Origin: Vicinamibacterales bacterium
GTDB taxonomy: Bacteria; Acidobacteriota; Vicinamibacteria; Vicinamibacterales; CAVVIG01
Direction of reading: 5' to 3'
Assembly (NCBI GenBank): GCA_050183995.1
Contig: JBFXAT010000003.1
Span: forward strand, 48,616-112,615
Length of the DNA stretch: 64,000 nt
Shown: in pieces, positions 1 to 64,000 of the stretch
How positions within the stretch are numbered: the first letter of the stretch is position 1
How the letters are laid out: each line of letters opens with the position of its first letter
Made by a program: the position numbers and the translations under genes
Notes under the pieces: model-generated
The model's input: the letters and a program-made list of their open reading frames with translations, nothing else
Databases searched by the model: none
Told to the model about the DNA's origin: nothing

Positions 1-526
1 GTTCCGTGTCCGCGCCGTCTCTGAGCAGTCCGGCAATCGGATCGGCGTCGATCGTTTCCGCCTGCGGCGCGTCGAAGAAGCTGAACCCGCGCTCGATGCC
101 GGTCCCGGGCCGCAGAAGCCACGACGAGACGGCCGCGCCGGTCGAGTACCCGCGGTCGCGCAGGAGCTCCGCGATCGTCCGCGCCGATCCCGACAAGGTC
201 TGGCCGGCCGAGTCGCGAACGCCGTTCTCGAAGGGAAGCCGTCCCGTGAGCATCGCCGCGTGGGCGGGGAGCGTCTGGGGGACATGTGAATAGGCGCGCT
301 CGAACAGTACGCCGTCGGCGGCGAGCCCGTCGATTGCCGGTGTCCGCGCGGGCTCGTACCCATACGCACGCAGCCGATCCGCGCGCAGCGCATCGACGGA
401 GACAAGGACGATGGGGCCGTTCACCGGCGCCGAGGCGCGCGCGAACCGCCAACCGCTCACGGCGGCGAGGACGGCGCACATGGCGGCGGTGGCGAGAATG
501 AAGGTGGACCGAAGAGGGCGCGGCAA
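1..526 (-). CDS. Alkaline-phosphatase-superfamily (sulfatase-like) protein, N-terminal part; the gene runs off the window start
   Basis: Own minus-strand translation; the ORF is absent from the track because it has no stop in the window. It reads ...FILATAAMCAVLAAVSGW...IVLVSVDALRADRLRAYGYEPARTPAIDGLAADGVLFERAYSHVPQTLPAHAAMLTGRLPFENGVRD..., a sulfatase-type N-terminal core after a signal-like segment. The start is TTG at 526 (directly after the TAG of the upstream gene) or ATG at 481. Confidence 0.75.
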   Translation of the reverse strand, partial: MPRPLRSTFILATAAMCAVLAAVSGWRFARASAPVNGPIVLVSVDALRADRLRAYGYEPARTPAIDGLAADGVLFERAYSHVPQTLPAHAAMLTGRLPFENGVRDSAGQTLSGSARTIAELLRDRGYSTGAAVSSWLLRPGTGIERGFSFFDAPQAETIDADPIAGLLRDGADTE

Positions 527-1468
527 CTATCTGTTCACGGTTTCCAGGATCGTGTGAGCCGTTCGGGCCTCGGGCGCGTCGGGGTCCACCTCCTTGGCAT
601 GGAGGAGCAGGCGAGTGGCGGTTTCCTTCTCGCCTCGCGCGAGCGCCTGTTCGCCCATTCGCAGGAGCGGCTTGGCCCAGTTCGGATCCGCCGCCGCCGC
701 CTTTTCGAACCAGCCCGTCGCCGCGCCTGTGTCGCCCGATTCCAACCGGATCTCGCCGAGCTGATAGAAGAGCTCGCGCGTGCCCTCGTTGCGCTCGAGA
801 AAGCTCGTGAGCAGGGATTCGGCGCCGGCCGTATCGCCGCGATCGCGCAGCGTCGACGCCATTTCGACCGTCGCGCGCGCGTGCCCGGGGTCGATGTCGA
901 GGAGGGCGCGATAGGCGGCCAGCGCGGCATCCGGATTCTGAAGCCGGCGGTAGGCCGCGGCAATCTGCAGCCGGATGGAGGTCAGCACGGGCGTGCGGTC
1001 GAGAATCGCTTGGTACGCGGCCACCGCCTCCTGCCAGCGTTCATTCGCGAACAGCCGCTCGGCTTCATCGAAGTCGCGCTGCAGATCCTTCGCGCTCACG
1101 CCGCCCAGCGCGCCGGCGTGGGCGGACCCGCTGCGGCGCAGGACGAAGGTCATCGTGCGGTTCGGCGAGCCCAGACGGACCATCATGTCGCCGCCCTCGT
1201 CGGTGTATCCGGGCGCGGCCGCGACGAACGTCCACACGCCGCCGCGCAGCGCAATCATCGCGTAGCGCCCCTTGGCGTCGGTCGTCGCCGTAAGAGTCTG
1301 GCCGACGGCGGGATTTTGTGCGGTGACCGTCGCGCCCTTCAGCGGCTGCCCGTCTTCGTCGACGACGGTACCGAAGATCCGGCCGTTCTGGGCGGCTGCC
1401 GGCCCGGACAGCAGAATGCCGGCGAGCGCCGTGGCGGAAATCCGTCCGAGGAGGCGATGGTGCGGCAT
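527..1468 (-). CDS. Secreted CarboxypepD_reg-like domain plus TPR-repeat protein
   Basis: Part of ORF 527..1588. The chosen start is MPHHRLLGRISATALAGILLSGPAAAQNG at 1468, with AGGAG 6 nt upstream. GRIFGTVVDEDGQPLKGATVTA...KGRYAM is a carboxypeptidase-regulatory-like beta-sandwich, followed by TPR-like helical repeats. Confidence 0.8.
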   Translation of the reverse strand: MPHHRLLGRISATALAGILLSGPAAAQNGRIFGTVVDEDGQPLKGATVTAQNPAVGQTLTATTDAKGRYAMIALRGGVWTFVAAAPGYTDEGGDMMVRLGSPNRTMTFVLRRSGSAHAGALGGVSAKDLQRDFDEAERLFANERWQEAVAAYQAILDRTPVLTSIRLQIAAAYRRLQNPDAALAAYRALLDIDPGHARATVEMASTLRDRGDTAGAESLLTSFLERNEGTRELFYQLGEIRLESGDTGAATGWFEKAAAADPNWAKPLLRMGEQALARGEKETATRLLLHAKEVDPDAPEARTAHTILETVNR

Positions 1469-1503
1469 GGCAGGACTCCTGACGAACCCCGCCAGTATAT
1501 ACC

Positions 1504-1929
1504 CTAGAAAAGCCAGGTCGGCTGGTAGAGCAGCACGTACACGAGGACCCCGGTCACCGACACGTAGAGCCAGACCGGAAAGGTCCACCGCGCCACGCGC
1601 CTGTGCTGAGCGAAGCGGCCCTTGAGGCCGCGCGTGAGCGTCACGAGCGCCATCGGCAGCACGACCGCGGCGAGGCAGACGTGCGTGATCAGAATCGTGA
1701 AATACAGCGGCCTGACGAAGCCCTGTCGTGTGAAGGGCACCGAGCCCACCTGCGCGTGATAGATCACGTAGCAGATCAGGAAGAGCGTCGAGGCGCCGAA
1801 CGCGGCCAGCATGAGCTGTCGATGCTGCTCGATCCGCCCGGCCTTGATGTGCCGGAAGCCGATCAGGAGCAGGATCCCTGACGTTGCATTGAGCACCGCG
1901 TTGACGGCGGGAAGGTCGTGTACGGTCAC
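1504..1929 (-). CDS. DUF420 (CtaM-like) membrane protein associated with aa3 oxidase maturation
   Basis: Only the last 141 aa of the chimeric 456-aa ORF look protein-like (VTVHDLPAVNAVLNATSGILLLIGF...WTFPVWLYVSVTGVLVYVLLY, four hydrophobic helices). The GTG start at 1929 lies 5 nt after the ctaB stop. Confidence 0.75.
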   Translation of the reverse strand: MTVHDLPAVNAVLNATSGILLLIGFRHIKAGRIEQHRQLMLAAFGASTLFLICYVIYHAQVGSVPFTRQGFVRPLYFTILITHVCLAAVVLPMALVTLTRGLKGRFAQHRRVARWTFPVWLYVSVTGVLVYVLLYQPTWLF

Positions 1930-1934
1930 AGGAA

Positions 1935-2840
1935 TCAGTGGTCGAGGACCATCGCCGCCCAGATGAGCGGAAGGTACGTGATCGAACCGAAGAACAGCGC
2001 GCGCGCCGAGCTCTCGGTGCGCGACCACGCGAATCGCGCGGAGAGACCGATCATGGCGATCCCCAGCGCCAACGCTATCCAGAAATACACCCAGCCTGCG
2101 AGCCCGACGACGCTTGGACCGATGCTGACCGGCAGCAGCGCGATGGAATAGAGCAGCGCCTGTTGCCCCGTGCGGAGCCCGTCCGGATCGACGACCGCCA
2201 GCATGGGGAAGCCGGCCGCACGGTAATCGTCCCGATACATCCACGCGATCGCCATGAAGTGCGGAATCTGCCAGAGAAAGACGATCGCGAAGAGGGTCCA
2301 GCCGCCGAGCGAGACGTCGCCGCGCGCGGCGGCCCAGCCGATCACCGCCGGCAGCGCGCCGGGGACGGCGCCGACCAGCGTCGACAACGGCGAGGTGCGC
2401 TTCATCGGCGTGTACACCAGCAGGTATATCGCCAGCGTCCCGAACGCGAGCAGGCCGGCCGTCCAGTTGGCGGCGACGGTCAGCAGCAGCAGTCCCGCGA
2501 GTGACAGCAGCAGCCCGAAGATGGTGGCGTCTCCGGGGGCGACGCGATGATCCGGCAGCGGCCGCAGGCGTGTCCGGCGCATGCGTGCGTCGGTGTCGCG
2601 CTCGTAGACCTGGTTCAGGACGGCGGACCCGCCGGCGACGAGCGCGGTGCCCACCACGGCCTGCGCCATGTGCACCAGGTTCGGCGACTCCCAACCGCCC
2701 AGATAGTAGCCGGCGGCGCTCGTCAGGACGACCAGCAGGTTCAGCCGCGGCTTCGTGAGCGCGGCGTAGTCGCCGATCGCCGCGGATCGGCGCGACTGTG
2801 CGAGTGGGCCGTCGGCGAGATCGGCCCCGGCGTGTTTCAC
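1935..2840 (-). CDS. ctaB: Protoheme IX farnesyltransferase (heme O synthase)
   Basis: Shows LTKPRLNLLVVLTSAAGY...YERDTDARMRRTRLRPLP...PHFMAIAWMYRDDY, the UbiA-family heme O synthase motifs. The GTG start at 2840 forms a GTGA overlap with the ctaA stop. Confidence 0.9.
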   Translation of the reverse strand: MKHAGADLADGPLAQSRRSAAIGDYAALTKPRLNLLVVLTSAAGYYLGGWESPNLVHMAQAVVGTALVAGGSAVLNQVYERDTDARMRRTRLRPLPDHRVAPGDATIFGLLLSLAGLLLLTVAANWTAGLLAFGTLAIYLLVYTPMKRTSPLSTLVGAVPGALPAVIGWAAARGDVSLGGWTLFAIVFLWQIPHFMAIAWMYRDDYRAAGFPMLAVVDPDGLRTGQQALLYSIALLPVSIGPSVVGLAGWVYFWIALALGIAMIGLSARFAWSRTESSARALFFGSITYLPLIWAAMVLDH

Positions 2841-3847
2841 GCTCGAGCCCTCGAGTCCGCGTGAGAGTGTCCAAGCGGCGGCGCGGAGCCGCCGATCGAT
2901 TCCGTCGAGACGTGCGCCGGACCGGTCGCGAACCGCGTCCGCCAGCTCCGCAGCGTGATCACCACCGACGTCGCGAGCACGAGCGCACCGCACACCAGGT
3001 GCACGCTGTTGATCCACACGTCGCGGCGGCTGAGCACCGTCAGTGCCCCGAGCGTCACCTGCACGGCGACGAGCACGAGGATCGCGGCTGCCGGTCTGGT
3101 GAGCGTGCGGCATCGGGGATGGTGATAGAACACGTGGCCCGCCGTCGCGAGCACGCCCAGGGTCACGACCAGCGCGCCCATCCGATGCGCGAAGTGGATC
3201 GCGATCTTCGCGTCCCAGTGGTCAGGGAGGAGTCCGCCGAACATCAGCGGAAAATCGGGAATCGCGAGGCCGGCGTCGCTGTGCCGCATTACGGCCCCGA
3301 CGAGCACCTGCAGATAAATCAGGCCCGTGGTCGTCGTCGCAACCAGCCGCAACATCTCATCGTCGGGCTCGCCGCTTCCGCGGAGCCATCCCGGCGACGT
3401 GAAGAGGGCGATCGCGACGGTCAGGCAGAAGAAGATCTCGGCGAGCCCCGCGTGTGCCGTCGAAATCGCGGTGGGAAGGAAGAACAGCACCGTCACGCCG
3501 CCGAGAACACCCTGCAGGATCACGGCGCCGAGGGCGACGAGACCCAGGCGGCGGATCCAGGCGCGCGGCTCGGCGAGCCAGAGCCACGCGGCCAGCACGA
3601 TGGTGAGGACGCCGACGCCGCTGGCGATCAGCCTGTGGCCGTGCTCGTAGAAGATGCCGCCGACCCACTTCGACGGCGGGAACGTGAACATGTTCCAGCC
3701 GTAGGACGTCGGCCAGTCGGGTACGGAGAGACCGGAGCCCGTGCTGGTGACGAGACTGCCCGCGAGCAGGAGAAGGACCGTGTAGCCCGCGACGAACTTC
3801 GCGTATCTGTGCAGCATCGTGATCGGACGGGTCCTGGCCCGCCGCAC
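2837..3847 (-). CDS. ctaA: Heme A synthase (COX15/CtaA family)
   Basis: Shows VTSTGSGLSVPDWPTSYGWNMF...YEHGHRLIA...HFAHRMGALV, a polytopic protein with paired His motifs. An alternative start is MLHRY at 3817. Confidence 0.88.
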   Translation of the reverse strand: MRRARTRPITMLHRYAKFVAGYTVLLLLAGSLVTSTGSGLSVPDWPTSYGWNMFTFPPSKWVGGIFYEHGHRLIASGVGVLTIVLAAWLWLAEPRAWIRRLGLVALGAVILQGVLGGVTVLFFLPTAISTAHAGLAEIFFCLTVAIALFTSPGWLRGSGEPDDEMLRLVATTTTGLIYLQVLVGAVMRHSDAGLAIPDFPLMFGGLLPDHWDAKIAIHFAHRMGALVVTLGVLATAGHVFYHHPRCRTLTRPAAAILVLVAVQVTLGALTVLSRRDVWINSVHLVCGALVLATSVVITLRSWRTRFATGPAHVSTESIGGSAPPLGHSHADSRARA

Positions 3848-3865
3848 CTTCCTCGTCCGCTGACC

Positions 3866-4666
3866 CTAGTCTGCTGACGCCGCAGGAGCCTTGAACGTGA
3901 AGGAAATCTCCTTCGTCTCATTCGGGCCGAGCGTGACCGATTGCGACGTCGTGCCCAGCTTCTCGTGCCACGCCTCGACGGTATAGGTGCCCGGCGGCAG
4001 CGACGGCAGCGAGAAGGTGCCGCTCGTGTCGGTGACGGCGAAGTACGGGTGATCGAGCACGCCGACGTAGGCGTTCATCCAGCCGTGGACGTCGCACTTG
4101 AACGGCACCATCACCTCGGGCGCGGTGAAGGTGTGCACCGTCTTCATACCCTGGATCGGCTGCCCGTTGTTGAACTCTCGGTTGTTCTTCGCCATCGCGT
4201 GGATGTTGTGCAGCGTCGGATCGCTGTTGACGATCTCGAGCGGCTGGCCGACGCGCATGCCGAACACGTGCGGGTGGTAGCGGCACTCCTTCTGATCGAT
4301 CTGCGCCGGCTCGGTCGGTGGCGGGAACGTGTAGTTGCCGAGCCCATCCTTGACGTAGACGAAGACGTTGCCCAGGGCGCCGTCGGGACCGACGACGTAG
4401 GTTTCCATGCTCTGCGGGCCGCTCGCCTGTCGAAGACAGATGGGATCGGCGTTCATCTTGATCTGCTCGTTTGCCGGCACCGTGCCGTCGACGGTGACGC
4501 GACCCTTGACCTCGCCGGCGGTCGCGCTGTCGAACGTCTGCCCACCCGCCCCTGGCGCCGCGGCTGCGGGCGACGACGACGCCGGGGCCGCAGGCTCCTG
4601 TCCGCCGCCGCACGCTGCTGCCGCCGCCATGACCAGCCCGCACACCCACACTCTCGCTAAACGCAT
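3866..4666 (-). CDS. Lipoprotein with a type-1 (blue) copper cupredoxin domain plus a C-terminal CarboxypepD_reg-like domain
   Basis: Lipobox LVMAAAAACGG. Candidate copper ligands are ...LHNIHAM... and FKCDVHGWM (C-x2-H-x2-M). The C-terminus reads TDTSGTFSLPSLPPGTYTVEAWHE. It is the first gene of the ctaA-ctaB operon. Confidence 0.75.
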   Translation of the reverse strand: MRLARVWVCGLVMAAAAACGGGQEPAAPASSSPAAAAPGAGGQTFDSATAGEVKGRVTVDGTVPANEQIKMNADPICLRQASGPQSMETYVVGPDGALGNVFVYVKDGLGNYTFPPPTEPAQIDQKECRYHPHVFGMRVGQPLEIVNSDPTLHNIHAMAKNNREFNNGQPIQGMKTVHTFTAPEVMVPFKCDVHGWMNAYVGVLDHPYFAVTDTSGTFSLPSLPPGTYTVEAWHEKLGTTSQSVTLGPNETKEISFTFKAPAASAD

Positions 4667-4782
4667 GAATCTCCCCCGTTTAATCTCGATTGCGGTTGGC
4701 TTTCATTTTACCCCACCGTTCGGTGCTCACCCCACCGCCTCAGTGCGACGCTGCCGCGCCGCGGCGATCCTCGCCGCTGGTT

Positions 4783-6201
4783 TCAGCGCGACGAGGCCGG
4801 CGCCTCTGCCGCAGCGGACGGTTTTCCCGCCGCCGCGACGAGCTTGCGCTCCACGCGGTCGGCGATCCAGTGCGGATCCCACCACTCGACAGGATTGACC
4901 GGCTGCCCGCGCACCAACATCGTGAAGTGAAGGTGATCGCCTCCGGCGAGCCCGGTCATGCCGCTGCGCCCGAGGGTTTGACCCTTCCGGACGCGATCGC
5001 CCACGCCGACGTCGATCGACGACAGGTGACCGTACAGCGACGCGACGCCCATCCCGTGATCGATGATGACGCAGTTGCCGTAGATGCCGAAATAGCCCGC
5101 CAGCACGACGCGTCCGTCGTTCGCGGCCATCACCGGAACGGCGGCCGTCACCGCGAGATCGAACCCGAGGTGCACCTGCTTGTCGATCTCCTTGCCCTTG
5201 TAGAGATAGGTCCGGCTGTCGGCGAAGCTCGCCTCCACTTGTGAGTTCCCGAGCTGCTTGAACGGGCCCTGCCAGAGGCGTGTGGGGTCGGAGTTCTCGG
5301 TGACCGCGGTGATCTGGGCGGCATTGTTGCGGCGGAGCTCGCCGTTCACCGCCAGGAACCCTGCCACCAGGTCGTTCGGATCCTGGATCGCCACTTCCGG
5401 AGCATGCGAGAGGATCTCGGGGACGACGCGCTGGAAGAAGCGATCGTCGACCGGGATCCGGCTCTGGCGGAACGCCTTTGGAAAGACCTGGTCGACGAAG
5501 GGGGCCTGCGCCTCGTTACCGGCGGCGTCGCGCGCGAAGGCGACGATCGGCGTATCGACGGGCTGATCGGGCAGCAGCGCGAAGAAGGCGACCTTCAGCG
5601 AAGGGTCGGCCCCCGACAGCCCGGCTCCGGAGGCCGGGAATCCTTTGTATTCAATCTTTCCGACGCGGACTCCGGATTCGACGTCCGCGGGCGTCGCGCG
5701 GTAGACGACCAGTTCCGACCCGCCCTGGTTCAGATAGTGTCGGGTCGAGATCACGGCGAGCTTCGGCGGCTCGAACATGACCTGGAATTGACGCCGCTCC
5801 GTGGTCTGCACGTCGCGGATGCGCAGGAACGACGTGCGTGTCGCCGTCACGACGGCCGTGGCCGTGCCGGCGTGGAGCTCCGGCAGCGCCGACTTGCCAA
5901 TCGGCACCGTCACGCGCAGGTGATCGGCGTCGAGACGCGAGGTCGAGCTCTGGCCCGGCTCGTGGAGGGCGAATACGCGGAACGATCGACCGTCCTGCTC
6001 GATCGTCGCGGTCAGATCCGCGAAGAGCGTTCGCGCCGCGCCTGCGGTGAACTGCAGCGTGCCTCGTTGGCCGACGGGGCCGTCAGGCTTCTCGATCGAA
6101 ATCGTCGGAGGAGTCGTCATGCCCGCCGCGACGTACCCGCCGCCCACCATCGCGAGGAGAAGAAAGAAGAGGAAGGCCACCCACCGGAACATAGACACCA
6201 T
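4783..6201 (-). CDS. M23 family metallopeptidase with an N-terminal membrane anchor
   Basis: C-terminal ...IDHGMGVASLYGHLSSIDVGVGDRVRKGQTLGRSGMTGLAGGDHLHFTMLVRGQPVNP is the LytM/M23 signature. The N-terminus has the FRWVAFLFFLLLAMVGGGYV transmembrane segment. Confidence 0.9.
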   Translation of the reverse strand: MVSMFRWVAFLFFLLLAMVGGGYVAAGMTTPPTISIEKPDGPVGQRGTLQFTAGAARTLFADLTATIEQDGRSFRVFALHEPGQSSTSRLDADHLRVTVPIGKSALPELHAGTATAVVTATRTSFLRIRDVQTTERRQFQVMFEPPKLAVISTRHYLNQGGSELVVYRATPADVESGVRVGKIEYKGFPASGAGLSGADPSLKVAFFALLPDQPVDTPIVAFARDAAGNEAQAPFVDQVFPKAFRQSRIPVDDRFFQRVVPEILSHAPEVAIQDPNDLVAGFLAVNGELRRNNAAQITAVTENSDPTRLWQGPFKQLGNSQVEASFADSRTYLYKGKEIDKQVHLGFDLAVTAAVPVMAANDGRVVLAGYFGIYGNCVIIDHGMGVASLYGHLSSIDVGVGDRVRKGQTLGRSGMTGLAGGDHLHFTMLVRGQPVNPVEWWDPHWIADRVERKLVAAAGKPSAAAEAPASSR

Positions 6202-6243
6202 GATAAGCAGTTTGCTAGTATTGGAGGTTCCTAAACGGCGGGC

Positions 6244-6318
6244 GCCGGTATCGTCTAGGGGTCAGGACACGTGGTTCTCAGCCACGGGACCGGGGTTCGA
6301 ATCCCCGTACCGGTACCA
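6244..6318 (+). tRNA. tRNA-Glu (anticodon CUC), with encoded CCA
   Basis: Hand-folded cloverleaf. Acceptor GCCGGTA/TACCGGT (G1-U72 wobble), D arm GTCT-AGGGGTCA-GGAC. Anticodon stem CGTGG/CCACG with loop TT-CTC-AG. T arm CGGGG-TTCGAAT-CCCCG, then discriminator A and CCA. Total 75 nt. Confidence 0.9.
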
Positions 6319-6344
6319 TTCTTCATAGATTCCCTCTCCACAAC

Positions 6345-6376
6345 AGCCTCGCGCGATGCGCGAGGCTTTGCTTTTT
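6345..6376 (+). terminator. Rho-independent terminator after tRNA-Glu
   Basis: Perfect 10-bp stem AGCCTCGCGC-gat-GCGCGAGGCT, followed by TTGCTTTTT. Confidence 0.85.
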
Positions 6377-6452
6377 CCAGGGGCGACTCGATCTTCCAGA
6401 GGCCACGCGGCGAGACCGGCGTGCCGGTCGGCGGGCTGGTCGGCAGCCGGCG

Positions 6453-7652
6453 CTAGCGGCGGCCGCGCACGCGCGCGAGGAGATCGCGCGCGCGCTCCGC
6501 CGACGCGCCGTCGCGATCGCTGTCGCCGAGCTGAGCCGCCGTGCGGAGGTGCGCCTCGGCGGCGGACGCGTCCGACTCCTGGAGCGCGAGCCGTCCGAGC
6601 TCGAGGTGCGTGCGCCCGTGCACCCATGCGCGTCCTTCACTGCCCAGCGCGCGCTGCAGGTCCGATCGGGCGTCGGCCGAGCGGCCCATCGCGAGCCGCG
6701 CGGATCCCCTTCTGTAGAACCACAACGCGTCTTCTCCGAACATGCGTGGGCGCCGGTCGCGCTCGAGCATGCGGATGCCCTCGCTCAGCACCGATTCGGC
6801 GTCCGATGCGCGATCCCATCGAAGGAGCGTCGATCCCTGCTCGAGCACGAGCAGGCGATTGCGGGGATACCGCGCCCGCAGGGCATCCAACTGGCGCATC
6901 GCGGCGTCGAATCGCTTCTCGCGCGTATAGATCAACAGAAGCGCGAGCCGCGCGTCCGACTGGTTGTCCCCTGGGTAAGCCGCCGCCCCCTCGAGCAGCC
7001 GCAGACCGCGCTCTCGGCCGCCTCCGAAGCCGGCCATGTACGCGAAGAGGCGCGCGGGCAGCGACATCGAGGCGACCAGATAGCGATACGTGCCGACGAT
7101 CAGGCCGGCGTCCGCGCGCGCCGGATCGATCGCGAGGACGGTCTCGTGCTCGTCGAACGCGTCGCGAGCCGCGCCGAGCGCGGCGAGCACGCCTCCGTCC
7201 ACCGTCGCGAGATACGACGCGCGGATGCCCAGTGCCGCGCCGAGCTCGTAGTGCGCCTGCGCGTCTCGAGGCCGTGCGACGGTGTTCTGCCGGGCGATCG
7301 CGATCGCCTTGCCGATCGACGCGTGGAACTCGCTGGCGATCGCGGCCGGGGGTGGCGGCAGCGTGACGTCGCGGCTCGCGACGCGTCCCAGATAGCTGTC
7401 CACGGTCATCGTCCCGCGCAGCATCCCGATGCGCGCGAGCAGGGCGCCGGCGAGCCCGCGATGTGCGGCAGCGTCTTGCGGGTCCGCCGCGATCGCCTCC
7501 CGGTAGGTCTGGATCGCACGGTCGCCGTCGAGGTCGAAGAGCTCGTGCGTCGCCCGCGCCCGCAGCACGCGCGACGTCTCGTTGGCCGAGGCGGTCGTCG
7601 TGGCGATCGCGACCGCCGCGATCAGCGCCGCCGCGGTGCGCAAGGCTCCCAT
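6453..7652 (-). CDS. Secreted TPR-repeat protein
   Basis: Signal-like N-terminus MGALRTAAALIAAVAIATTTASA, then repeated A/L/R-rich helical pairs (QTYREAIAADPQDAAAHRGLAGALL...). Confidence 0.7.
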   Translation of the reverse strand: MGALRTAAALIAAVAIATTTASANETSRVLRARATHELFDLDGDRAIQTYREAIAADPQDAAAHRGLAGALLARIGMLRGTMTVDSYLGRVASRDVTLPPPPAAIASEFHASIGKAIAIARQNTVARPRDAQAHYELGAALGIRASYLATVDGGVLAALGAARDAFDEHETVLAIDPARADAGLIVGTYRYLVASMSLPARLFAYMAGFGGGRERGLRLLEGAAAYPGDNQSDARLALLLIYTREKRFDAAMRQLDALRARYPRNRLLVLEQGSTLLRWDRASDAESVLSEGIRMLERDRRPRMFGEDALWFYRRGSARLAMGRSADARSDLQRALGSEGRAWVHGRTHLELGRLALQESDASAAEAHLRTAAQLGDSDRDGASAERARDLLARVRGRR

Positions 7653-7695
7653 ACGACTATCTTAGATGCGGAGGAGCGCCGTGCGTCCCGCGCGG

Positions 7696-7724
7696 TTGCG
7701 GCTCTCGCGTGTTGTGCCTACAAT
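7696..7724 (+). promoter_or_regulatory. Candidate sigma-70 promoter of the cox operon
   Basis: TTGCGG-N17-TACAAT in the divergent intergenic region, about 40 nt upstream of the ctaD start. Confidence 0.45.
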
Positions 7725-7765
7725 CGCGAGGACTGCCGCGTGTTCCACGCGGAAGGAGCCCTGCG

Positions 7766-9565
7766 TTGGATCACGTGGCGACGTCCGGCGGTGCGACGAG
7801 CGCGCGGCACCCTGTCGCGCCGCGCAGCGGCGGATTCTTCAGAACCTGGGTGTTCTCCCTCGATCACAAGATCATCGGGATTCAGTACGCGCTCACGTCG
7901 CTGCTGTTCCTGTTCTTCGGGCTCGTGCTGATGATGGTGCTCCGCTATCAGCTCGCGTACCCGATGACGCCGATCCCGCTGCTCGGGCGCTTCCTCAGCG
8001 ATGCGAACGTGGCCGGCGGGGTGATGCTGCCGGAGTTCTACAACCAGCTGGGCGCCATGCACGGCACCGTGATGATCTTCCTCGGGATCGTGCCGCTCGC
8101 CGTCGGCGGCTTCGGCAACTATCTGGTCCCGTTGCAGGTCGGCGCCAGCGACATGGCGTTCCCGAAGCTGAACATGATGAGCTACTGGTCCTTCCTGACC
8201 GGCGGGCTCATCATGCTCGCCAGCTTCTTCGCCCCTGGCGGCACCGCGCAGTCCGGCTGGACCTCGTATCCGCCGCTCGCCGACATCGCACCGCAAGGAC
8301 AGACGTGGTGGCTGATCGGGATGGTCTTCCTGATCACGTCGTCGCTGCTCGGATCGATCAATACGATCGTGACGATCGTCCAGCTGCGCGCCAAGGGCTT
8401 GACGTGGATGCGCCTGCCGTTCCTCGTCTGGGCACAGCTCGTCACCGCGTTCCTGCTGCTCCTCGCGTTTCCGCCCCTCGAATCGGCGGCCATCCTGCAG
8501 CTCATGGACCGAGTGGCCGGGACGAGCTTCTTCCTGCCGAGCGGCCTGGTCGTCAGCGGCCAGATCGTCACGTCGAGCACCGGCGTGGCGACCGGCGCGC
8601 TCGCAGCCGGCGGAGGCAACCCGCTGCTCTGGCAGCATCTGTTCTGGTTCCTCGCCCACCCGGAGGTGTACGTCCTGATCCTCCCCGCGATGGGCATCGT
8701 CGCCGAGGTCATCGCCAACAACACACGGCGCCCGCTCTGGGGCTATCGCTCGATGGTGTACGCGATCATCGTGCTCGGATTCCTCTCGATGACGGTGTGG
8801 GCCCACCACATGTACCTGACCGGGATGGGAACCACGCTCGCGGCATTCTTCCAGGCCACGACGATGATCATCTCGATCCCGTCGATCGTCGTGCTGACCT
8901 CGCTCCTGATGTCGTTGTGGGGCGCCTCGATCCGCTTCACCACGCCGATGCTGTTCGCGCTGGCGTTCCTGCCGATGTTCGGGATCGGCGGGTTGACGGG
9001 CCTGCCGCTCGGGCTCGCCCCGTCCGACATCCATCTGCACGACACCTACTACGTGATCGGCCACTTCCACTACATCGTGGCGCCGGGAACCATCTTCGCG
9101 CTCTTCGCCGGCATCTACTTCTGGTTCCCCAAGGTGACCGGGCGGTTCATGAACGACCTCCTCGGGCGGATTCACTTCTGGGGATCGTTCGTCTGCATGA
9201 ACCTGATCTTCATGCCGATGTTCGTCCAGGGGCTGGGCGGCATGAACAGGCGGCTCTACGACGGCGGCGCGCAGTACCTGCACAACGCGGATCTCCTCAA
9301 GTGGCACGTCGTGATCGGCCACTCGGTCTGGACGCTCGCGGCGTTTCAGGTCTTCTTCGTCGTAAACCTCCTCGTGAGCATCTGGCGAGGAGCGCCGGCT
9401 GGCGACAATCCCTGGCAGGCGACGACGCTCGAGTGGGCGGCACCCTCGCCGCCGCCCCACGGCAACTTCGTCTCGCAGCCGGTCGCCTACCGGGGCGCAT
9501 ACGAATACAGCTGCCCGGGGATCGACTGCGACTTCTCGCCCCAGTTCGAGGAGCACGCCGGCTGA
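7766..9565 (+). CDS. ctaD: Cytochrome c oxidase subunit I (heme-copper oxidase)
   Basis: Shows DHKIIGIQYALTSLLFLFFG...HGTVMIF...WQHLFWFLAHPEVYVLILPAMG...WAHHMY...HDTYYVIGHFHYIV. The track ORF starts at 7463, but that part overlaps the TPR gene. The chosen start is TTG 7766, with AAGGAG 7 nt upstream (alternative GTG 7775). Confidence 0.92.
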   Translation: MDHVATSGGATSARHPVAPRSGGFFRTWVFSLDHKIIGIQYALTSLLFLFFGLVLMMVLRYQLAYPMTPIPLLGRFLSDANVAGGVMLPEFYNQLGAMHGTVMIFLGIVPLAVGGFGNYLVPLQVGASDMAFPKLNMMSYWSFLTGGLIMLASFFAPGGTAQSGWTSYPPLADIAPQGQTWWLIGMVFLITSSLLGSINTIVTIVQLRAKGLTWMRLPFLVWAQLVTAFLLLLAFPPLESAAILQLMDRVAGTSFFLPSGLVVSGQIVTSSTGVATGALAAGGGNPLLWQHLFWFLAHPEVYVLILPAMGIVAEVIANNTRRPLWGYRSMVYAIIVLGFLSMTVWAHHMYLTGMGTTLAAFFQATTMIISIPSIVVLTSLLMSLWGASIRFTTPMLFALAFLPMFGIGGLTGLPLGLAPSDIHLHDTYYVIGHFHYIVAPGTIFALFAGIYFWFPKVTGRFMNDLLGRIHFWGSFVCMNLIFMPMFVQGLGGMNRRLYDGGAQYLHNADLLKWHVVIGHSVWTLAAFQVFFVVNLLVSIWRGAPAGDNPWQATTLEWAAPSPPPHGNFVSQPVAYRGAYEYSCPGIDCDFSPQFEEHAG

Positions 9566-10152
9566 TGATGCAGATACCGTACGCGGCCGAAGAGCGGCCC
9601 GACACCGGCCTGTACAACGCCAAGCTCGGCATGTGGCTCTTCATCGCTTCCGAAGCGATGCTGTTCGCGGGGCTGATCTCGGGGTATATCCTGCTGCGCA
9701 GCGGGGCCGACCAATGGCCCGCCCATCAACTCGCGCTCCTGCTGCCCGCTCTCAACACCGCCATCCTCATCACCTCGTCGATGACGATGGTGACCGCGTG
9801 GGCCTCGCTGCGCGAGGGCGACTGGGACCGGCACCGACGGTCCCTCGCGACCACGGCCGCGCTCGGCACGACCTTCCTGGTCATCAAGCTGATCGAATAC
9901 GCACGGCACATCCGCAGCGGAGAGGGGCCGGCGCACGACACGTTTTTTGGCCTGTACTACGCATTGACCGGTCTGCACGCGCTCCACATTGCCGGCGGGC
10001 TGGTCGCCATGGTGTATTTCCTCGGGCCGGGCCGGCAGCTGTGGCAGCAGAGCCCGGCTCAGTTCACGAACCGGATCGAGGCGACCGGGCTCTACTGGCA
10101 TTTCGTCGACTTCGTCTGGCTGTTCCTGTTTGCGCTGCTCTATCTGATCTAG
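9565..10152 (+). CDS. ctaE: Cytochrome c oxidase subunit III
   Basis: C-terminal part of ORF 7666..10152: MMQIPYAAEERPDTGLYNAKLGMWLFIASEAMLFAGL...GLYWHFVDFVWLFLFALLYL. The ATG shares 1 nt with the ctaD TGA (TGATGATG). Confidence 0.9.
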   Translation: MMQIPYAAEERPDTGLYNAKLGMWLFIASEAMLFAGLISGYILLRSGADQWPAHQLALLLPALNTAILITSSMTMVTAWASLREGDWDRHRRSLATTAALGTTFLVIKLIEYARHIRSGEGPAHDTFFGLYYALTGLHALHIAGGLVAMVYFLGPGRQLWQQSPAQFTNRIEATGLYWHFVDFVWLFLFALLYLI

Positions 10153-10185
10153 CCGGCTGCTGAAGAAGCCGGCAACCTGTAGCAC

Positions 10186-10479
10186 ATGGCAGTCGACACT
10201 CAACGCGTTCTTCGGCTGAGCAAGTTCGTCCTCGCTGCGCAGCTGGCACTCGTGGGCCTTGCGGCCATCGTGTCGCGCCTGGCGGCTGACTCGCGCGCCC
10301 GGCTCTGGCTGATTGTCGCCCTGACCGCCTGCAACGGTCTGATCGTCGCGACCGTATCGATGGGTGCGGCGCGGGAGCGGACGTTCGTGCAGCGCACGCT
10401 GGTGCTGGTGCTGGTCGTCGTCGCGGGCCTGCTGTTCTGGCCCGCGTGGGGAGAGTACGAATCGGTTCGAATGCCCTGA
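10186..10479 (+). CDS. Small membrane protein, probable prokaryotic cytochrome oxidase subunit IV family
   Basis: 97 aa with three hydrophobic helices, located directly after subunit III. LIVALTACNGLIVATVSMGAARE resembles the COX4_pro_2 core. The assignment rests on position and topology. Confidence 0.55.
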   Translation: MAVDTQRVLRLSKFVLAAQLALVGLAAIVSRLAADSRARLWLIVALTACNGLIVATVSMGAARERTFVQRTLVLVLVVVAGLLFWPAWGEYESVRMP

Positions 10480-10480
10480 C

Positions 10481-10687
10481 ATGTCGCTGAAGCACGTACA
10501 CGTCCTGTTCGTCGCGTCCGCCATTGCGCTCGCCGTGTTGTGCGGCGCGTTCGCGTCCGCGCGCCTGGCCGCCGCCCCGTCGCTGGCCGCTGCCGCCTCG
10601 CTCATCGTGTCCGCCTGCGGCGCGATCGTCCTGATCCGCTACGAGGCGCGATTCCTCCGCCGGTTTCGAGAGGGAGACGTCCATTGA
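10481..10687 (+). CDS. Hypothetical two-helix membrane protein inside the cox operon
   Basis: The ATG is 1 nt after the previous stop. MSLKHVHVLFVASAIALAVLCGAF...AAASLIVSACGAIVLIRY is 68 aa. No family was recognised. Confidence 0.45.
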   Translation: MSLKHVHVLFVASAIALAVLCGAFASARLAAAPSLAAAASLIVSACGAIVLIRYEARFLRRFREGDVH

Positions 10688-10713
10688 TTCACCGGATCCT
10701 GACACCCCGGAGG

Positions 10714-10944
10714 ATGCCGAGAACTGGCGCGACTGCGATTGCCGTCGCGGCGACCCTCCTGTTCGACACGCGCGACGCCGCGGCATGCGCCGTCTGCTTC
10801 GGACCTGGAGAGTCCGGCATGCTGCAGGGGACGGCTCTCGGGATGCTGGCGCTGCTGGCGGTCACCCTGACGGTGCTCGCCGCCTTCGCGGCGTTCTTCG
10901 TGCAGCTGGCCAGGCGCGCCGCTCAGGTCGAGGACGACGCGTGA
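10714..10944 (+). CDS. Hypothetical small membrane protein with a CAVCFG motif inside the cox operon
   Basis: CCGGAGG sits just upstream of ATG 10714. MPRTGATAIAVAATLLFDTRDAAACAVCFGPGESGMLQGTALGMLALLAVTLTVLAAFAAFFV. The stop TGA overlaps the coxII ATG by 1 nt. Confidence 0.5.
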   Translation: MPRTGATAIAVAATLLFDTRDAAACAVCFGPGESGMLQGTALGMLALLAVTLTVLAAFAAFFVQLARRAAQVEDDA

Positions 10945-11717
10945 TGGCGTTCGGACTTCCGGCGCAGGGCTCGGCGCATGCCCCTGGAATCGACTTCGTG
11001 CTCCAGACGGAGCACTGGGGCATCCTCTTTCTGTTCCTGTTGTTCTTCGGGTACTTCGTCGTCGCGCTCGTGCGCTTCCGCCAGGGGGCGAATGCCCGCG
11101 CCAGCTATGCGGGCATGGCCAGTCTCTGGTCGGTGTACATCGTCATCGCCATTGCTCTCGTCGAGTGTGTCCTGCTCGCCGCGTTCGAGATGCCGGTCTG
11201 GCGAGACCGCGTGGTCAACCTGCCCTCGCCCGACGAAGCGACGGTCGTGCGCGTCGTCGCCGAGCAGTTTGCGTGGAACGTCCACTATCCAGGGCCGGAC
11301 GGGCGATTCGGACGCACCGCGCTCGATCTCATCTCACCCGACAACCCGCTCGGGCTCGACCGCGGAGACGATGCCGCGCGCGACGACGTCACGGCGATCA
11401 ACGAGCTCGTCGTGCCGGTCGACCGTCCCGTGTTGATCCGGCTCACCAGCAAGGACGTGGTGCACAGCTTCGGCCTCTACGAGATGCGCGTGAAGCAGGA
11501 CGCGATTCCCGGAGCGGATGTTCCGGTCTGGTTCGTGCCGACGGTCACGACGGCCGAGATGCGCACGAAGCTGGGCCGTGACGACTTCGACTACGAGATC
11601 TCGTGCTCGCAGTTGTGCGGTCTGGCGCACTACCGCATGCGCGGCCTGTTGCGGGTTACCACGGACGCGGAGTTCCGCGCCTATCTCGCGGAAGAAGCGC
11701 GCGTCGCGTCGCGCTGA
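10944..11717 (+). CDS. ctaC: Cytochrome c oxidase subunit II (CuA cupredoxin, no fused cytochrome c domain)
   Basis: Two N-terminal transmembrane helices, then DVVHSFGLYEMRVKQDAIPG and CSQLCGLAHYRM, the CuA pattern H...C-x-[E>Q]-x-C-x3-H-x2-M. Confidence 0.88.
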   Translation: MAFGLPAQGSAHAPGIDFVLQTEHWGILFLFLLFFGYFVVALVRFRQGANARASYAGMASLWSVYIVIAIALVECVLLAAFEMPVWRDRVVNLPSPDEATVVRVVAEQFAWNVHYPGPDGRFGRTALDLISPDNPLGLDRGDDAARDDVTAINELVVPVDRPVLIRLTSKDVVHSFGLYEMRVKQDAIPGADVPVWFVPTVTTAEMRTKLGRDDFDYEISCSQLCGLAHYRMRGLLRVTTDAEFRAYLAEEARVASR

Positions 11718-11722
11718 GGGAC

Positions 11723-11742
11723 GCGGCGCGCCGTGGCGCGCC
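11723..11742. terminator. GC-rich palindromic hairpin between the convergent ctaC and bcp genes
   Basis: CGGCGCGCC-gt-GGCGCGCCG, followed on the plus strand by TCCTGTTTCGG. A possible bidirectional terminator, but the U-tract is weak. Confidence 0.35.
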
Positions 11743-11771
11743 GGTCCTGTTTCGGTTCGGCTTCACGGGCA

Positions 11772-12242
11772 TCAGAGCGCTCTCGCGGCAGCCAGCACCT
11801 CCTCAGCGTGCCCGTCGACCTTGACCTTGTCCCAACGCCGCGCCACCTTGCCGTCCGGGCCGATCAGATAGGTCGTACGCGCGACGCCCATGTACGTGCG
11901 GCCGTACATCGAGCGTTCCTGCCAGACTCCGTACTTCTCGGCCACGGCATGGTCGGCGTCGGCCAGCAGCGGAAACGTCAGCGAGTGTTTGGCCGCGAAC
12001 TTCGCCTTGCTCTTCTCGTCGAGGATGCTGACGCCGAACACGGCCGTGTCGCCAGCGGACGAAAACTTCGGCAGGTTGTCCCTGAACGCGCAGGCTTCGG
12101 CCGTGCATCCCGGCGTATCGTCCTTGGGGTAGAAGTACAGGACCACCGGCCTCCCGATGTAGTCGCTGAGACGATGCGTCTGTCCGCGCTGATCCGTCAG
12201 CGCGAAGGCAGGGGCTTTCTTTCCGGGCTCGATGAGAGGCAT
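11772..12242 (-). CDS. bcp: Thioredoxin-dependent peroxiredoxin Bcp
   Basis: MPLIEPGKKAPAFALTDQRGQTHRLSDYIGRPVVLYFYPKDDTPGCTAEACAFRD. The start is taken at the internal Met (12242), not the track start at 12359. Confidence 0.9.
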   Translation of the reverse strand: MPLIEPGKKAPAFALTDQRGQTHRLSDYIGRPVVLYFYPKDDTPGCTAEACAFRDNLPKFSSAGDTAVFGVSILDEKSKAKFAAKHSLTFPLLADADHAVAEKYGVWQERSMYGRTYMGVARTTYLIGPDGKVARRWDKVKVDGHAEEVLAAARAL

Positions 12243-13141
12243 GCGCTGCTCCTGAGGGCTTCCTTGATCGTGTTGACGTGAATGGTGACGATGGCGTCGA
12301 TGTCGGGTGCGTAGCCGCCGCTCATTGCCACCGCGACGGGGATGTGCCGGCGTCGACACTGGTCGAAGACGTAGCGGTCGCGCTCGCGCAGACCCTCCAC
12401 GGTAAGGGCAAGCTTGCCGAGCCGGTCGCCCTCGTACGGATCGGCGCCAGCGAGGTAGAAGGCGATGTCAGGCCTGGTCCGGTCCAGCACCGACGGCAGG
12501 TGCGCTTCGAGCGCCGTCAGGTAGGCCTCGTCGCCCGTGCCGTCGGGAAAGGTGATGTCGAGGTCGCCGATCTCCTTCCGAAAGGGAAAGTTGTTGGCGC
12601 CGTGGAGCGACATCGTGAAGACCGAGGGGTCGTCGCGAAAGATCGAGGCCGTGCCGTTGCCCTGGTGCACGTCGCAGTCGATGACCGCAGCGCTGGCCGC
12701 GTGCCGCTCGCGCATGAGCACGCGCGCCGCGACCGCGACGTCGTTGAAGACGCAGTAGCCTTCGCCGCGATCGCGAAACGCGTGGTGCGTGCCTCCGGCG
12801 AGGTTCACCGCGACTGCGCGATCGGCGAGGGCCGCGCGGGCGGCCGCGATCGTGGCACCCACGCTCCGGCGCGATCGCTCGACCATCTCCGGCGACCAGG
12901 GAAAGCCGATCCGCCGCTGGGCGTCCGCCGGAAGCGCGCCCGAGGCGACGGCGTCGAGATACGACGCATCGTGCGCGAGGGCGAGCTCGTCCCAGGAGGC
13001 GGCCGGTGGCACCAGGAGATCAGGCGGCGCGAGGATCCGTTCGGCGACGAGCCGTTCGCGCAGGCGGCTGTACTTCGCCATCGGAAAGCGGTGCCCCTCG
13101 GGAAGGGGAAGCACGAAGGTGTCGGAGTAGAACGCTTTCAC
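12197..13141 (-). CDS. Histone deacetylase-family (class II / AcuC-like) deacetylase
   Basis: Shows GGTHHAFRDRGEGYCVFNDVAVAA...IDCDVHQGNGT...YLAGADPYEGDRLG. The 3' end overlaps the bcp start by 46 nt. Confidence 0.88.
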   Translation of the reverse strand: MKAFYSDTFVLPLPEGHRFPMAKYSRLRERLVAERILAPPDLLVPPAASWDELALAHDASYLDAVASGALPADAQRRIGFPWSPEMVERSRRSVGATIAAARAALADRAVAVNLAGGTHHAFRDRGEGYCVFNDVAVAARVLMRERHAASAAVIDCDVHQGNGTASIFRDDPSVFTMSLHGANNFPFRKEIGDLDITFPDGTGDEAYLTALEAHLPSVLDRTRPDIAFYLAGADPYEGDRLGKLALTVEGLRERDRYVFDQCRRRHIPVAVAMSGGYAPDIDAIVTIHVNTIKEALRSSACLSSSPERKPLPSR

Positions 13142-13188
13142 GCGAATCCGGGCGTCGACGAACCAGCGACGATACAGTGTCTATTGTA

Positions 13189-14217
13189 GTGACCAGATTC
13201 GAGACGATCGACGCGCACGTCGCCGGCGCTCCGGTGCGTCTGGTGACGAGCGGCTTCCCGGCGCCTCGCGGCAGAACGATGCTCGACAAGCAGGCGTGGG
13301 CCGAGCGTCACGCCGACGCGATCCGGCGCACCCTGATGCTCGAGCCGCGCGGACACGCCGACATGTGCGGTGCCGTGCTCACCGAGCCGACAGAGCCTGG
13401 ATCGCACGCCGGGATCCTCTTCATGCACGCAGGCGGCTTCGCCACGATGTGCGGCCACGCGATCGCCGCCGTCGCCGTCATCGCCCGCGCGCGCGGTCTT
13501 CTGACCACGCGCGAAGAGCAGGGGAGGTTCGTGTTCGACACGCCCGCGGGGACCGTGCGGGCACTGGCGGCGTCGGCAGGCTCCGGCGCCTGTGAACACC
13601 CGGCCGAGCGGATCAAGGTCAGCCACGTTCCATCCTTCGTGCTGCGTGCCGGCGTCGATCTCGATGCCGGCGGCCGCCGCCTGCGCGCCGATGTGGCGTA
13701 TGCGGGAGGGTTCTACGCCATCGTCGACGCGGAGAGCGCCGGCGTGCCCATCGATGGTGCGCACGTGGACGGACTGCGCCGCGTCGCTCGCGACATTCGC
13801 GTGGCGCTCGCGCGGGGACCGGGCATGGCCCACCCGATCGAGCCCCGGATCGCCGGGCTGCACGGCACGATCTTCACGGCGCCGCCGCAGTCGAGCGGCG
13901 CCGATCTCCGGACCGCTGCCGTGTTCGGCGACGATGCCGTGGACCGGTCGCCCGGAGGCGACGCCGTCGCGGCGGTGCTCGCCGTGCTCGATGCCATGGG
14001 CTTCGTGGAGACCGGGCAGCCGCTGACCTTCGAGGGTCTCGCCGGACAGCGGCTGACGGTGCGGCTCGGCGCGCGCGTGTCGGTGGGCGGCTACGAGGCC
14101 GTGGTGCCGGAGATCGAGGCGGAGGCGTGGATCACGGGGGAGCACACGTTCGTGGTGCACGACGGCGACCCGTTGGCGCTGGGGTTCACGCTGGGGCGAC
14201 GAGAAACTCGCGCGTGA
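13189..14217 (+). CDS. Proline racemase / 4-hydroxyproline epimerase superfamily protein (atypical catalytic pair)
   Basis: Shows IDAHVAGAPVRLVTSGFP...LEPRGHADMCGAVL...GGFATMCGHA...DRSPGGDAVAA. GTG 13189 is chosen as the start; the upstream part of the track ORF overlaps the divergent HDAC gene. Confidence 0.8.
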   Translation: MTRFETIDAHVAGAPVRLVTSGFPAPRGRTMLDKQAWAERHADAIRRTLMLEPRGHADMCGAVLTEPTEPGSHAGILFMHAGGFATMCGHAIAAVAVIARARGLLTTREEQGRFVFDTPAGTVRALAASAGSGACEHPAERIKVSHVPSFVLRAGVDLDAGGRRLRADVAYAGGFYAIVDAESAGVPIDGAHVDGLRRVARDIRVALARGPGMAHPIEPRIAGLHGTIFTAPPQSSGADLRTAAVFGDDAVDRSPGGDAVAAVLAVLDAMGFVETGQPLTFEGLAGQRLTVRLGARVSVGGYEAVVPEIEAEAWITGEHTFVVHDGDPLALGFTLGRRETRA

Positions 14218-14524
14218 GGCGGGCCAGCAGATCGGTGAGCGCTTCGCCGTTCAGCGCGAACGTCTGACCGTCGGCGTCCCAGGCCAGCTTGTAGCTGCGA
14301 GCCATCGCCGACACCCAGACCTGCCTGACCGGCGCGTTGGGTGACACGACGAACTTCGCGTCGCGAGGCTCTTCGAACACGAGGTTCAGCACCCCGTTCT
14401 GCAGCTCGACCTCGAATCCCTCTTCGTCCGCCAGCGGGAGCAGCTCCCGTCTGGCGCCTTCGAGGGCTTCGTCGCTCTTCACACGGAATTCCTGTTCGGA
14501 CAACGTCGTCATCTGCGCGGACAC
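14186..14524 (-). CDS. cyaY: Frataxin-like iron donor CyaY
   Basis: Shows EFRVKSDEALEGARRELLPLADEEGFEVELQNGVLNLVFEE...KFVVSPNAPVRQVWVSA...SYKLAW. Confidence 0.85.
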   Translation of the reverse strand: MSAQMTTLSEQEFRVKSDEALEGARRELLPLADEEGFEVELQNGVLNLVFEEPRDAKFVVSPNAPVRQVWVSAMARSYKLAWDADGQTFALNGEALTDLLARLTREFLVAPA

Positions 14525-14581
14525 CTTTCGATGGGACCGACGGGGGATTTGGCTCGAGTCCGTGCGGTGCGGGCTCGAGCG

Positions 14582-15514
14582 TCAGTGGCCTGACGATGTC
14601 GCCGACGCGCTGGCGACGTAGGTGCGTCGAGCGCGGGCGGTCATGCCGGGCTGTTTCAGTTTCACGGTGAGCCGATGGACCTTGCCGTCCAGCTGCTGCG
14701 GCTCGAAGCCCAGCACGTATTGGCTGTGCAGCTCCTGTGCGACGCGCGAGAACGTCGGGCCGAGATCCGCTGTCTTCTTGAGCTCGAAATAGCCGCCGCC
14801 GGTCTCGTCCGCGAGCCGCTTCAGGCTCGAGTCGGGACGGGTTCGGACCACCCGCGCACCATCGAAGAACTCGCTCTCGAGTCCGATCGCGTAGACCATC
14901 ACCTCCTCGAGGCGCGCGCGATCGAGGATCTTGCCTCGGCTGACGCGGCTTGCGGTATCGTCGCCGTCGGTGAACACGAGGACCACGCGGCGGCCCGGGA
15001 TGCCGTGGAGCTGGTCCAGCGCTTCGGCGACTCCGTCGTAGAGGCGCGTGCCGTTGCCGTAATCGAGATCGCGGAGATCGGTGATGAGCGCGTCGCGATC
15101 GTTGGTGAACTGCGCCGACAGCTCGATCTTGTCGTTGAATGCTCCGACCGATGCCTTGTCGTCGGGCAGCAGCCGGATGATGAACTGCTCTGCGGCCGCC
15201 TTCAGCAGCGCGATCGATGCCGTCATGCTGGCGCTCGTGTCGAGCATGATGACGACCGTGATCGGCTGATGTTCGCTCTCGAACACGACGAGCTCCTGCG
15301 GCTTGTCGTTGTCGAACACCTGGAAGTCCTCGCGCGCGAGGTCCGGGACCAGGCGATTCTGCGCGTCGGTCACCGTCGCGAAGAGCGACACGATCTGGGT
15401 GGCCGATCGGAATGTCGGCTGCTGCGCGGCGAGCGCCACGCTGCCAATGGCGGCGCCGGCGAGCGCCGAGGCGAACGCGACGCGAGCGGCGAATGAGCAG
15501 AAACAGCGAGGCAT
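14582..15514 (-). CDS. Secreted VWA domain-containing protein
   Basis: Signal peptide, then QQPTFRSATQIVSLFATVTDAQNRLV...VVIMLDTSASM (MIDAS DxSxS) ...LVFTDGDDTAS. Confidence 0.85.
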   Translation of the reverse strand: MPRCFCSFAARVAFASALAGAAIGSVALAAQQPTFRSATQIVSLFATVTDAQNRLVPDLAREDFQVFDNDKPQELVVFESEHQPITVVIMLDTSASMTASIALLKAAAEQFIIRLLPDDKASVGAFNDKIELSAQFTNDRDALITDLRDLDYGNGTRLYDGVAEALDQLHGIPGRRVVLVFTDGDDTASRVSRGKILDRARLEEVMVYAIGLESEFFDGARVVRTRPDSSLKRLADETGGGYFELKKTADLGPTFSRVAQELHSQYVLGFEPQQLDGKVHRLTVKLKQPGMTARARRTYVASASATSSGH

Positions 15515-15628
15515 ACGAAAAGCTTACCGGAACTCATTCCCGACTTGACCGGTCGTATTTGGCGCAGTAGACTGGCCAAACATTTTGAGACTGAATCTCG
15601 TTTTCGCTCCCAGGGGATTCTGACGGAT

Positions 15629-16435
15629 ATGGTCCAGGCATTTGTCATCACGCTGCGCGAAGGTCTCGAAGCGTTCCTGATCGTCGCCATCAGCCTTGCG
15701 TATCTCCGCAAGACTGGACGCACCAGCCTCGTCCCGGCCGTGCATTGGGGCATCGCGCTCGCGCTCGCCGTCAGTGTCGGCGCGGGATACGTGCTCTTCA
15801 ATGCCGCCAATCAGGAGTGGCTCGAAGGGCCCCTGGCGCTCGCGGCGGCCGCGTCGGTCACCTGGATGATCGTCCACATGTGGCGGGCCGGGAAACACAT
15901 GAAGGGCGACATCGAAGTCCGCCTGCAGTCATCGAGCGTTCGCGGCGGGACGGCGGCGTTTCTCGGCGTGATGCTCTTCACGATCCTGATGATCAGCCGC
16001 GAGGGCATGGAAACCGCGCTGCTCCTGATGCAGCTGCGCGAGACCCTGCACCTCTTCTCAGGCGCGGCCGCCGGCTTTGCCGGAGCCGCGGTCTTCGCGT
16101 GGCTGTGGTCGAAATTCGGCTACCGCATCAACCTGAGCCTCTTCTTCCAGGTGACGGCGATCTTCCTGTTCGTCTTCGTCGTGCAGCTGGTCATCTACGG
16201 CGTTCACGAGATGTCCGAGCAGAACATGCTGCCTTACAGCGAGGGCATTCACACAGCCACCGAGTCGTGGGGACCGGACAGCGCCTTCGGCCACCTGCTG
16301 ACCTATCTGCTCGTGCTGCTGCCGCTCGGCTGGCTGACGCTGAAATCCGCCTTCTTCACACGCTCGATCACCGCGGCCCGCGTCGCCGAGCCGGTTGCGA
16401 AGCCGGGTCTCCCGCACGGTTCGCCCGCGCGCTGA
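15629..16435 (+). CDS. FTR1-family high-affinity iron permease
   Basis: MVQAFVITLREGLEAFLIVAISL plus a second SREGMETALLL, giving two REGxE motifs. The start is at the internal ATG 15629. Confidence 0.88.
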   Translation: MVQAFVITLREGLEAFLIVAISLAYLRKTGRTSLVPAVHWGIALALAVSVGAGYVLFNAANQEWLEGPLALAAAASVTWMIVHMWRAGKHMKGDIEVRLQSSSVRGGTAAFLGVMLFTILMISREGMETALLLMQLRETLHLFSGAAAGFAGAAVFAWLWSKFGYRINLSLFFQVTAIFLFVFVVQLVIYGVHEMSEQNMLPYSEGIHTATESWGPDSAFGHLLTYLLVLLPLGWLTLKSAFFTRSITAARVAEPVAKPGLPHGSPAR

Positions 16436-16510
16436 CGTCCTCGGCACGTCGGACGGCCGGATTATCCTGCCGCCCTGTCGGCGAGATCGTCTGCCCTGTA
16501 GAATCGATTC

Positions 16511-16921
16511 GTGCCAGGCAAACCGCCGGCTGTCGTCGATCTCGTCTGGACCGGCCGGCTCGAATTCGCCGCCAATCTCTCGAAGACCGCCATCGTGGTC
16601 GACAGCGCGGGCGCGGCAGGACCCTCGCCTGTCGAGCTGCTGGCGACGGGATTGGCCGGTTGCATGGCGGTCGACCTCGCCCACATCCTCACCAGGGGGA
16701 GGCACCCGTTCCGCTCGCTGGCGGCACGCCTGGTCGCCCAGCGGGCGCCCGAGACCCCTCACCGCGTGACCAGTGTGACGCTGCACTTCACGCTGACCGG
16801 TCCGGTCCCGCACGAAGCCGTGGCGCGCGCGATTGCGTTGTCGCGCGAGAAATACTGCTCGGTCTGGCACTCGATGCGGCAGGATATCGATCTGCAGGCC
16901 ACCTTCGACGTGTCGGCGTGA
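16511..16921 (+). CDS. OsmC/Ohr family peroxiredoxin-like protein
   Basis: Shows PSPVELLATGLAGCMAVDLAHIL...REKYCSVWHSM, the two conserved Cys of the OsmC fold. GTG start. Confidence 0.85.
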   Translation: MPGKPPAVVDLVWTGRLEFAANLSKTAIVVDSAGAAGPSPVELLATGLAGCMAVDLAHILTRGRHPFRSLAARLVAQRAPETPHRVTSVTLHFTLTGPVPHEAVARAIALSREKYCSVWHSMRQDIDLQATFDVSA

Positions 16922-16945
16922 GCGCTCATCTCCGTCCGAAAACCG

Positions 16946-16975
16946 TTGAGATGGCCCTGCCGCGCTCGATAGAAT
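16946..16975 (+). promoter_or_regulatory. Candidate strong sigma-70 promoter upstream of the DGQHR gene
   Basis: TTGAGA-N18-TAGAAT, 50 nt upstream of the ATG at 17025. Confidence 0.5.
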
Positions 16976-17024
16976 CCAACACTTCCTGGCCAGCGCTCGG
17001 GCATGACGCGACGACGGGACGCCT

Positions 17025-18158
17025 ATGATCAACGTAGCCGCGATTCGGATGCAGCAGTTCGGGGTGCAGTTCTACCAGGCCTCGTTGACCGCTCGGGACA
17101 TCGACAAGCTGGTGCGTTTCGAGGTGTTGAACTACGGCGAGTCGGCCGCCGGCGTCCGTGGCAAGGCGAAGGGCGCGTCCACGGCCTCGAAGGTGAACTG
17201 GGATCTGCTCGAGCGCCGCATCGCGTCGAGCGAGAAGGCCTATCAACGGCAGATCATCCGCCGCAAGATCGACGAGTTGGTCCAGTACTACGAACAGTGC
17301 CGCCAGGCTCGCGACCTGCCATCCATTCCTGGCGCCGTGATCATCAGCTGCGACGAGAAGCTCACCTTCGTCGCCTCCGGCGAGGACGGCCGCGTCGGCG
17401 TGCTCAAGGTGCCCGAACGTGAGGGTATTCTCCGCGCCATCGATGGCCAACACCGGCTGCTCGCGCTCCACGCCGACATCGATCGCTTCGCCGGCGAGGA
17501 GTTCAGCGTGCCGGCGGTGATTTTCGATCGCCTGCCTGAAGACCACGTCGTGCAGATGTTCGTTACGATCAACGCGAAACACACACGCCTGAACGCGTCG
17601 CACCTCGTGAGCCTCTCGGGCCGCCAGCTCTATCGCGACGAGGCGCTCGCGACCGGCCACGACGTCGTGCGCGCGCTGAACGACCGCGAGGACTCGCCGC
17701 TCCACGGCGACATTCGCCTGCTCGGCGTCGGCCGCGGGCGCGTGGCGCAGGCACCACTGGCGCAGGAGCTGAAGAAGCTGTTCGCCGACGACCTGTTCAC
17801 GTCGCGCCGCTCGAGCGATCCGCACGACGATGCGAGAAAGTTCTTCGTGAACTATTTCAAACAGATTGCCGTCGTCTTCGGTGCCGCGTGGAACGGACGG
17901 AAGTACAGCATCCGGTCGGCATCGTCGCTTCGCGCGTTCATCAGAGTCGCGCCGGACGTGATCAGGCGCCTGGACGAGGAGCACGCCGACCGCACCGACT
18001 TCCGCGCGATCGGACGCGTCATCTCGCCTTGGGGGCGGCGGATCGGCGATCTGCGCTTCGAGACCGACGGGGCGTGGAAGCGGAGCGGCACGACCGTCGA
18101 GTCGCTGGCCAAGGAGCTTCGCCTCGCCCTGCAATACCCGGAGGGAGCCGCTGTCTAG
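17025..18158 (+). CDS. DGQHR domain-containing protein (DndB-like, ParB/Srx fold)
   Basis: Has the literal motif LRAIDGQHRLLAL, then VPAVIFDRLPEDHVVQMFVTINAKHTRLNASHL (the DndB-type QMFxxIN block). 377 aa. Confidence 0.85.
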   Translation: MINVAAIRMQQFGVQFYQASLTARDIDKLVRFEVLNYGESAAGVRGKAKGASTASKVNWDLLERRIASSEKAYQRQIIRRKIDELVQYYEQCRQARDLPSIPGAVIISCDEKLTFVASGEDGRVGVLKVPEREGILRAIDGQHRLLALHADIDRFAGEEFSVPAVIFDRLPEDHVVQMFVTINAKHTRLNASHLVSLSGRQLYRDEALATGHDVVRALNDREDSPLHGDIRLLGVGRGRVAQAPLAQELKKLFADDLFTSRRSSDPHDDARKFFVNYFKQIAVVFGAAWNGRKYSIRSASSLRAFIRVAPDVIRRLDEEHADRTDFRAIGRVISPWGRRIGDLRFETDGAWKRSGTTVESLAKELRLALQYPEGAAV

Positions 18159-19236
18159 TCCAGGGACGATCCTGATCACCGGCGGAGCCGGATTCATCGG
18201 ATCGAATTTCGTTCGACACGTGCTCGCCGGGACCGGAGCCAGGGTCGTCGTCGTCGACAAGCTGACATACGCGGGAAGCCTGCTGAACCTGCAGGACGTG
18301 CTCGGAGACCGCCGGCTGACGTTCGTGCAGGCCGACATCGCGGACCGGGCGGCGATGGCAGACCTCGTCGACGGCCATCGGCCCGATGCCGTGGTCAACT
18401 TCGCGGCCGAGACGCACGTCGATCGGTCGATCGACGGCCCCGCCGCGTTCATCCAGACGAACATCGTCGGCACGTTCGTGCTGTTGGATGTGGCGCTGGC
18501 GCAGGTGCGGCAGCGTGCGGACGAGGAGCGCGCGAGGTTCCGGTTCCTGCACGTCAGCACCGACGAGGTCTACGGTTCGCTCGGACCCATGGGGGCGTTC
18601 AGCGAAGAGACGCCCTACGCGCCGAATTCGCCCTACGCGGCGAGCAAGGCCTCGGCGGACCACCTGGTGCGCGCCTATTTCCACACCTACGGTCTGCCGA
18701 CGCTGATCACGAACTGCTCGAACAACTACGGTCCCTACCAGTTTCCCGAGAAGCTGATCCCGTTGATGATCCTCAACGGAATGGACGGCCGGCCGCTGCC
18801 GATCTACGGCGACGGCGGGAATGTTCGAGACTGGCTGCACGTCGAGGATCACTGCAGCGGCGTGCTCACGGCCCTCGAACGGGGCCGCCCCGGCGAGAAG
18901 TACAACATTGGCGGGGGCAGCGAGCGGACGAACCTGCAGGTGGTGGACGCCATCTGCGGCGCGCTGGACGAGGTTGCGCCTGCTGCGGACAATCCCGCGC
19001 TTCGCGGCGCCCGGAGCTACACGACGTTGAAGACATTCGTACCCGATCGGCCTGGCCACGATCGCCGATATGCGATCGACGCGTCGAAGATTCATGACGA
19101 GCTCGGCTGGCGGCCGAGTCACGTCTTCGAGGACGGCCTGCGGGAGACCGTGCGGTGGTACGCGGAGCATCGCGAGTGGTGCCATGGCGTGCAGCAGGGA
19201 CAGTACGACCGCGAACGGCTCGGACTCGGCTCATGA
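18151..19236 (+). CDS. rfbB: dTDP-glucose 4,6-dehydratase
   Basis: [21 protein letters not shown]...[15 protein letters not shown]...[14 protein letters not shown]. The Rossmann motif lies upstream of the first canonical start (GTG 18220). The start is provisionally placed at CTG 18151, with GGAGGGAG 4 nt upstream. See findings. Confidence 0.85.
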
Positions 19237-20105
19237 AGGGCATCATCCTGGCGGGAGGAGCGGGAACGCGGCTGCATCCGCTGACGCGCGCGGTGAGCAA
19301 GCAGCTGCTCCCGGTCTACAACAAGCCGATGGTGTATTACCCGCTGTCGACGCTGATGCTGGCGGGCATTCGCGAAATCCTGGTGATCACGACCCCGCGC
19401 GATCGGGAGGATTTCGAGCGGCTGCTGGGCGACGGCTCCTCGATCGGCCTGCGCATCGACTACGCCGCACAGCCGCGCCCCGAAGGGCTCGCGCAGGCGT
19501 TCATCATCGGCCGCGAGTTCGTGGGCAACGATCGGGTGGCGCTCGCGCTGGGTGACAACATCTTCTACGGCGCGCACTTCAGCGACTACATTCGAGCCGC
19601 TGTGTCCAGGCGGGCGGGCGCGGTGGTCTTCGGGTACTGGGTCCGGGATCCGGAGCGCTACGGCGTCGTCGAGTTCGATGCAGAGGGCCGCGCCGTCAGC
19701 CTCGAGGAGAAGCCGTCGTCTCCGCGCTCGAACTTCGCGGTCACCGGCCTCTATTTCTACGACAACCAGGTCCTCGACATCTCGGCGGGCCTGCGTCCGT
19801 CGGCGCGCGGCGAGCTCGAGATCACCGACGTGAACCGATGTTATCTCGAGCGAGGCGAGCTCCACGTCGAACGACTGCCGCGTGGAATCGCGTGGCTCGA
19901 CACGGGCACCCACGAGGCGCTGGTACAGGCGTCGAACTACATTCAGGCGATCGAGGAGCGGCAGGGACTGATGGTCGCCTGTCTGGAGGAGATTGCGTTC
20001 CGGATGGGATACATCGAGTCGGCGCAGCTCGAAGCGCTCGCCGGCGCCATGGGGTCGAGCGCCTACGGTGGGTACTTGAAGACGCTCCTCGAACGAGGCG
20101 TCTGA
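19233..20105 (+). CDS. rfbA: Glucose-1-phosphate thymidylyltransferase
   Basis: [56 protein letters not shown] overlap with the rfbB stop. Confidence 0.93.
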
Positions 20106-20107
20106 CG

Positions 20108-20671
20108 GTGCGAATCGTCCCGGCGGCCATACCGGAAGTCCTGCTCATCGAGCCCGATGTGTTCTCGGACGCGCGTGGGTTCTTTCTCGAGACCTACCAT
20201 GCCGAGCGATACGCTGCCGCTGGCATCCCGGGCCCCTTCATCCAGGACAACCACTCTCGCTCGGTGAAGGGCACGGTGCGCGGCCTTCATCTGCAGGTCG
20301 CCCGGCCGCAGGGGAAGCTCGTGCGCGTGGTCGTCGGCGAAATCTTCGACGTGGCGGTCGATGTTCGGGTCGGATCGCCGACCTTCGGCCGCTGGGTCGG
20401 AGAGCGGCTGTCGGCCGACTCGTTCCGTCAGTACTACATCCCGCACGGCTTCGCTCATGGATTCAGCGTCCTCAGCCCGTTCGCGGAGATCGAGTACAAG
20501 TGCACGGACCTCTACGATCCCGACGGTCAGCTGGGGATCGCCTGGGACGATCCCGAGTTGGCGATCACCTGGGAGGTCGCCTCGCCGGTCCTCTCCGAAC
20601 GCGATCGGCAGCATCCGACCTTGCGCGAGGCGTTCGATCGCCTGCCGCGCTACCCCTCGACAGATCCGTAA
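20108..20671 (+). CDS. rfbC: dTDP-4-dehydrorhamnose 3,5-epimerase
   Basis: IPEVLLIEPDVFSDARGFFLETY...RGLHLQ...QGKLVRVVVGEIFDVAVDVR...IPHGFAHGF. The GTG start is 2 nt after the rfbA stop. Confidence 0.92.
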   Translation: MRIVPAAIPEVLLIEPDVFSDARGFFLETYHAERYAAAGIPGPFIQDNHSRSVKGTVRGLHLQVARPQGKLVRVVVGEIFDVAVDVRVGSPTFGRWVGERLSADSFRQYYIPHGFAHGFSVLSPFAEIEYKCTDLYDPDGQLGIAWDDPELAITWEVASPVLSERDRQHPTLREAFDRLPRYPSTDP

Positions 20672-20844
20672 CTTCCGCGACGAGCTTGTGCGTGCCGCGG
20701 GCGATCTTCGGAAGGGACGCCCCTGATTCCGCGCGTTTTTCGCCCTTTCACACCGGTACATCCCTTGCGATATCTGCGGGCACGTCGATCTGTTTACGGC
20801 AGGGCGCCGTGAGTGCTGGGGGAGCCGGATCGGCGTAAGCAGGG

Positions 20845-20877
20845 GGGCATCGCAATGACGCGGTGCCCTTTTGTTTG
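20845..20877 (+). terminator. Rho-independent terminator-like hairpin between rfbC and pxpA
   Basis: GGGCATCGC-aatgac-GCGGTGCCC (9 bp including one U-G pair), followed by TTTTGTTTG. It ends 18 nt before the pxpA ATG. Confidence 0.6.
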
Positions 20878-20894
20878 TACACTTGCGACCGAGC

Positions 20895-21656
20895 ATGCGT
20901 CGCGTCGATCTGAATGCCGATGTCGGAGAGTCGTTCGGGCCGTACGTGATCGGCGACGATGCGGCGGTGCTGCGAAGCGTGACGTCCGCAAGCATCGCCG
21001 CAGGCTTCCATGCGGGCGACGCGAGCGTGCTTCGCCGTACGGTGCGGCTGGCCAAGGAGCACGGCGTCGCGGTCGGCGCGCATCCCGGGTTCTTCGACCT
21101 GGCCGGCTTCGGCCGACGAGAGATTCGGATGCGCCCGGAGGAAGCCGAAGACCTCGTGCTGTATCAGATTGCCGCTGTCGCCGGCGTCGCGTCGAGCGAG
21201 GGCATACGGCTCCAGCACGTGAAGCCGCACGGCGCGCTCTACAACATGGCCGTGCGGGATCGCGGCCTGGCTGACGCCATCGCGCGCGCGACGGCGTCCC
21301 TGGACGACCGGCTGATCTTGTGCGCCCCTCCGCGATCCGCTCTGGCGGAAGCGGGCGACGCGGCGGGCCTTCGGGTGGCGCGTGAAGGGTTCGCCGACCG
21401 CGCATACCACGCCGACGGGACGCTCGTGCCGCGGCACCTTCCCGGCGCCGTCATCGTCAGCGTCGAGGAGGTCGTCACCCGGGCGATACAGATGGCGATC
21501 GAGCGAACCGTGGTCGCCGTCGACGGAAGCGCGATTGCCCTCGAGGTCGACACCATCTGCGTCCACGGCGACTCGGTGGGCGCCGGCGCGCTGGCCGCTT
21601 GGCTGAGGGCGGGGCTCACGTCTTCCGGGATCGAGGTTCGCGCGCTCGGCGCCTGA
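20895..21656 (+). CDS. pxpA: 5-oxoprolinase subunit A (LamB/YcsF family)
   Basis: MRRVDLNADVGESFGPY...ASIAAGFHAGD...GAHPGF.D..GFGRR...HVKPHGALYN...CVHGD. Collinear with YbgL-type proteins to the C-terminus. Confidence 0.9.
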   Translation: MRRVDLNADVGESFGPYVIGDDAAVLRSVTSASIAAGFHAGDASVLRRTVRLAKEHGVAVGAHPGFFDLAGFGRREIRMRPEEAEDLVLYQIAAVAGVASSEGIRLQHVKPHGALYNMAVRDRGLADAIARATASLDDRLILCAPPRSALAEAGDAAGLRVAREGFADRAYHADGTLVPRHLPGAVIVSVEEVVTRAIQMAIERTVVAVDGSAIALEVDTICVHGDSVGAGALAAWLRAGLTSSGIEVRALGA

Positions 21657-22441
21657 ACGCGAGCGCCCGGCCACATGCCGGATAGCGGACGCCGTTCCGC
21701 TGCGGCTCGCGAGGCTGTTCCGCCGCTTCTCGCAAAGCGTGCCACGGCCTCGAGCGCTCTCCACACGGACTCGCGCGACACGCGATCGATCAGCGGTCCC
21801 GCCACCGGTCGCGCCAGCAGCGGAATGTCCCGGCTGAGCGAGAGCGTCAGCAGCGACACCTCCACCGCGTCGCCGACCTGCCGGTATGTCCAATACGAGT
21901 TCAAGCGCCACAGGAATCCGCGGTCGCTGCCATCGATCTCCGATATGCGCGTAGCCACGCTTCGGCTCGTGGCGAGACGATCGGAGTGGCGCGTGAACGA
22001 CACCTCGTGCTCGGTTTCGTATACGACGGTGAGCAGCGCGGTGCGTTTCACCTTCATGTACACACGCAGGTCGTCGCCACTCCGCGACATCACTCGCGCT
22101 TCGAGGATGTCGTCCGCCGGCGGAGGAAGACCGGGGGTCGACAGCGCATCGACGAGCCGTCGCACCGTGATCGCGGGGATCGTGATGGCTCCGCGCCATT
22201 CGTGGACCATGCCGCCAGGGACGGCGATCCGCCGTCCCTGCAGCACCGACCCGTTCGTGAAGGCGGCGCCCGCGTCCGCCCGAAGCGCGGCCTCGACGCT
22301 CGACACGTGTCGAGCCCACGCGCGCCGCGTCTCCGCGCGGGGCTGACGTTCGCCTGCCGCGATCGATTCTGCTGGAAAGACGACCACGGGCGCGGAGAGG
22401 ACGAGGACGGCCGCGGCGCCGAGAATACCTCGAGTCGTCAT
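21239..22441 (-). CDS. Secreted START/SRPBCC-like hypothetical protein with an anomalous long C-terminal extension
   Basis: Starts at MTTRGILGAAAVLVLSAPVVVFP (ATGA overlap with the upstream gene). The globular part ends near ...VWRALEAVARFARS (about 21727). The reading frame has no stop until 21239 and runs antisense through the pxpA 3' end. Confidence 0.55.
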   Translation of the reverse strand: MTTRGILGAAAVLVLSAPVVVFPAESIAAGERQPRAETRRAWARHVSSVEAALRADAGAAFTNGSVLQGRRIAVPGGMVHEWRGAITIPAITVRRLVDALSTPGLPPPADDILEARVMSRSGDDLRVYMKVKRTALLTVVYETEHEVSFTRHSDRLATSRSVATRISEIDGSDRGFLWRLNSYWTYRQVGDAVEVSLLTLSLSRDIPLLARPVAGPLIDRVSRESVWRALEAVARFARSGGTASRAAAERRPLSGMWPGARVQAPSARTSIPEDVSPALSQAASAPAPTESPWTQMVSTSRAIALPSTATTVRSIAICIARVTTSSTLTMTAPGRCRGTSVPSAWYARSANPSRATRRPAASPASARADRGGAHKISRSSRDAVARAMASARPRSRTAML

Positions 22442-23139
22442 GCCGCCCTCGCATCGACGGCGGAAGGGAGCGGCTCGGCCCGATACAGATCCCGGACGTT
22501 TCGCGCGGCCGAGACGACGAAGGCCACCGCCAGGCCGGCCACCCCGAGCGAGCCGCCGAGATCGAAGAGGCGAAGGGGCCCCAGGCCTCCCGGAGAGATC
22601 CACGCCGATCGGGCTGCCTGCACGGTGCCTGCGACGAGCAGCAGCCGCAGCTCCGTCGGTCCGACGCGGAGAAACGACATGCGGAAGAGCCCGGACGCAT
22701 GTGTCGCGAGGTACGACTCGGCCGATACCAGCAGATAGCCCGCCAGCAGTGCCATCGCGATGAGCGGATGGATCAGGTTCGAGCAGGCGAGTCCCGCAAG
22801 CAGCATCGTCGATCCGGCGATGTCGAGCACGTGATCGAGGTAGTAGCCATATCTCGGCCGCTGCTGACGTCTGACGCGCGCCACCGTGCCGTCGAGGCTG
22901 TCTCCGAACCAGTTGGCCGCCAGCGAGACCACGACGCCCGCGGCCGCCCAGCTGGGGGCGAGCGGAAAGGCTGCGAATGAGAGGCCGGCCGCCGCCATGC
23001 CCGCCATCGCCAGGGCCGACAAGTGGTCGGAGCCGATTCGGCGGGGAAGCCGCGCCGCGATCCAGACGAGAAGCCGCCGCTCGAGCTGCGCGGTGAGGCC
23101 CGAGTTGTTCCGCGTGTGTGTGCCGGTTCCGGTTTCCAT
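22438..23139 (-). CDS. CDP-alcohol phosphatidyltransferase family protein
   Basis: METGTG... start with GGAGGAG upstream. The motif GDSLDGTVARVRRQQRPRYGYYLDHVLD matches D-x2-DG-x2-AR...G-x3-D-x3-D. Multiple transmembrane helices. Confidence 0.85.
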   Translation of the reverse strand: METGTGTHTRNNSGLTAQLERRLLVWIAARLPRRIGSDHLSALAMAGMAAAGLSFAAFPLAPSWAAAGVVVSLAANWFGDSLDGTVARVRRQQRPRYGYYLDHVLDIAGSTMLLAGLACSNLIHPLIAMALLAGYLLVSAESYLATHASGLFRMSFLRVGPTELRLLLVAGTVQAARSAWISPGGLGPLRLFDLGGSLGVAGLAVAFVVSAARNVRDLYRAEPLPSAVDARAA

Positions 23140-23188
23140 GTGAGAGATCTCCTCCACATGGGAATGCGGAATCGGACTCGAAGAGGGC

Positions 23189-24901
23189 TCAGGAGCTCGC
23201 AGCCTGCTCCCGAAGCGCGCGGCGCAGCACCTTGCCGACCATCGTCTTCGGCAACTCCGCTCGGAACTCGACCTTGGCGGGCACCTTGTAGGGGGCGAGC
23301 TGCGACCGGCAGTGTGCGCGCAGCTCGGCTTCCGTGGCCGCGTGGCCGCTCCTGAGGACCACCCACGCGTGGACCGCCTCACCCTTCAGCGCATCGGGAA
23401 CGCCGGCGACTCCGACCTCTCCGACGCACGGGTGCGTCGCGAGCGCCTCTTCGACTTCCCGCGGCCACACCTGGTATCCGCTGGTCTTGATCAGGTCCTT
23501 CTTCCGATCGACGATGAAGAGGTAGCCTTCCGCGTCGAGGTATCCGAGGTCTCCCGTGTGGAGCCAGCGTCGGGTGCCATCTTCGTCCACGTGGTCGCGC
23601 AGCACCCCGGAGGTCTCCTCGGGCCGGTTCCAGAAGCCGATCATCAACTGGGCGCCCGTCAGGCAGATCTCGCCCACTTCTCCTGCCGGCATCTCGCGGG
23701 TGCCCTCGTCGGCGTCGTAGATCCGCACGCTCACGTCGGGCAGCGGCATGCCCACGGAGCCGAGCTTGTTCGGTCCATCGACCGGGTTGACGCAGAGCGC
23801 CATCATCGCTTCCGTCAGCGAGTAGCCTTCGACGATCCGCCCTCCCGTGATCGACTCGAAGCGCGCCTTGGTCTCGGCCAGCAGCGCCGACGCGCCCGAG
23901 AAGCAGATCCTGATCGACCGGAAGTCGACCTTGCCGTTCTGGACCGCCGGATGGTTGAGCAGGCCGGCGTACAGCGTCGGCACCCCGGTGAAGAACGCAG
24001 GCTTCACCTTCCTGATCGTCGCGATCAAGTCGTCGAGATCCCTCGGGTTGGGCACGAGCGCGAGGGGATTGCCCGTGACGAACGCGAGCGACTGGACGCC
24101 GACATTCGCGTAGACGTGAAACATCGGGAGCGGCAGCATCAGGCTGCTGTTGCCGAAGCCGAGCACGGAGGCCGTCCACGCGTGAATCTGCAGTCCGGTG
24201 AGCACGTAGGCGCCGTGCCTGCCCAGCACGCCCTTCGGTGTGCCGGTCGTGCCGCCGCTCATCAGGAGAACGGCGGGATCGTCGGGGCCGATCGCCGCTC
24301 GAGGGGGCCGATGGTCGGCGTGCTCGCGCATCAGATCCGCATACCGCAGATCTCCGTCGGCGAGCGCCACCCGATCGCCGTCGCGCTTCTCCCTGAGAAT
24401 CGTGAAGAGCACCCGCAGGAGCGGAGGGAAGTACTCCTTGATGTTGCTGACGATCACCCGCTTCACGGGTGTTCGCGCGCGCACCCGGCGAACGCGTTCG
24501 TAGAACCGCGAGAGCGTCACGATCGTCTCGACGCCGTGCTCCCGCAGCGGCTGTTCGATTTCGTGTTCGGTATAGATGGGGTTGAGCGGAGCGACGATGG
24601 CGCCCAGCTTCCAGGCGGCCAGCTCGGCGACGAAGAACTGCGGACAGTTCGGCAGCAGCAGCGCGACGCGGTCCCCCCGCCGGACGCCCAAGTGCGCCAG
24701 CGCCGCGGCAAACCGGTCGCTGTCGCGCTCCAGCTCCGCCCAGGTCATCGTCGCCCCCTTGAAGAGCAGGGCTGGTGCGCCGCTGTGCGAGCGCGCGAGC
24801 TCGGTGACGTAGTCGAGAAGAGTCTTATTGGGGTAGGGCGCCAGGGAATCCGGCACGCCGCGATCGTAGTGCGCCAGCCATGGGGCACGCGTCGTCGTCA
24901 T
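23189..24901 (-). CDS. AMP-dependent acyl-CoA synthetase/ligase (FadD-like)
   Basis: MTTTRAPWLAHYD...LLMSGGTTGTPKGV...GYSLTEA...TGDLGYLDAEGYLFIVDRKKDLIKTSGYQVWPREVE...PKTMVGKVLRR. The start is at the internal Met of the 756-aa track ORF. Confidence 0.9.
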   Translation of the reverse strand: MTTTRAPWLAHYDRGVPDSLAPYPNKTLLDYVTELARSHSGAPALLFKGATMTWAELERDSDRFAAALAHLGVRRGDRVALLLPNCPQFFVAELAAWKLGAIVAPLNPIYTEHEIEQPLREHGVETIVTLSRFYERVRRVRARTPVKRVIVSNIKEYFPPLLRVLFTILREKRDGDRVALADGDLRYADLMREHADHRPPRAAIGPDDPAVLLMSGGTTGTPKGVLGRHGAYVLTGLQIHAWTASVLGFGNSSLMLPLPMFHVYANVGVQSLAFVTGNPLALVPNPRDLDDLIATIRKVKPAFFTGVPTLYAGLLNHPAVQNGKVDFRSIRICFSGASALLAETKARFESITGGRIVEGYSLTEAMMALCVNPVDGPNKLGSVGMPLPDVSVRIYDADEGTREMPAGEVGEICLTGAQLMIGFWNRPEETSGVLRDHVDEDGTRRWLHTGDLGYLDAEGYLFIVDRKKDLIKTSGYQVWPREVEEALATHPCVGEVGVAGVPDALKGEAVHAWVVLRSGHAATEAELRAHCRSQLAPYKVPAKVEFRAELPKTMVGKVLRRALREQAASS

Positions 24902-24960
24902 CTGCGGCGGGATTATACCCTCCGGACCCGGCGCGGCCGGCGGTGCGCGCTCCGATCGAA

Positions 24961-25920
24961 CTAGGGGTGCGCGCTGGAGAGAAGCATCGAAAGCAGCGCC
25001 TTCTGCACGTGCAGGCGGTTCTCCGCCTGATCGAACACGACCGACGCGGGCGACTCGAATACGTCGGCCGTGACTTCTTCGCCCCGATGCGCGGGCAGGC
25101 AGTGCATGAAGAGCGCGCCTGGCTTCGCCTGCGACATGAGGTTCTCGTTCACCTGGTAGGGCCCGAACACCGAGCGGCGGACCTCCGCCTCCGATTCCTG
25201 GCCCATCGATGTCCATGTGTCCGTGTAGACGGCGTCGGCGCCGGACACCGCGTCGGCCGCCTCGGTGAAGAGGCGAAGCCGCGCACCCTGGCGCGCTGCA
25301 CCGGTGGCCTGGTGCACCGCTGCGTCGGACAGCTGATATCCCTCGGGGCTGGCGACGTGCACGTGAATCCCGAGCATCAGCGCCGCGTGCACCAGCGACA
25401 CGGCGACGTTGTTGCCGTCCCCGACGTAGGCGACCGTGCGGCCGCGAACCGTGCCCCACTGTTCACGCAGCGTCAACACGTCGGCCAGCGCCTGGCATGG
25501 ATGCTGTTCGTCGCTGAGCGCGTTGATCACGCGCAAGCGCGGCGCAGCCGCCGCGAACTCCTCCAGGAGGCGCTGCGAGAAGGTGCGGATCACCACGCCG
25601 TCGACCCATCGTTCGAGGTTGCGCGCCACGTCGGAAACCGGTTCGCGTTTGCCGAGCGCGGCATCGGGCTGGAGTCCGACGACGTTGCCGCCGAGCTCGA
25701 CGACGGCGATCTCGAACGTGGACCGCGTCCGAAGCGATGCCTTTTCGAAGAGCATGGCGACGTGGCGGCCCTCCAGCGCGGCAGACGTCGGGGCCTGGCG
25801 TCCGAGCGGGCGGTCGGCCTTGACGTGTCCGGCGATCTCGAGGCATCGCTCGAGCTCCGCGGCGTCGAAGTCGAGAACCGACAGGAAGTCCTTGCGAACG
25901 GGGGAGGCAGCGTGCGTCAT
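24961..25920 (-). CDS. argF: Ornithine carbamoyltransferase
   Basis: Shows FEKASLRTRSTFE...SDEQHPCQALAD...FMHCLPAHRGEEV. Confidence 0.93.
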   Translation of the reverse strand: MTHAASPVRKDFLSVLDFDAAELERCLEIAGHVKADRPLGRQAPTSAALEGRHVAMLFEKASLRTRSTFEIAVVELGGNVVGLQPDAALGKREPVSDVARNLERWVDGVVIRTFSQRLLEEFAAAAPRLRVINALSDEQHPCQALADVLTLREQWGTVRGRTVAYVGDGNNVAVSLVHAALMLGIHVHVASPEGYQLSDAAVHQATGAARQGARLRLFTEAADAVSGADAVYTDTWTSMGQESEAEVRRSVFGPYQVNENLMSQAKPGALFMHCLPAHRGEEVTADVFESPASVVFDQAENRLHVQKALLSMLLSSAHP

Positions 25921-25930
25921 AGGCTTCGAA

Positions 25931-27160
25931 TCAGGTGCGGTATTCCGCGTTGATGCGGACGTATTCGGCGCTGAAGTCGCAGGTCCAGACGGTGGCCGAT
26001 GCCGTGCCCAGACCGAGATCGACGCCCACCGAGACGTCGGTGTTGCGACCGAGGTAGTTGGCGGCCTCTGGCGCCGCTTCGTCGTGGGGGCGTCCGGCCT
26101 CGAACAGCACGATCGGTCCGATGCTCACGCGGGTTCGATCGAGCGCGAACGCCACGCCCGCACGTCCGGCCACGGCGACGAGCCTGCCCCAGTTGGGGTC
26201 GCCGCCGTGAATCGCGGTCTTGACGAGCGGCGAGTTGCCGATGGCCTTGGCGCATCGTCGCGCGTCATCGATCGACGCCGCGCCCGTCACGTCGACCGTG
26301 ACGAGCTTGGTGGCCCCCTCTCCGCCGCGGACGATGCCGATGGCCAGGGGAAGACAGACCGCCCTGACCGCATCGACGAAGCTCTCGTAGGAGGTTTCAT
26401 CGATCGTGACGCCGCTGGCGCCGTTGGCCAGCAGCATCACGCAGTCGTTGGTGGAGCATTCGCCGTCGACGGTGATGGCGTTGAACGTGTCGTCGACCAC
26501 CTCGCGCAGGGCGCGCTGCAGCAGCGGCCGCGGGACCTCGGCGTCGGTCGTGATGAACCCGAGCATGGTCGCCATCATCGGTTCGATCATGCCCGAGCCC
26601 TTGGCGATGCCCCCGACACAGATCTCGCGCCCGTCGATCGTGGCGCGCGCCGCCGCTTCTTTCGGGAACGGGTCGGTCGTCATGATCGCCCGCGCCGCCG
26701 CGGGTCCCTGGTCGGCGCCGAGCGCGGCGACCGCCGAGGGCAGACCCTCGCGAATGCGGTCCATCTTGAGGTTCACGCCGATGACGCCGGTCGAGGCGAC
26801 CAGCACCTCCTCGACCGGGCATCCCAGGCGAGCGGCTGTCAGCGCGGCCATCTCGCGCGCGTCCGACAGCCCTTCGGCCCCCGTGCACGCGTTCGCGCAG
26901 CCGCTGTTCGCGATGACGGCGCGCGCGCGCCCTTCCGTGGCGGCCAGGTGTTCGCGCGACACCACGACAGGTGCGGCCTGCGCGAGATTCGTCGTGAACA
27001 CCGCCGCCGCGGTGGCCGGCGCATCCGAGACGATCAGCGCCAGGTCCGGCCCGCGGCCGCTGGCCTTGATGCCGACGTGCACGCCGGCGGCGCGGAATCC
27101 GCGCGGAGTGGCCACGCCACCGGTGCAGGTTTCGAGCGTTCGAAGAGCGTTCGTACTCAT
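25931..27160 (-). CDS. argJ: Bifunctional glutamate N-acetyltransferase / amino-acid acetyltransferase
   Basis: Shows PRGFRAAGVHVGIK...ANSGCANACTG...GIAKGSGMIEPMMATMLGFITTDA (autoprocessing T)...GGDPNWGR...INAEYRT. Confidence 0.93.
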   Translation of the reverse strand: MSTNALRTLETCTGGVATPRGFRAAGVHVGIKASGRGPDLALIVSDAPATAAAVFTTNLAQAAPVVVSREHLAATEGRARAVIANSGCANACTGAEGLSDAREMAALTAARLGCPVEEVLVASTGVIGVNLKMDRIREGLPSAVAALGADQGPAAARAIMTTDPFPKEAAARATIDGREICVGGIAKGSGMIEPMMATMLGFITTDAEVPRPLLQRALREVVDDTFNAITVDGECSTNDCVMLLANGASGVTIDETSYESFVDAVRAVCLPLAIGIVRGGEGATKLVTVDVTGAASIDDARRCAKAIGNSPLVKTAIHGGDPNWGRLVAVAGRAGVAFALDRTRVSIGPIVLFEAGRPHDEAAPEAANYLGRNTDVSVGVDLGLGTASATVWTCDFSAEYVRINAEYRT

Positions 27161-27693
27161 ATGTGTCCGGGGACGAGCGGAACGATGCGCGGCGGAGCCT
27201 CGAGCGGAGCCTCGAGCGGAGCCTCGAGCGGAAGCACCATCGCATATTGTCCGCAGGAGCGGAATCGGGCGCACGTCACGCAGTCGTTGTGGATCTTCTC
27301 GGTCAGCCAGAGGTGCGGCACGATCGAGAATCCCATTCGCATGAAATACGCGGGGACGTGGGTGAAGGCGCAGAGCCGATCGAATCCGTCCTGCTGCGCG
27401 CGGACGCGAAGCTGCTCCACGATCTGTCCACCGACCCCGAGGCTTCTCGCCGCTGCGTCGACCGCCAGCGAGCGCACCTCGGCGACCTGGGGACTGAGCG
27501 GCGCCAGTTCCGCGCAGCCGACGATGCGCCGGCCGCGCACGGCCACGACGAATCGATCCGCATGGGCCGCGATGTCGCCGAGCGTCCGTGGGAGCAGGTG
27601 TCCCTCGGCTTCGTTCGCGGCGACGATCGCATGAATCCGCCGGGCGTCCGCGACACCTGCGGAACGCAGGGTGACGACGCGTCCCTTGGTCAC
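27157..27693 (-). CDS. GNAT-family N-acetyltransferase embedded in the arg operon (short N-acetylglutamate-synthase-like)
   Basis: GTG start in a GTGA overlap with the argD stop, with GGAGGAGG upstream. The acetyl-CoA-binding-like segment is ...VAEVRSLAVDAAARSLGVGGQIVE.... The C-terminus reads CVTCARFRSC...LEAPLEAPLEAP. The stop forms an ATGA overlap with the argJ start. Confidence 0.75.
   Translation of the reverse strand: MTKGRVVTLRSAGVADARRIHAIVAANEAEGHLLPRTLGDIAAHADRFVVAVRGRRIVGCAELAPLSPQVAEVRSLAVDAAARSLGVGGQIVEQLRVRAQQDGFDRLCAFTHVPAYFMRMGFSIVPHLWLTEKIHNDCVTCARFRSCGQYAMVLPLEAPLEAPLEAPPRIVPLVPGHI
27194..27229. repeat. Perfect 12-bp x3 tandem repeat inside the GNAT gene 3' end
   Basis: GGAGCCTCGAGC x3 on the plus strand, encoding LEAP-LEAP-LEAP on the minus strand. 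Confidence 0.9.
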
Positions 27694-28910
27694 GCGGCGC
27701 CTCCTCCGGCCTGCGCGGCGAAATCGGCGAGGGCGAGCTCCACCCGCTCGAGCCCCTCGTCGATCTCCGCTTCGGTGATGATGAACGGCGGGAGCAGCCG
27801 CACCACCGTGCCAGCGGTGCGATTGACGACGACACCCCGCGCGAGGCCGGCGGGCACCATGCCCGCGGCGTCGGTCTTCAGCTCGAGGCCGCGCATCACG
27901 CCCGCGCCGCGCACCTCCTTGACGATTGGGTGCCTGGCGGCGATCTCGTTGAGACGGCGCTCCATGTGCGCGCCGACGCGGCCGACGTGAGACAGCAGTC
28001 CGCCGGCAATCAGCTGGTCCACGAAGAACAGCGCGGCGCGGCAGGCGAGGAGATTGCCGCCGTACGTCGTGCCGTGGTCGCCGGCGGCGATGGTGCGCGC
28101 TATCTCGCCGCTCACGAGGGTGGCCCCGATCGGCACGCCGGCCCCCAGCGCCTTGCCGAGCGCCATCAGCTGCGGCTTCAGGCCGATGGCGGCAGAGTAG
28201 AAGGGATACCCGGTGCGCCCGCAGCCCGACTGGATCTCGTCGGCGACGAGGATGGCGCCGGTTCGCGCACACGCCTGATTCACCGCCTCGGCGAACGCCG
28301 GTGTGAGCGGACGGATGCCGCCCTCGCCCTGAATCGGCTCGACGATCACGGCCGCGGTCTTCTGCGTGACCGCCTCTGCGAGGAGATCCGGCCGGTTCGT
28401 CGCGATCCACCTGACGCCGGGAAGCAGCGGCTCGAACGGCGCGCGGTAGTGCTCGTCCGACGTGACCGACAGCGATCCGATCGTGCGTCCGTGGAACGAT
28501 TCCTCGAGCGCGATGATCTCGGGCCGCGTCTGGCCCAGCGTGTGCCAGTAGCGCCGCACGAACTTGAGCGAGGCCTCGATCGCCTCGGTGCCGCTGTTGC
28601 AGAAGAACGCCCGCTCGAGGCCCGACAGCGTCGTCAAACGCTCGGCGAGCTGGCCCTGCAGCGGGTGGAAGAACAGGTTCGAGGTGTGCAGGAGCGTCTG
28701 CGCCTGATCGGTAATCACGCGCGTGAGGCCCTCGTGCGCATGGCCGAGCGCCGTCACGCCGATGCCCGACAGCAGGTCGATGTACTCGCGCCCGTTCGAA
28801 TCGTAGAGGCGGACACCCTTCCCACGGACGAACGTCACCGGCTGGCGGCGGTACGTCTGAAGGACGTGCCGCGATTCCAACGTCTGCGTGTCGTCTGTCA
28901 CCATGGTCAT
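27690..28910 (-). CDS. argD: Acetylornithine aminotransferase
   Basis: Shows VRGKGVRLYDSNGREYIDLLSGIGVTALGH...NSGTEAIE...ADEIQSGCGRTG...LGKALGAG. Confidence 0.92.
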   Translation of the reverse strand: MTMVTDDTQTLESRHVLQTYRRQPVTFVRGKGVRLYDSNGREYIDLLSGIGVTALGHAHEGLTRVITDQAQTLLHTSNLFFHPLQGQLAERLTTLSGLERAFFCNSGTEAIEASLKFVRRYWHTLGQTRPEIIALEESFHGRTIGSLSVTSDEHYRAPFEPLLPGVRWIATNRPDLLAEAVTQKTAAVIVEPIQGEGGIRPLTPAFAEAVNQACARTGAILVADEIQSGCGRTGYPFYSAAIGLKPQLMALGKALGAGVPIGATLVSGEIARTIAAGDHGTTYGGNLLACRAALFFVDQLIAGGLLSHVGRVGAHMERRLNEIAARHPIVKEVRGAGVMRGLELKTDAAGMVPAGLARGVVVNRTAGTVVRLLPPFIITEAEIDEGLERVELALADFAAQAGGGAA

Positions 28911-29001
28911 GATCTGCTCCCGATCGTGCCGGCTGCCGCCGGCGTATCCGTGATCCGCCGAGTGATTCCGGCGGCGCTTCGCATCGAGCCCTCGCGTGAG
29001 A

Positions 29002-29838
29002 CTAGGGGTGCGTGACTGGTGCGGGGACGGGCACCAGTCGGGTCGTCGACGAGCGGGGTGGCGCGGCGACCAGTGCGCGCTCGAGCGAGGCTGCGTCGCG
29101 GCCGTCGACGATGACCACGTCAGCCACGCCGGCGTGGAGCGCGGCCTGACAGGCGCGCAGCTTCGCGACCATCCCTGCCGTCGCCGTGCCGCTGCCGATG
29201 AGGCGCTCGACCTCCTCGGCGCCGATCTCCGGCAGGGTGGCGCCGGCGGCGTCGAGCACTCCCGGTGTCGTGCCGGCGATGACGAGGCGGGCTGCCTGCA
29301 GTCTGGCGGCCAGGTGGCCGGCGAACGTGTCGGCGTTGACGTTGTAGAGCAGGCCGTCGGTGCCCAGGCCGATGCACGCGACGACAGGCACGTATCCCGC
29401 CGCGACCATCGCGTCGACCACGCGAACGTCAGCCGTGGCGATCGGCACGCCAACCCGCCCGAGATCCACGACGCGGCCGTCGACGGTGGTATGGGGCGGG
29501 GCCGGCTCGCACAATCCGCAGCCGCCGTCGGCGCCGGTGAGGCCGACGGCCCGCACGCCCGCTGTCTGCAGCGCGGCCACCAGTCGCGTGTTCACCCGGC
29601 CGGCCAGCACGCCCACCACCACGTCCAGCGTCGAGGCGTCGGTGATGCGCAAGCCGTCGACCTGCCGCTTCTCGATCCCGGCCGCGCGCAGCGCCGCGTC
29701 GATCTCCTTGCCGCCGCCATGGACGATCGCGAGCGGACGGGTCCGCGCTGCCGAGGTGACCGCGCGGACCACCGTTTCGAGATGGGACCGGTCCTCGAGC
29801 AGCTCGCCGCCGAATTTCAACAGGACCGGACGCGTCAC
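29002..29838 (-). CDS. argB: Acetylglutamate kinase
   Basis: VLLKFGGELL...IVHGGG...YNVNADTFAG...GTATAGMVAKL. GTG start in a GTGA overlap with the argC stop. Confidence 0.9.
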   Translation of the reverse strand: MTRPVLLKFGGELLEDRSHLETVVRAVTSAARTRPLAIVHGGGKEIDAALRAAGIEKRQVDGLRITDASTLDVVVGVLAGRVNTRLVAALQTAGVRAVGLTGADGGCGLCEPAPPHTTVDGRVVDLGRVGVPIATADVRVVDAMVAAGYVPVVACIGLGTDGLLYNVNADTFAGHLAARLQAARLVIAGTTPGVLDAAGATLPEIGAEEVERLIGSGTATAGMVAKLRACQAALHAGVADVVIVDGRDAASLERALVAAPPRSSTTRLVPVPAPVTHP

Positions 29839-30872
29839 GGCAGGCCGACCGTTTCCGGAGCGCCGATCATGACGTTCATGTTCTGGACCGCCTGTCCGGA
29901 GGCGCCCTTGAGCAGATTGTCGATCACCGAGACGATCACCATCCGGCCGGACGGATCCACGCGCCAGCCGATGTCGCAGAAGTTCGTGTGCGCGACGTGC
30001 TTGATCTCGGGCAGCGCCGCGCCGGTGAGCCGCACGAACGCCGCCTCGCGATACGCGGCGTCGTACAGGTCGCCAATCGCCTCTTCGGTGGTGCCCGCCG
30101 GCACGCGGACGTAGATCGTCGCGAGGATCCCACGGTCGAGCGGGACCAGGTGCGGCGTGAACGTGACAGGGCCGCCGAGGCCCTGCTCGATCTCCGCCCC
30201 ATGGCGATGGCCGAACACGCCGTAGGCGGAGAGGCTGCCGTGGACCTCGGAAAAATGGGTGCGCTCGGTCGGCGTCTTGCCCGCGCCGGAGACGCCGGAC
30301 TTCGCGTCGATGATCACGTCGGCACCGGCCGACAGCATGCCCGCGTCGGCGAGCGGCTTCAGCGCCAGCAGCGAGGCCGTCGGATAGCAGCCGGGATTGG
30401 CCACGACACGCGCGTCGCGCACGTCGTCGCGCGCGAACTCCGTGAGGCCGTAGGCGAGGCCGTGCGGCCACGCGTGCGTCTCGGGGTACCAGCGGCGGCG
30501 CAGCGTCTCGTCCCGCAGGCGGAACGCGCCCGAGAGGTCGATCACGCGGACGCCCTCGCCGGCGAGCGCCGGCGCCAGTTCGGCGGCGGCGGAGTCGGGC
30601 AGCGCCAGGAACACGATCTCCGCCTCCCGCGCCAGCGCTTCGGGATCGAGCGGCGTGATCGTTCCGGTCCACACGCGCGCCAGAGCCGGCAGCCGGCGGG
30701 CAGCGGAAGAGCCGGACGAGGTCGCCGCGGTGATCGCGACGTGCGGATGGCGGGCGAGGAGACGCAACAATTCCTGGCCCGTGTAGCCGGTGGCTCCAGC
30801 TACGGCGACGCGCACCGGCGCCGCCGCGTCCCCTCGCGTGCGTGCGGCCTCTGCCTCTGAGACTCTATGCAT
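29835..30872 (-). CDS. argC: N-acetyl-gamma-glutamyl-phosphate reductase
   Basis: VAVAGATGYTGQELLRLL...ANPGCYPTA...DAKSGVSGAG...VIDNLLKGASGQAVQNMN. The start is uncertain: ATG 30872 or the downstream GTG before VRVAVAG. Confidence 0.9.
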   Translation of the reverse strand: MHRVSEAEAARTRGDAAAPVRVAVAGATGYTGQELLRLLARHPHVAITAATSSGSSAARRLPALARVWTGTITPLDPEALAREAEIVFLALPDSAAAELAPALAGEGVRVIDLSGAFRLRDETLRRRWYPETHAWPHGLAYGLTEFARDDVRDARVVANPGCYPTASLLALKPLADAGMLSAGADVIIDAKSGVSGAGKTPTERTHFSEVHGSLSAYGVFGHRHGAEIEQGLGGPVTFTPHLVPLDRGILATIYVRVPAGTTEEAIGDLYDAAYREAAFVRLTGAALPEIKHVAHTNFCDIGWRVDPSGRMVIVSVIDNLLKGASGQAVQNMNVMIGAPETVGLP

Positions 30873-30876
30873 GGAA

Positions 30877-30892
30877 AAGAATACTTATACAG
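30877..30892. promoter_or_regulatory. ARG-box-like AT-rich element overlapping the argC -10 region and start
   Basis: AAGAATACTTATACAG contains GAATACTTATAC, which resembles the TGAATAATTATTCA core (11/14 by eye). It is the only AT-rich patch in the argC/argR divergent region. Confidence 0.35.
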
Positions 30893-30912
30893 GACGCCGG
30901 CCGGGTGATCAA
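30884..30912 (-). promoter_or_regulatory. Candidate sigma-70 promoter of the argC operon
   Basis: Minus strand reads TTGATC-N17-TATAAG. The -10 element ends 11 nt before ATG 30872. Confidence 0.4.
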
Positions 30913-31031
30913 CGCCAATCGAAGCGCGCGTGCTCTCTCCGCGGAGCCGCCTCGTGCGTGGGTCTCTCCGCCGCGCGATCGTGTATGCTGGAGCGGCTCT
31001 CGCCGCCTCGAGAAGCGTTGACCCCGACACC

Positions 31032-31484
31032 ATGAAGTCCCGCCGCCAGGACGCCATCCTCGAGATCGTCGATCGCGAGCCGCTGCACAGCCAGGAGCAG
31101 CTGCGGCGACGCCTGCTGCGCGCGGGCTTCGAGGCCACGCAAGCGACCATCTCGCGGGACATCAAGGAGCTCGGACTGTTCAAGCGCGCCGGCGACGGCG
31201 CCTACCAGCGCGCCGGCTCCGTTGGCGCCAGTCCGGAGATGGCGCTCAACGCGCTGTCGCATGCCGCGGCCGAGTTCGTCCGCCGCATCGACCGCGTCCA
31301 GCAGCTCGTCGTCGTGCGGACGGGCGCCGGGCAGGCGCAGGCCCTCGCGCTGGCGATTGACGGTGCGCGGCTGACCGAAGCGGTCGGTACGATCGCCGGC
31401 GACGACACGATCCTGGTGATCGCTCGCGATCCCCGCCGCGCCGCCGCGCTCGCGAAGCGTCTGTCCGCGTTCGCAGGCCTGTGA
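31032..31484 (+). CDS. argR: Arginine repressor
   Basis: MKSRRQDAILEIVDREPLHSQEQLRRRLLRAGFEATQATISRDIKELGL...GTIAGDDTILVI. Confidence 0.92.
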   Translation: MKSRRQDAILEIVDREPLHSQEQLRRRLLRAGFEATQATISRDIKELGLFKRAGDGAYQRAGSVGASPEMALNALSHAAAEFVRRIDRVQQLVVVRTGAGQAQALALAIDGARLTEAVGTIAGDDTILVIARDPRRAAALAKRLSAFAGL

Positions 31485-32485
31485 TGCGGGTTGCGCTCGC
31501 CTACGCCGGGAGGCTCGCCGAGTCGGCTGCGATCCGCAGTCTCGTCGACGATCGCGCAGCCGAGGTCGTCACGGTGACGCTCGACTTCGGACGAGGCCGG
31601 CGGCTCGAGGGTGTGCGCGACCGGGCGCGTGCGCTCGGCGCGCGCCGCGCGCACGTCATCGATCAGCGCGAGCGCTTCGCCGAGCATTTCGTGCTGCCCG
31701 CCCTGGCGGCAGGTGCGCTGGGCGGCGGATCGGCGACGCGACTCCTTGCGCTGGCCGACGCGGCACTCGCCGAACGGCTGATCGAAGTGGCGTCGATCGA
31801 GGAAGTGGACGCCATCGCGCACGCGGGCGACGCATCGTCCCGCCTGCACCGCCTGCTGACCGCGCGGTCCTTGCCGGTGCCGGTCCTTGCGTTGAACCAG
31901 GAGAGCCCTCTCGCCTCCGGTGCGCTCGAGGCGTTTCGCCTCGCCCGGGGCCTGCCCGCGGACGCGCTCGACATCGAGGACCGCTTCGACGTGTGGGCGG
32001 CGGACCGCCGGGACCATGCCGGCGAGCACGCGGATGAGGACCCCTTGCGAGATCCTGGCGAGGCGCACGTCGACATCGCGTTCGCGCGCGGCGTTCCAGC
32101 GGGCTTGAACGGCGTGAGCCTGGCGCCGTACGAGCTCATCACGCATCTCGGAACCGTGGCCTCGCGTCATCGCCTCTCGGCGCCGCAGGTGTTGCATGCC
32201 GCGCAACGCGCCGTGACCGACGCGGTCCTGGACGCGGCTGCGCTCCCCGACGCCGCGCGGATCGCGTCGGCCGTGACGGCGGCGTACGAAGGGATCATTG
32301 ATCGCGGTGATTGGTTCGTCCCGCTGCGGCACGCGCTCGACGCCTTCTGTGCGACCCTGCAGGAGGGTGCGACCGGCACCGTTCGCCTCCGCCTGCAGCA
32401 CGGCACGCATACGACAGTCGACACGCAGCTCGGCGCTGCGCTTTCTCCGGCAGGGAACCCGCTTTCTCCGACAGGGAACCAATGA
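31481..32485 (+). CDS. Argininosuccinate-synthase-like protein with degenerate catalytic motifs (possible pseudoenzyme)
   Basis: Collinear with ArgG but with altered motifs. VALAYAGRLAES replaces AYSGGLDTS, HAGDASSRLHRLL replaces HGATGKGNDQVRFE, and the segment around ENRxVGxKSRxxYE is missing. It is 334 aa versus about 400. The start overlaps the argR stop and the stop overlaps the argH ATG. Confidence 0.7.
   Translation: MMRVALAYAGRLAESAAIRSLVDDRAAEVVTVTLDFGRGRRLEGVRDRARALGARRAHVIDQRERFAEHFVLPALAAGALGGGSATRLLALADAALAERLIEVASIEEVDAIAHAGDASSRLHRLLTARSLPVPVLALNQESPLASGALEAFRLARGLPADALDIEDRFDVWAADRRDHAGEHADEDPLRDPGEAHVDIAFARGVPAGLNGVSLAPYELITHLGTVASRHRLSAPQVLHAAQRAVTDAVLDAAALPDAARIASAVTAAYEGIIDRGDWFVPLRHALDAFCATLQEGATGTVRLRLQHGTHTTVDTQLGAALSPAGNPLSPTGNQ
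32439..32480 (+). repeat. 21-bp tandem duplication (1 mismatch) at the argG-like/argH junction
   Basis: CGCTTTCTCCGGCAGGGAACC / CGCTTTCTCCGACAGGGAACC, encoding LSPAGNP-LSPTGNQ. It ends 1 nt before the argH ATG. Confidence 0.9.
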
Positions 32486-33870
32486 GCACACTCTGGTCAG
32501 GCCGGTTCGATCAGGCGCCCGACGCGGCCGCCTTCGAATGGGGATCTTCTTTCAGCTTCGATCGCCGCCTGTTCGAAGACGATGTGACAGGCAGCCTCGC
32601 GTGGGCCCGCGCGCTCGAGGCCGCCGGTGTCCTGACCACGGAGGATGCGCAGGCCATTCAAGAGGCCCTGCACGCGATTCTCGAGGAAGGACGCACCAAC
32701 CCGGCGTTCGTAGACGGTCCGGACGAGGACGTTCACAGCTTCGTCGAGCGTCAACTGGTGGCGAGGGTGGGCGAGGCGGGCAAGCGCCTTCACACCGGGC
32801 GGTCGCGCAACGAACAGGTCTCGCTCGATCTGCGCTTGTACTTGCGGCGGCGCATCCCGCCGCTGCAGGCCCTGCTCGTGAGCGCGGCGGCCGCCCTGGT
32901 CAGGCAGGCCCAGGCCGCGGGGGACGCGCTGATGCCGTCCTACACGCACTTCAGGCCCGCGCAGCCCGTGCTGGTCGCACACTTCCTGCTCGCGCACGTC
33001 GCGCCGCTGCGCCGCGACGTCGAGCGCCTCTCCCGTGCGCGCGAGGAGGCCGGCGCGCTGCCGCTCGGCTCCGGCGCCATCGCAGGGACGAGCTATCCGG
33101 TCGACACCGGGCGGCTCGCCGGCGATCTCGGGTTCGACCGCGTGGTGCTCAACAGCATCGACGCTTCGTCCGATCGCGACTTCGCCGCGAGCTTCCTGTA
33201 CGCGTGCACCACGGCCATGGTGCACTTGAGCCGGCTCTCCGAAGACCTGATCATCCTGTGCGGTGACGAACACCGCTTCTTCGAGTTCTCGGACGCCCTG
33301 AGCACCGGCAGCAGCATGATGCCGCAGAAGAAGAACCCCGATCCGCTGGAGCTCGTGAGAGGGAAAGCGGGTCGTGTGGTGGGAGGCCTCGTGGCCCTCC
33401 TCACGATCATGAAGGGGCTGCCGAGCGGGTACAACAAGGACCTGCAGGAGGACAAGCACACGGTGTTCGACGCGGAGGACACCCTCACCGGCTGCGCGTC
33501 CGTCGTGGCGTCGGTCGTGGACGGGCTGACGCTCAACCGTGAGCGCGCCGCCGCGGCGGCATCCGGCTTGCTCCTTGCCACTGACGTGGCCGATTATCTG
33601 GTCGGACGTGGCGTGCCCTTCAGGCGAGCGCACGAGGTCGTCGGTGCGCTCGTGCGAAAGCTCATCGCCGAGCAGCGGGAGTTCTCCTCGCTCGGACTCG
33701 ACGAGTGGAGATCGTTCAGCGATCGGTTCGACGCCGATGTCGTCGAGCGCATCACGCCCGCGGCATCCGTTGCAGCCAAAACGACCCCGCAGTCGACCTC
33801 GCCTCACGCCGTGCGCCTGGCACTCGAGGAGGCGCAGCAGTGGCTCGCTCGCATGAAAGTCGAGGCGTGA
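32482..33870 (+). CDS. argH: Argininosuccinate lyase
   Basis: Shows MSTLWSGRFD...HTGRSRNEQV...GSSMMPQKKNPD... Confidence 0.93.
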   Translation: MSTLWSGRFDQAPDAAAFEWGSSFSFDRRLFEDDVTGSLAWARALEAAGVLTTEDAQAIQEALHAILEEGRTNPAFVDGPDEDVHSFVERQLVARVGEAGKRLHTGRSRNEQVSLDLRLYLRRRIPPLQALLVSAAAALVRQAQAAGDALMPSYTHFRPAQPVLVAHFLLAHVAPLRRDVERLSRAREEAGALPLGSGAIAGTSYPVDTGRLAGDLGFDRVVLNSIDASSDRDFAASFLYACTTAMVHLSRLSEDLIILCGDEHRFFEFSDALSTGSSMMPQKKNPDPLELVRGKAGRVVGGLVALLTIMKGLPSGYNKDLQEDKHTVFDAEDTLTGCASVVASVVDGLTLNRERAAAAASGLLLATDVADYLVGRGVPFRRAHEVVGALVRKLIAEQREFSSLGLDEWRSFSDRFDADVVERITPAASVAAKTTPQSTSPHAVRLALEEAQQWLARMKVEA

Positions 33871-33909
33871 TCCTGCGGCTGCCCTCGCGGCAGGGTCAGC
33901 TCGTCGCTA

Positions 33910-33939
33910 TTGCCACCAGAAAAGTAGCTCTGTTAAGAT
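33910..33939 (+). promoter_or_regulatory. Candidate sigma-70 promoter
   Basis: TTGCCA-N18-TAAGAT in a locally AT-richer stretch, about 70 nt upstream of ATG 34010. Confidence 0.45.
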
Positions 33940-34009
33940 TTCACTACCCTTTCGCAACATCTTCCCCCGCCGGCAGAGCAGTTACGAGGATCCGTGTGGA
34001 GTTTTGTTG

Positions 34010-34804
34010 ATGCAGCAGCGCCAGCCACGGCTCGGTGACATTCTGGACGACTACTGTCCACGTGAACGGCGACTGACCAACCACGCGGTCGTCGCCATGG
34101 TCGGCGACGCCGTCAAGCAGACACGCTGCACGACGTGCGAGTCCGAGCACGAGTACAAGCACGCCCACGTGCCGAAGCCTCGCAAGAAGCCCGACCAGTC
34201 GCTGTATTCCCAGGTGCTCGCTGGTGTCGCGCCGAAGCGCGTGACGACGCCCTCGCCCGCCCACGAGGAGGCCGCGCTGTCCGAGGATCGTGAACAGGCC
34301 GAGGAGCCCGATGCCACCGAGCTCGAGTCGGAATCGGAGCCGGCCGCCTTCCAGCCTTCCCCTCGCGGAGCCGCGACGGCGTTCACGCTGTCGACGAGCG
34401 ACGCCGCCGGCGAGCGCTACGACGCCGAGGCACACGACGCGGAGGTGCACGACGCGGAGGAGCACGACGACGAGCGGGAAGGTGAACCACCGTCCGAAGA
34501 AGGCCCCGTCCACCGGCAGCTCATTCGCGCGCAGCTGCCGCGGCACGAGGGGCAGGTGGCCACCACGCGTCAGGCGCCGGACTTCACCATTCGTATGCCG
34601 ACGACCGGCCGCGCCAACCGTTTTCGTCCGCGGCAGCAGCGCGGCGGGCAGCAGTTCCAAGGCAATCGCGGCGGCGGTGCGCCGTCAGGTGGTCACGCCC
34701 GAGGGGCTGGCCCCGGCCCCGGCGCCCGGCCGCAAGGTGGCCGCCCGCAAGACCGGCCGCGTTCGGGTCAGCGTCGTGGCTCGGGCCGGAACCGCCCGAA
34801 GTAG
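34010..34804 (+). CDS. Hypothetical protein: N-terminal Cys-containing (zinc-ribbon-like) module, acidic repeat region and Arg/Gly-rich basic tail
   Basis: MQQRQPRLGDILDDYCPRERR...RCTTCESEHEYKH, then DAEAHDAEVHDAEEHDDE (15-bp x3 repeat at 34427..34471). The tail reads RGGQQFQGNRGGG...RPRSGQRRGSGRNRPK. GGAG lies 8 nt upstream of the ATG. Confidence 0.55.
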   Translation: MQQRQPRLGDILDDYCPRERRLTNHAVVAMVGDAVKQTRCTTCESEHEYKHAHVPKPRKKPDQSLYSQVLAGVAPKRVTTPSPAHEEAALSEDREQAEEPDATELESESEPAAFQPSPRGAATAFTLSTSDAAGERYDAEAHDAEVHDAEEHDDEREGEPPSEEGPVHRQLIRAQLPRHEGQVATTRQAPDFTIRMPTTGRANRFRPRQQRGGQQFQGNRGGGAPSGGHARGAGPGPGARPQGGRPQDRPRSGQRRGSGRNRPK

Positions 34805-34837
34805 AACGATCCTTCTCATCCAGCACCTCTGATTCGT

Positions 34838-35611
34838 ATGTCCGATCTTTCAGGCAAGTTCGGCCTCGTGCTCGGTGTGGCCAACAAGCGCTCGATCTCG
34901 TGGGCGATCGCGCAGGCGGCTGCCCGCGCCGGCGCACGCCTGGCCCTGACCTATCCGAGCGAACGGCTCGAAGAGAACGTTCGCGATCTCGCCGGCACGC
35001 TCGCCGATGCCGTGGTCCTGCCGTGCGACGTCACGACCGACGAACAGATTGCGGCGCTCACGGGCGCTCTCGACTCCGAGTTCGGCGGGCTCGACTTCGT
35101 CGTGCACGGCGCGGCGTACGCGCCGGCAGCCGAGCTGGCGAACTCGTTCGTGCAGACGTCGCGCGAGGGTTTTCGCACGGCGCTGGACGTCAGCGCGTTT
35201 TCGCTCGTCGCGCTCACCGCGGCGTGCGTGCCCCTCATGGAGAAGCGCGGCGGCGGCAGCGTGGTCACGCTGTCCCACATCGGCAGCGAGCGTGTGTTCC
35301 CCCACTACAACGTGATGGGCGTGGCGAAGGCCGCGCTCGAGGCCAGCGTCCGCTACCTGGCCGCCGACCTGGGACCGCGCAACATCCGCGTCAACGCGAT
35401 CTCCGCCGGCCCCATCAAGACGCTCGCGGCCGCCGGCATCCCCGGCCTCTCCGCAATGCTACAGGCGCAGCGTGAACGCGCGCCGCTGCGGCGGGGGATG
35501 GAGCTTGGCGAGATTGCCGACGCAGCCGTCTTCCTGCTCAGCAATGCCTCGCGCGCCATCACCGGCGAGGTCCTCCTCGTGGATGGCGGGTATCACGTGG
35601 CCGGCATCTAG
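34838..35611 (+). CDS. fabI: Enoyl-[acyl-carrier-protein] reductase (NADH)
   Basis: Shows GLVLGVANKRSISWAIAQA...YNVMGVAKAALEASVRYLA...RVNAISAGPIKTLAA. Confidence 0.93.
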   Translation: MSDLSGKFGLVLGVANKRSISWAIAQAAARAGARLALTYPSERLEENVRDLAGTLADAVVLPCDVTTDEQIAALTGALDSEFGGLDFVVHGAAYAPAAELANSFVQTSREGFRTALDVSAFSLVALTAACVPLMEKRGGGSVVTLSHIGSERVFPHYNVMGVAKAALEASVRYLAADLGPRNIRVNAISAGPIKTLAAAGIPGLSAMLQAQRERAPLRRGMELGEIADAAVFLLSNASRAITGEVLLVDGGYHVAGI

Positions 35612-35710
35612 GAAGAAAGGGAGTGGGAAATGGGGAAAAGGGAGAAGCCCTTCCAGCTCTCGCCGCCCACTTTTCCCTTTTCACTTTTCCCCTTCGTCCT
35701 CCCCTTCCTC
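35611..35710. repeat. Polypurine block / spacer / polypyrimidine block (imperfect long inverted repeat)
   Basis: GGAAGAAAGGGAGTGGGAAATGGGGAAAAGGGAGAAG, then a 23-nt spacer, then TTTTCCCTTTTCACTTTTCCCCTTCGTCCTCCCCTTCCTC. The arms are partly complementary (GGGGAAAAG/CTTTTCCCC). Confidence 0.7.
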
Positions 35711-35781
35711 TCGCTCAGAGACGCGGGCCTTTTCGGCAACCTGCTGGATCGCCCGGCATCCGGGTTGCACACTCAGCCGCG

Positions 35782-36084
35782 ATGCGCCTGGCGCTCGCGT
35801 TGCTCCTGCTGTCGCTCGCATCGGGATCGTGCAGCCGCGCGATCGACACCACTATCCAGGACGCGGCGATCACGGCCGGCGTCAAGACCGCGCTCTTGAA
35901 CGATGCTGCCGTCGACGGCACCACGGTGGAGGTCCGGACAGTGGGAGGCGTCGTGCGCCTCGAAGGGATGGCGCGGACGCGCGACGAGGCCGATCGCATG
36001 ATCGCCCTCGTGCGGGGCGTCGGCGGCGTCCGCGACGTCGATGCGCGGATCAGCGTTGAGCCTCGCTCCACTCCTCGGTTCTGA
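35782..36084 (+). CDS. BON domain-containing lipoprotein
   Basis: MRLALALLLLSLASGSCS, then IQDAAITAGVKTALLNDAAVDGTTVEVRTVGGVVRLEGMARTRDEADRMIALVRGVGGVRDVDARI. Confidence 0.8.
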   Translation: MRLALALLLLSLASGSCSRAIDTTIQDAAITAGVKTALLNDAAVDGTTVEVRTVGGVVRLEGMARTRDEADRMIALVRGVGGVRDVDARISVEPRSTPRF

Positions 36085-36760
36085 CACACTGGCGCGCAAC
36101 GCCGAGCTCTTCGAGCAGGCGGGGCATCTCTTCGACCAGCGCCGGCGGTCCACACACGAAACACAGCGTCCGCCCATCGTGCACGAGCGGCTGCAGATCC
36201 GCGCGCGCAATGCGTCCGCGGGTGCCGGACCAATTGCCGCTCACGCCCCGCGTCACGGTCATGCGCAACTCGATCGTCCCGGCATCGGCGAGCGCCTGCA
36301 GCTCCGATGCGTAGGCGAACTCCTCCGGTGAACGGGCGCTGTACATCACGCCCACGGCATCGTGCGGCAGGCCCAGCGCGTAGCGGATCATGGAGCGCAG
36401 AGGCGCGATGCCCGTTCCGCCGGCGATGAAGAGGAACCGCCGTTCGCTGGGATGCCCCGGGAACGTGAAGCCGCCGAAGGGACCGTCGAGATCCACCAGC
36501 GCGCCGGCCTCGAGCCGCAGGTGCGGACCGGCGTCGCCGGCGGTGTCGATGCCGACGAGCAGCTCCAGTCGTCCATCGCGCTTCACATCGTCGGGCGACA
36601 CGGCGATGGAATAGGGACGCCGAACTTCCTGCCCGTGCGTTCCGAGCCAGATGGCCTGGCCTGGCTCGAATGGAAACGGCGTGCCGTGAAGGTCGATGTG
36701 AACGATGCGAGCGCGAGGCGTCGCATCGTGAACTGCGCTGATCGGCCTGGTCAGGAGCAC
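36050..36760 (-). CDS. FAD/NAD(P)-binding oxidoreductase (ferredoxin-NADP reductase-like)
   Basis: Shows RRPYSIAV (FAD-binding RxYS)...FIAGGTGIAPLRSM...FVCGPPALVEEM. Confidence 0.85.
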   Translation of the reverse strand: MLLTRPISAVHDATPRARIVHIDLHGTPFPFEPGQAIWLGTHGQEVRRPYSIAVSPDDVKRDGRLELLVGIDTAGDAGPHLRLEAGALVDLDGPFGGFTFPGHPSERRFLFIAGGTGIAPLRSMIRYALGLPHDAVGVMYSARSPEEFAYASELQALADAGTIELRMTVTRGVSGNWSGTRGRIARADLQPLVHDGRTLCFVCGPPALVEEMPRLLEELGVARQCVRTEEWSEAQR

Positions 36761-36927
36761 GTGGACCTATGCTAGCGCACGGTCCCTCGGTGCGCGACGG
36801 TCCCGACGTGCCCTGGAACACGCCCACCACGAGTGCGCGCGCGACCGGCCCGACCGCTCACGCCGGTCGAGCAGCAGGTCGGGATTCGGGGGCCACGGGC
36901 GTACGCCCTGTTCGCGCGGCGGATCGG

Positions 36928-38289
36928 CTAGTCGACTGGAATGCTGGACGTGCTCGACCCGTCCGGCTGGAGGGCGAACTCCGCAATCTTCCGGTAGAGC
37001 GTGCCTCGGCTGATGGCGAGCACTCGTGCGGCCTCCTTCTTGTTCCACTGAACGGCCTCGAGCACGCGTGAGATGTGCGCGCGTTCTGCTTCGGCCAGCG
37101 TCGACAGCCGTTCCGACCCGAGCGGTTGTGCCGGCTCGGGACGGAGGAAGTCGACATCCTGCGCCCGAATCGCCCTGCCGGGCGCCGAGAGCGCCGCGCG
37201 GGCCACCGTGCTCTCCAGCTCCCGGATGTTGCCCGGCCACGCATAGGCGAGCAGCGCGTCGAGCGCGTCGCGCGTGAAGGACCGGCTGTCGGCGGGCAGC
37301 CCCTGCGCAAGACAGTGCCGCGCGAGGAATCGCTCGGCGAGGATCGGAATGTCGACGCGCCGTTCGCGCAGCGACGGCAGCCTGATCGCGAAGGCGTTCA
37401 CGCGGTAGTAGAGATCTTCGCGAAAGCGTCCGTCCCGCACGAACTCGTCGAGGGGCCGGTTGGTCGCCGAAATCAGCCGGAAGTCCACCGTGATCGAGCG
37501 GTGGCCTCCGAGGCGTTCGAACCGGCGTTCTTCGAGCACGCGCAGCAGCTTCGCCTGGGCGATGAGCGCCAGGTCGCCGATTTCGTCGAGGAAGAGCGTC
37601 CCATTGTCGGCCAGCTCGAGCCGCCCCGGCTTGCGCTCGTGTGCGCCGGTGAACGCGCCGCGTTCGTGCCCGAAGATCTCCGACTCGAACAGCGTGTCTG
37701 GCAGCGCGGCGCAGTTCACCGCCTGGAAGCGCCCGCTCGCGCGTCGACTCAGCTCGTGGATCATCCGCGCGACCACTTCCTTGCCCGATCCGGTCGGGCC
37801 CAGGATCAGGACCGAGATGTCGGACTTCGCCGCCGTCCTGATCCACTCGAACGCGATCAGCATCTTCTCGTCGCGCCCGATCATCTCCCTGAAGCGCTGC
37901 ACGGCAGGGGAGCGGTCTTCCACCGTCGCCGCGGCGCGCCGCTCGAGGAACTCGTCGAGGAGGAGCGCTGTGGTGTCGTCGGTCGGCCGCGTCGCGACGA
38001 AGCGTGACGGGAACAGCGTGCCCGGAATCATGTACGCGACGCCGAAGTCGACCAGTTCGCGCACGCAGGCCTCGACGTCCATTCGCAACCGGCCGACCGC
38101 CTGCATCAGCGCCTCGAGCTCGAACGCTTCGTCCGGGTGGGCGTTCAGGAATCGCAGCAGACCCGCGCGCAGCGGCGATTGCACCAGCGCGCGGAATCGT
38201 GCGGCGGCGTCGGCGATCGCGGCGTCGGGGAGGGTCGCAGTGCCGATCTGACTGGCACCGATCGTCGGGTCGTTCATTGCTGCATGCAA
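36928..38289 (-). CDS. Sigma-54-dependent transcriptional activator (bEBP) with a non-receiver N-terminal domain
   Basis: Walker A GPTGSGKE, GAFTGA motif (ERGAFTGAHE), C-terminal Fis-type HTH AARVLAISRGTLYRKI. The N-terminal 150 aa are neither receiver-like nor GAF/PAS-like by eye. Confidence 0.9.
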   Translation of the reverse strand: MHAAMNDPTIGASQIGTATLPDAAIADAAARFRALVQSPLRAGLLRFLNAHPDEAFELEALMQAVGRLRMDVEACVRELVDFGVAYMIPGTLFPSRFVATRPTDDTTALLLDEFLERRAAATVEDRSPAVQRFREMIGRDEKMLIAFEWIRTAAKSDISVLILGPTGSGKEVVARMIHELSRRASGRFQAVNCAALPDTLFESEIFGHERGAFTGAHERKPGRLELADNGTLFLDEIGDLALIAQAKLLRVLEERRFERLGGHRSITVDFRLISATNRPLDEFVRDGRFREDLYYRVNAFAIRLPSLRERRVDIPILAERFLARHCLAQGLPADSRSFTRDALDALLAYAWPGNIRELESTVARAALSAPGRAIRAQDVDFLRPEPAQPLGSERLSTLAEAERAHISRVLEAVQWNKKEAARVLAISRGTLYRKIAEFALQPDGSSTSSIPVD

Positions 38290-38389
38290 TGTATCGGCCG
38301 GTCGGCCGCCGAGCGACAGCGCAGCCGCAGGGATCGCTGATGATCGGGTGGTAAGCTAGGTGTCCGCTTCGACTTCAAGGAGACCGTAC

Positions 38390-39526
38390 GTGCCGCATCG
38401 CGCCCCAGGATCGCCCGGAATCTCCCGCCAGCCGTTTCTTTCAGGCAAGCCGATCACCTATTACCGCCCATCGGGCAGTTCCCAGGTGAAGCACCTGATC
38501 GACGAGGGGTTTCAAGCCTTCAACGCGGGGCGCCTGTCGGAGGCCTGCCAGATCTTCAGCGAGAAGATGCTCGCGCCCGAGAACGACACGACGATCGGGC
38601 TCACGGTGGCGGGAGCCCTGACGCCGGCCGGCCTTGGCGGCTGTGTGATCGAGCTGATGGATCGCGGGCTCGTCGACTTCGTGATCTCGACCGGCGCCAA
38701 CCTCTATCACGACCTCCACTACGCGCTGAACTTCACGCTGCGCCGCGGGTCGCCGTTCCTGAACGACGTGGAGCTGTACGAAGAGGGCGTCATCCGCATC
38801 TACGACGTGCTCTTTCCCGCAACGGTGCTGCTCGAGACCGACTTGTACATCCGTGATTTCATCGCGCGATCCGGGCTGAACGAGGCGATCTCGACCTCGG
38901 AGTTCCACTACCGCCTGGGGCTCGACCTGCTCGAACGGCAGCCGGGCTGCGAAGAGTATTCGGTGCTCGCGCGCGCTGCGCGCGCCGGCGTGCCCATCTA
39001 TACGTCGTCGCCGGGCGACAGCTCCATAGGCATGAATATCGCCTATCACGAGCTGATGAACGGTAGCCGGCTGATGATCGACCCGAACCGCGACGTCAAC
39101 GAGATCTGCGCCATCGTGCTCGCCGGAAAGAAGAACGGCTGCGTGATCCTCGGCGGCGGCTCGCCGAAGAATTTCTACCTGCAGGCGCAGCCGACGTTGT
39201 GGGAGGTCTACGGCATTCCGAAGGGCGGGAACGACTACTTCATCCAGATCACCACCGATCAGGTCGTGTGGGGCGGCCTCTCCGGCGCCACCCCCGCCGA
39301 AGCCGTGAGCTGGGGCAAGGTGAACCCGGGCGTGCTTCCGGACACGGTCGTTGCGTACTGCGACTCGACCATCGCATTCCCCCTGTTCTGCGAGTACGCG
39401 GTGGCCTCGGCGAATGCCCGCAGGCCGCGCAAGGACCTGCTGCACAAGCGCGACGCTCTCGTGGCCGCGTTGGCCACCGAGGCGCGGGCCGCCGACGAGA
39501 AGCGCAGGGCCGACGCGGCGGGATGA
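38390..39526 (+). CDS. Deoxyhypusine synthase family protein
   Basis: TIGLTVAGALTPAGLGGCVIELMDRGLVDFVISTGANLYHDLHYALNF...ILGGGSPKNF. The track start is GTG 38360. GTG 38390 is preferred because AAGGAG lies 7 nt upstream. Confidence 0.85.
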   Translation: MPHRAPGSPGISRQPFLSGKPITYYRPSGSSQVKHLIDEGFQAFNAGRLSEACQIFSEKMLAPENDTTIGLTVAGALTPAGLGGCVIELMDRGLVDFVISTGANLYHDLHYALNFTLRRGSPFLNDVELYEEGVIRIYDVLFPATVLLETDLYIRDFIARSGLNEAISTSEFHYRLGLDLLERQPGCEEYSVLARAARAGVPIYTSSPGDSSIGMNIAYHELMNGSRLMIDPNRDVNEICAIVLAGKKNGCVILGGGSPKNFYLQAQPTLWEVYGIPKGGNDYFIQITTDQVVWGGLSGATPAEAVSWGKVNPGVLPDTVVAYCDSTIAFPLFCEYAVASANARRPRKDLLHKRDALVAALATEARAADEKRRADAAG

Positions 39527-39529
39527 CCC

Positions 39530-39961
39530 GTGGGGACGCTGGCCTCCGAGCTCGCCGCCCACGCCGATCGCATTTCGCGTCCCCGCGTGTACGCCGACGC
39601 CAACGTCCCCGCTCCGCTCGTGGCCTTCATGCGCCGGACGCTCGACTGGGACGTGCTGTTCGTCATGGAAGAGCCCGATCTCCGGCGCGCCGCCGACGTC
39701 CGACACTACAGGCTCGCTCAGCAGCTCCGCCGCACGCTCATCACCAACGATCGCGACTACCTCGACGATCGCAGATTCCCGCCTGATGAAACGGCCGGCG
39801 TCCTGGTCGTCCATGCGCCCGACGACCGGCAGCTCTGTGCCCTGTTGACGCGAGTGCACCGCCTGCTCTTCGAGGCGGCCGAAGGCGTCGAGCGCCAGGC
39901 CCTCCCGCTCGAAGGGCGCAAGCTCGAGCTGCACACCGACTGGCGCCGGGACGCACGATGA
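39530..39961 (+). CDS. DUF5615/Mut7-C-like PIN-like domain protein
   Basis: RVYADANVPAPLVAFMRRTLDWDVLFV...RTLITNDRDYLD...GVLVVH. GTG start 3 nt after the previous stop; the stop overlaps the nagA ATG (ATGA). Confidence 0.6.
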   Translation: MGTLASELAAHADRISRPRVYADANVPAPLVAFMRRTLDWDVLFVMEEPDLRRAADVRHYRLAQQLRRTLITNDRDYLDDRRFPPDETAGVLVVHAPDDRQLCALLTRVHRLLFEAAEGVERQALPLEGRKLELHTDWRRDAR

Positions 39962-41199
39962 TCGTCCTCGCTGGAGGGGACATCGTCCGGTCTGACGCGA
40001 TCGTTCCATTTCAAACGATTGTCGTGGAGAACGGCCGGATCGCACGCATCCAGCCGGCGCAGGGAGGCAGCGGCGACGGTGGCGGGAGCGGTGCCGGCGA
40101 CGCTGGTGGGGGAGACGGCGGTGCCGTGGTGCATGGCATCGAGCACCACCTCGTCGTCCCAGGCTTCATCGACGTGCACGTCCACGGCGTGGCTGGCGTC
40201 GACGTCCTCGATCGCGACGATGATGCAGTGGCACGAATCGCGGCGGCGTTGCCGCGCTTCGGTGTGACCGCGTTCTGCCCGACGACCGTCGCTTGCGAAC
40301 CGGGCGATCTGCGCAAGGTGCTGGGTCGGATTCGGCGCGCCAGAGAACACCCCGATCCGGCATCGGCGCGTGTGCTGCCTGCGCACCTCGAAAGCAACTT
40401 CATCAACCCCAGCCGGCGGGGCGCCCAGCCCAGCGGCTGCCTGCGTACGGCCGCCGGCCTGCTCTCGCCAGACGCCGCCTCGGACGACACGGCCGAGAAG
40501 GTTCTCCGCGAAATCGACTCCGCGAGCGCCGACGTCGCCATTGTGACCATGGCCCCGGAGCTCGAAGGCGGAATCGCGCTGATTCGCTGGCTTCGAGAAC
40601 GAGGCATCCGCGTCTCGCTCGGTCACTCCGACGCGACGTTCGAAGAGGCCGAAGCGGCCATCGCCGCCGGCGCGAATCAGGCGACGCACCTCTTCAACTG
40701 CATGCCTGCACTGAACCATCGCGAACCGGGGCTCGCCGGTGCGGTGCTGCGAAGCCCGGAGATCATCGCCGAGCTCGTCTGCGACGGCGTGCACCTGCAC
40801 CCGGCCATCGTGCGGATGGCTGTCGCGGCAAAGACGCCGGCGCGAATCATGGCGATTACCGATGGCACAGCCGCGTCGGCGCTGCCCGAAGGCGAATCGG
40901 CTCACCTTGGGGGGCGTGCGATCGCCGTTCGCGGCGGCGCGGCTCGCCTCGCCGATGGAACGCTCGCCGGAAGCGTGCTGACCATGGATCGCGCGTTTCG
41001 GATGCTGATCGATGAGGCTGGCTGCTCGCCTGTCGAGGCCGCACACATGTGCTCGACCACTCCGGCCCGGGCGCTGGGGCTGACCGGGCACGGGCTGATC
41101 GCCGAGGGTGCGGCCGCGGATCTCGCGGTGCTCGACCGTTCCGGAGAGGTCGTGCAGACCTACGTCGCCGGCCGGCTCGTCTACTCTCGGCCGGCGTAA
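39958..41199 (+). CDS. nagA: N-acetylglucosamine-6-phosphate deacetylase (amidohydrolase)
   Basis: Shows VVPGFIDVHVHGVAGVD...VTMAPE...SLGHSDAT...ATHLFNCM...ELVCDGVHL...ITDG. Confidence 0.85.
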   Translation: MIVLAGGDIVRSDAIVPFQTIVVENGRIARIQPAQGGSGDGGGSGAGDAGGGDGGAVVHGIEHHLVVPGFIDVHVHGVAGVDVLDRDDDAVARIAAALPRFGVTAFCPTTVACEPGDLRKVLGRIRRAREHPDPASARVLPAHLESNFINPSRRGAQPSGCLRTAAGLLSPDAASDDTAEKVLREIDSASADVAIVTMAPELEGGIALIRWLRERGIRVSLGHSDATFEEAEAAIAAGANQATHLFNCMPALNHREPGLAGAVLRSPEIIAELVCDGVHLHPAIVRMAVAAKTPARIMAITDGTAASALPEGESAHLGGRAIAVRGGAARLADGTLAGSVLTMDRAFRMLIDEAGCSPVEAAHMCSTTPARALGLTGHGLIAEGAAADLAVLDRSGEVVQTYVAGRLVYSRPA

Positions 41200-41290
41200 G
41201 CCCGTCGGGAAGTCCGTCCGGCCCTCCGAACAACTCCTGCCACTGTGCCGTCTAAGACTGCATCGCGGCGGCGCCGCGTCTGGAGGACCC

Positions 41291-42148
41291 ATGCTCGATC
41301 CCGGTCGGACTCGGAACGCCGTCGCCCCTTCGATCCTCGTCCTGCTCGCAGTGTGCACCGGGGCCTGCGTCGACATCGTGGCTGACGATGGCGGGATCGT
41401 CGAGCGTGTGGAGCACCGGTTCGACGCGGGCGATGAGCCGGTCATCGACGTGCAGACGTTCGACGGCCGCGTCAGCGTTGCGACCTGGAGCCGTCCCGAG
41501 GTGCTGATCGTGGTGGAGAAACACGCCGCCGATCAGGAACACGCGGATCGCATGCAGGTTGCCGCGACGCAGGAGGGGACGCGGATCGTGTTGGCGGTTC
41601 GCCAGACCGGCCCGCGGCAGATCGGGTTCAAGTCTGGTCCGTTCTCCGCACGGCTGCTCGTCATGGCGCCGCCGAGGTCCAGCTTGATCGCGCTCTCCGG
41701 GGACGGCGGGATCGACGTGGTCGATCTCGAAGGCGACATCGACGTTCGGACCGGCGACGGCCCGATACACGTCGCGGAGGTGTCCGGTGCCGTGAGCGCT
41801 CAATCGGGTGACGGGGGCATCGAGATAGAGGGCCGCCTGCGCAACCTGCGCGCGCGATCAGGCGACGGCGGCATCACCGTGCGGGCGCACGAGGGCAGTG
41901 CCGTCTCCGACCCGTGGAGCATCTGGACGGGTGACGGATCGGTGATGCTGGAGCTGCCCAGCGGTTTCGGCGCCGAGCTCGACGCGCACACCGGCGACGG
42001 CCGCATTCGCGTGAGCGACATTGCGTTCAGCGGCCCATCGCCCGAGCTGGCCAAGCGGAGTCTCCGCGGTCGCATCGGAGCCGGAGGTTCGCAGGTACGC
42101 ATCCACACCGGCGACGGTTCGATATCGGTGCGCGGCGTCAGCCCGTGA
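41291..42148 (+). CDS. DUF4097-like beta-strand-repeat lipoprotein
   Basis: GGAGG RBS. Lipobox LLAVCTGAC. Repeated SGDGGI/TGDG.I units (GDGGIDVVD, TGDGPIHV, SGDGGIEI, SGDGGITV, TGDGSVML, TGDGRIRV, TGDGSISV). Confidence 0.75.
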   Translation: MLDPGRTRNAVAPSILVLLAVCTGACVDIVADDGGIVERVEHRFDAGDEPVIDVQTFDGRVSVATWSRPEVLIVVEKHAADQEHADRMQVAATQEGTRIVLAVRQTGPRQIGFKSGPFSARLLVMAPPRSSLIALSGDGGIDVVDLEGDIDVRTGDGPIHVAEVSGAVSAQSGDGGIEIEGRLRNLRARSGDGGITVRAHEGSAVSDPWSIWTGDGSVMLELPSGFGAELDAHTGDGRIRVSDIAFSGPSPELAKRSLRGRIGAGGSQVRIHTGDGSISVRGVSP

Positions 42149-42839
42149 AGGTGCGGGCCGCGTAGTCGGTCGTGTCAGGTACGCCGGCCTTGACGAACGC
42201 CTCGTGCCGCTCGCGGCACTTGCTGCAGACGCCGCAGTGGCGTGGGAACGCAGGGCCGTTGGGGAGCGGGCTCATGCACGACAGCGTCAGCTCGAGCCGC
42301 ACACCGAGCGCCTGTCCACGGCGGATCACATCGATCTTGCTCGAGCCGGCATAGGGCGCCTGGATCTCCAGAGGGCTGTCGAGTCCGAGCGACAGGGCAT
42401 GAGCCATCGCGCCGCGGAAGTCCGGCGTGGCGTCGGGAAACGGATTGCGATCGAGCGTGCCGATCACCAGCCTGCGCACCCCGCGCATGCCGCAGAGGAT
42501 CCCCGCTTTCCCGAGGAGCACGATGTTCCGGCCCGGCAAGTACACGTCTTCGTCCGGCGTGTGGTACGCGGGAGGCGTTCCGTTCAGTGCCCAATGCGCG
42601 GCCGGGTACAGGTCGGTCATGTCGACCGTCAGCTCGACGAGCGGCAGCACCGAAGCCGACCGGTGTCCGTGCGCGAGGAAGTGCCGGACGGCGTCGCGCT
42701 CCGACGCCTCCCACGCGAGGCCGACCGAGACGTAGATGGGCTGTACGTCGATCGGCTGCGCGCCGGGGCGTGCGGCTTCCTCGGCCAGGAGCACGGCGCT
42801 GTCGAGCCCGCCTGACAGGAGTACGGCGACTGGAGGCAT
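42138..42839 (-). CDS. queC: 7-cyano-7-deazaguanine synthase-like PP-loop ATPase (divergent QueC)
   Basis: MPPVAVLLSGGLDSAVLL...YLPGRN...PFPDATPDF...SCMSP...HCGVCSKCRERHEAF. The PP-loop and C-terminal Cys cluster are present, but the canonical YGQRH block is not recognisable. Confidence 0.75.
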   Translation of the reverse strand: MPPVAVLLSGGLDSAVLLAEEAARPGAQPIDVQPIYVSVGLAWEASERDAVRHFLAHGHRSASVLPLVELTVDMTDLYPAAHWALNGTPPAYHTPDEDVYLPGRNIVLLGKAGILCGMRGVRRLVIGTLDRNPFPDATPDFRGAMAHALSLGLDSPLEIQAPYAGSSKIDVIRRGQALGVRLELTLSCMSPLPNGPAFPRHCGVCSKCRERHEAFVKAGVPDTTDYAARTFTG

Positions 42840-43022
42840 GGTGGAAATGTGGACGGGTCGAACCAAGGATTCTGCGGACCAGTTTTCCTGGCCGTTCGGC
42901 CGAGGCAGAGAATATCATTCGAAGGGCAGCGAGCGGTCGTCGGCCCGCCCGAGCCGTCGCTGAACCGGTCCATCGTCCAACTCGTCACGTTGCATCGTCC
43001 ACTCGTCATCCGTTCATTTCCC

Positions 43023-43424
43023 ATGTATTCAGTCACCAAGCGCATCGAGTTCTGCTACGGCCACCGGCTGCTCGACTACGACGGCATCTGCAAGCATCCG
43101 CACGGCCACAACGCCGTTGCCGAGATCGAAGTGCGGACCGATCAGCTCGACACCCGCAACATGGTCTGTGACTTCAGCGACATCAAGCGGACCGTGAAGG
43201 GCTGGATCGATCGGGAGCTCGATCACAAGATGATCCTCCGCCAGGACGATCCGCTCGTCGCCCCGCTGCGGGAGCTCGGCGAACCGATCTTCATCGTCGA
43301 CAGCAACCCGACGGTCGAGTGCCTGGCGCGCCTGATCTTCGACTATGCCGCCGGCCAGCAGTTGCCGGTCGTGCGTGTCACCGTGTGGGAGACCCCGACC
43401 TCGTTCGCCGAGTATCGGGCCTGA
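43023..43424 (+). CDS. queD: 6-carboxy-5,6,7,8-tetrahydropterin synthase
   Basis: Shows MYSVTKRIEFCYGHRLLDYDGICKHPHGHN...DHKMIL. Confidence 0.88.
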   Translation: MYSVTKRIEFCYGHRLLDYDGICKHPHGHNAVAEIEVRTDQLDTRNMVCDFSDIKRTVKGWIDRELDHKMILRQDDPLVAPLRELGEPIFIVDSNPTVECLARLIFDYAAGQQLPVVRVTVWETPTSFAEYRA

Positions 43425-43432
43425 CGCGATCG

Positions 43433-44122
43433 ATGGCGGCTCCCTCCGTGGCGCCGGCGCGGACGCCGGTGGCGCCGATCTCGCTGGTCGTCTTCGATCT
43501 CGACGGCACGCTCGTCGATTCTCTGCGGGATCTGACCGAGTCGTTGAACGAGCTGCTGGAGGAATACGGACTGCGGCCTCACGGCCAGGACGCCGTCGGG
43601 CGCATGGTCGGTGAAGGCGCGGCAACACTCGTGGCGCGCGGCTTCGCGGCGGCGGGTCGCGAGGCGCCAGCCGGCGCCCTCGCGCGCTTTCTCGAGCTGT
43701 ATGAAGGCAGGGTGTTGCGTTTCACGCGTCCGTACCCAGGGGCGCTGGAGATGCTCGATCTCCTCGGACGCACGCACCGCCTTGCGCTGCTGACGAACAA
43801 GCCGCGTCTGTCGACGATGGCCGTCCTCGACGGATTGGGCCTGGCCGCCTACTTCGGCGACTCCATCGTCGGCGGGGACGAACCGATCCCGCGGAAGCCG
43901 GACCCCGCCGGCCTGCTCCATCTCGCCGGGCGCGCCGGCGTTCCGGCCGCGTCGACGCTGCTCGTGGGCGACTCGTTCGTCGACTTTCGGACCGCCCGAT
44001 CCGGCGGCGCGCAGATCTGCATGGCGCGGTACGGATTCGGTTTCGCTGAGTTTCCCGTCGAACAGCTGAACCCCTCGGATCGCCTGATCGACGCGCCGCT
44101 GCAGCTCCTTGCTTCGCTGTAG
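43433..44122 (+). CDS. HAD-superfamily hydrolase (phosphoglycolate-phosphatase-like)
   Basis: Shows LVVFDLDGTLVDS...LLTNKP...VGDSFVDFRTA. Confidence 0.85.
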   Translation: MAAPSVAPARTPVAPISLVVFDLDGTLVDSLRDLTESLNELLEEYGLRPHGQDAVGRMVGEGAATLVARGFAAAGREAPAGALARFLELYEGRVLRFTRPYPGALEMLDLLGRTHRLALLTNKPRLSTMAVLDGLGLAAYFGDSIVGGDEPIPRKPDPAGLLHLAGRAGVPAASTLLVGDSFVDFRTARSGGAQICMARYGFGFAEFPVEQLNPSDRLIDAPLQLLASL

Positions 44123-44220
44123 CCGTTCCGCGTCGGCTTTCAGTACGTTCCAAAAGCCCAACTGTTAGGCTTTCGTGCACGATCTCGCTACGCCCGCCTG
44201 ATTCCCGCAGGAAACCGACA

Positions 44221-44236
44221 TGGCACCGCCGTTGCT
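44221..44236 (+). promoter_or_regulatory. Sigma-54 (-24/-12) promoter upstream of the gas-vesicle genes
   Basis: TGGCAC-CGCCG-TTGCT, an exact TGGCAC-N5-TTGCW match in the correct orientation, 79 nt upstream of the gvpJ ATG. It is the only such match seen in the window. Confidence 0.7.
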
Positions 44237-44314
44237 CCTCGGTCCTGGTCCAAGTTTGATTGCGTTGGCGCGCTGCCGTAACGGCCAGCGGACCTGTCAC
44301 GGCTTACCGAGATT

Positions 44315-44689
44315 ATGCCTACGTCCTTGACTGACGGGCACGGGCGTTCCACCGGGCTCGTTGATGTGCTCGACCGTGTGCTCGACAAGGGTCTGGTCGT
44401 GGCAGGCGACATCCGCGTGTCGCTCGCCGAAGTCGAGCTCCTCACGATCCGCATTCGTCTGCTGATCTGTTCGATCGACAAGGCCGAGCAGATCGGGCTC
44501 GACTGGTGGAAGTTCGACCATCACCTCTCACCAGGGAAGCAGGCGCTCTCCGCGGAGAACGAGGAGCTGCGTCGGGAGCTTCGCGCCCTCGAGCGGAAGC
44601 TGGCGGCCGCGACGAAACGCCGGCCGGTGTCAGGCGCGCGGGGCCAGGCGATGCGCGCGCGAACGTCAGGAGAAGACGATGCCCGTTGA
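44315..44689 (+). CDS. gvpJ: Gas vesicle protein, GvpJ-like (GvpA/J/M family with C-terminal extension)
   Basis: Shows [51 protein letters not shown]. Confidence 0.88.
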
Positions 44690-44996
44690 ACGAGCCGCAG
44701 GCGGCACGAGCCTGATCGACGTCCTCGATCGTGTCCTCGACAAGGGCATCGTCATCGACGCGTGGGTCCGAGTGTCGCTGGTCGGCATCGACCTCATCAC
44801 CGTCGAAGCACGCGTCGTCGTGGCTTCGATCGACACGTATCTGAAGTATTCGGAAGCCGTGGGACATGCTGCGCCCGTGAGCCGGCCGGCTGTCGAAACC
44901 AAGCCGTATGAGGAAGTCCTTGCCGAAAACGCAGCACTCCGGGCTCAGCTCCAGAGTCGTGCCGCTGGCAGCCGGGCTGCTGGCGCACGACGCTGA
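44679..44996 (+). CDS. gvpA: Gas vesicle structural protein GvpA
   Basis: Shows [52 protein letters not shown]. Confidence 0.92.
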
Positions 44997-47175
44997 TCGC
45001 TCGCGCGGCGCCGATGGCAACGGCGCCGATCACAATCGGCAGGGCGCTCTCGCCCCGGAAGGCGCGCGCCTGGACGCGCGTCTCCAGCTCCTCGAGGGGT
45101 TCCTCAGCCGTACCGATCTCGGCGACACGGCCCAGTACGGCCTCGAGTGGCTGTCGCGGGTTCTTCGCGTGCCGAAAGCGCTCTGTGTGATCCGGCAACG
45201 CGGTGAGAACGTCCTTCACCCCATCGGGTGGCACGGCCTGCCCCCCGCCGACGCAGCGGCGTTCGCCGTCTCGGTCGGCGAGTGGGAGAGTCCGCTGCTC
45301 AGCGTCCTGCAGACGCGGCGCACGGTTCACTATCCGGCGCCGGAGACGGTCGCCGATCGCCGCAATCGTCCGGCGACGCCCTTCGGCGACGCGCCGTTTC
45401 ACGCCGTGCCCCTGGGGTTGTCGACCTTCTCCGACCAGACGCTCGGGCTGTTGCTCTGCGCCGGGGGTCCGCGGCTGCCCGACGACTTCGGCTGGTTCTG
45501 CTCGACGTTCGGACACAAGCTGGATCAGATCCTCCGGCATCAGGCGCTGGCTGCCGGCGGGACGCGTGATGGCCACGAACGCTCGCTGCTCTACAGCATC
45601 ATCAACGCCGTCACCGATCCGATCCTGCTGACCGACACGGAAGGGCGGCTGCTCATCGCGAACGCCCGCGCCCTCGCGCTGTTCACCGCGTCTGAGGAAG
45701 AGAGCGAAGGGCGGCGCAGCGCGGTCCGCATGAACAACATGCTCCTGTCGTCGGCGCTCTCGAGCAAGGCAATCGAGGAGGCCGGCGCCTCCCGCCGGGA
45801 GCTGCCTCTGGTCAATCCGGTGGACGGCTCCGATCTGCTGTTCGAGCTCCTCAGCACCACCATCGAGGACGCCCGGCACGGCACCGGAATCGTGTCCATC
45901 CTTCGCAACGTGACCGACCTGCGGCACGCGAGCGAGGAGCTCGAAGAGAACTACCGCCGCCTGCGGATCGCCGAGGCACAGGCGCGGGCCGAGAGCAACC
46001 GCCAGAACCTGATCATCAACTCGGTCGCCGACCCAATCGTCGTCACCGATGCGGCGGGCGCGACGTCGCTCATGAACGACCTCGCCGAACGCCTCTTCAC
46101 GCTCCGGCCGCAGGCGGGCGACGCCGAGCGGCGGGTGGTGCAGTCGAACGACGCCCACTTCTCGACCTTCATCGCGGGAATGCTGGTCGGCGAGGATCCG
46201 CGGCGCGTGGGCCTGATCGCCCTGGCCGACCCGCACACGGGCGAAGCGATGCCGGTCGAAGCGATTGCGGGACGCGTGCTGTCGGACCGCGGCGAGCTGA
46301 CGGCCGTTGTCACCATCCTGCACGACAGGCGCGAAGCGCTCGAGAAGGCGAGGCTCTACGAGCAGGTGAAGTCGGTGTCCGCCGAGCTCGAACGGAAGGT
46401 CCAGGCGGCGACCGCCGACATCGCGCAGCAGAACGAGCTGCTCCGGCGGCAGGCGATCGAGCTCGAGCAAGCCTCGATGCTGAAATCGCAGTTCCTCGCG
46501 AACATGTCGCACGAGTTCCGCACGCCGCTCAATGCCATCCTGGGCTACACGTCCATGCTGCTGCAGGGCGTCGGCGGGCCAATCGAAGGCGCGGCGCGCC
46601 GGCAGCTCGGGCGCATCGAGTCGAATGGCAGACACCTGCTCGCCATCATCAACGAGATCCTCGACATTTCCCGGATCGAAGCCGGCCGGATGCCGCTGCA
46701 GATGTCGCGCTTCGCCATCCCCGAGCTCGTTCACGAGGTCCGGGCCGAGCTGGAGCCGATCATCCTGCGCTCGCGATTGAGCTTCACGCTCGATCTGCCG
46801 CGCGACCTGCGGCCGATCACGAGCGATCGGCACAAAGTGAAGCAGATACTGATGAACCTCGTGAGCAATGCCCTGAAGTTCACGCACGAAGGCAGCGTGA
46901 CCATTGTCGCCAGACGACGGCTTGCGGAGCGCGCAATCGAGCTCTCGGTGGTGGATACTGGCATTGGGATCGCGCCGATGGACCAGGAACGCGTCTTCGA
47001 GGACTTTCGACAGCTCGACAACTCGCCGACCAGGCCTTACGGGGGGACGGGCCTGGGACTCTCGATCTGCAGCCGCCTGGCGCAGATGCTCGACGGGACG
47101 CTGACGCTCAAGAGTCAATTGGGCGTCGGCTCGAGATTCACGCTGAGACTCCCCATTCAGCAGGAACGCGGATGA
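44908..47175 (+). CDS. Cytosolic sensor histidine kinase (GAF-like, two PAS-like regions, HisKA, HATPase_c)
   Basis: H-box [15 protein letters not shown], plus [16 protein letters not shown] and GTGLGLSI. No transmembrane segment is visible. Every in-frame start candidate (ATG 44908, TTG 44920, GTG 44959) overlaps the gvpA 3' end. Confidence 0.88.
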
Positions 47176-47612
47176 CTACTTCAGATACCCACGGCCGCCC
47201 GAAAGTGCTGCTGGTCGACGACTATCCCGATGCACGGGAGATGTACAGCGAGTATCTCCAGTTCTCGGGGTTCGACGTCGTCGAGGCCTCCAACGGGATG
47301 GAGGCGCTGCAGCGCGCGGCAGAGACGGCGCCCGACATCATCCTGATGGACCTGTCGCTCCCGGTGATGGACGGGTGGGAGGCCACACGCCGGCTGAAGG
47401 CCGACGAGCGCACTGCCGGCATCCCTGTAGTCGCGCTCACCGGCCACGCTCTGGCGGGCATTTCGGAAGGGGCTCGGCAGGCCGGCTGCGATGCATTCGT
47501 CACCAAGCCATGCCTGCCGGAGGATCTCGTGAAGGAGATCCGCCGGGTGTTGAGCGGCTCGGGCGACGTGAGGTCTGGCGGGAGCGGCAAATATGCGAAG
47601 ACGATCGGCTGA
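47172..47612 (+). CDS. Stand-alone response-regulator receiver domain protein
   Basis: [10 protein letters not shown]...[13 protein letters not shown]...VVALTGHA...FVTKP, with no output domain. ATGA overlap with the kinase stop. Confidence 0.9.
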
Positions 47613-48579
47613 CGCCGCCCAGGGGACGAGACGCGCGACCCCCCGGCAGGTGAAGGCGAAGTCTCCGGTCAGGCCTTCGTCCCCGTCTGCGGTCCGGAAC
47701 GGGAAGTCGCGCGCCGCAGGAAACGGGCACGCACGGAACGCGAGGCGCAGAAGCGCGGAGGCCGTTGCGGCGCGAGTCGCGGACGACAACGTGTTCGAGC
47801 CCATCGGCGGCGTCGACGGCAGCGCCCTCGCCAGCCGCGGCAAGTACGTCTACTGCATCATCGAAGCCGCCGAGCCGCTCGCATTCGGTCAGATTGGCAT
47901 CGGTACCGCGCCGAGTGACGTGTTCACGGTCCACTTCCGGCACCTCGCCGCGGTCGTCTCCGACGCGCCGCTGGAAGTGCTCGACTCCACTCGCGAGAAC
48001 GTCCTCGCGCACGAGCGCGTGAACGAGACCGTGATGCGGGAGCACACCGTCATCCCGATGTCGTTCGGCACCATCTTCAAGACGCGCGAAGACATCGTCG
48101 AGCTGCTCCGCTCCGCCGCCGAGGCGTTCGGCGACGTGCTGAACAAGATGCAGAACAAGCTCGAGTTCGGCCTGAAGGTGTTGTGGGATCGCGACCAGGC
48201 GATCCGGGAGCTCGAGAAGGACGACGAGGACATCAGGCGCCTGAAGGAGGAGATCTCGAGCCAGAAGGGGCCGACCTACTTTGCGCGCATGCAATACGGC
48301 CGGCTGGTGGACGCCGCCCTCCAGGCGCAGTCGGAGCGTTACCTCTCGGCGATCCTCGCGGACTTGCGGGATGTCTCGGTCGCATCGCGGATCAACAAGC
48401 CGATTGGCGACAGGATGATCATGAACGCGGCCTTCCTGATCTCGCGCGATCGAGAAGCAGCCTTCGATGCGCGCGTGAAGGCGATAGCAGCGCGTTTCGA
48501 CAAGCTGACGTTCAAGTACACGGGCCCGTGGCCTCCCTATAACTTCGTGAACATCCGGTTGAAGCTCGAGCGCGCCTAG
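47593..48579 (+). CDS. gvpF: Gas vesicle protein GvpF/GvpL family (copy 1) with a basic N-terminal extension
   Basis: KYVYCIIEAAEP...VHFRHLAAVVSD...HERVNETVMREHTVIPMSFGTIF...FKYTGPWPPYNF. The start is uncertain; the N-terminal 80 aa are Arg/Ala-rich. Confidence 0.85.
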   Translation: MRRRSADAAQGTRRATPRQVKAKSPVRPSSPSAVRNGKSRAAGNGHARNARRRSAEAVAARVADDNVFEPIGGVDGSALASRGKYVYCIIEAAEPLAFGQIGIGTAPSDVFTVHFRHLAAVVSDAPLEVLDSTRENVLAHERVNETVMREHTVIPMSFGTIFKTREDIVELLRSAAEAFGDVLNKMQNKLEFGLKVLWDRDQAIRELEKDDEDIRRLKEEISSQKGPTYFARMQYGRLVDAALQAQSERYLSAILADLRDVSVASRINKPIGDRMIMNAAFLISRDREAAFDARVKAIAARFDKLTFKYTGPWPPYNFVNIRLKLERA

Positions 48580-48581
48580 CC

Positions 48582-48881
48582 GTGTTCATCCTCGATTCGC
48601 TTCTCATCGGATCCCTGCGTTTCGTGCTGGATAAGGTCGCGATCGCCGCCGAGACGGAACTGCACGACGACACGGCCGTTCGAGAACAGCTCCTCGAGGC
48701 GCAGATGCAGCTCGAGCTCGGCGAGATCAGCGAGGAGGAATTCGGCCGGGTCGAGGCCGCGGTCTTCGAACGCCTGCGGGCGTTGAGGGTCGCCCAGCCC
48801 CACGGCTTGACGCTCGCATCGCCAGAGGTCAGAGTGACCGGCATCGAGGCTACGGTGGCCGGAGACAGTCACGAAGACTGA
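48582..48881 (+). CDS. gvpG: Gas vesicle protein GvpG
   Basis: Shows MFILDSLLIGSLRFVLDKVAIAAETELHDDTAVREQLLEAQMQLELGEISEEEF. Confidence 0.88.
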   Translation: MFILDSLLIGSLRFVLDKVAIAAETELHDDTAVREQLLEAQMQLELGEISEEEFGRVEAAVFERLRALRVAQPHGLTLASPEVRVTGIEATVAGDSHED

Positions 48882-48892
48882 CCCCGCTTCGC

Positions 48893-49684
48893 ATGAGCCG
48901 CGCCACCTACGTCTACTGCGCCGTGGCCAGTTCGATCCGGCCGGCCCCGTCAGGGCTTCGCGGCCTTCCCCGTACGGGCGAGGTGCGACTGCTCGACGTC
49001 GATCGCGGCCTGTGGCTCGTCGTCGCTGACGCTCCGCTCGCGACGTACGGCGAGGCCCACCTCGCCGCCAGGCTCGGCGACCTGCGCTGGGTGTCCAGGG
49101 CTGCCGTCGCGCACGACCGCGTCGTCGAGGCGTTTCGCGGCGCGGATGCGGTCTTGCCGATGAAGCTGCTGACCCTGTTCGCGAGCGATGAGCGGGCGCT
49201 GCAATACGCGGCGGAGATGCGTGAGACGCTGGATCGGCTCGTGACACGCGTCAAGCGGCACGACGAGTGGGGGTTGCGGCTGACTCTCGGATCGCCGCAC
49301 CGGCCGACGGCGCGCGGGCCGCGCGCGGCGGCGTCGACTGCGTCGACGGTCGCCCGTGCCCAGAGCGGCGCCCAATATCTCGCACGGAAGAAGGCCGCTC
49401 GAGACGAGGGCGCGGAGCGCACCGCGCGGGGACGGACGCTCGCCGAAGAGCTCTGCGCGTCGCTGGCGCGGCACGCATCGGCCGTGCGCAGACGTGGCGA
49501 CGATGGGATTGGCGCGGACGGTCGAGGGCGGTCCCTGCTGCTCGACGCCGCAATGCTGGTGCCCCGCGCCCAGGCGGCCAGATTCAGTGCGGCTGCGGCC
49601 CGTCGGGCGAGAGCCCTGGCGCCGGACGGCTTCGATCTCGTTCTGACCGGACCTTGGCCGCCGTACAGCTTCATGAAGGACTGA
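48893..49684 (+). CDS. gvpL: Gas vesicle protein GvpF/GvpL family (copy 2)
   Basis: Shows TYVYCAVAS...WLVVADAP...HDRVVEAF...AVLPMKLLTLF...LVLTGPWPPYSF. Confidence 0.85.
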   Translation: MSRATYVYCAVASSIRPAPSGLRGLPRTGEVRLLDVDRGLWLVVADAPLATYGEAHLAARLGDLRWVSRAAVAHDRVVEAFRGADAVLPMKLLTLFASDERALQYAAEMRETLDRLVTRVKRHDEWGLRLTLGSPHRPTARGPRAAASTASTVARAQSGAQYLARKKAARDEGAERTARGRTLAEELCASLARHASAVRRRGDDGIGADGRGRSLLLDAAMLVPRAQAARFSAAAARRARALAPDGFDLVLTGPWPPYSFMKD

Positions 49685-49686
49685 GC

Positions 49687-50037
49687 GTGCCGAAGCAGTC
49701 CCGAAGAGAAGCCGCCTCGTCGCCACTGGAACGTGTGCTCGAACCTGGGGGATCGAGCCTGCTCGACGTGCTCGACCACGTGTTGGCCAAAGGGGTGACG
49801 GCCACCGGCGATCTGACCTTGGGGCTGGCAGGTGTCGACCTGATCTACCTGCGTCTGTCGGCGCTGCTCGCCGCCGCCGATCGGGTGCTGCCGCGTGTGA
49901 AGGCGCAGCAACGTGAAGGCGCGAAAGGGCAGACGCGTGGAGGTGCCAAGGCGCAGCAACGCCGACATGTGAAGGCGCATGCACGCGGCAAGGCCGCGGC
50001 TTCACCGGCGGGTTCGCGCCGGAGCGGACGGCGATGA
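49687..50037 (+). CDS. Gas vesicle protein, GvpS/GvpM-like divergent member of the GvpA/J family with a Lys/Arg-rich tail
   Basis: The GTG start is 2 nt after the previous stop. SLLDVLDHVLAKGVTATGDLTLGLAGVDLIYLRLSALLAAADRV. Confidence 0.75.
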   Translation: MPKQSRREAASSPLERVLEPGGSSLLDVLDHVLAKGVTATGDLTLGLAGVDLIYLRLSALLAAADRVLPRVKAQQREGAKGQTRGGAKAQQRRHVKAHARGKAAASPAGSRRSGRR

Positions 50038-50504
50038 CCCGGAAACGCCGCGACCGGGAGCCGGAGCGGCCGCCACGTGCCACCCCCCGAACAGGTGCGA
50101 CGCGAGCCGCTGGCGGCCACAAGAGGACATCTGTTCGCGCGAAGTCCCCTCGCGCCGCACCCGTAACCGCATCAGAGCTTCGCGCCCTGCAGCGCGAGCT
50201 CCAGCGGCGCGTCGGTGCCGCGGGGCCGTCGAGGCCTCGTGACGGCGCACGCTGGAACCCCGATCCCGAGGATGTCCAGAAGTCGGTCGCGCAACTCGTG
50301 CTGACGATCGTCGAATTCCTCCGTCAGTTGATGGAGCGCCAGGCCATCCGCCGCATGGAAGCGCAGACGCTGACGCCGGAGGAGATCGAGGGAGTAGGGG
50401 TGGCGCTGATGCGCCTCGAGGAGACGGTGCGCGACATGGCTGCCCGGTTCGGCCTCGCTCCGGAGGATCTGAACCTGGATCTCGGTCCGATCACCCTCCG
50501 CTAG
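50034..50504 (+). CDS. gvpK: Gas vesicle protein GvpK
   Basis: LVLTIVEFLRQLMERQAIRRMEAQTLTPEEIEGVGVALMRLEETVRDMAARFGL.PEDLNLDLGP. ATGA overlap with the previous gene. Confidence 0.88.
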   Translation: MTRKRRDREPERPPRATPRTGATRAAGGHKRTSVRAKSPRAAPVTASELRALQRELQRRVGAAGPSRPRDGARWNPDPEDVQKSVAQLVLTIVEFLRQLMERQAIRRMEAQTLTPEEIEGVGVALMRLEETVRDMAARFGLAPEDLNLDLGPITLR

Positions 50505-50530
50505 ATCACCGGATTCCCGCGCGTGGACCG

Positions 50531-52912
50531 CTACATTCCCACGCGGACACCGACCCTGAAGGTCCGCGGCAGCCCTGGGCGCGACACGTAATCGGCCACC
50601 GGAGCATCCTCGATTGCCGCCGGCGATCGCGGGTCCCGAATGCGCGTGGAGAAATAGTACGCCTCGTCTTCGTATCGCCGGTCGAACAGGTTGAAGCCCT
50701 GGAAGACGATCCGAATGCGAGGCGCGACCTGATACTCCGCCTGGGCGTTCATCACGAGGGAGCTCTGGAGGAAGATCGATTCGTCGGGCACGAGCGGCCG
50801 CCGTCCGACGTAGCGGCTTCGCAACGACGCGGCGAGCTTCGGCCGCGTGACGCTGACACCCGCCGTGATGACCGCCCGCGCCGTATCGGTGATCGCGCGT
50901 CCGATTCCCTCCGGGTCGATCCGGTACCGGGCCGACGACCACGCCGAGTCGAGGTCGATCGCGAGCCAGGGCCGCAGCCGAACGTAGTTCAACCATTCGA
51001 GGCCGAAGCGGCGCCCGGGCCGCTCGGGTGACGTGACGCCGTCCTCCGGCGTGTAGAGCAGCTCGGAATCCGATCCGAGATACCAGAGCGCCAGCGACAC
51101 CTGCGTCTGCCGCGCGGGCTGCATCCGCACGCCGACCTCCGCGCCGCGCGTCCGCACGATCGGCGGTGTGCCCTCCACCGCCGAACCGTCGTACCGCGTC
51201 GCGGCTCCGGTCACCGGGTCCACACGCTGCATCACACCCGCAGCGTGGTTGCTGTGAAACCCCAGTCCCGCATTGGTATAGATCTCCGTCTTCCTCCACG
51301 GACCGAAGACCACCGACGCTTTGGGGCTGACGATGGCGGCCTGTCTCACCCCGGAGTTCGCCGCGTGGCCCGCCCGCACGTCCATGCGCAGGGCGTCCGC
51401 GCGCGCGCCGGCGACGATGCGCATCCAGGGTGTGAGCTGGAGCCGTGCGTCCACGAAAGGCGAGATCGTCGTCTCGCCGATGCGCGTGTCGAAGACGAGG
51501 GCAGGCCGAAGCCGTCCCTCGTCGTCGAACTTGTCGCGAGGATCGCGGCCGACCGTGTTGCGAAGCCCGACCCGCGTGCGATCGTGGCGCGCCTGAAGTC
51601 CGGCAGTCAGCTCGACATGGCCGATCGCGGATTGGAGCGCGCGGGCGTAGCTGACGTGAGCGCCCGAGGAGATGCGTCGATCCGACTGTTGGATCTGATC
51701 GCCGTCCACGGCGCTGACCGTCCAGAACGTCAGGTTCGAAAAGAGGTCCATGTCGTAGTAGCGAACGTACGCGCCGGCGTTCAGGAGCGACGATCCGCTC
51801 GCCACCCGGCGCGACGCCACCACGAAGTGCTGCTGCGATCGCCCCCCGTTAGTCGGGTCGAGCGTGCCGAAGCGCGACATGTATCCGCGCTCCAGGGCGC
51901 GGCGCGGGTAGCCGTCGCTGGCGGTCCAGTCGGCGGCGTAGCTCGAGACCGTGAGACTGGAATGGCGATCCGCCGTTCCACTCGAGTAGCGCGCGAACGC
52001 CTTGTACCGTCCGTAGTCGTCCGGCACCACGTTGGGCCCATTGTCTTGGCTCGCTTCGGCCCCGAGGAGCAGACGATGGCCGTGGCGTTCGACCGATGTG
52101 CCTGCCGCCAGACGTACGAAGCCGAACCCGCCGCCCTCCACCCGTGCGAACGGCGCCGCGATCGAGTCGACGAGCTCGAAATTGGTGGAGCCGGCCGTTC
52201 CGAAGTTGCCGACGCGCGCCGAATACGGCCCCTTCTGAAAGTCGACCCGTTCGACGAGCTCGGGAATCAGGAAGTTGAGGTCGATGTACCCCTGGCCGTG
52301 CGCATGACTCGGCGCATTCAACGGCATCTGTTCCAGGAAGGCGGCGAAGTCGGTGCCGTGATCGAGGTTGTAGCCGCGCAGCAGGATGATCGGCGCGTGG
52401 CCGCCGCTGCTGTGCTGTGTCATCGCGACGCCCGGCACGACCTCCAGCAGGTCTCCCGCCTTGGTCAGTGGCCGCGCCGACAGCTCTGACCGGCCTACGG
52501 CACCCTCGCTCGCCGATGCGCTGACCCCGACCAGGCTCGACGCCCGCCCCTCGACGGTCATCGTCTCGCCGAACGGGCGGTACAGGGTCACGATGATCCG
52601 CCGGCCGCCGCCGCGAACGAAGTCGAAAGGCTCGGTCGCGTGAGCCTGGTAGCCCTCCGCCGTGGCCAGGATCGGCCCGCTGGCGCGATCGCCGTCAATC
52701 CTCAGGCAGTAGCCGCCCTCCATGGGGGTTGCGACAACCGGCCCGCCCTCGGCGAGGAGCTCGACGTGCGCCGGAACCGCGGCGCCGGCCAGGTCGACGA
52801 CTTCGATCGTCGCGGCGCAGGCGCCCGCCTCCTGTGCGGCGGCTGTGCCCGAGAGGAGCGCGAAAGGAAGACAACACGCGGCGGCGAAAACCTGAATTTT
52901 GTGCAATAACAC
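50531..52912 (-). CDS. TonB-dependent receptor with an N-terminal CarboxypepD_reg-like domain
   Basis: Signal peptide. Plug region LLEVVPGVAMTQHSSGGHAPIILLRGYNLDHGTDF...VERVDFQKGPYSARVGNFGTAGSTNF. Beta-barrel ending ...FRVGVRVGM. GTG start. Confidence 0.9.
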   Translation of the reverse strand: MLLHKIQVFAAACCLPFALLSGTAAAQEAGACAATIEVVDLAGAAVPAHVELLAEGGPVVATPMEGGYCLRIDGDRASGPILATAEGYQAHATEPFDFVRGGGRRIIVTLYRPFGETMTVEGRASSLVGVSASASEGAVGRSELSARPLTKAGDLLEVVPGVAMTQHSSGGHAPIILLRGYNLDHGTDFAAFLEQMPLNAPSHAHGQGYIDLNFLIPELVERVDFQKGPYSARVGNFGTAGSTNFELVDSIAAPFARVEGGGFGFVRLAAGTSVERHGHRLLLGAEASQDNGPNVVPDDYGRYKAFARYSSGTADRHSSLTVSSYAADWTASDGYPRRALERGYMSRFGTLDPTNGGRSQQHFVVASRRVASGSSLLNAGAYVRYYDMDLFSNLTFWTVSAVDGDQIQQSDRRISSGAHVSYARALQSAIGHVELTAGLQARHDRTRVGLRNTVGRDPRDKFDDEGRLRPALVFDTRIGETTISPFVDARLQLTPWMRIVAGARADALRMDVRAGHAANSGVRQAAIVSPKASVVFGPWRKTEIYTNAGLGFHSNHAAGVMQRVDPVTGAATRYDGSAVEGTPPIVRTRGAEVGVRMQPARQTQVSLALWYLGSDSELLYTPEDGVTSPERPGRRFGLEWLNYVRLRPWLAIDLDSAWSSARYRIDPEGIGRAITDTARAVITAGVSVTRPKLAASLRSRYVGRRPLVPDESIFLQSSLVMNAQAEYQVAPRIRIVFQGFNLFDRRYEDEAYYFSTRIRDPRSPAAIEDAPVADYVSRPGLPRTFRVGVRVGM

Positions 52913-52920
52913 AGAGTATT

Positions 52921-52949
52921 TTGATAACTCAAAATTGAGAAAGTGGCAA
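52921..52949 (-). promoter_or_regulatory. Candidate sigma-70 promoter of the TonB receptor, with a 12-bp palindrome in the spacer
   Basis: Minus strand reads TTGCCA-N17-TATCAA. The perfect palindrome CTCAAAATTGAG (52928..52939) sits between -35 and -10. The -10 element ends 8 nt before the GTG start. Confidence 0.5.
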
Positions 52950-53019
52950 CACGAAACTTCAGGTCACGCCGGAAAGTGGGCGCGAGCTCGCCGCTCCAGA
53001 CAGCTTGCCGCTCAGATGG

Positions 53020-53691
53020 TCAGGGCAGTTCGACGAGGAGCTTGGAGGCGGCGCGGGCGCCGATCGTGATCGCCGTGCCGCCGGCGACGACCAACTGAAC
53101 GGCGTCGGCCGCGGCATCGCGCGACTCGACCTCGATGGTCTGGCCCGGCTTGAGGTCGTTCTTCTCGACGAATCGAAGGAACGCGGGATCCTGATCGGCG
53201 ATGCGCGTCACGCGCAGGGGCCTGCCGACGGCGCAGGAGAGGAGGTTATCGTGCTGGTGGGCTGGCAGCGTGCCTTCCGGACCGGGGATCGGGTCGCCGT
53301 GCGGGTCGTGGGTCGGGTGCCCGAGCATCTCGTCGATCCGCTCGATCAGCCGATCGGACACAACGTGCTCGAGCTGTTCGGCGTCCTCGTGGACTTCGTC
53401 CCAGCTCATGCCCATGACCTGCACGAGGAACAGTTCGACGAGCCGGTGCCGCCGCAGGACGAGGCCGGCGAGCTTCTCACCCGACGCCGTCAGACGGACG
53501 CCGCTGTACGGCTCGTATTCCGCCAGTCCCGACTCCGCCAGCGCCTTGACCATCGTCGTGGCGGTTCCGGGCGTCACGCCGAGCGCGGCGGCCACATGAC
53601 CCATCGACACCAGGCGAGCGCCGTCGGCGAGCGCCACCTGGCCGTGGTAGATCGCTTTCAAGTAGTTCTCGACCGTGCTCGACGGAAGCAT
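53020..53691 (-). CDS. DtxR/IdeR/MntR-family metal-dependent transcriptional regulator with a C-terminal FeoA/SH3-like domain
   Basis: Shows VENYLKAIY...VSMGHVAAALGVTPGTATTMVKALAESGL...RRHRLVELFL...WDEVHEDAEQLEHV...HDPHGDPIP. Confidence 0.9.
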   Translation of the reverse strand: MLPSSTVENYLKAIYHGQVALADGARLVSMGHVAAALGVTPGTATTMVKALAESGLAEYEPYSGVRLTASGEKLAGLVLRRHRLVELFLVQVMGMSWDEVHEDAEQLEHVVSDRLIERIDEMLGHPTHDPHGDPIPGPEGTLPAHQHDNLLSCAVGRPLRVTRIADQDPAFLRFVEKNDLKPGQTIEVESRDAAADAVQLVVAGGTAITIGARAASKLLVELP

Positions 53692-53783
53692 GGCAGGCCG
53701 TATTATCCATCGGATGTTGCGGCGGCCGAGTTGTGGGGCCGCGCCCCGCCCACCCCGCCCGGGAAGCCGCTATCATCGCTGCG

Positions 53784-54512
53784 ATGTCGCTGCGCGCGCG
53801 CCTGGCCAGTTTCGAAGGCCGGCGCACGTACGCCCGCGCGCTTTTTGCGACGATCGCCGATCGCTACGACCTGATCACGGTGGTCCTGTCATTCGGACGC
53901 GATCTCGCCTGGAAGCGCCGGCTTTTGCGCCTGGCCGCCGCACGGCCCGGCAGCCGCGTGCTCGACCTGGCGACCGGCACTGGGGACATTGCATTCCTGC
54001 TCGAGGACGCCGGCGCCCGGGTCATCGGACTCGACGTCACGTGGCGCATGCTGCAACTCGCCGTCGCCAAGCGGCCGGCGCACGCCGGACCATCGTTCGT
54101 CTCCGCGGACATGATGGCGCTTCCGTTCGTCTCCTCGTCGTTCGAGGTCGTGACGACCGGTTACGGCCTGCGAAACGCGCCCGACCTAGGACGCGCGCTC
54201 GATGAGATCGCCCGTGTGCTGAAGCCTGGTGGGCAGCTCGTCTCTCTTGATTTCGAGCGGCCGGCGCATCCCGTGATCCGGTCCATCTACTTTGCGTATC
54301 TCGGGTTGGTCGGCGGCGCACTTGGCTGGCTGTTGCACCGCGACCCGGACACCTACCGCTACATCCCCGCGTCCATCCGCCGCTATCCTGACGCGGCCGG
54401 ACTCCGCAACGTGCTGCACGAGCGAGGGTTCGACGATGTCACGCGATTCCGGGTGCTTGGAGGGCTGCTCGCGATCCACCGGGCACGGCTGGGGGTTCGA
54501 GGCATCCGGTGA
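53784..54512 (+). CDS. ubiE: Demethylmenaquinone/ubiquinone C-methyltransferase family (UbiE/MenG)
   Basis: Shows FATIADRYDLITVVLSFGRDLAWKR...VLDLATGTGD...TTGYGLRNAPD...LKPGGQLVSLDF. Confidence 0.85.
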   Translation: MSLRARLASFEGRRTYARALFATIADRYDLITVVLSFGRDLAWKRRLLRLAAARPGSRVLDLATGTGDIAFLLEDAGARVIGLDVTWRMLQLAVAKRPAHAGPSFVSADMMALPFVSSSFEVVTTGYGLRNAPDLGRALDEIARVLKPGGQLVSLDFERPAHPVIRSIYFAYLGLVGGALGWLLHRDPDTYRYIPASIRRYPDAAGLRNVLHERGFDDVTRFRVLGGLLAIHRARLGVRGIR

Positions 54513-54570
54513 ACGGCTCGGGGGAAGCTAATGAAGGCTCGCGGAATCTAATGAACGGATGGGCTCGAGC
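54509..54570 (+). repeat. Three imperfect direct repeats upstream of the PilT-like gene
   Basis: gTGAACGGCTCGgggg / cTAATGAAGGCTCGcgg / cTAATGAACGGatGGGCTCGagc. CTAATGAA occurs twice (54528 and 54548) and TGAACGG twice. Confidence 0.5.
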
Positions 54571-54597
54571 CGACAATTCTCCTAGCGCACTCTACCC

Positions 54598-56388
54598 GTG
54601 ATTGGGGCGGAGGCGTCCCGTCCACCCATGACGCTCGTCCAGTCACTCCTTCAGGCCATCGTGCTGATGGATGGAGAAGCCCTCGTTCTCCACGTCGGCG
54701 ATCGCCCGTACGTCGTGTCGCAGAATGGCCAAATCAGTCTGGCCAAGAGCGGAATGACGAAGGAGTCGATCGCGGCGGTGATTCGGGAGCTGCTGCCGCC
54801 GGACTCGCAGCGCGCCCTGCGCGAGGTCGGCGCCACGCAGTGCGTCCTGCCGCACAACCCGCAGTTCTCCTCAGAGCGGTTCGTCGTTGTCGCGGCGCGC
54901 GGCGGCGACGACATGTGGGTCGAGATTCGCCGCGAGGAACGTCCGTTCGCGCTTGGAGGGGATGCGGGAGAGAGCCGCGAACGCGGCTTCTCGCTCGAGC
55001 CGGCATTCGACGCGGCCGACTCGGCCGACATGGTCGACACAGCCGACGCGGCCGAGCGCTCCGACGTTGTCGAGGCCTCCGACGCGCCAGACGCGCCCGA
55101 CACGCCCATGTTCGACACGCGCCGGGTTTCCGGCCATGGCGCCTTTGTCCTTCCGCCCTTCAAGTCTCCGGCGCTCGAGACGCCACACGAGATCGAGGCG
55201 GACACGACGGAGCTCGAGCCGCTCACGGCGGTCGTGCTCCCGCTGACCCGGACGCCGCTGCATCCCGATGCGCCGCCCCCGCTCGCCGAGCCGGTCCTGT
55301 CCGGCATCGACCGGCTGCTCCGCCTGGCGGCGGCGCGCGGGGCCTCGACGCTGTACCTGTCGTCCGGCGCACAGCCCTCCATCCGGCTGGACGGCGAAGT
55401 TCGGGCGCTCGATGGTGCCGCCGTGCTCGGCCCGAACGAAGTCGAGTCGCTGCTCCTGACGCTCATGCCCGAGCGCGGCGCGGAGGCGTTGCGGTCCGGC
55501 GCCGCCACCGAATGGACGTCGGAATTCGCGGACCTGGGCCGCGTGCGCTGTGTGAGCTTCCGCGACCATCGCGGGCCCGGCGGCGTCTTCCGGATGATGT
55601 CGCAGCGCGCCGTCACGACGGATCAACTCGGGCTGTCGCGCGAGATTCTCGGGCTGATCGGGGAGACCGACGGGGTGATCCTCGTGACCGGTCCGCGCCT
55701 GAACGGCAAGCGCACGCTCATGTCCGCGTGCGTCGATCACATCAATCGCACGCGGCGGGTGCACGTGATCACCGTCGAGCAGGAGATCCACACGGCTCAC
55801 GAGCGGGCGGGCTCGATCGTGAGTCAGCGCGAGGCGCGCGGCGCCGACGACATGATCGCCGTCGCGCGAAGCGCCCTGCGCGAAGACCCCGACGTGCTGG
55901 TGCTCGAGGACGTCCACAGTCCGGCGCTCGTCGACCTCGTGCTGCAGGCGGCCGCGTCCGGCCGCCTCGTGATCTGCGGCTTCACCGCGCGCAGTGCCAC
56001 CGCCGCCATCGACGGCATCATCGATCTGTTTCCGTCCCAGGAACAGCCCCGCGTGCGACTGGGGCTGGCGCAGCAGCTCCGCGGCGTGGTCGCTCAGGTG
56101 CTGCTGAAGAAGACCGGCGGAGGCCGGCTCGCCGCGCGCGAACTGCTGCTCAATACGCCGGCGGTCGCGAGTCTGCTGGCCGAGGGCAAGACGTCCCAGC
56201 TGCCCCTCGCCATCGAGGGCGCACGCAAGAATGGAATGGTGCCGCTCAACGACGCCCTGGGCGGCTTCGTTCAGAGCGGCGCGGCCGATGTGCGCGAAGC
56301 CTATCGGTGCTCGCCGGATCGTCCCGGACTCCTCGCGCTGCTGCAGCGGCAGGGGATCGACGTCTCCGCGCTCGAGCGCCTCGCCTGA
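54598..56388 (+). CDS. PilT/PilU-like protein with degenerate ATPase motifs and an extra N-terminal PilT-N-like domain
   Basis: C-terminal 340 aa are collinear with PilT: IDRLLRLAAARGASTLYLSSGAQPSIRLDGEV...VTGPRLNGKRT...VEQEIH...DPDVLVLEDVHS...SGRLVICGFTA...LLNTPAVASLLAEGK. The N-terminal 120 aa repeat the same N-domain pattern, joined by an acidic D/A linker. An alternative start is ATG 54628. Confidence 0.75.
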   Translation: MIGAEASRPPMTLVQSLLQAIVLMDGEALVLHVGDRPYVVSQNGQISLAKSGMTKESIAAVIRELLPPDSQRALREVGATQCVLPHNPQFSSERFVVVAARGGDDMWVEIRREERPFALGGDAGESRERGFSLEPAFDAADSADMVDTADAAERSDVVEASDAPDAPDTPMFDTRRVSGHGAFVLPPFKSPALETPHEIEADTTELEPLTAVVLPLTRTPLHPDAPPPLAEPVLSGIDRLLRLAAARGASTLYLSSGAQPSIRLDGEVRALDGAAVLGPNEVESLLLTLMPERGAEALRSGAATEWTSEFADLGRVRCVSFRDHRGPGGVFRMMSQRAVTTDQLGLSREILGLIGETDGVILVTGPRLNGKRTLMSACVDHINRTRRVHVITVEQEIHTAHERAGSIVSQREARGADDMIAVARSALREDPDVLVLEDVHSPALVDLVLQAAASGRLVICGFTARSATAAIDGIIDLFPSQEQPRVRLGLAQQLRGVVAQVLLKKTGGGRLAARELLLNTPAVASLLAEGKTSQLPLAIEGARKNGMVPLNDALGGFVQSGAADVREAYRCSPDRPGLLALLQRQGIDVSALERLA

Positions 56389-56410
56389 CGCCTGCCCTCG
56401 GGTGTCCGCG

Positions 56411-56836
56411 CTACTTCTCGACGAAGGGTTCCAGCTCGGCCATCAGGTACGCCAGGACGTGCTCTTCGGTGAGGTGGGGCACGCTGACCTCGGCGATCGC
56501 CCGCTCGTTCTCGATCACCCTCCGCCCTCGCGCACGGCTCGATCGCCCGACCACCAGCGGCTGTTCTCCGGCCGTGTCGAGCGACAGCTCGATGTAGTCC
56601 TCCGAGCTGCGATCCGACATCAGCCGGATGCTTCCGGACGGCGTGAAGACGCTGAACGGGTACCCGCTCGCCTTGAGCGCGCCCGCAACCTGCCTGAAGA
56701 TCGGCACGGCTATCGTCTCCAGGAACCCGCCGTACGCGCGCGCGGCTTCGTCGGCACGCGTGCGGCGTTCGGCGGCGGCCCGCTTGGCCCGTTCGATTGT
56801 GTCCGTCAGGCGTTTCCTGACGACCGAGGTTTCCAT
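56411..56836 (-). CDS. Hypothetical protein (141 aa) translationally coupled to the CoA-transferase
   Basis: METSVVRKRLTDTIERAKRAAAERR...GYPFSVFTPSGSIRLMSD...EEHVLAYLMAELEPFVEK. The ATG shares 1 nt with the upstream TGA. No family was recognised. Confidence 0.5.
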   Translation of the reverse strand: METSVVRKRLTDTIERAKRAAAERRTRADEAARAYGGFLETIAVPIFRQVAGALKASGYPFSVFTPSGSIRLMSDRSSEDYIELSLDTAGEQPLVVGRSSRARGRRVIENERAIAEVSVPHLTEEHVLAYLMAELEPFVEK

Positions 56837-58024
56837 CACACCACCCTTCGATCCCGCAGCCGCTGGACGTCGGCGGGAGTCAGGCCGAGATCGTGCTCGA
56901 GCACGTCGGCTGTATGTTGTCCAAGCACGGGCGGTGCGGTGCGAACCGAGGCCGGCGTGTCGGAGAATTTCAACGGCGTTCCGGTCATGTTGAGGCGTCC
57001 GACCGCCGGGTGCTCGATCGCCGCGAGCATCTCGCGCGCCAGCGTCTGCGGATCCGAGAACACCTCGTGTAGATCGCGCACCGATCCGCACGGGACGCCG
57101 GCCGCCTGTAGCCGCTCGATCCAGTGCGCGCGCGGCGCGGCGATCAAGCAGGCATCGAGCGCCGGTTTCAGTTCGGCGTACCCCGTCACGCGCTGACGAT
57201 TGGTCGCCCACCGCTCGTCGGCCGGGAACCCGCTGACCGCGCAGAAGCGCTGCCACTGATCGTCGTTGCCGACCGCGACGACGAACTCGCCGTCGGAGGC
57301 GCGGAAGGTCTCGTAGGGAACGATCGTCGGATGGCGGTTGCCGAGTCGCGGCGGCGCCGATCCGGTCGCGAAGTAGATACCCGCTTGATACGTCAGCAGG
57401 GCGATCACCGAATCGAGCATCGAGATGTCGACCTTCTGTCCCTGACCCGTGCGCGTGCGCGCGAGGAGGGCGGCGGTGATCCCTTGCGCCGCGAACATGC
57501 CGGACACGATGTCGGCAATCGCGACGCCCACGCGGTACGGGGGGCCGTCTGGTGAGCCGGTGATGCTCATCAGTCCGCCTTCGGCCTGAATCACCGCGTC
57601 GTACCCCGCCTCTGCCGCGCGAGGACCGGTGTGCCCGAACCCGGACACGGAGCAGTAGACCAGCCGCGGGTATCGGGCGGCGATCGCGTCGTAGTCGAGG
57701 CCCTGGCGCGCCAGCGTTCCCGGACGGAAGTTCTCGACCAGCACGTCCGCTCGCTCCAGCAGCCGCTCGAGCAGGGCACGCCCCTCGGGCTGCTTGAAGT
57801 CGAGCGTCACGCTCTCCTTGTTGCGGTTGATGCTCAGGAAGTAGGCGCTCTCGCCTTCGACGAACGGCGGACCCCATGCGCGCGTGTCGTCGCCCTTGCC
57901 GGGCTGCTCGACCTTGATCACCCGGGCGCCCATGTCGGCCAGCATCATCGTGCAGTAGGGACCCGACAGTACGCGTGTGAGATCGACGACCGTAATACCC
58001 TGCAGCGGAGTCATCAGAGAGCGA
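56836..58024 (-). CDS. Family III CoA-transferase (CaiB/BaiF)
   Basis: Shows MTPLQGITVVDLTRVLSGPYCTMMLADMGARVIKVE...NFRPG...GYDAVIQAEGGLMSITG. Confidence 0.9.
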
Positions 58025-58073
58025 CTAGTATGACTGAAGCCAGCGTTCGTGCCAGCGTACAGCGAGGGACACC

Positions 58074-58781
58074 ATGCATCGTTTCGCGCCCGTGGGGGCC
58101 ATCGTTTTCGTTCTCGCCGCCGCTGCGGCTTCCGCCCAGGATGCACCGCGACCCCCCCTTCCGACCATTGTCACGACCGGTGAGGGTGTCGTGCGGCGCC
58201 CGCCCGATCAGGCGTTCGTGACCGTTGCCGTCGAAACACGGGCCCGCAGCCCGCGCGACGCGCAGCAGCAGAACGCCGAGGCCATGTCGGCGGTGCAGCA
58301 GCGCATCGCCCGCGCCAACATTTCGCCGCAGGACGTCCGCACGACCGGCTATTCGATCCATCAGGAGTTCGACTACCCGAATGGCAAGCAGACGCCGCGG
58401 GGGTACGTCGCTCGCAACGGCGTCGAGGTGCGGCTCGACGAGGTCGACCGCGTCGGCGATCTGCTCGATGCGCTGGTGGACGCCGGTGCCACGACGGTCG
58501 CCGGCGTGCGATTCGATCTCGAAGACCGCAGCGGCGCGGAGCGCGAAGCGCTGCGTCTCGCGGTCACCGATGCACGGGCGCGCGCCGATGCGATGGCCGC
58601 AGGCGCCGGCGTCACGATCGAACGCGTGCTGCGTGTCACCGACACGGTTCAGCCGCCGGTCCGGCCGATGCCCGAGATGGCGATGCGCGCGGCCATGGCT
58701 CCGGCGCCGGAATCGACGCCGGTCGAGGCAGGGCTCATCGAAGTCCACGCGCGCGTGGAGCTCACGGCGGTGATCAGGTGA
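58074..58781 (+). CDS. SIMPL (DUF541) domain-containing periplasmic protein
   Basis: Signal peptide, then TIVTTGEGVVRRPPDQAFVTVAVETRA...GYVARNGVEVRL...EAGLIEVHARVELTAVI. Confidence 0.85.
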   Translation: MHRFAPVGAIVFVLAAAAASAQDAPRPPLPTIVTTGEGVVRRPPDQAFVTVAVETRARSPRDAQQQNAEAMSAVQQRIARANISPQDVRTTGYSIHQEFDYPNGKQTPRGYVARNGVEVRLDEVDRVGDLLDALVDAGATTVAGVRFDLEDRSGAEREALRLAVTDARARADAMAAGAGVTIERVLRVTDTVQPPVRPMPEMAMRAAMAPAPESTPVEAGLIEVHARVELTAVIR

Positions 58782-59479
58782 CCACCGCGCCGCGTCGAGC
58801 CTCCCGAAGGGCCGCTGCCCCGCCAGCCACGATCCTGGAGCCGGTCCGGCAGTCCCTCGACGCCGACGGATACGCGCGGGCGCGCCGCGTGTTGATGCGG
58901 CGCGATCCGGTGCTCGGGGCGCTCATCAAGGCGATCGGCCCGTGCCGGATGGCCGATCGCCAGCGCAACGATCACCTCACCGCGCTGACCGGTTCGATCG
59001 TGAGCCAGCAGGTGTCCACCCGCGCCGCCGCCACGATCTTCGGCCGCTTCCTGGCGCTGTTTCCCGACGCGCCGCCGCTTCGCGCCGAGGCGATCGCGGC
59101 GCTCGACGATGTGGCCTTGCGGGGAGTGGGGCTGAGCGGACAGAAGGTGCGCTACGTTCGCGATCTGTGCGAGCGGATCGTCGATGGACGGCTCCGGCTC
59201 GATGAGCTCGACGACCTGGCTGACGCCGCGGTGATCGCGCGTCTGACCGAGGTCAAAGGGTTCGGGCGCTGGACGGCCGAGATGTTCCTGATGTTCCGGC
59301 TCCATCGTCCGGACGTGTTACCGGTCGGAGACCTGGGAATCGTGAACGCCGTGCAGCGCCTCTACAAGCTTCGGAAGAGACCGGACGCGCGGAAGCTGGA
59401 AAAGATCGGCGAGGCGTGGCGTCCGTACCGGTCGGTTGCCAGCTGGTATCTGTGGCAATCGCTGAAGTCGACACCTTGA
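58778..59479 (+). CDS. DNA-3-methyladenine glycosylase II family (HhH-GPD, AlkA-like)
   Basis: Shows IVSQQVSTRAAATIFGRF...LRGVGLSGQKVRYVRDL...LTEVKGFGRWTAEMFLMF...PDVLPVGDLG...WRPYRSVASWYLW. Confidence 0.88.
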   Translation: MTTAPRRASRRAAAPPATILEPVRQSLDADGYARARRVLMRRDPVLGALIKAIGPCRMADRQRNDHLTALTGSIVSQQVSTRAAATIFGRFLALFPDAPPLRAEAIAALDDVALRGVGLSGQKVRYVRDLCERIVDGRLRLDELDDLADAAVIARLTEVKGFGRWTAEMFLMFRLHRPDVLPVGDLGIVNAVQRLYKLRKRPDARKLEKIGEAWRPYRSVASWYLWQSLKSTP

Positions 59480-59542
59480 ACCAGGCTCGTCGAGGTATCC
59501 CTCGGTCCCTCAAATCGTCAGAGCCCCAAGTTCCCTCAATCG

Positions 59543-60268
59543 TCAAATTGCCAGGGCCTTGGCCGCCAAGAGGCCGTAGCCGGCTGCGATGGCGATGAGG
59601 GTGCCCCGCTCGCTGAACAGCGTCTCGCGCCAGGTGAAGCCGTTCGAGGCAGGCGTGGCCGGCGGGGCCGCCACTCGCGGAATCCATCGCGGCACGCGCG
59701 TCGTGTAGCGGCGGTAGCTCTCGCCGATGCGGCTTTCGAGGAGGCGTTCCTCCCAGCGCACGATCGCGTGATAGGCGAGCGCCATTCCTCCGACCACTGC
59801 GGGCAACAGCCAGAGCAGACGCGCGCTGGCGGCGAATCCCGCCCAGATGAGAAGATTCCCCAGATAAAGGGGATTCCGCACGAGCCCGAACGGTCCGCTG
59901 TCGATCAGCGGGCCGAGCCGATCGGTGCGCGTGCGGGAGATGACACCGATGTGGTGTACTCCCCACAAGCGCAGCAGCTCGCCGGCGGTCACCACGATGG
60001 CTCCCGCGAGCGGCAGGAGGGTCCATGTCGACGGACCGTTCCGTTCCGGCGGCACGAGCAGCAGGATCGCGACGACCGGCAGGGGCAGCGAGGTGCGGTG
60101 GCGGAAGAGCCAGCCTCCGATTCTCGACAAGCCGTCTGGATCCTGCACTGTGGTCTGGGGTTGCGTGTGCGGCGGCGGGAGCACGTCCGTCGCGAGTATA
60201 GCGTGCGCGGGCACTTTGCTATAATTCGGACTTCTACGGTCGTAATTCGCCCATGTCTTCTTCGCCAT
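59543..60268 (-). CDS. Isoprenylcysteine carboxyl methyltransferase (ICMT)/phospholipid methyltransferase family membrane protein
   Basis: LRLWGVHHIG...LIDSGPFGLVRNPLYLGNLLIWAGF...EERLLESRIGESYRRYTTRVPRWIP. The start is uncertain (ATG 60268, GTG 60148 or TTG 60130). Confidence 0.8.
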   Translation of the reverse strand: MAKKTWANYDRRSPNYSKVPAHAILATDVLPPPHTQPQTTVQDPDGLSRIGGWLFRHRTSLPLPVVAILLLVPPERNGPSTWTLLPLAGAIVVTAGELLRLWGVHHIGVISRTRTDRLGPLIDSGPFGLVRNPLYLGNLLIWAGFAASARLLWLLPAVVGGMALAYHAIVRWEERLLESRIGESYRRYTTRVPRWIPRVAAPPATPASNGFTWRETLFSERGTLIAIAAGYGLLAAKALAI

Positions 60269-61191
60269 CACCGAGTCCGGTGTCAGACCGAGCCGTTTCG
60301 TCCGTTCTCGACCTGATTGGACACACACCCCTGATTCGCCTGCCGCGCTTCGAACCGAAGCCGGGCGTGGAGCTCTACGCGAAAGCGGAGTGGCACAACC
60401 CGGGCGGATCGGTGAAGGACCGCGCCGCGGCGCGGATGATTCTCGACGGCGAGCGGACGGGGCGACTGCGTCCGGGGCTGACGATCGTCGACGCGACGTC
60501 TGGCAACACCGGCATCGCGTACGCCATGGTCGGGGCGGCGCGCGGCTACAAGGTCAAGCTGTGCCTCCCGGAGAACGCCAGCCCCGAGCGGAAGCTGATC
60601 CTGCGCGCGTTTGGGGCAGAGCTGGTCCTGACGAGCCCGCTCGAGGGCACCGACGGCGCCATCCGCGAAGTGCGGCGGATGGTGTCGGACGATCCGGAGC
60701 AGTACTTCTATCCGGATCAGTACAGCAACGACGCCAACTGGCGCGCCCACTACGAGGGGACCGGCCCCGAGATCCTGGAGCAGACGAGCGGACGGGTCAC
60801 CCACTTCGTCGCCGGGCTTGGGACCAGCGGCACGTTCATGGGCACGGGGCGCTCGCTGCGCGCGTTCAACCCGGCGATCAAGCTCATCTCGTTTCAGCCC
60901 GATTCGCCGTTCCACGGACTCGAAGGGTTGAAGCACATGGAGACAGCGCTGGTGCCGGCCATCTACGACGCGGCGCTGGCCGACGACGACCTGCGTGTCA
61001 GCACGGAGGATGCGCACCGTTTCGTTCGCCAGCTCGCGCGCGACGCGGGGCTGCTGGTCGGAATCTCGGCCGGCGCGGCGCTCGCCGCGGCGATGCGCGT
61101 GGCATCGGGTCTCGAACGCGGCGTGGTCGTCACGGTTTTTCCGGACGGGGCAGAGAAATATCTGAGCGAGAACTTCTGGACGGCTGAGTGA
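60253..61191 (+). CDS. cysM: Cysteine synthase (PLP-dependent, CysM-like)
   Basis: IGHTPLIRL...NPGGSVKDRAA...ATSGNTGIAYA...GLGTSGTFMG...GISAGAA. An alternative GTG start at 60280 would remove the overlap with the divergent ICMT gene. Confidence 0.9.
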   Translation: MSSSPSPSPVSDRAVSSVLDLIGHTPLIRLPRFEPKPGVELYAKAEWHNPGGSVKDRAAARMILDGERTGRLRPGLTIVDATSGNTGIAYAMVGAARGYKVKLCLPENASPERKLILRAFGAELVLTSPLEGTDGAIREVRRMVSDDPEQYFYPDQYSNDANWRAHYEGTGPEILEQTSGRVTHFVAGLGTSGTFMGTGRSLRAFNPAIKLISFQPDSPFHGLEGLKHMETALVPAIYDAALADDDLRVSTEDAHRFVRQLARDAGLLVGISAGAALAAAMRVASGLERGVVVTVFPDGAEKYLSENFWTAE

Positions 61192-61204
61192 CAGGGACGG
61201 CGGA

Positions 61205-61672
61205 GTGGCGATGAGCGTTGCGCGGATCTGTGAGCTCGAGGAAGGGGTCGCGAAGGCGATCCGGTCGCACGGCGAGGAGACGTTTCCGCACGAGTGCTGC
61301 GGCGCGCTGGTCGGACGCGGCGATCGCGTGACCGCAGCGGTGCCGTTGCCGAACACGACCGAGGAAGGGCCGCGCCGGCGATTTCTGGTGCGGCCGGGCG
61401 ACTACCGGCTCGCGGAGCAGCAGGCCAGCGAGCTCGGAGCCGAGCTCCTGGGCTTCTACCACTCGCATCCCGATCACCCGGCGAGGCCGTCGCAGTTCGA
61501 TCTCGATCACGCGTGGCCGACCTTTGCGTATGTGATTGTGTCGGTCATGTCGGGCCAGGCGCGCGACATGACCGTCTGGTTTCTCCTGGACGATCGTTCC
61601 CGATTCGACGAGGGCAAGCTGAATGGCGACCAAAATCCTGATTCCGACTCCGCTCCGGCCGTACACCGATAA
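61205..61672 (+). CDS. JAMM/MPN+ metalloprotease (Mec-like)
   Basis: Shows HECCGALVG...GFYHSHPDHPARPSQFD (E...H-x-H-x7-S-x2-D). Confidence 0.88.
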   Translation: MAMSVARICELEEGVAKAIRSHGEETFPHECCGALVGRGDRVTAAVPLPNTTEEGPRRRFLVRPGDYRLAEQQASELGAELLGFYHSHPDHPARPSQFDLDHAWPTFAYVIVSVMSGQARDMTVWFLLDDRSRFDEGKLNGDQNPDSDSAPAVHR

Positions 61673-61901
61673 GCAGGAGGCCGTCGAGGCCTCCGGCGCC
61701 ACCGTCGGCGATCTGCTGGCGGATCTGACGACGAAGTACGCCGGGCTGAAAGCGCACCTGTACAACGAGCAGGGCAAGCTGCGCAGCTTCGTGAACATCT
61801 ACATCAATGACGAGGACATCCGGTATCTGCAGAAGGAGCAGACGCCCGTCTCGGCCAGCGACACGGTGAGCATCATTCCGTCAGTGGCCGGCGGAATCTG
61901 A
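61623..61901 (+). CDS. cysO: MoaD/ThiS-family sulfur carrier (CysO-like) ending ...VAGG-I
   Basis: MATKILIPTPLRPYTDKQEAVEASGATVGDLL...FVNIYINDEDIRYL...TVSIIPSVAGGI. It overlaps the JAMM gene by 50 nt. Confidence 0.85.
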   Translation: MATKILIPTPLRPYTDKQEAVEASGATVGDLLADLTTKYAGLKAHLYNEQGKLRSFVNIYINDEDIRYLQKEQTPVSASDTVSIIPSVAGGI

Positions 61902-61975
61902 GAATTGGACGTTTGAACGATTTGTCGATTTGACGATGTGGCGGGTTGAGGCAGTGGGGAGTTGAGGAATTGGCG

Positions 61976-63178
61976 ATGGGGACTATGCCTACAGAGGTTG
62001 AAGCGCTTCCGCAGCTGAGCAACGACGAAATCAAGCGGTACAGCCGGCACCTGATCATGCCGGAGGTGGGCGTCGACGGGCAGCGCCGGCTGAAGGCCGG
62101 CAGCGTCCTCTGTATCGGTGCGGGCGGCCTTGGTTCGCCGGCCGCGATGTACCTCGCCGCCGCCGGCGTGGGCCGCGTCGGCGTCGTCGACTTCGACGTC
62201 GTGGACTACAGCAATCTCCAGCGTCAGATCATCCACGGCACGTCGTCGGTGGGCCGGTCGAAGCTCGCGTCGGCCAAGGACCGGCTGAACGACATCAACC
62301 CGCACATCCAGGTCGACACCTACGAGGAGGCGCTGTCGTCGGAAAACGCGTTGAAGCTGTTCGAGCCGTACGACGTCATCCTCGACGGCACCGACAACTT
62401 CCCGACGCGGTACCTCACCAACGATGCCTGCGTGCTGCTTGGCAAGCCGAACGCGTACGGATCGATCTTCCGGTTCGAGGGGCAGGCGTCCGTGTTCGCG
62501 ACCAAAGACGGCCCCTGCTATCGCTGCCTCTATCCCGAGCCGCCGCCGCCTGGACTCGTCCCGAGCTGCGCCGAGGGAGGCGTGCTCGGCGTGTTGCCCG
62601 GCGTGATCGGTGTCATCCAGGCGACCGAGGCGATCAAGCTCATCGCCGGAATCGGCGAACCTCTGGTCGGACGCTTCCTCATCTACGACGCGCTGCGGAT
62701 GCGCTTCCGGGAGCTGAAGCTGCGGAAGGATCCCGACTGCCCCGTCTGCGGCACGCATCCGACGGTCACCAGGTTGATCGACTACGAGGAGTTCTGCGGC
62801 CTGAGGCCGGCCGTGGCGGAAGAAGCCGTGGCCGCGGCGATGGCGGCGTCGGGCGCCAGCGCAACCGAAATTACCTCCGTCGAGCTCAAGCAGCGGCTCG
62901 ACCGCGGCGACGCGATCCGTATCATCGACGTCCGGGAGCCGAACGAGTTCCAGATCAACCGTATCCCCGGAGCCGAGCTGATTCCGCTCGGCGAGATTCC
63001 CCGGCGATACGCCGAGCTCGATCCGGACGAAGAGCTCGTCGTGATGTGCAAGATGGGCGGCCGCAGCGCGAAGGCGGCCGACTATCTGCGGTCGGTCGGC
63101 TTCAAGCGGGTGCTGAATCTTCGGGGCGGCATTCTCGACTGGGTCGACAAGGTTGATCCGTCCCAGCCGAAATACTAA
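61976..63178 (+). CDS. ThiF/MoeB-family adenylyltransferase with a C-terminal rhodanese domain (MoeZ-like)
   Basis: YSRHLIMPEVGVDGQRRLKAGSVLCIGAGGLGSP...CYRCLYPEPP...CPVCG...IDVREPNEF...CKMGGRS. GAGGAA lies 8 nt upstream of ATG 61976. Confidence 0.9.
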   Translation: MGTMPTEVEALPQLSNDEIKRYSRHLIMPEVGVDGQRRLKAGSVLCIGAGGLGSPAAMYLAAAGVGRVGVVDFDVVDYSNLQRQIIHGTSSVGRSKLASAKDRLNDINPHIQVDTYEEALSSENALKLFEPYDVILDGTDNFPTRYLTNDACVLLGKPNAYGSIFRFEGQASVFATKDGPCYRCLYPEPPPPGLVPSCAEGGVLGVLPGVIGVIQATEAIKLIAGIGEPLVGRFLIYDALRMRFRELKLRKDPDCPVCGTHPTVTRLIDYEEFCGLRPAVAEEAVAAAMAASGASATEITSVELKQRLDRGDAIRIIDVREPNEFQINRIPGAELIPLGEIPRRYAELDPDEELVVMCKMGGRSAKAADYLRSVGFKRVLNLRGGILDWVDKVDPSQPKY

Positions 63179-63200
63179 TATAGGACCGAGCAGGTCGGAT

Positions 63201-63656
63201 ATGTTGCGGCTGTCAAAGAAAGCGGATTACGCCCTCATCGCGATGAAGCACCTGGCGCTTCACCGCGACGGGTCCGCGAGCGCGCGCGAGATTGCCGGCC
63301 TGTACGACATCCCGATCGAGCTGCTGGCGAAGATCCTTCAGCGGCTGGTTCGCCGCGGGCTGCTCGTCTCGCATCAGGGCACGCGCGGCGGCTATCGGCT
63401 CGCGCGGGTGCCTGCGCTCATTTCGGTCGCCGACGTCATTCAGGCCATCGACGGTCCGGTGACGGTGACCGCGTGCTCGTCGACGGAAGCCAGCTGCGAG
63501 CAGTTCGCGAAATGCAACGTTCGAGACCCGCTCTGGCGCGTCCGTGAGCGGATTCTGACGGCGCTCGGCGAGTGCACCGTGGCCGAACTGGCCTCGGATC
63601 CGCCCACGCCCGAGACCGCGCCGGTGCAGGCGGTGGTGCTGCACACGCATTCCTGA
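63201..63656 (+). CDS. iscR: Rrf2-family transcriptional regulator (IscR-like)
   Basis: [19 protein letters not shown]...[42 protein letters not shown], plus the Cys cluster C-x6-C-x5-C ([14 protein letters not shown]). Confidence 0.85.
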
Positions 63657-63669
63657 GTTGAAGAGACCT

Positions 63670-64000
63670 ATGGCGATCAAGCTTCCAATCTACATGGACT
63701 ATCACGCCACGACGCCGACGGACCCCCGCGTCGTCGAGGCGATGCTCCCGTATTTCACGGAGCACTTCGGCAACGCGGCGAGCCGCAATCATCCGTTCGG
63801 CTGGGAGGCCGAGGAGGCGGTGGACAAGGCGCGCAAGCAGGTGGCCGATCTCATCGGGGCCAACGCCAAGGAGATCGTCTTCACGAGCGGCGCCACCGAG
63901 TCGAACAACCTGGCGATCAAGGGTGTCGCCGAGATGTACCGCGAGAAGGGCAACCACATCATCACGGCGGTGACCGAGCACAAGGCGGTCATCGACACGT
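63670..64000 (+). CDS. iscS: Cysteine desulfurase (IscS/NifS), N-terminal part; continues beyond the window end
   Basis: Own translation, as there is no stop in the window: [85 protein letters not shown]. Confidence 0.88.

Follow-up and report, generated by a model that had tools for sequence, protein, structure and literature searches.

An open argG homologue with eroded ArgG motifs in the arginine operon of a Vicinamibacterales soil bacterium

The window, i.e., the whole stretch of 64,000 nucleotides (64 kb) analysed here, derives from the MAG of a Vicinamibacterales soil bacterium and contains two divergent groups of arginine genes (Table 1). An argC-argB-argD-GNAT-argJ-argF operon occupies the minus strand, and argG', which encodes an ArgG-derived protein, is situated between argR and argH on the plus strand. 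ArgH, ArgF, ArgC, ArgJ, ArgD, and ArgB all exceed their equivalog cut-offs, and the catalytic-loop motif GSSMMPQKKNPD is present in ArgH. An earlier note on this DNA described an intact ArgG homologue of 334 aa in the argG slot; the description stands except for the length, as translation most likely starts at the ATG at 31484 and yields 333 aa, the length of the NCBI protein P0001, and 334 aa would need the GTG at 31481. Both junctions of argG' overlap the flanking genes, as had also been noticed: the argR stop codon (TGA, 31482–31484) shares one base with the argG' start codon (TGATG), and the argG' stop codon (TGA, 32483–32485) overlaps the argH ATG at 32482–32484 (ATGA). No promoter-like or terminator-like site was found on the plus strand from argR to the end of argH, and, together with the overlapping junctions, this would place argR-argG'-argH on a single transcript.

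Table 1. Positions of the arginine genes and of the argG' motif remnants in the window.
Feature	Position	Strand	Evidence or remark
Divergent argC-argB-argD-GNAT-argJ-argF operon	24961–30872	-	NCBIfam equivalogs
argF	24961–25920	-	ArgF 352 bits, cut-off 281
argJ	25931–27160	-	ArgJ 502 bits, cut-off 351
GNAT	27157–27675	-	Member of the divergent arg operon
argD	27690–28910	-	ArgD 440 bits, cut-off 410
argB	29002–29838	-	ArgB 178 bits, cut-off 151
argC	29835–30872	-	ArgC 374 bits, cut-off 234
argR, arginine repressor, 150 aa	31032–31484	+	NCBIfam TIGR01529 125.3 bits, below cut-off 130.45
argG', ArgG-derived protein, 333 aa	31484–32485	+	ORF; Pfam PF00764 and PF20979 matches
PP-loop remnant AYAGRLAES replacing AYSGGLDTS	31499–31525	+	Ungapped phmmer alignment to Thermus ArgG; MAFFT
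Y87...T91...R95 segment remnant (citrulline and ATP contacts), LGGGSATRLLALADA	31718–31762	+	phmmer; MAFFT
HGATGKGNDQVRFE remnant, HAGDASSRLHRLL	31820–31858	+	T119, N123, and D124 lost; R127 ambiguous
Deletion site of the GRxDxVENRxVGxKSRxxYE loop (E270...Y282), HRLS/APQV junction	32168–32191	+	MAFFT gap of ~22 columns
Tandem duplication, 21 bp, 2.0 copies, 95% matches	32439–32480	+	TRF; encodes LSPAGNP/LSPTGNQ at the argG' 3' end
argH, argininosuccinate lyase, 462 aa, intact	32482–33870	+	TIGR00838 517 bits, cut-off 279.5

An assembly or frameshift artefact is ruled out for argG', because two independent Logan assemblies (SRR27751815 and SRR27751816) also encode it with the same protein sequence, and its divergence is made up of substitutions and in-frame indels. 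The antisense ORF at 31202–32491 on the minus strand is taken as a high-G+C artefact, with homology backing the plus-strand frame. The 21-bp duplication is missing in the nearest relative, L092, and is therefore recent; it also doubles the SD-like GGGAA preceding the argH ATG.

The argG' protein comprises an N-terminal HUP-like domain and a synthetase-like domain without the C-terminal helix. In the Pfam profile alignment that the earlier note had proposed, it matches PF00764 (E 2.4e-17, 63.9 bits, cut-off 27) and PF20979 (E 2e-12, 47.6 bits, cut-off 27; only profile positions 106–176 of 219 covered), and Thermus ArgG (1j1z) matches it in phmmer at E 7e-25; judged from these matches, its homology to ArgG is far above chance. 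The AF2 model (pLDDT 88.5, pTM 0.86), compared with known structures by Foldseek, finds its best PDB matches in ArgG structures (TM 0.77–0.81, E 3e-22), and the two-domain ArgG fold is thus predicted to be retained.

The motifs of argG' were compared through a phmmer alignment to Thermus ArgG and a MAFFT site table, in which 17 ATP, citrulline, and aspartate ligand residues were scored with residue roles taken from PMC13289927. In human numbering, the citrulline and aspartate ligands are Y87, T119, N123, D124, R127, S189, E191, E270, and Y282, and S12, G14, D16, and T17 are substitution-sensitive P-loop residues in human ASS1 (PMC13289927). A single ligand residue of the 17 (R127) is kept in MAFFT and none in phmmer, which puts a His at this ambiguous position; the count is the lowest among about 110 homologues scored. 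The PP-loop SGGxDTS reads AGRLAES, with the replacements S12A, G14R, D16A, and T17E, and Q40 and R95 are lost as well. The YEGxYLLGTSxARP region of ArgG corresponds to LGGGSATRLLALADA. The GRxDxVENRxVGxKSRxxYE loop, inside which E270 and Y282 fall, is deleted, as it is in the nearest relative P0280, and of the citrulline and aspartate ligands R127 at most is kept, in MAFFT only. Furthermore, argG' ends shortly past the GxVRLRL strand (333 aa vs. 400–412), and the C-terminal tetramer-building arm and helix, ~45–70 residues, are missing, human residues ~372–412 having no counterpart. Every motif claim of the earlier note, including the deleted segment, is borne out by both the phmmer and the MAFFT alignment, and the ligand-by-ligand comparison finds the catalytic residues not conserved. 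The protein remains far under the NCBIfam equivalog cut-offs, with 124.3 bits against 334 for NF001770, 116 against 268.2 for TIGR00032, and 88.3 against 512 for NF010392.

Relatives were obtained by a profile search of genome contigs (the best 80 of 248 relatives). In related Vicinamibacterales, canonical ArgG with 400–410 aa and 17 of 17 ligand residues is located in the same argR-argG-argH slot. The synteny of argF/J/GNAT/D/B/C with argR/X/argH is identical with a canonical or an eroded X, and ArgH, ArgR, and ArgC are 60–68% identical to the reference regardless of the ArgG state. With a neighbour-joining tree built on ArgH alone, the eroded forms most resemble canonical ArgG from their neighbours by ArgH. 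Insertion of one paralogue family into the slot is ruled out, since the eroded forms group with the local canonical orthologues. The paralogue reading proposed earlier therefore does not hold, and argG' is the positional orthologue and direct descendant of the operon argG. Such erosion in situ has occurred in at least eight lineages of Vicinamibacteria; short eroded forms make up at least 140 sequence clusters (50% identity), and 142 of the 147 new best 50%-identity representatives have 9 or fewer of the 17 ligand residues.

Constraint on argG' was estimated by pairwise Nei–Gojobori dN/dS, in which dS is partly saturated and the estimates are crude. The values are 0.17–0.35 among eroded relatives (0.215 for the L078–L079 pair, with dS 0.29) and 0.40 for argG' against L092 (dN 0.343, dS 0.867), compared with 0.135 for ArgR and 0.067 for ArgH in the same pair and 0.04–0.15 for argH across lineages with eroded argG'. 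All four indels between argG' and L092 are in frame, and the junctions are the same. The ArgG:ArgH dN/dS ratio is 2.7–3.9 in eroded clades and 0.83–0.91 in canonical clades. These crude pairwise values indicate that argG' is under relaxed but real purifying selection, in agreement with the earlier suggestion of a maintained gene.

Taken together, argG' combines two features of a pseudoenzyme, namely a retained fold whose catalytic and ligand residues are gone, and purifying selection after the loss. We consider it probable that argG' is a non-catalytic ArgG-fold pseudoenzyme descended from the operon argG, with the ArgG activity located elsewhere. Among the three alternatives raised by the earlier note, namely a non-catalytic protein with the real argG elsewhere, an enzyme with altered chemistry, and a decaying locus, the first is favoured. 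Such a protein, having lost catalysis, would be unable to adenylate citrulline. It would be translated by coupling from argR and would then pass ribosomes to argH, and, besides this coupling, it would be kept for a non-catalytic role at the protein level inherited from the ancestral ArgG, possibly as a binding partner or scaffold in arginine metabolism. The argininosuccinate for ArgH would come from a different enzyme whose gene lies outside the window.

Dead homologues adjacent to a pathway are usually explained by a regulatory or scaffolding role. HisZ, a histidyl-tRNA synthetase paralogue, regulates HisG, and the trypanosomatid prozymes are pseudoenzymes derived from a working enzyme; like argG', they are dead homologues under selection beside the pathway of origin. 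However, HisZ and the prozymes are paralogues alongside an active enzyme with a known partner, whereas argG' is an orthologue in the original slot, and its erosion has happened many times independently. Compared with ArgG type I (EC 6.3.4.5; TIGR00032/NF001770; 1j1z, 7k5z, and 2nz2), argG' shares common ancestry, the two-domain fold, and the operon slot held by canonical ArgG in related Vicinamibacterales, but differs in the lost PP-loop, ENR..KSR loop, C-terminal oligomerisation helix, and ligands, in its sub-threshold profile scores, and in an evolution ~3–4 times faster relative to ArgH.

The main competing explanation is that argG' is a functionless relic on its way out, whose ORF stays open only so that ribosomes from argR reach argH, stops and frameshifts being polar. 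The junctions fit this, as the most strongly eroded clades typically show overlaps of -1 or -4 at either end of the gene, while the argR-argG gap at canonical loci ranges from +20 to +245; the uniformly in-frame indels and the recent duplication in the argG' tail fit it too. In the window lineage the purifying signal is weakest: its dN/dS is the highest seen, its argG' branch is the longest ArgG' branch, and the dN on this branch is ~4-fold that in the flanking genes. The window copy may therefore be drifting towards complete loss. Stops are also rare at high G+C; for the argG' ORF, with 72% G+C, the probability of staying open after 0.1 neutral substitutions per site is 0.27, so that a recent full loss of function in this copy is possible. 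Selection for openness only, however, predicts a dN/dS near 1, against the observed 0.17–0.40 and against 0.10–0.18 for the N-domain in most eroded pairs (crude pairwise values). Moreover, clade A has 128 alignment columns conserved at 90% or more, all independent lineages keep both domains (290–380 aa) with no shrinkage to a short spacer, and the fold is predicted with confidence. Pure decay of the locus is, on this evidence, unlikely.

The non-catalytic reading must also be weighed against a new enzymatic function, in which the ArgG fold is re-used for another reaction or ligand and the seemingly eroded motifs constitute a new active site. ArgG-fold enzymes with other chemistry do exist: the nitrile synthetase ArtA/NitB (9leh and 9lei) matches argG' at TM 0.77. 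In clade A, where the PP-loop reads SGSLEGS, 24 clade-specific positions are conserved, including the conservative acid replacements D16 to E and D182 to E, and Q40, R95, and I98 are retained, which could still form a nucleotide site. However, ArtA/NitB is ATP-dependent and belongs to natural-product clusters, its identity to argG' is 14–15%, and known ArgG-like enzymes retain the ATP-binding PP-loop, whereas in argG' this loop is gone along with Q40 and R95. For the NCBIfam family NF038212 (argG_rel, 'argininosuccinate synthase-related protein'), argG' scores 58.9 bits where 425 would be needed, the independent lineages have eroded to differing sequences without converging on one new motif set, and the strict arg-operon context carries no sign of another pathway, which makes such a re-use very unlikely.

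That argG' is still the sole argininosuccinate synthase of the cell, with a radically remodelled active site, is highly improbable: its exact argG position in an otherwise complete, constrained pathway would suit this, as would a 12-species clade elsewhere in the order that carries G122D and R127G, is as constrained as canonical ArgG, and therefore shows that the lineage tolerates unusual active sites, but 16–17 of the 17 ligand residues are replaced with the E270–Y282 loop deleted, the C-terminal arm, which in human ASS1 helps to build the adjacent active site, is absent, one-residue changes at several of the replaced positions inactivate human ASS1 (PMC13289927), and eroded ArgG evolves ~3–4 times faster than ArgH while canonical ArgG is slower than ArgH.

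If argG' is a non-catalytic pseudoenzyme, the ArgG activity must come from elsewhere, a supply to which the conservation of ArgH, its one line of evidence, points. Co-erosion of ArgH is ruled out, as SRNEQ is found in 72 of the 72 ArgH examined, with the catalytic motifs intact. In tblastn searches with canonical ArgG queries (type I from this clade, Thermus, and human, and E. coli type II), no second argG was seen in the 64-kb window or in 90 further loci, which agrees equally with a remodelled sole synthase. With canonical Vicinamibacterales ArgG as queries (L021 and L019), the best 120 matches listed are all 80–100% identical to the query. It is quite unlikely, in our judgement, that those Vicinamibacteria whose operon argG is eroded lack a canonical argininosuccinate synthase genome-wide and yet keep ArgH constrained and the upstream pathway complete. 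If this were true, argininosuccinate would come from an undescribed enzyme or from a remodelled ArgG-fold protein, possibly with a partner, and the repeated erosion would mark repeated take-over by that other route. Nothing on arginine synthesis in Vicinamibacteria or on ArgG pseudoenzymes was found in the literature.

To our knowledge, ArgG is regarded as universal and indispensable for the conversion of citrulline to arginine. On the favoured reading, an entire and diverse group of soil Acidobacteria has a dead argG at the canonical position, within an operon that is intact in all other respects. Such eroded proteins are labelled 'argininosuccinate synthase' by older annotation and by JGI, and the arginine pathway would therefore be wrongly scored as complete through this gene in reconstructions, which concern abundant soil bacteria. 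The at least eight independent erosions, with graded intermediates, form a natural replicate series that would show which parts of an enzyme are retained once catalysis is no longer needed. They also raise the biochemical question of where argininosuccinate comes from in these cells and what role an ArgG fold plays without catalysis.

Neighbouring genes are ruled out as an explanation of the erosion by their distribution. An AMP-binding enzyme gene downstream of argF is found in clade A only, and a conserved gene for a 75-aa Cys-rich domain after argH occurs with canonical and eroded ArgG alike.

The previously noted ORF between argR and argH, at 31481–32485 (+), is a real gene, here called argG′, with ATG 31484 as its likely start. 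Its 333-aa product is identical to the NCBI protein of a Vicinamibacterales MAG, named by PGAP only as 'argininosuccinate synthase domain-containing protein', and two independently assembled Logan contigs encode the same protein. The codon-position G+C (0.80/0.53/0.83) follows a coding-frame pattern, the third position lying slightly below that of the neighbouring genes (0.86–0.89). The argR stop and the argG′ ATG have one base in common (TGATG), and the argG′ stop overlaps the argH ATG in ATGA. An antisense ORF, of a kind typical in high-G+C genes, spans all of argG′; homology favours the plus-strand frame.

Features in and around the arginine gene cluster of the window
Feature	Position	Strand	Remark
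AMP-binding (ANL family) enzyme gene	23189–24901	−	570 aa; ~60 bp downstream of argF, same strand
GNAT acetyltransferase gene	27157–27675	−	between argD and argJ
Perfect 12-bp x3.4 tandem repeat GCGGAGCCTCGA	27192–27232		3′ end of GNAT gene, just upstream of argJ
AT-rich GAATACTTATACA	30880–30892		argC–argR divergent region, by argC start
Antisense ORF	31202–32491	−	429 aa
argG′	31484–32485	+	333 aa
argH	32482–33870		
Gene for 266-aa protein	34004–34804	+	downstream of argH; no Pfam match
15-bp x3.7 tandem repeat	34419–34474		inside the gene for the 266-aa protein
Sigma-54 activator gene	36928–38289	−	few kb downstream
Deoxyhypusine-synthase-like (homospermidine synthase type) gene	38360–39526	+	few kb downstream

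The N-terminal HUP domain of ArgG′ matches Pfam (E 2.4e-17), as does, partially, the C-terminal domain (E 2e-12), and Thermus ArgG is the best solved relative (E 7e-25); scores against curated ArgG models fall far short (116–124 bits vs cut-offs of 268–334). Scoring was based on the residues given as ligands of human ASS1 in PMC13289927; the human reference sequence used agrees with every residue number cited there, and the Thermus and E. coli sequences served only as guides for the alignments (MAFFT and phmmer). Relative to human ASS1, ArgG′ retains 7 of 40 inspected positions and 1 of 17 ligand-contacting residues, R127, where the phmmer alignment has His. The four motif statements of the earlier note (an altered PP-loop, two further altered blocks and a deleted segment) are all borne out by the alignments, and the C-terminal arm and helix are also missing. 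AlphaFold, run on the family alignment, gives a confident model (pLDDT 88.5, pTM 0.86) that matches ArgG structures best in the PDB (TM 0.77–0.81), which indicates that the fold survives and the active site does not. Judged from its sequence, there is strong evidence that the protein is no working argininosuccinate synthase.

The neighbourhood, AMP-ligase/argF/argJ/GNAT/argD/argB/argC facing argR/X/argH (X, whichever gene fills the slot), is conserved around relatives, and in another Vicinamibacterales MAG X is a near-canonical 386-aa ArgG. A scan with one genome per GTDB species gives 248 relatives. Vicinamibacterales or Vicinamibacteria MAGs account for almost all of the best 80, in which the order argR–X–argH is nearly universal; it also holds in every context checked among cluster-representative matches. 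Gene starts in these loci were picked by proximity to the alignment. The conserved slot and the similarity to the local canonical ArgG identify argG′ as an orthologue, not the paralogue that had been considered.

Scoring of the 17 ligand residues across relatives yields a graded series. Many species have a canonical ArgG (17/17, 400–412 aa); in some clades one or two residues are unusually substituted (G122D + R127G; T119R; T119I + G122I; human numbering); some forms are C-terminally truncated (11–16/17); heavily eroded forms keep 1–9/17 in 331–377 aa, and the window ArgG′ is the most eroded of all scored. In a neighbour-joining tree of a single gene, ArgH, eroded forms occupy several separate places, and for ArgG′ sequences the closest counterpart is the canonical ArgG of their neighbours in this tree rather than another ArgG′; erosion thus took place in situ, on at least about 8 occasions. 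When 1.84 billion cluster representatives were searched exhaustively with phmmer, 1974 matched, and 142 of the 147 best new representatives keep ≤9/17 residues (290–380 aa); eroded ArgG′ is a very large, diverse class.

There is strong evidence that this family is kept as protein-coding. Identity to a reference species is 60–68% for ArgH, ArgR and ArgC whatever the ArgG state, and falls from about 70% to 39–50% for ArgG. Pairwise Nei–Gojobori dN/dS, computed with partly saturated dS and strong G+C bias, is 0.17–0.35 in close eroded ArgG′ pairs (L078–L079, dS 0.29, dN/dS 0.215; L011–L015, dS 0.50, dN/dS 0.24) vs 0.04–0.17 in flanking genes, and the ratio of ArgG to ArgH dN/dS is 0.83 in canonical species, 0.91 in the G122D/R127G clade, 2.7 in eroded clade A and 3.9 in eroded clade B. 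Both domains of eroded ArgG′ are constrained, most of all the N-domain (dN/dS 0.10–0.18 in most eroded pairs), and 128 columns are ≥90% conserved in clade A. The nearest relative of the window protein, P0280 at locus L092 (57% identity), shares with it both junctions (TGATG, ATGA), the loop deletion and the loop remnant AGxxAES. Between the two, argG′ shows dN 0.343, dS 0.867 and dN/dS 0.40 (ArgR 0.135; ArgH N-terminus 0.067), and 4/4 indels are in frame. ArgG′ dN on the window branch is twice that of clade-A relatives, with other window genes at normal rates, and the tail of the gene contains a recent 21-bp duplication. In a neutral-substitution simulation, the argG′ ORF stays open with P = 0.27 at 0.1 substitutions/site and 0.02 at 0.3, so that an open ORF alone is weak evidence of maintenance in this G+C-rich gene; the claim of a maintained gene is upheld by the dN/dS values of 0.17–0.40 and the in-frame indels.

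The full-length 403-aa ArgG with G122D + R127G is found in 12 Vicinamibacterales species, at about 5995–7206 in each fetched locus (L035, L050, L052, L054, L057, L059, L062, L064, L068, L069, L071 and L081). Substitutions of R127 kill human ASS1. The G122D/R127G ArgG is as constrained as canonical ArgG, and its sequence may represent a compensated, functional variant active site. T119R (L038, L041, L053, L056) and T119I + G122I (P0014, P0016/L076, L058) occur in otherwise canonical operon ArgGs, which may represent an early stage of the erosion; T119I in human ASS1 is reported inactive (PMC13289927). Probable frameshifts exist in some long-read MAG loci, such as L022, where a 681-aa ArgG ORF (5992–8037) runs into argH as a frameshift or an ArgG–ArgH fusion.

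The other arginine-pathway genes in the window are intact. Against NCBIfam cut-offs, ArgH (517 vs 279.5), ArgF (352 vs 281), ArgC (374 vs 234), ArgJ (502 vs 351), ArgD (440 vs 410) and ArgB (178 vs 151) pass, and ArgR is borderline (125 vs 130). The catalytic motifs of ArgH are present; SRNEQ replaces the usual SRNDQ in 72/72 Vicinamibacteria ArgH sequences examined and is thus unrelated to ArgG state. Argininosuccinate is the only known ArgH substrate; given the strong constraint on ArgH in eroded lineages, we infer that it must be made there. The simplest source would be a second ArgG encoded at another genomic site; its presence would also account for the repeated relaxation of catalytic constraint on the operon copy. 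No argG-like sequence was found elsewhere in the 64-kb window or in any fetched flank, and a protein search seeded with canonical Vicinamibacterales ArgG gave, among the matches listed, near-identical relatives only.

In the eroded clades, neighbouring genes typically overlap (−1 or −4), whereas in canonical loci a genuine spacer separates argR from argG; on the plus strand from argR to the argH end, no promoter-like or terminator-like site was found. Tight coupling to argR and argH, together with amino-acid-level constraint, would explain the retention of a dead copy, and the favoured reading is that translational coupling acts together with a residual protein-level role that is not catalytic. 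A pure coupling relic would agree with the overlaps, but coupling alone leaves the amino-acid-level constraint unaccounted for. A new enzymatic activity would be compatible with the surviving fold; the nitrile synthetase ArtA, with an ArgG fold and a different function, retains its ATP site, however, and is no close relative of ArgG′. A remodelled, still active ArgG would suit the place of the gene in the argG slot and is hard to reconcile with a single kept ligand residue. A literature search on Vicinamibacteria arginine synthesis or ArgG pseudoenzymes found nothing.

In clade A, L087 and L043, ArgH has THFRPAQP in place of TH[LM]RRAQP, and among 72 loci examined this Arg-to-Pro change is confined to lineages with eroded ArgG′. 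The AMP-binding enzyme by argF, probably an acyl-CoA ligase, is also encoded beside argF in the clade-A loci P0004, P0002 and P0428; the P0016 and P0015 loci lack this arrangement. The GNAT protein (NF005840, 116 bits vs cut-off 154), conserved in position in most related loci, resembles the N-acetylglutamate synthase domain that PRK12308-type proteins carry as a fusion to ArgH, and the GCGGAGCCTCGA repeat encodes PLEAPLEAPLEAP in its tail. The GAATACTTATACA element resembles half an ARG box (compared by eye, 10/14 positions agree with the TGAATAAAAATTCA core). The 266-aa protein contains a 75-aa Cys-rich N-terminal domain, 58–90% identical across 33 loci whether their ArgG is canonical or eroded, followed by an acidic and then an Arg/Gly-rich low-complexity region. 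The deoxyhypusine-synthase-like and sigma-54 activator genes are syntenic in clade-A relatives.

Follow-up and report, generated by a model that had tools for sequence, protein, structure and literature searches.

The gas-vesicle island described here, from a Vicinamibacterales-like member of the Acidobacteriota, is almost certainly switched on from a predicted sigma-54 promoter that is conserved in related loci. We scanned both strands of the window (the whole 64-kb stretch of DNA that was analysed) for the pattern TGGCAC-N5-TTGCW and found one match, against a chance expectation of 0.02. This match is the -24/-12 element TGGCAC-CGCCG-TTGCT (TGGCACCGCCGTTGCT) at 44221..44236 on the + strand, in which all 11 specified positions agree with the consensus (11/11) and the GG and GC dinucleotides are exactly 10 nt apart. 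A relaxed scan of the window, with GG and GC fixed and at least 9 of the 11 specified positions required, returned 8 further sites, none of which reached 11/11. The original prediction had described an exact match and the only complete one on either strand, and both claims were borne out. It had also placed the element between genes, in the correct orientation and upstream of the gvpJ ATG. Indeed, the element points toward the operon from a 192-nt gap that runs from the stop codon of a HAD hydrolase gene (44122) to the ATG of a gvpJ-like gene (44315), with 78 nt between the end of the motif and this ATG. Going by the general geometry of sigma-54 promoters, transcription is predicted to start at 44247 on the + strand, ~12 nt past the C of the -12 GC, which would leave a 5' UTR of about 68 nt. 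Competing signals in the leader were considered and rejected: 43300..50700 contains neither a sigma-70 consensus promoter nor a terminator on the + strand, and no known RNA element (Rfam) was found in 43000..46000.

Conservation of the promoter in related loci

The same -24/-12 element is found in 20 related Acidobacteriota loci (L003-L021 and L033), where it takes the clade form TGGCA[CT]-N5-TTGCT and lies 64-86 nt before the gvpJ start codon. Across these relatives the 11 specified positions are nearly invariant and the 5-nt spacer and the flanks drift, with a mean information content (21 sequences) of 1.89 bits for the specified positions, compared with 0.89 for the spacer and 0.24 for the flanks. 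In each 20-kb related locus the gvp promoter is essentially the sole strong sigma-54 match, and over 2.78 Mb of related loci 20 of the 50 sites that score at least 10/11 are this promoter. The element is even kept in locus L136, where the gvp genes and the kinase have been lost and only the upstream dyad B1 (see below), the identical 16-mer and the receiver are left between the HAD and DtxR genes.

Sigma-54 control for all homologous clusters was rejected. The version of the cluster in Thermoanaerobaculia is ambiguous between sigma-54 and sigma-70, as its sequence also fits a sigma-70 promoter (TTGAAy-N17-TAGGAT), and the versions in Rokubacteria/Methylomirabilota have no clear -24/-12 site before gvpJ. 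The latter would be in keeping with a match in the window that is fortuitous or vestigial, with the operon transcribed from a sigma-70-type promoter or silent in the window's genome. The condition of the island itself could be read in the same way: none of the ORFs in 44315..50504 contains a GvpN-type domain (gvpN), the ArsA-like ATPase gene that is kept by 18 of the 19 closest loci has no match in the window, and three auxiliary conserved blocks (B1, a third block and a block ahead of the ATG) are degenerate in the window. The loss of the ArsA-like gene, together with the lack of gvpN, suggests that the island may be decaying. Against a fortuitous or vestigial match stand the position-specific conservation in 21 sequences around a variable spacer, the low chance expectation, the lack of a sigma-70 consensus promoter in the region scanned and the persistence of the identical 16-mer in L136, and we consider this explanation highly improbable.

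Composition of the gas-vesicle operon

The promoter faces an operon of nine genes and 6.3 kb (gvpJ, gvpA, PAS histidine kinase, receiver, gvpL, gvpG, gvpF, a second gvpJ/M-like gene and gvpK), which form a single co-directional string on the + strand from 44315 to 50504 without an internal consensus promoter or terminator. The first gene is gvpJ/M-like (44315..44689; Pfam Gas_vesicle, E = 1.4e-16; below the cut-off for NCBIfam GvpA/GvpJ), and an identical protein occurs in the MAG GCA_050247735.1. It is followed by gvpA, encoding the major gas-vesicle structural protein (44679..44996), which matches Pfam Gas_vesicle and reaches 112 bits for NCBIfam GvpA PRK09371, for which the cut-off is 100 bits. 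The next two genes are regulatory. One encodes a cytoplasmic PAS-HisKA-HATPase histidine kinase (44908..47175; Pfam) with the H-box present, whose ORF extends back into the end of gvpA, which leaves its true start uncertain; the other encodes a single-domain CheY-like receiver (47172..47612; Pfam Response_reg only) with intact phospho-acceptor residues (DD, D, T and K). The remaining genes are gvpL/F (47593..48579; Pfam GvpL_GvpF, E = 3.7e-75), gvpG (48582..48881; Pfam GvpG), gvpF (48893..49684; Pfam GvpL_GvpF, E = 1.2e-40), a second small GvpA-family gene that is J/M/S-like (49687..50037; Pfam Gas_vesicle, E = 4.7e-12) and the final operon gene gvpK (50034..50504; Pfam GvpK), after which a gene for a TonB-dependent receptor, an ORF with a Plug domain, runs convergently on the - strand (50531..52912). 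By Pfam and NCBIfam, the gvp set present consists of gvpA with J/M, F, L, G and K.

The gene identities that had been proposed, namely the gvpJ-like gene, gvpA, the bare receiver and a single bEBP at 36928..38289 on the - strand, all held. The regulator encoded inside the cluster had been described as a bare receiver, which is correct for the receiver itself but omits the PAS histidine kinase that lies between it and gvpA. This arrangement, with the kinase directly after gvpA and the receiver after the kinase, is seen in nearly all of 80 loci (about 70).

Paired upstream dyads as candidate activator sites

Upstream of the promoter we identified two dyads as candidate activator sites (UAS), both given here on the + strand. 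The nearer one, B2 (CTGTTAGGCTTTCGTGCA, TGT-N11-GCA; 44162..44179, about -85..-68 from the predicted start), is intact in the window. Its clade consensus is CTGTyGGGCTTyGATGCA, its TGT and GCA are retained in 21/21 aligned sequences, and in 16 of the 21 it begins 55-59 bp before the TGG of the -24 element (about 57 bp). The farther one, B1 (GCGTCGGCTTTCAGTACG, CGT-N11-ACG; 44130..44147, about -117..-100), has the clade consensus CTGTA-N9-TACG and is degenerate in the window, where it matches 6 of the 9 specified positions. B1 is offset from B2 by 33 bp in 15 of the 21 sequences; in the window the offset is 32 bp, and the composite B1-B2 pattern is unique within the window.

The original prediction had looked for activator sites in this same region and proposed an inverted repeat GGCTTT-N12-AAAGCC with a third GGCTTT copy. 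The inverted repeat exists, at 44135..44140 and 44153..44158 (+), 1 nt higher than had been given, and the third copy lies exactly at the predicted 44168..44173. The direct copies are GGCTTTC, present twice, 33 bp apart. The AAAGCC arm pairs better with the adjoining third copy (AAAGCCCAAC-T-GTTAGGCTTT); it is part of the variable stretch that separates B1 from B2 and has no equivalent in relatives. We rejected the inverted repeat as an activator site because this arm is not conserved. What remains of the proposal is that two of the three copies noted earlier lie within the dyads, copy 1 inside B1 and copy 3 inside B2. Judged from the aligned sequences, what is conserved upstream is two dyads of the form TGT-N11-RCR and not GGCTTT/AAAGCC.

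The dyads co-occur with sigma-54 sites. The exact B1 dyad occurs 19 times in 80 genome loci vs about 5 times in shuffles, and 17 of these 19 occurrences are followed, 77-100 nt further on, by a site with a score of 10/11 or higher. Similarly, a B2-like element followed by a sigma-54 site was observed 17 times vs 0-1 in shuffles; outside the close clade, B2-like elements are limited to two loci (L076 and L088), with equal spacing before sigma-54 sites.

A different reading accepts the sigma-54 promoter and assigns the dyads another role: B1 and B2 would bind a repressor or architectural protein, or B1 would merely be the 3' end of the HAD gene, and the activator would use another binding site or need no specific contact with DNA. 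The left half of B1 does coincide, in most relatives, with the last codon and stop codon of the HAD gene, and since it overlaps the HAD stop, coding constraint may account for part of the conservation of B1. Moreover, many relatives carry a third conserved block (GTTCCATACCGAATT) between B2 and the -24 element, so that more than one factor may bind. However, B1-type dyads recur before the sigma-54 promoters of unrelated genes, where there is no overlap with a stop codon (L038, L040, L042 and L088). The dyads also lie at typical UAS distances and in helical phase, and their co-occurrence with -24/-12 sites far exceeds that in shuffled controls. We therefore regard a role of the dyads other than activator binding as unlikely.

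Candidate activators of the promoter

The only bEBP that had been noted in the window, 6 kb away at 36928..38289 (-), was confirmed as the sole one: it consists of an unknown N-terminal domain, an AAA+ domain with an intact GAFTGA and an intact HTH_8 (Pfam), and neither a second bEBP nor an orthologue of the gvp-type NtrC was found within the 64-kb window. It has no receiver domain, its first 140 aa giving no Pfam match of any kind even at E = 1, and the protein has no solved-structure relative by sequence. This distal bEBP is part of a syntenic backbone (DHS to QueC, QueD and HAD). About 10 metagenome loci have retained it at 67-75% identity; in these, DtxR comes after HAD or QueD and the interval contains no gvp genes. 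Since it stays with the backbone even in loci that lack gvp genes, it is probably not the activator.

It could nevertheless activate the promoter from a distance, either by sensing through its N-terminal domain or with the phosphorylated receiver of the operon acting in trans. In favour of this, the distal bEBP has neither a receiver domain nor an adjacent kinase; among the 19 closest loci, 9 have it at 6.7-9.6 kb upstream of gvpJ; and in L136 the promoter and receiver persist beside the distal-bEBP backbone after the gvp genes and kinase have been lost. On the other hand, six close loci (L004, L005, L008, L010, L013 and L016) keep the promoter and dyads with no bEBP within 10 kb on either side, and the HTH of the distal bEBP (NKKEAARVLAISRGTLYRKIAEF) is unlike that of the gvp-linked family described below, to which the overall similarity of 44% is generic for an AAA+ core. 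There is also no B1/B2-like site near its own gene. It may instead have a local target, since a sigma-54-like site lies before a BON lipoprotein gene; this site is restricted to the window and L003, so it is not informative on the target of the distal bEBP, and we rejected it as a conserved local target. Taken together, we think it improbable that the distal bEBP is the activator. A specific form of this idea, a three-protein 'split NtrC' switch in which the kinase phosphorylates the single-domain receiver and the receiver acts in trans on the receiver-less backbone bEBP, so that this receiver and no classical NtrC-type regulator would connect the signal with sigma-54, appears quite doubtful to us. 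If it were true, the promoter and receiver would constitute a self-standing regulatory module able to outlive the gvp genes, as in L136.

A better candidate comes from sister clusters, in which an NtrC-type bEBP (receiver, AAA+ and HTH_8) is encoded beside gvpJ (L036, L061, L038, L040, L042, L050, L076 and L083-L088). The HTH signature of this family is NKRxAASILGVYRPTLYxKLKKY. Among these bEBP-bearing clusters we observed the same signals before sigma-54 sites, with B1-type dyads in L038, L040, L042 and L088 and B2-type elements in L076 and L088. When we searched with the bEBP of L061, gvp-linked members of the family showed 62-64% identity and unlinked members 57-61%. The more divergent members are encoded away from gvp genes, which makes an unlinked copy plausible. 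The search returned no record from an assembly that carries a window-type cluster, and we found no dyad-plus-promoter pairs near the unlinked NtrC-type family members. The original prediction had left the choice of activator open, and this question has now been narrowed: the nearest candidate is a receiver-less backbone gene, and a dedicated NtrC-type bEBP stands beside gvpJ in sister clusters. As for the sigma factor, no ORF with an RpoN box was found in the 64-kb window or in 1.5 Mb of related loci. We infer that rpoN is present because the window encodes a GAFTGA-bearing bEBP and because sigma-54 is near-universal in diderm bacteria with LPS (PMC3162934).

On balance, we favour as the probable reading that the element is the functional sigma-54 promoter of the gvp operon, that a bEBP acts from B1 and B2, and that an unlinked NtrC-type activator works together with the kinase of the operon. 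We propose that sigma-54 RNA polymerase would wait at the promoter as a closed complex while a bEBP oligomer forms on the two upstream dyads, B2 centred near -76 and B1 near -108, which are about three helical turns apart and would thus be on the same side of the helix. The bEBP would then contact the polymerase via DNA looping and open the promoter by ATP hydrolysis, with transcription starting near 44247. The most likely candidate for this activator is an unlinked orthologue of the NtrC-type regulator that is found directly upstream of gvpJ in the sister clusters. The kinase encoded in the operon would phosphorylate it, and the single-domain receiver may serve as an auxiliary partner, like GvrC in Serratia. 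Since the kinase and receiver genes belong to the operon whose promoter they would help to control, the circuit would be a positive-feedback switch.

Comparison with known systems

To our knowledge, sigma-54 control over gas-vesicle genes has been proven experimentally in Serratia only. In Serratia sp. ATCC 39006, a sigma-54 consensus site precedes the gvpA1 start mapped by 5'-RACE, and transcription of gvpA1 needs each of GvrA (an NtrC-like bEBP), GvrB (a histidine kinase) and GvrC (a CheY-like receiver) (PMC4982088). The system in the window is of this GvrABC/gvpA1 kind, with the difference that the activator is not encoded beside the genes that it controls. As in Serratia, a sigma-54 consensus promoter precedes an operon that opens with small structural gvp genes, and the cluster itself contains genes for a histidine kinase and a single-domain receiver, a likeness of domain architecture. 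In contrast to the two operons of Serratia (gvpA1... and gvrA...gvrB-gvrC), the window has one, with the kinase and receiver after gvpA and under the sigma-54 promoter. The NtrC-family activator is part of the Serratia system and in Acidobacteriota is seen only in the sister clusters; the island in the window has no bEBP gene in it or adjoining it. The window, from a different phylum, also differs from Serratia in lacking gvpN, gvpC and gvpV.

The mechanism itself is already known, and no long-standing question is answered here. Our findings would extend sigma-54 control of gvp genes to a large, uncultured group of soil Acidobacteriota, in which the gvp cluster appears as an island that is mobile or variable and brings its own kinase and receiver. 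Its regulation becomes directly testable now that there is a defined promoter, a pair of candidate activator sites and a named family to which the activator may belong. This is also relevant to the transplantation of gvp clusters as acoustic reporters, because this cluster would stay silent without rpoN and the missing activator.

Classical bEBP binding sites include TGT-N10-ACA for NifA and TGCACC-N5-GGTGCA for NtrC. B1 and B2 resemble these sites in being short dyads that come in pairs, in having ends like TGT/ACA or GCA and in lying ~70-150 bp upstream of -24/-12, and differ from them in their N11 spacing and in a right half-site of GCA or ACG. A further comparison is offered by soil clusters of the Streptomyces coelicolor type, which likewise lack gvpN and gvpC and share the set A, J, F, L, G, K and S/M-like. 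In both cases the organism lives in soil and the gas vesicles are putative. The Streptomyces cluster has no gvrA, gvrB or gvrC (PMC4982088), and Actinobacteria have no sigma-54 (PMC3162934).

The closest comparison is with the sister acidobacterial clusters with an embedded NtrC-type bEBP, of which we found no description in the literature searched. They share with the window the core module (gvpJ, gvpA, PAS kinase and receiver) as well as B1-type and B2-type dyads before sigma-54 promoters. They differ in having YtxH and the bEBP directly upstream of gvpJ, where the window has HAD instead. Furthermore, the sister clusters often contain at least two sigma-54-driven gvp units, mixed with small stress-type genes (DUF5670, DUF892, DUF3309 and YtxH), whereas a single promoter unites B1 and B2 in the window.

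A conserved predicted sigma-54 promoter upstream of the gas-vesicle operon

The element TGGCACCGCCGTTGCT at 44221..44236 (+) matches the sigma-54 -24/-12 consensus TGGCAC-N5-TTGCW and is its single match on both strands of the 64-kb window, compared with a chance expectation of 0.02 matches on average in dinucleotide-preserving shuffles. A relaxed scan of the window (GG and GC fixed, at least 9 of the 11 specified positions) returned eight further sites, none of them perfect and the majority intragenic. The element lies in the 192-nt gap between the stop of a HAD-family hydrolase gene (44122) and the first gvp ATG (44315). By consensus scan, we found neither a sigma-70-type promoter nor a + strand terminator across 43300..50700, and there were no Rfam elements within 43000..46000.

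A single scan with the GvpJ-like protein as query against species-representative genomes yielded 80 loci. In the 19 closest of these (L003-L021) and in L033, TGGCA[CT]-N5-TTGCT is located 64-86 nt 5' of the gvpJ start codon and is nearly the sole site scoring at least 10/11 per 20 kb; of the 50 such sites in 2.78 Mb, both strands counted, 20 are this gvpJ-promoter element. When 21 sequences (17 different 16-mers) were aligned on the motif, the mean information content fell from 1.89 bits over the 11 specified positions to 0.89 bits within the 5-nt spacer and 0.24 bits in the intergenic DNA around the motif. Conserved specified positions next to a variable spacer and variable flanks are the pattern expected of a functional -24/-12 element rather than of recent common descent. 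The original prediction of a sigma-54 promoter thus holds, as the element is present, unique in the window, and conserved in position and sequence among relatives. This reading is strongly supported, and the comparative sequence evidence makes it very likely that the promoter is functional.

Further from the window, sub-clades L057 and L068 have sites of 10-11/11 located further upstream, and an additional small receiver gene lies before gvpJ in L057. Thermoanaerobaculia loci retain nGGCAr-N5-CTTGCA about 68 nt upstream, in a block that doubles as a possible sigma-70 promoter (TTGAAy-N17-TAGGAT). The stretch shared by L039-L071 of this class, approximately 50-110 nt upstream of gvpJ (ATGGTAGCAG...nGGCAr-N5-CTTGCATTGAAy-N17-TAGGAT), fits two readings, a sigma-54 promoter (9/11) and a sigma-70 -35/-10 pair; there may have been a change of promoter class among the classes of Acidobacteriota, or both promoter types may be in use. 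Rokubacteria/Methylomirabilota loci showed no clear -24/-12 site before gvpJ.

Operon organization

The window has a G+C content of 68%, its closest relatives are Vicinamibacterales/Acidobacteriota MAGs, and its GvpJ-like protein is identical in GCA_050247735.1. Nine genes follow the promoter on the same (+) strand, overlapping or separated by tiny gaps: gvpJ/M-like (44315..44689), gvpA (44679..44996), a cytoplasmic PAS-HisKA-HATPase kinase gene (longest ORF from 44908, end 47175), a single-domain receiver gene (47172..47612), gvpL/F (47593..48579), gvpG (48582..48881), gvpF (48893..49684), a second GvpA-family gene (49687..50037), and gvpK (end 50504), 3' of which lies a convergent TonB-dependent receptor gene. 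The H-box is present in the kinase, as are the phospho-acceptor residues DD, D, T, and K in the receiver. The longest kinase ORF overlaps the gvpA 3' end by 89 nt (44908..44996); in the public gene call of the identical contig L001, the kinase starts at 1900 and gvpA (L001 1659..1976) is omitted, so that the gene for the major gas-vesicle protein is missing from that record's gene list.

Neither gvpN nor gvpC is present in the island, that is, the gvp gene cluster of the window. A tandem ArsA-like ATPase gene (in L006, 14531..16489, 652 aa with two ArsA_ATPase domains) lies between gvpG and gvpF in 47 of 80 loci, among them 18 of the 19 closest. It has no match in the window (gvpG/gvpF junction 48881..48893), is lacking in L003, and was not called in L001. 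The absence of both this gene and gvpN makes it questionable whether gas vesicles are still produced from the island.

Two conserved dyads upstream of the promoter

Two 18-bp dyads, B1 and B2, precede the -24/-12 element in the alignment of relatives. The B2 consensus is CTGTyGGGCTTyGATGCA, and its TGT-N11-GCA is kept in all aligned sequences, including those with a changed core (L003, L014, L021, and the window); B1 is a block with the consensus CTGTA-N9-TACG. B2 starts 55-59 bp 5' of the TGG of the -24 element in 16 of 21 sequences, and B1 starts 33 bp 5' of the B2 start in 15 of 21. In the window, B2 occupies 44162..44179 (CTGTTAGGCTTTCGTGCA; TGT-N11-GCA) and a degenerate B1 occupies 44130..44147 (GCGTCGGCTTTCAGTACG; CGT-N11-ACG) at an offset of 32 bp, the composite pattern being unique in the window. 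With the transcription start assumed at 44247, the dyad centres fall near -76 (B2) and -108 (B1), which are ordinary distances for binding sites of bEBPs, the AAA+ activators of sigma-54.

In most relatives, the CTGTA of B1 doubles as the final codon and the stop of the HAD gene. The exact B1 dyad occurs 19 times in the 80 genome loci versus approximately 5 in shuffles, and 17 of these 19 are followed, 77-100 nt on, by a sigma-54 site of 10/11 or better; three of the 17 (in L038, L040, and L042) precede a small DUF5670-type membrane-protein gene without any stop-codon overlap. Because it is enriched over shuffles, paired with sigma-54 sites, and partly free of stop-codon overlap, B1 is a real motif. 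Judged from their sequence and placement, B1 and B2 are likely bEBP sites.

Activator sites had originally been proposed at GGCTTT/AAAGCC repeats. The repeats exist, although the first two lie one base further on than initially placed, at 44135..44140 and 44153..44158. Both direct copies read GGCTTTC and are separated by 33 bp; copy 1 falls within the variable core of B1 and copy 3 within the conserved core of B2, so this part of the proposal is retained. The AAAGCC arm falls within the non-conserved spacer, which makes the inverted repeat itself window-specific; we rejected it as an activator site in favor of the better-defined dyads.

Relatives L003-L021 share three more conserved blocks, degenerate in the window (44186..44206, 44290..44314): GTTCCATACCGAATT, 16-30 nt before -24; GAGATAAG, directly after TTGCT; and GTAGAATACGGAACCTATG, which abuts the start codon and includes a -10-like TAGAAT. 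Possible roles are binding of a second regulator, start-site context, or translational control.

The nearby bEBP belongs to the genomic backbone

The sole bEBP of the window (36928..38289, -) has an intact GAFTGA loop and a C-terminal HTH_8. For its first 135 aa, a Pfam search relaxed to E = 1 gave no match and a sequence comparison gave no relative of solved structure, indicating that it is not a response regulator. This protein might activate the promoter, and it is encoded 6.7-9.6 kb upstream of gvpJ in 9 of 19 close loci; six others (L004, L005, L008, L010, L013, and L016) keep promoter and dyads with no bEBP within 10 kb on either side. We scanned metagenomes with the distal bEBP as query and compared contig gene order. 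The backbone reads bEBP, DHS, orf143, amidohydrolase, DUF4097, QueC, QueD, HAD, then DtxR, methyltransferase, T2SSE. In about ten contigs (L108, L116, L118, L125, L134, L139, L140, L164, L169, and L173), DtxR and its neighbours come after HAD or QueD with no intervening gvp genes, and the island was found in one metagenome contig only (L095). The gvp cluster and the TonB-dependent receptor gene therefore form a variable island. The proximity of the distal bEBP is most simply explained by synteny, and it is probably a bystander: as a backbone gene present where gvp genes are missing, it is an unlikely activator, contrary to what had been considered with the original prediction.

In the window, the gvp cluster and the neighbouring TonB-dependent receptor gene (region 44123..52912) behave as an insertion that separates HAD from the DtxR-family gene in a backbone that is conserved elsewhere. 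The genes just upstream (42138..44122) are QueC (-), a QueD/PTPS-like gene, and the HAD hydrolase gene; this context is kept in all 19 close loci as far as contigs reach, with QueC and QueD in 18 of 19 (the L015 contig ends early). In the HAD-DtxR interval of L136 (ORMF012477948.1), an exact B1 dyad, CTGTAGGGTTCTTGTACG, follows HAD, and the 16-mer identical to that of the window begins 88 nt after the B1 start. Some 70 nt past it stands the receiver gene alone (130 aa, 85% identical), then DtxR. With promoter and receiver intact and all gvp genes and the kinase absent, L136 looks like a natural deletion remnant.

Near the distal bEBP, a sigma-54-like site (9/11), CGGCATCCGGGTTGCA, at 35754..35769 (+) stops 12 nt short of the ATG of a small gene for a BON-domain lipoprotein (35782..36084, +), and transcription from it would leave almost no leader. 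At the equivalent relative place L003 has CGGCACCTCCGTTGCA, and other relatives have no BON gene there. The distal bEBP may act on this site as a local target. The interval between the BON gene and the end of the 34838..35611 gene contains a long imperfect inverted repeat of purine-rich/pyrimidine-rich sequence (35610..35710; GGGAAATGGGGAAAAGGGAGAAG paired with CTTTTCCCTTTTCACTTTTCCCC), whose arms reach up to 31 nt and include short tandem repeats.

An NtrC-type family linked to gvp genes in sister clusters

Sister clusters encode a receiver-AAA+-HTH_8 bEBP immediately 5' of gvpJ and in the same orientation. It occurs in L036 and L061 (as a GSFTGA variant), L038, L040, L042, L050, L076, and L083-L088, and the usual gene order is YtxH, bEBP, gvpJ, gvpA, kinase, receiver, followed by gvpL/F and/or gvpK. 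The family has a strongly conserved HTH (NKRxAASILGVYRPTLYxKLKKY), distinct from the HTH of the distal bEBP; over the AAA+ core, the two proteins are only 44% identical. In L038, L040, L042, and L088, a sigma-54 promoter has a B1-type dyad 77-88 nt ahead of it, and CGGTACnnnnGTTGCA in L076 and L088 is preceded at 57-58 nt by a B2-like element (ATGTAGGCTTTTGCTGCA or ATGTAGGGTTTTGCGTCA). The CGGTACnnnnGTTGCA promoter drives a hybrid-kinase, gvpA-like, gvpL, gvpG, gvpF operon in L088 and precedes a HisKA kinase gene, then gvpL, gvpG, and gvpF, in L076. In more distant members of the family (57-61% identity), the gene is not linked to gvp genes, which makes an unlinked orthologue in the window's genome plausible; of three such cases inspected, two (L091/L092 and L093) are near YtxH-type genes, and no dyad-plus-promoter pairs were found at the unlinked loci examined. 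Such an unlinked NtrC-type family member is, by a small margin, more likely than not to be the activator, and the distal bEBP is an unlikely one.

Comparison with Serratia and a proposed mechanism

In Serratia sp. ATCC 39006, the gvpA1 start mapped by 5'-RACE has a sigma-54 consensus site upstream of it, and transcription of gvpA1 requires each of the NtrC-like GvrA, the histidine kinase GvrB, and the CheY-like receiver GvrC; a second operon that begins with gvrA and contains gvrB and gvrC is typical of proteobacterial clusters (PMC4982088). By analogy, the system of the window may work like that of Serratia, with a different layout: one operon instead of two, kinase and receiver genes directly after gvpA, and an island without gvpN, gvpC, or a bEBP, the last of which is encoded within the sister clusters. 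A full-text literature search gave no account of gvp genes under sigma-54 control in Acidobacteria; this would be a known kind of regulation in a new phylum with a rearranged layout. Sigma-54 is reported to be almost universal in diderm LPS bacteria (PMC3162934), and the GAFTGA bEBP implies it in this genome; rpoN was not found in the window or in 1.5 Mb of related loci.

We propose that sigma-54 RNA polymerase would bind 44221..44236, that a bEBP assembled on B1 and B2 would remodel the closed complex via a DNA loop, and that transcription from approximately 44247 would span the whole operon. The best candidate activator, the unlinked gvp-family NtrC-type regulator, would be phosphorylated by the operon's PAS kinase, and the single-domain receiver may be auxiliary, like GvrC in Serratia. 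Since this promoter would also serve the kinase and receiver genes, the circuit would be self-reinforcing.

In addition, the gvp genes of L083-L088 and L038 are interleaved with small stress-type genes (among them YtxH, DUF892, DUF3309, DUF5670, DUF1328, BON, and an AI-2E-family transporter), and several of these have a sigma-54-like site of 9-10/11 in front of them. This arrangement points to a broader sigma-54 regulon for stress or dormancy, with the gas-vesicle genes among its members.

Follow-up and report, generated by a model that had tools for sequence, protein, structure and literature searches.

Why would a gas-vesicle gene cluster carry a histidine kinase and a response regulator among its structural genes? 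This question is raised by a 64,000-nt stretch of DNA (the window) from a MAG of an uncultured soil member of the Vicinamibacterales (Acidobacteriota).

Organization of the gas-vesicle cluster

Nine overlap-packed genes, seven gvp and two signalling, occupy one strand (+) of the window from 44315 to 50504, in the order gvpJ-like, gvpA, histidine kinase, receiver-only response regulator, gvpF, gvpG, gvpL, gvpS/M-like, and gvpK. The features considered in this study are as follows.

36928..38355, − strand, sigma-54 enhancer-binding protein (Pfam Sigma54_activat + HTH_8), an uncertain candidate partner
44221..44236, + strand, putative sigma-54 type −24/−12 promoter element TGGCACCGCCGTTGCT (exact match to TGGCAC-N5-TTGCW)
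44315..44689, + strand, gvpJ-like, 124 aa (Pfam Gas_vesicle, E 1.4e-16)
44679..44996, + strand, gvpA, major gas-vesicle structural protein, 105 aa (Pfam Gas_vesicle, E 8.9e-17)
44908..47175, + strand, sensor histidine kinase, start perhaps 44920 or 44959 (Pfam PAS, HisKA, HATPase_c)
47172..47612, + strand, receiver-only response regulator, DivK/CheY-like, 146 aa (Pfam Response_reg only)
47593..48579, + strand, gvpF, 328 aa (Pfam GvpL_GvpF, E 3.7e-75, aa 83-320)
48582..48881, + strand, gvpG, 99 aa (Pfam GvpG, E 8.7e-16)
48893..49684, + strand, gvpL, second GvpF/L paralogue, 263 aa (Pfam GvpL_GvpF, E 1.2e-40)
49687..50037, + strand, gvpS/M-like small GvpA-family protein, 116 aa from GTG 49687 (Pfam Gas_vesicle, E 2.5e-11)
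50034..50504, + strand, gvpK, 156 aa (Pfam GvpK, E 4.4e-31)

All nine gene assignments passed the Pfam gathering cut-offs, so that the Gvp, kinase, and receiver identities proposed in an earlier note on this DNA all hold. That note counted eight genes where we count nine, and let the first of them run from 44221; its frame has a stop at 44279, followed by the gvpJ ATG at 44315. The gvpJ-like product consists of a GvpA-family domain and a C-terminal coiled-coil tail, and the 3' end of its gene overlaps the start of gvpA by 11 nt. GvpA, with a C-terminal extension of ~35 aa, passed the NCBIfam GvpA model NF006874 (112.1 bits vs a cut-off of 100), and judged by its sequence it is canonical.

Neighbouring genes of the unit overlap or sit at most ~12 nt apart, and the tight packing described in the earlier note was upheld when the kinase starts, the ATGA junction, and the gvpF-receiver overlap were re-examined. 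The gvpF ATG at 47593 lies inside the receiver gene (20-nt overlap). The protein has a variable N-terminal extension of ~80 aa, basic and of low complexity, which begins at the receiver stop. Among 38 related loci, 28 have its frame open back to that stop, compared with 10 and 16 that do so in the control frames, and third-position GC is high in it, which argues that the upstream extension is coding. Only 2 nt separate the gvpF stop from the gvpG start, and the gvpS/M-like stop and the gvpK start form an ATGA overlap. The earlier note had raised the possibility of separate promoters; consensus scans, which are weak evidence in Acidobacteriota, detected none of sigma-70 type inside the cluster, and no + strand terminator. 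Co-transcription of the nine genes is thus predicted as likely. Homologues of gvpN, gvpO, hsp20, and arsA were found nowhere in the 64 kb by tblastn (all E > 0.6), which bears out, within the window, the absence of gvpN and gvpO claimed before.

A candidate sigma-54 promoter upstream of gvpJ

The element TGGCACCGCCGTTGCT is located 94 nt upstream of the gvpJ ATG, in the sole intergenic space 5' of gvpJ. It is the one exact TGGCAC-N5-TTGCW match in 64 kb when both strands are scanned, with 0.02 expected by chance. The same element is present 83-131 nt upstream of gvpJ in six related loci (L001, L002, L011, L014, L016, and L051). Five Thermoanaerobaculia-type loci have a variant, GGGCAGA-N-TCTTGCA, at 65-85 nt from gvpJ, and a sixth has a related element at 126 nt. 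The background probability of a motif score of 10 or more is 0.012. Just two clades of the cluster class described below show the motif clearly, a point against the sigma-54 reading proposed here. The only sigma-54 activator of the window (36928..38355) lies 6 kb from the operon among unrelated genes and has no receiver domain in its N-terminal 157 aa, a further point against a sigma-54 circuit fed by the receiver. The gene is syntenic in L001 and L002. In L029 (Gemmatimonadales), an NtrC-type gene (REC-sigma54 AAA-HTH) is located 10 nt upstream of gvpJ.

The kinase and the receiver

The only in-frame ATG, GTG, or TTG starts for the kinase are at 44908, 44920, and 44959. Since all of them precede the gvpA stop at 44996, the overlap with gvpA (38-89 nt) is real. 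The protein, for which an AlphaFold2 model was built on 59 homologues, is composed of a disordered segment (1-50), a divergent GAF domain (51-215), PAS1 (223-334), PAS2 (377-473), a DHp domain with H535, and a catalytic domain (599-749). Its H, N, G1, and G2 boxes are intact. No hydrophobic or transmembrane segment was detected (19-residue Kyte-Doolittle maximum 1.18), and the kinase is by this measure cytosolic. The earlier description of a cytosolic GAF-PAS kinase therefore broadly stands, with two PAS domains and a GAF domain that is divergent. Of the Pfam domains to be checked, PAS, HisKA, and HATPase_c were recovered, whereas GAF was missed in the full-length window protein. The excised GAF domain gave weak Pfam support (E 0.0038), a profile search against the PDB matched 3oov (E 6.5e-6), and the GAF of orthologues is matched by Pfam.

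The receiver keeps an intact phospho-acceptor pocket (D16, D17, D60, T90, and K112), and the Pfam search found Response_reg and no output domain, in agreement with the earlier claim of intact residues and no DNA-binding output. Its closest solved relative is DivK (1m5t, E 7e-23). The kinase stop and the receiver start share a 4-nt ATGA overlap, which is kept in 32 of 47 scorable related loci.

Conservation of the kinase next to gvpA

GTDB species genomes were surveyed with GvpK as the seed (a family that forms 1417 clusters in the representative library when grouped at 50% identity), and 59 species-level gvp loci could be scored. In 55 of them a homologue of the PAS-PAS sensor lies directly 3' of gvpA. 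These kinase-type loci belong to Acidobacteriota classes, Methylomirabilota, Myxococcota, Gemmatimonadota, Planctomycetota, and Chloroflexota. The earlier note had allowed that homologous clusters might lack the kinase and receiver; this count decides firmly against that. The kinase-regulator insertion is conserved, not accidental.

A receiver gene is present in 48 of the 55 loci and an ArsA-like ATPase, between gvpG and gvpL, in 40, whereas gvpN or gvpO occurs in none. ArsA is absent from the window cluster, L001, L014, L027, L029, L031, L032, and L039, and from L048, a locus truncated upstream of gvpA. Three Vicinamibacterales or Luteitalea contigs share an identical gene order and identical flanking genes; the genes downstream of the operon are not conserved outside Vicinamibacterales. 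Orthologues number more than 100 at 67-75% identity, and the PAS region is nearly invariant.

The gvpA-kinase adjacency outlasts rearrangement of the cluster (Pyrinomonadaceae, Blastocatellia, Chloroflexota, and Terriglobales) and also a swap of the kinase-core type, one set of kinases having the H-box SHEFRTPL and the other AHEINNPL; PAS1-PAS2 meanwhile remains 34-42% identical (E 1e-35 to 1e-54). Such a PAS-PAS sensor is absent from 25 other kinase cores in the flanking DNA. The receiver is less constant. It is relocated in front of gvpJ in L044 and L046, and was not found in five Terriglobales-/Terriglobia-type loci that keep the kinase (L070, L071, L076, L083, and L084), a set in which three long loci cover ~10 kb either side of gvpK. 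Coupling of the receiver to gvpF is therefore not obligatory. L056 encodes a REC-STAS protein and a REC-HK-REC hybrid, and extra hybrid kinases occur in Methylomirabilota and Pyrinomonadaceae clusters.

What the module may control

The reading that we consider most likely, with a probability of roughly 0.6 for the whole of it, is as follows. The locus would be a single operon, predicted to depend on sigma-54 with its promoter at 44221, and would belong to a widespread class of gvpN/gvpO-less gas-vesicle clusters in soil bacteria. The hallmark of the class would be a cytosolic GAF-PAS-PAS kinase directly after gvpA, usually translationally coupled to a DivK-like receiver. Kinase and receiver would form a dedicated, co-transcribed signalling module that controls the formation of gas vesicles by way of a protein partner. 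No description of such a kinase-bearing class was found in the searchable literature. The design is shared by soil bacteria from at least eight phyla and points to an unstudied way of switching gas vesicles on and off.

In the circuit we propose, the PAS and GAF domains would sense an intracellular cue, for which oxygen, redox, or energy state would be an obvious first guess. Since the motifs are intact and the genes coupled, we infer that the kinase autophosphorylates at H535 and passes the phosphate to D60 of the receiver. The receiver has no DNA-binding domain and so must act by binding another protein, through which its phosphorylated form would tune gas-vesicle production. Because the operon combines a sigma-54 promoter with its own kinase and receiver, we judge the most likely circuit to be feedback on sigma-54-dependent transcription, exerted through another kinase or an enhancer-binding protein whose gene lies elsewhere. 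Outputs in relatives are non-DNA-binding (L056) or sigma-54-linked (the NtrC-type gene of L029), and in Serratia gvpA1 is governed by regulators of its own cluster and a sigma-54 promoter (PMC4982088). The five loci that have the kinase and no detected receiver speak against this circuit.

The main alternative output is direct, post-translational action of the phosphorylated receiver on the assembly machinery (the GvpF/GvpL nucleators, GvpG, or the ArsA-like ATPase of relatives), which would gate organelle assembly rather than transcription. We regard it as possible but distinctly less probable. A DivK-like receiver without output domain, translational coupling of its gene to both the kinase and gvpF, and the variable basic extension of GvpF starting at the receiver stop would all suit such a role. 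The sensor right after gvpA, the constant across phyla, suggests that it is closely linked to the structural genes, and the missing GvpN ATPase leaves room for another control point. However, the receiver is moved or missing in the loci named above, and the regulators within the Serratia cluster act on transcription (PMC4982088). Given the sigma-54 promoter and the L029 gene, transcriptional feedback is at least as likely as an assembly target.

It is less probable still, and in our view unlikely, that kinase and receiver are passengers, made alongside gas vesicles so as to reprogramme some other process, for example cell-cycle kinases, motility, biofilm, or pili. The classical targets of CheY- and DivK-type single-domain receivers are motors or other kinases, a gene for a T2SSE/PilB-like ATPase lies ~4 kb downstream within the window, and flotation and flagellar motility are oppositely regulated in Serratia (PMC5601083); the extra hybrid kinases would also fit. 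Yet it is the kinase position after gvpA that is conserved, not the downstream genes, and in the 55 loci the sensor occurs only next to gvpA. A function within the gas-vesicle pathway explains this strict cross-phyla association most simply.

A fortuitous or decaying insertion of a functionally unlinked two-component pair, for which one could cite the in-frame stop right after the phospho-acceptor Asp in the L002 receiver ORF and the lack of a kinase in the plasmid-borne and actinomycete gvp clusters examined, is effectively refuted by the survey, together with the intact catalytic residues, the 4-nt overlaps, and the identity among orthologues.

Comparison with known systems

The module of sensor and stand-alone receiver resembles DivJ/PleC-DivK of Caulobacter, where DivK acts by protein-protein contact, and the kinase core scores well against DivJ, PdhS, and DivL models and structures. 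Sensor domains and genomic context differ, and no NCBIfam score comes near its family cut-off, so the likeness is an analogy of mechanism only.

Gas-vesicle clusters with a two-domain ArsA-like ATPase, one of them acidobacterial, were described by Castillo and Saier in 2010, with no mention of a kinase or receiver (PMC2963123). Most kinase-type loci share the ATPase, which the window cluster lacks.

The earlier note had likened the cluster to the actinomycete type. In favour of this are the F-G ... L-S-K order and the lack of gvpN and gvpC (PMC9501494, PMC4982088; L065, L066, and L080), and actinomycete hosts are likewise soil bacteria with no obvious need for flotation (PMC9501494, PMC4982088). 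However, Streptomyces clusters read gvpO-A-F-G-(Y-Z)-J-L-S-K (PMC9501494), whereas gvpJ precedes gvpA in the window. Of three actinomycete loci that were retrieved, L065 and L066 have kept gvpO and none has a kinase or a receiver, and actinomycete GvpA is reported to be divergent (PMC4982088), in contrast to the canonical GvpA here. Gas vesicles have not been observed with the gvpN-less Streptomyces clusters (PMC4982088), which weighs against a gas-vesicle function for the present class. The contiguous F-G-L-S-K core is also found in Bacillus megaterium (gvpAPQBRNFGLSKJTU; PMC9501494), whose cluster differs in having gvpN and the extra P, Q, B, R, T, and U genes, and no signalling genes.

The closest precedent, in operon layout, is Serratia sp. 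ATCC 39006. In that organism, one transcript joins gvrA (NtrC-like), gvrB, and gvrC to gvpH-Z-F2-F3, and the gvpA1 operon is transcribed from a sigma-54 promoter (PMC4982088); the earlier note, which knew of no gvp operon with a two-component module built in like this, overlooked this case. Gas-vesicle production requires these regulators, and low oxygen alters expression (PMC4982088, PMC6617781, PMC11778176). Common to Serratia and the window are regulatory genes inside a gvp operon, co-transcribed (in the window, by prediction) with gvpF paralogues, and a −24/−12 sigma-54 promoter, here a predicted one, on the structural operon. Serratia has two operons, the NtrC-like activator GvrA, and gvpN, gvpC, gvpV, and others, whereas the window has a single predicted operon without activator, gvpN, or gvpC, and with its kinase and receiver placed between gvpA and gvpF.

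An overlap-packed operon containing a kinase and a receiver

Nine genes on the + strand of the window (GC about 68%) form a gas-vesicle (gvp) operon from 44315 to 50504, with a histidine kinase and a receiver-only response regulator between gvpA and gvpF. The earlier note had counted eight genes from 44221; that position is not a gene start, since its frame is closed by a stop at 44279 and gvpJ starts only at 44315. Its Gvp, kinase and receiver assignments all scored above the Pfam gathering scores. The accessory core of GvpF, GvpL, GvpG and GvpK with the small GvpA paralogues (J, M, S) is present, likewise above gathering scores.

Genes of the gvp operon, in window coordinates
44315-44689, +, gvpJ-like gene (Pfam, above gathering score)
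44679-44996, +, gvpA (Pfam Gas_vesicle, E 8.9e-17; NCBIfam NF006874, 112.1 bits against a cut-off of 100)
44908-47175, +, histidine kinase (Pfam HisKA, E 1.9e-19; HATPase_c, E 4e-27)
47172-47612, +, receiver-only response regulator (Pfam Response_reg, E 2.8e-25)
47593-48579, +, gvpF (Pfam, above gathering score)
48582-48881, +, gvpG (Pfam, above gathering score)
48893-49684, +, gvpL (Pfam, above gathering score)
49687-50037, +, small gvpS/M-like paralogue (Pfam, above gathering score)
50034-50504, +, gvpK (Pfam, above gathering score)

The GvpA of the window is canonical as judged by the NCBIfam GvpA model, and neither the kinase nor the receiver reached the cut-off of any curated NCBIfam family. 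Inspection of start and stop codons confirmed the three overlaps that had been claimed around the signalling genes. In-frame start codons of the kinase occur only at 44908, 44920 and 44959, all of which precede the gvpA stop at 44996, so that the two genes overlap by 38-89 nt. The kinase stop and the receiver start form an ATGA overlap, as do gvpS and gvpK, and gvpF may start at an ATG at 47593, 20 nt within the receiver gene. The largest gap between operon genes is about 12 nt. A consensus scan of 43900-50800, which is weak evidence, found no sigma-70-like promoter and no + strand terminator, and the contiguous genes leave no spare ORF inside the cluster for GvpC.

GvpA extends about 35 aa at its C-terminus past the canonical 70-aa protein (44890-44996), and the DNA of this extension also encodes, in another frame, the disordered N-terminus of the kinase. 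The kinase N-terminus MRKSLPKT is kept in many homologues, possibly only because the gvpA frame overlaps it.

In Vicinamibacterales the cluster keeps its neighbours. The upstream side (42138-44122) carries queC, a queD-like gene for a 6-pyruvoyl-tetrahydropterin synthase and a gene for a HAD phosphatase; on the downstream side (50531-56388) lie a convergent gene for a TonB-dependent receptor with a Plug domain, and genes for a DtxR-family iron regulator, a methyltransferase of the UbiE type and a T2SSE/PilB-like ATPase. The sole match in Rfam and tRNA scans of the window was tRNA-Glu (CTC) at 6244-6318 (+).

The kinase sensor follows gvpA in related loci

The window kinase matches a protein annotated from a Vicinamibacterales (Acidobacteriota) MAG at 100% identity, and more than 100 homologues were found at 67-75% identity. 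Three long contigs carrying the kinase (HK) and receiver (RR) agreed in gene order, J-A-HK-RR-F-G-(ArsA)-L-S-K, and in the genes on either side. The earlier note had proposed comparing gvpA neighbourhoods to judge whether the insertion is conserved. We scanned one genome per GTDB species, seeding with an alignment of diverse GvpK proteins, and mapped cluster components on the best 80 of at least 582 GvpK-positive loci, which are referred to below by L numbers. Fifty-nine of the 80 were scorable, having gvpA and at least 1.5 kb downstream of it. A homologue of the PAS-PAS sensor of the window kinase lay directly after gvpA in 55 of these 59, a ratio that describes this gvp clade and not all gvp clusters, since the 80 loci are those closest to the window GvpK. 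A fortuitous insertion of the kinase and receiver is essentially excluded.

According to record titles, the 55 kinase-type loci belong to Acidobacteriota (Vicinamibacteria, Thermoanaerobaculia, Blastocatellia/Pyrinomonadaceae and Terriglobia) and to Methylomirabilota, Myxococcota, Gemmatimonadales, Planctomycetota and Chloroflexota. These titles are the source of the taxon labels, every related locus being a MAG contig, and binning errors are possible. The four scorable loci without the sensor are two from Mycobacterium, one from Thermopolyspora and one from Myxococcales. The Mycobacterium and Thermopolyspora clusters have the order gvpA-F-…-J-L-S-K, and two of these three gave a gvpO match. 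When the plasmid collection was searched with GvpF by tblastn (39 records), the two clusters inspected, from Octadecabacter and Spartinivicinus, had gvpN and no kinase.

A receiver gene was present in 48 of the 55 kinase-type loci, and the 4-nt overlap of kinase stop and receiver start recurred in 32 of 47 scorable related loci. In type I clusters, defined as those keeping the window order J-A-HK-RR-F-…, the kinase start either overlaps gvpA or lies no more than about 50 nt from the gvpA stop. Placement of gvpA and the kinase in the same frame with a single stop between them, a hint of readthrough, was about as frequent as the one in three expected by chance, and was discarded. Two loci (L044 and L046) carry the receiver gene at the operon front, upstream of gvpJ, and gvpK on the opposite strand, convergent.

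GvpN, GvpO and an ArsA-like ATPase

Published accounts list gvpA, gvpC and gvpFGKLN as conserved gvp genes (PMC9501494). The absence of gvpN and gvpO noted earlier was upheld by tblastn of the whole 64-kb window. GvpN, GvpO, Hsp20 and ArsA queries from other loci gave no match in it (all E > 0.6), and two GvpN queries gave none with E < 0.7; the GvpN and GvpO queries were drawn from the Octadecabacter and Spartinivicinus plasmid clusters. Within the flanks, gvpN and gvpO were found in 0 of the 55 kinase-type clusters.

In 40 of the 55 kinase-type loci, gvpG and gvpL are separated by the gene for a two-domain ArsA-like ATPase of about 620-650 aa (for example 6246-8204 in L005, from Methylomirabilota, and 12095-13144 in L002, from a Luteitalea sp. 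MAG). The window lacks this gene, as do L001, L014, L027, L029, L031, L032, L039 and L048, a patchy presence within one cluster class that also lacks GvpN. ArsA homologues in gvp clusters, one of them acidobacterial, were noted in 2010, with no mention of a kinase (PMC2963123).

A variable N-terminal extension of GvpF

A start at 47593 gives GvpF a basic extension of about 80 residues (47593-47838). In 28 of 38 related loci, no stop interrupted the gvpF frame as far back as the receiver stop, compared with 10 and 16 for the control frames. Where it was closed (ten loci), a start codon lay 3-21 nt past the receiver stop in eight; that of L032 lies 87 nt after the receiver stop, and that of L051 was not placeable. 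Third-position GC in the spacer between receiver and gvpF was 0.8-0.97 in nearly all related loci. Judged by frame and codon usage, the extension looks coding. In the window, L001, L002 and most type I loci, it is a variable, basic stretch of 60-150 aa with a high content of Ala, Pro and Arg, which starts at the receiver stop codon or within it. Its sequence is poorly conserved in a frame that is kept open and codon-biased.

Architecture of the kinase and receiver

An AlphaFold2 model of the kinase built with 59 homologues (mean pLDDT 71) showed a disordered N-terminus, a confident alpha/beta domain (residues 51-215), two PAS folds (223-334 and 377-473) with a helical insert in each, a long DHp helix pair and a catalytic domain. 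The first 50 residues, disordered in the model, are poorly conserved. A single-sequence AlphaFold2 run on the sensor region was unusable (mean pLDDT 40). Foldseek of the full-length model against the PDB was dominated by kinase cores and multi-domain phytochromes and could not name the N-terminal domain alone, for which a domain profile was used instead. The profile of 17 orthologous N-terminal domains matched the solved GAF domain 3oov (E 6.5e-6), and six of the 17 matched Pfam GAF or GAF_2, with a best E of 5e-10. By profile comparison, the N-terminal domain is probably a divergent GAF. No kinase segment is hydrophobic enough for a membrane helix. The cytosolic GAF-PAS kinase of the earlier note stands as to the lack of a membrane segment and the two PAS folds, and is weak as to the GAF of the window protein, which matched GAF_2 below the cut-off when excised (E 0.0038) and gave no Pfam GAF match at full length.

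The H box (H535 in SHEFRTPL) and the N, G1 (DTGIGI) and G2 (GTGLGL) boxes of the kinase are intact. So are the phospho-acceptor pocket residues of the receiver, D16, D17, D60, T90 and K112, in agreement with the first reading. The closest solved relative of the receiver is DivK, a stand-alone receiver that acts by binding other proteins. In the receiver ORF of L002 (GCA_009380045.1, about 10262-10705), the Ser codon just behind the phospho-acceptor Asp is replaced by an in-frame stop (MDL*LP), because of which no receiver gene was called there; the stop is either a sequencing error or a pseudogene.

A conserved sensor with exchanged outputs

Pyrinomonadaceae, Blastocatellia and Chloroflexota have the rearranged order F-G-ArsA-L-S-F-K-J-A-HK-RR, and Terriglobales have ArsA-L-S-K-J-A-HK-F; in both orders gvpA is still followed by the kinase. 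The kinase core in these groups is of another type, with the H box AHEINNPL instead of SHEFRTPL, and PAS1-PAS2 match the window protein at 34-42% identity (E 1e-35 to 1e-54). None of 25 other kinase cores in the flanking DNA had such a PAS-PAS sensor. The different core next to a kept sensor suggests that one core has replaced another. Among 57 kinases, the positions with at least 95% conservation are concentrated in the catalytic boxes and in both PAS domains, and the N-terminal GAF is variable among gvpA-adjacent kinases. Because the sensor is kept and the core and GAF vary, the family-defining element is a PAS-PAS sensor tied to gvpA, with an exchangeable output. The NtrB-like H box AHEINNPL with the PAS-PAS sensor kept was seen in L054, L056, L060, L063, L068, L070, L071, L074, L081 and L084.

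Type I receivers are stand-alone domains of 130-150 residues. In a Pyrinomonadaceae locus (L056), the kinase is followed by REC-STAS (13299-14147) and then by a REC-HisKA-HATPase-REC hybrid (14241-15899); in Methylomirabilota, a DUF4118-HisKA-HATPase-REC hybrid kinase lies between gvpF and gvpG (L005, 4421-5926). No OmpR- or NarL-type DNA-binding receiver was found among the outputs described in relatives, which are protein-binding modules or a sigma-54 activator. Three Terriglobales/Terriglobia loci (L070, L071 and L084) had no receiver gene in the locus sequence examined. The GAF-like domain of their kinases has a conserved Cys-rich stretch, CWEAERERRQDCLA ... QVCSACGMRAY, which is absent from the window protein and could be a metal or Fe-S site.

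A sigma-54 promoter motif and the possible route of control

An exact sigma-54 -24/-12 element, TGGCACCGCCGTTGCT, occupies 44221-44236 in the only true intergenic space upstream of gvpJ, at a distance of 94 nt from the ATG; like all promoter calls here, the element is a motif match. It is unique in the 64 kb on both strands, with 0.02 expected. Six related loci have the same element upstream of gvpJ, at a distance of 83-131 nt and amid flanking DNA that has diverged. Five Thermoanaerobaculia-type loci have the variant GGGCAGA..TCTTGCA at 65-85 nt, and a sixth has a related element at 126 nt. A second, sigma-54-like motif with one mismatch, TGGCGCTCGCGTTGCT, at 35789-35804 (+) is of a kind for which about one match is expected by chance.

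No NtrC-like activator is present within the window operon. The only sigma-54 activator of the window, an enhancer-binding protein at 36928-38355 (-), lies about 6 kb upstream and is syntenic in L001 and L002, being linked to the gvp cluster by synteny alone. We rejected it as the direct target of the kinase, because it has no receiver domain and is associated with the cluster only where the whole neighbourhood is syntenic; as a partner it is an uncertain candidate. Its N-terminal 157 aa have no Pfam match and look winged-helix-like by eye, not like a receiver. A Gemmatimonadales locus (L029) carries an NtrC-type regulator (REC, Sigma54_activat / sigma-54 AAA+, HTH_8; 2068-3504) that ends 10 nt before gvpJ, with a sigma-54-like motif, TGGTATGAACCCTGCA, about 230 nt upstream of it.

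The evidence at the core is an overlap-packed operon on one strand behind a sigma-54-type motif, an intact kinase and receiver, and a strict association of the sensor with gvpA across phyla. From this we propose that the kinase would use its PAS domains and its putative GAF domain to sense a cue inside the cell and would phosphorylate D60 of the receiver, the gene coupling pointing to a cognate pair, and that the receiver would bind a protein partner and so tune gas-vesicle production. We favour feedback on sigma-54-dependent transcription of the operon as the probable route, because of the promoter motif and the L029 gene, and because of the precedent in Serratia, in which gvpA1 has a promoter of the sigma-54 type and its expression requires gvrB, gvrC and gvrA, the last encoding the NtrC-like activator GvrA (PMC4982088). 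However, no partner was identified in the window, whose sole sigma-54 activator lacks a receiver domain.

The earlier note suggested that the receiver may act on a protein, possibly the assembly machinery. The likeness to DivK would suit such contacts, the promoter motif and the L029 gene speak for transcription, and we consider direct action on the assembly proteins unlikely. A more specific form, in which the PAS-PAS sensor would read a gas-vesicle-specific input (the condition of the organelle or of its components, for instance unassembled GvpA or gas/oxygen status) and the receiver would gate assembly post-translationally via GvpF/L or the ArsA-like ATPase, is quite unlikely. If true, it would give a checkpoint on the construction of a protein organelle that soil phyla have in common, together with a gas-vesicle gene set among the smallest in nature (seven gvp genes in about 3.6 kb, without GvpN or GvpC). 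A passenger role, with the kinase and receiver co-ordinating some other behaviour, is improbable beside the strict tie of the sensor to gvpA.

Comparison with known gas-vesicle systems

To our knowledge, gas-vesicle regulation has been worked out in few models only, namely haloarchaeal GvpD/E, Serratia GvrA-C with global regulators, and Cereibacter CtrA. No description of clusters combining a canonical GvpA, no gvpN or gvpO, and a GAF-PAS-PAS kinase with a stand-alone receiver behind gvpA was found in the literature searched on gas vesicles in Vicinamibacter, Acidobacteria, Rokubacteria and soil MAGs. Such clusters make up a large unstudied class in soil bacteria, known here from genes alone, with its own dedicated sensor kinase and receiver and a range over Acidobacteriota, Methylomirabilota, Myxococcota, Gemmatimonadota, Planctomycetota and Chloroflexota. 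The class offers a handle on two questions, the purpose of the organelle in soil and the cue that switches it on. With its conserved sensor and its exchanged kinase cores and outputs (receiver-only, REC-STAS, NtrC-type), it is a natural experiment in the rewiring of signalling around an organelle operon. If functional, the set of seven gvp genes without GvpN, GvpC and ArsA would be relevant to the engineering of acoustic reporter genes.

The cluster is not categorically new, in that regulators within clusters, two-component control in trans, ArsA and the F-G-L-S-K order were already known. Regulators lie inside gvp clusters as GvpD/E in haloarchaea and as GvrA/B/C in Serratia and other Proteobacteria (PMC4982088), and CckA/ChpT/CtrA exert control in trans in Cereibacter (PMC11999139). 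The F-G-L-S-K order is common to the window cluster, B. megaterium and actinomycetes (PMC9501494). The actinomycete type of cluster is characterised by gvpO and by gvpF directly after gvpA, whereas the window lacks gvpO and has the kinase and receiver between gvpA and gvpF; of three actinomycete loci retrieved, none has a kinase, and L065 and L066 have gvpO. The actinomycete likeness drawn earlier thus holds for the F-G-L-S-K order, which B. megaterium also has, and does not extend to gvpO or the gvpA-gvpF adjacency.

The Serratia gvr module includes the NtrC-like GvrA in the cluster, which the window operon does not. The domains of GvrB and GvrC are not stated in the published accounts searched. 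The Serratia module and the window share a sigma-54 promoter before the structural operon, in the window as a motif match, and within the kinase-type class the NtrC-type gene of L029 is the closest parallel to GvrA.
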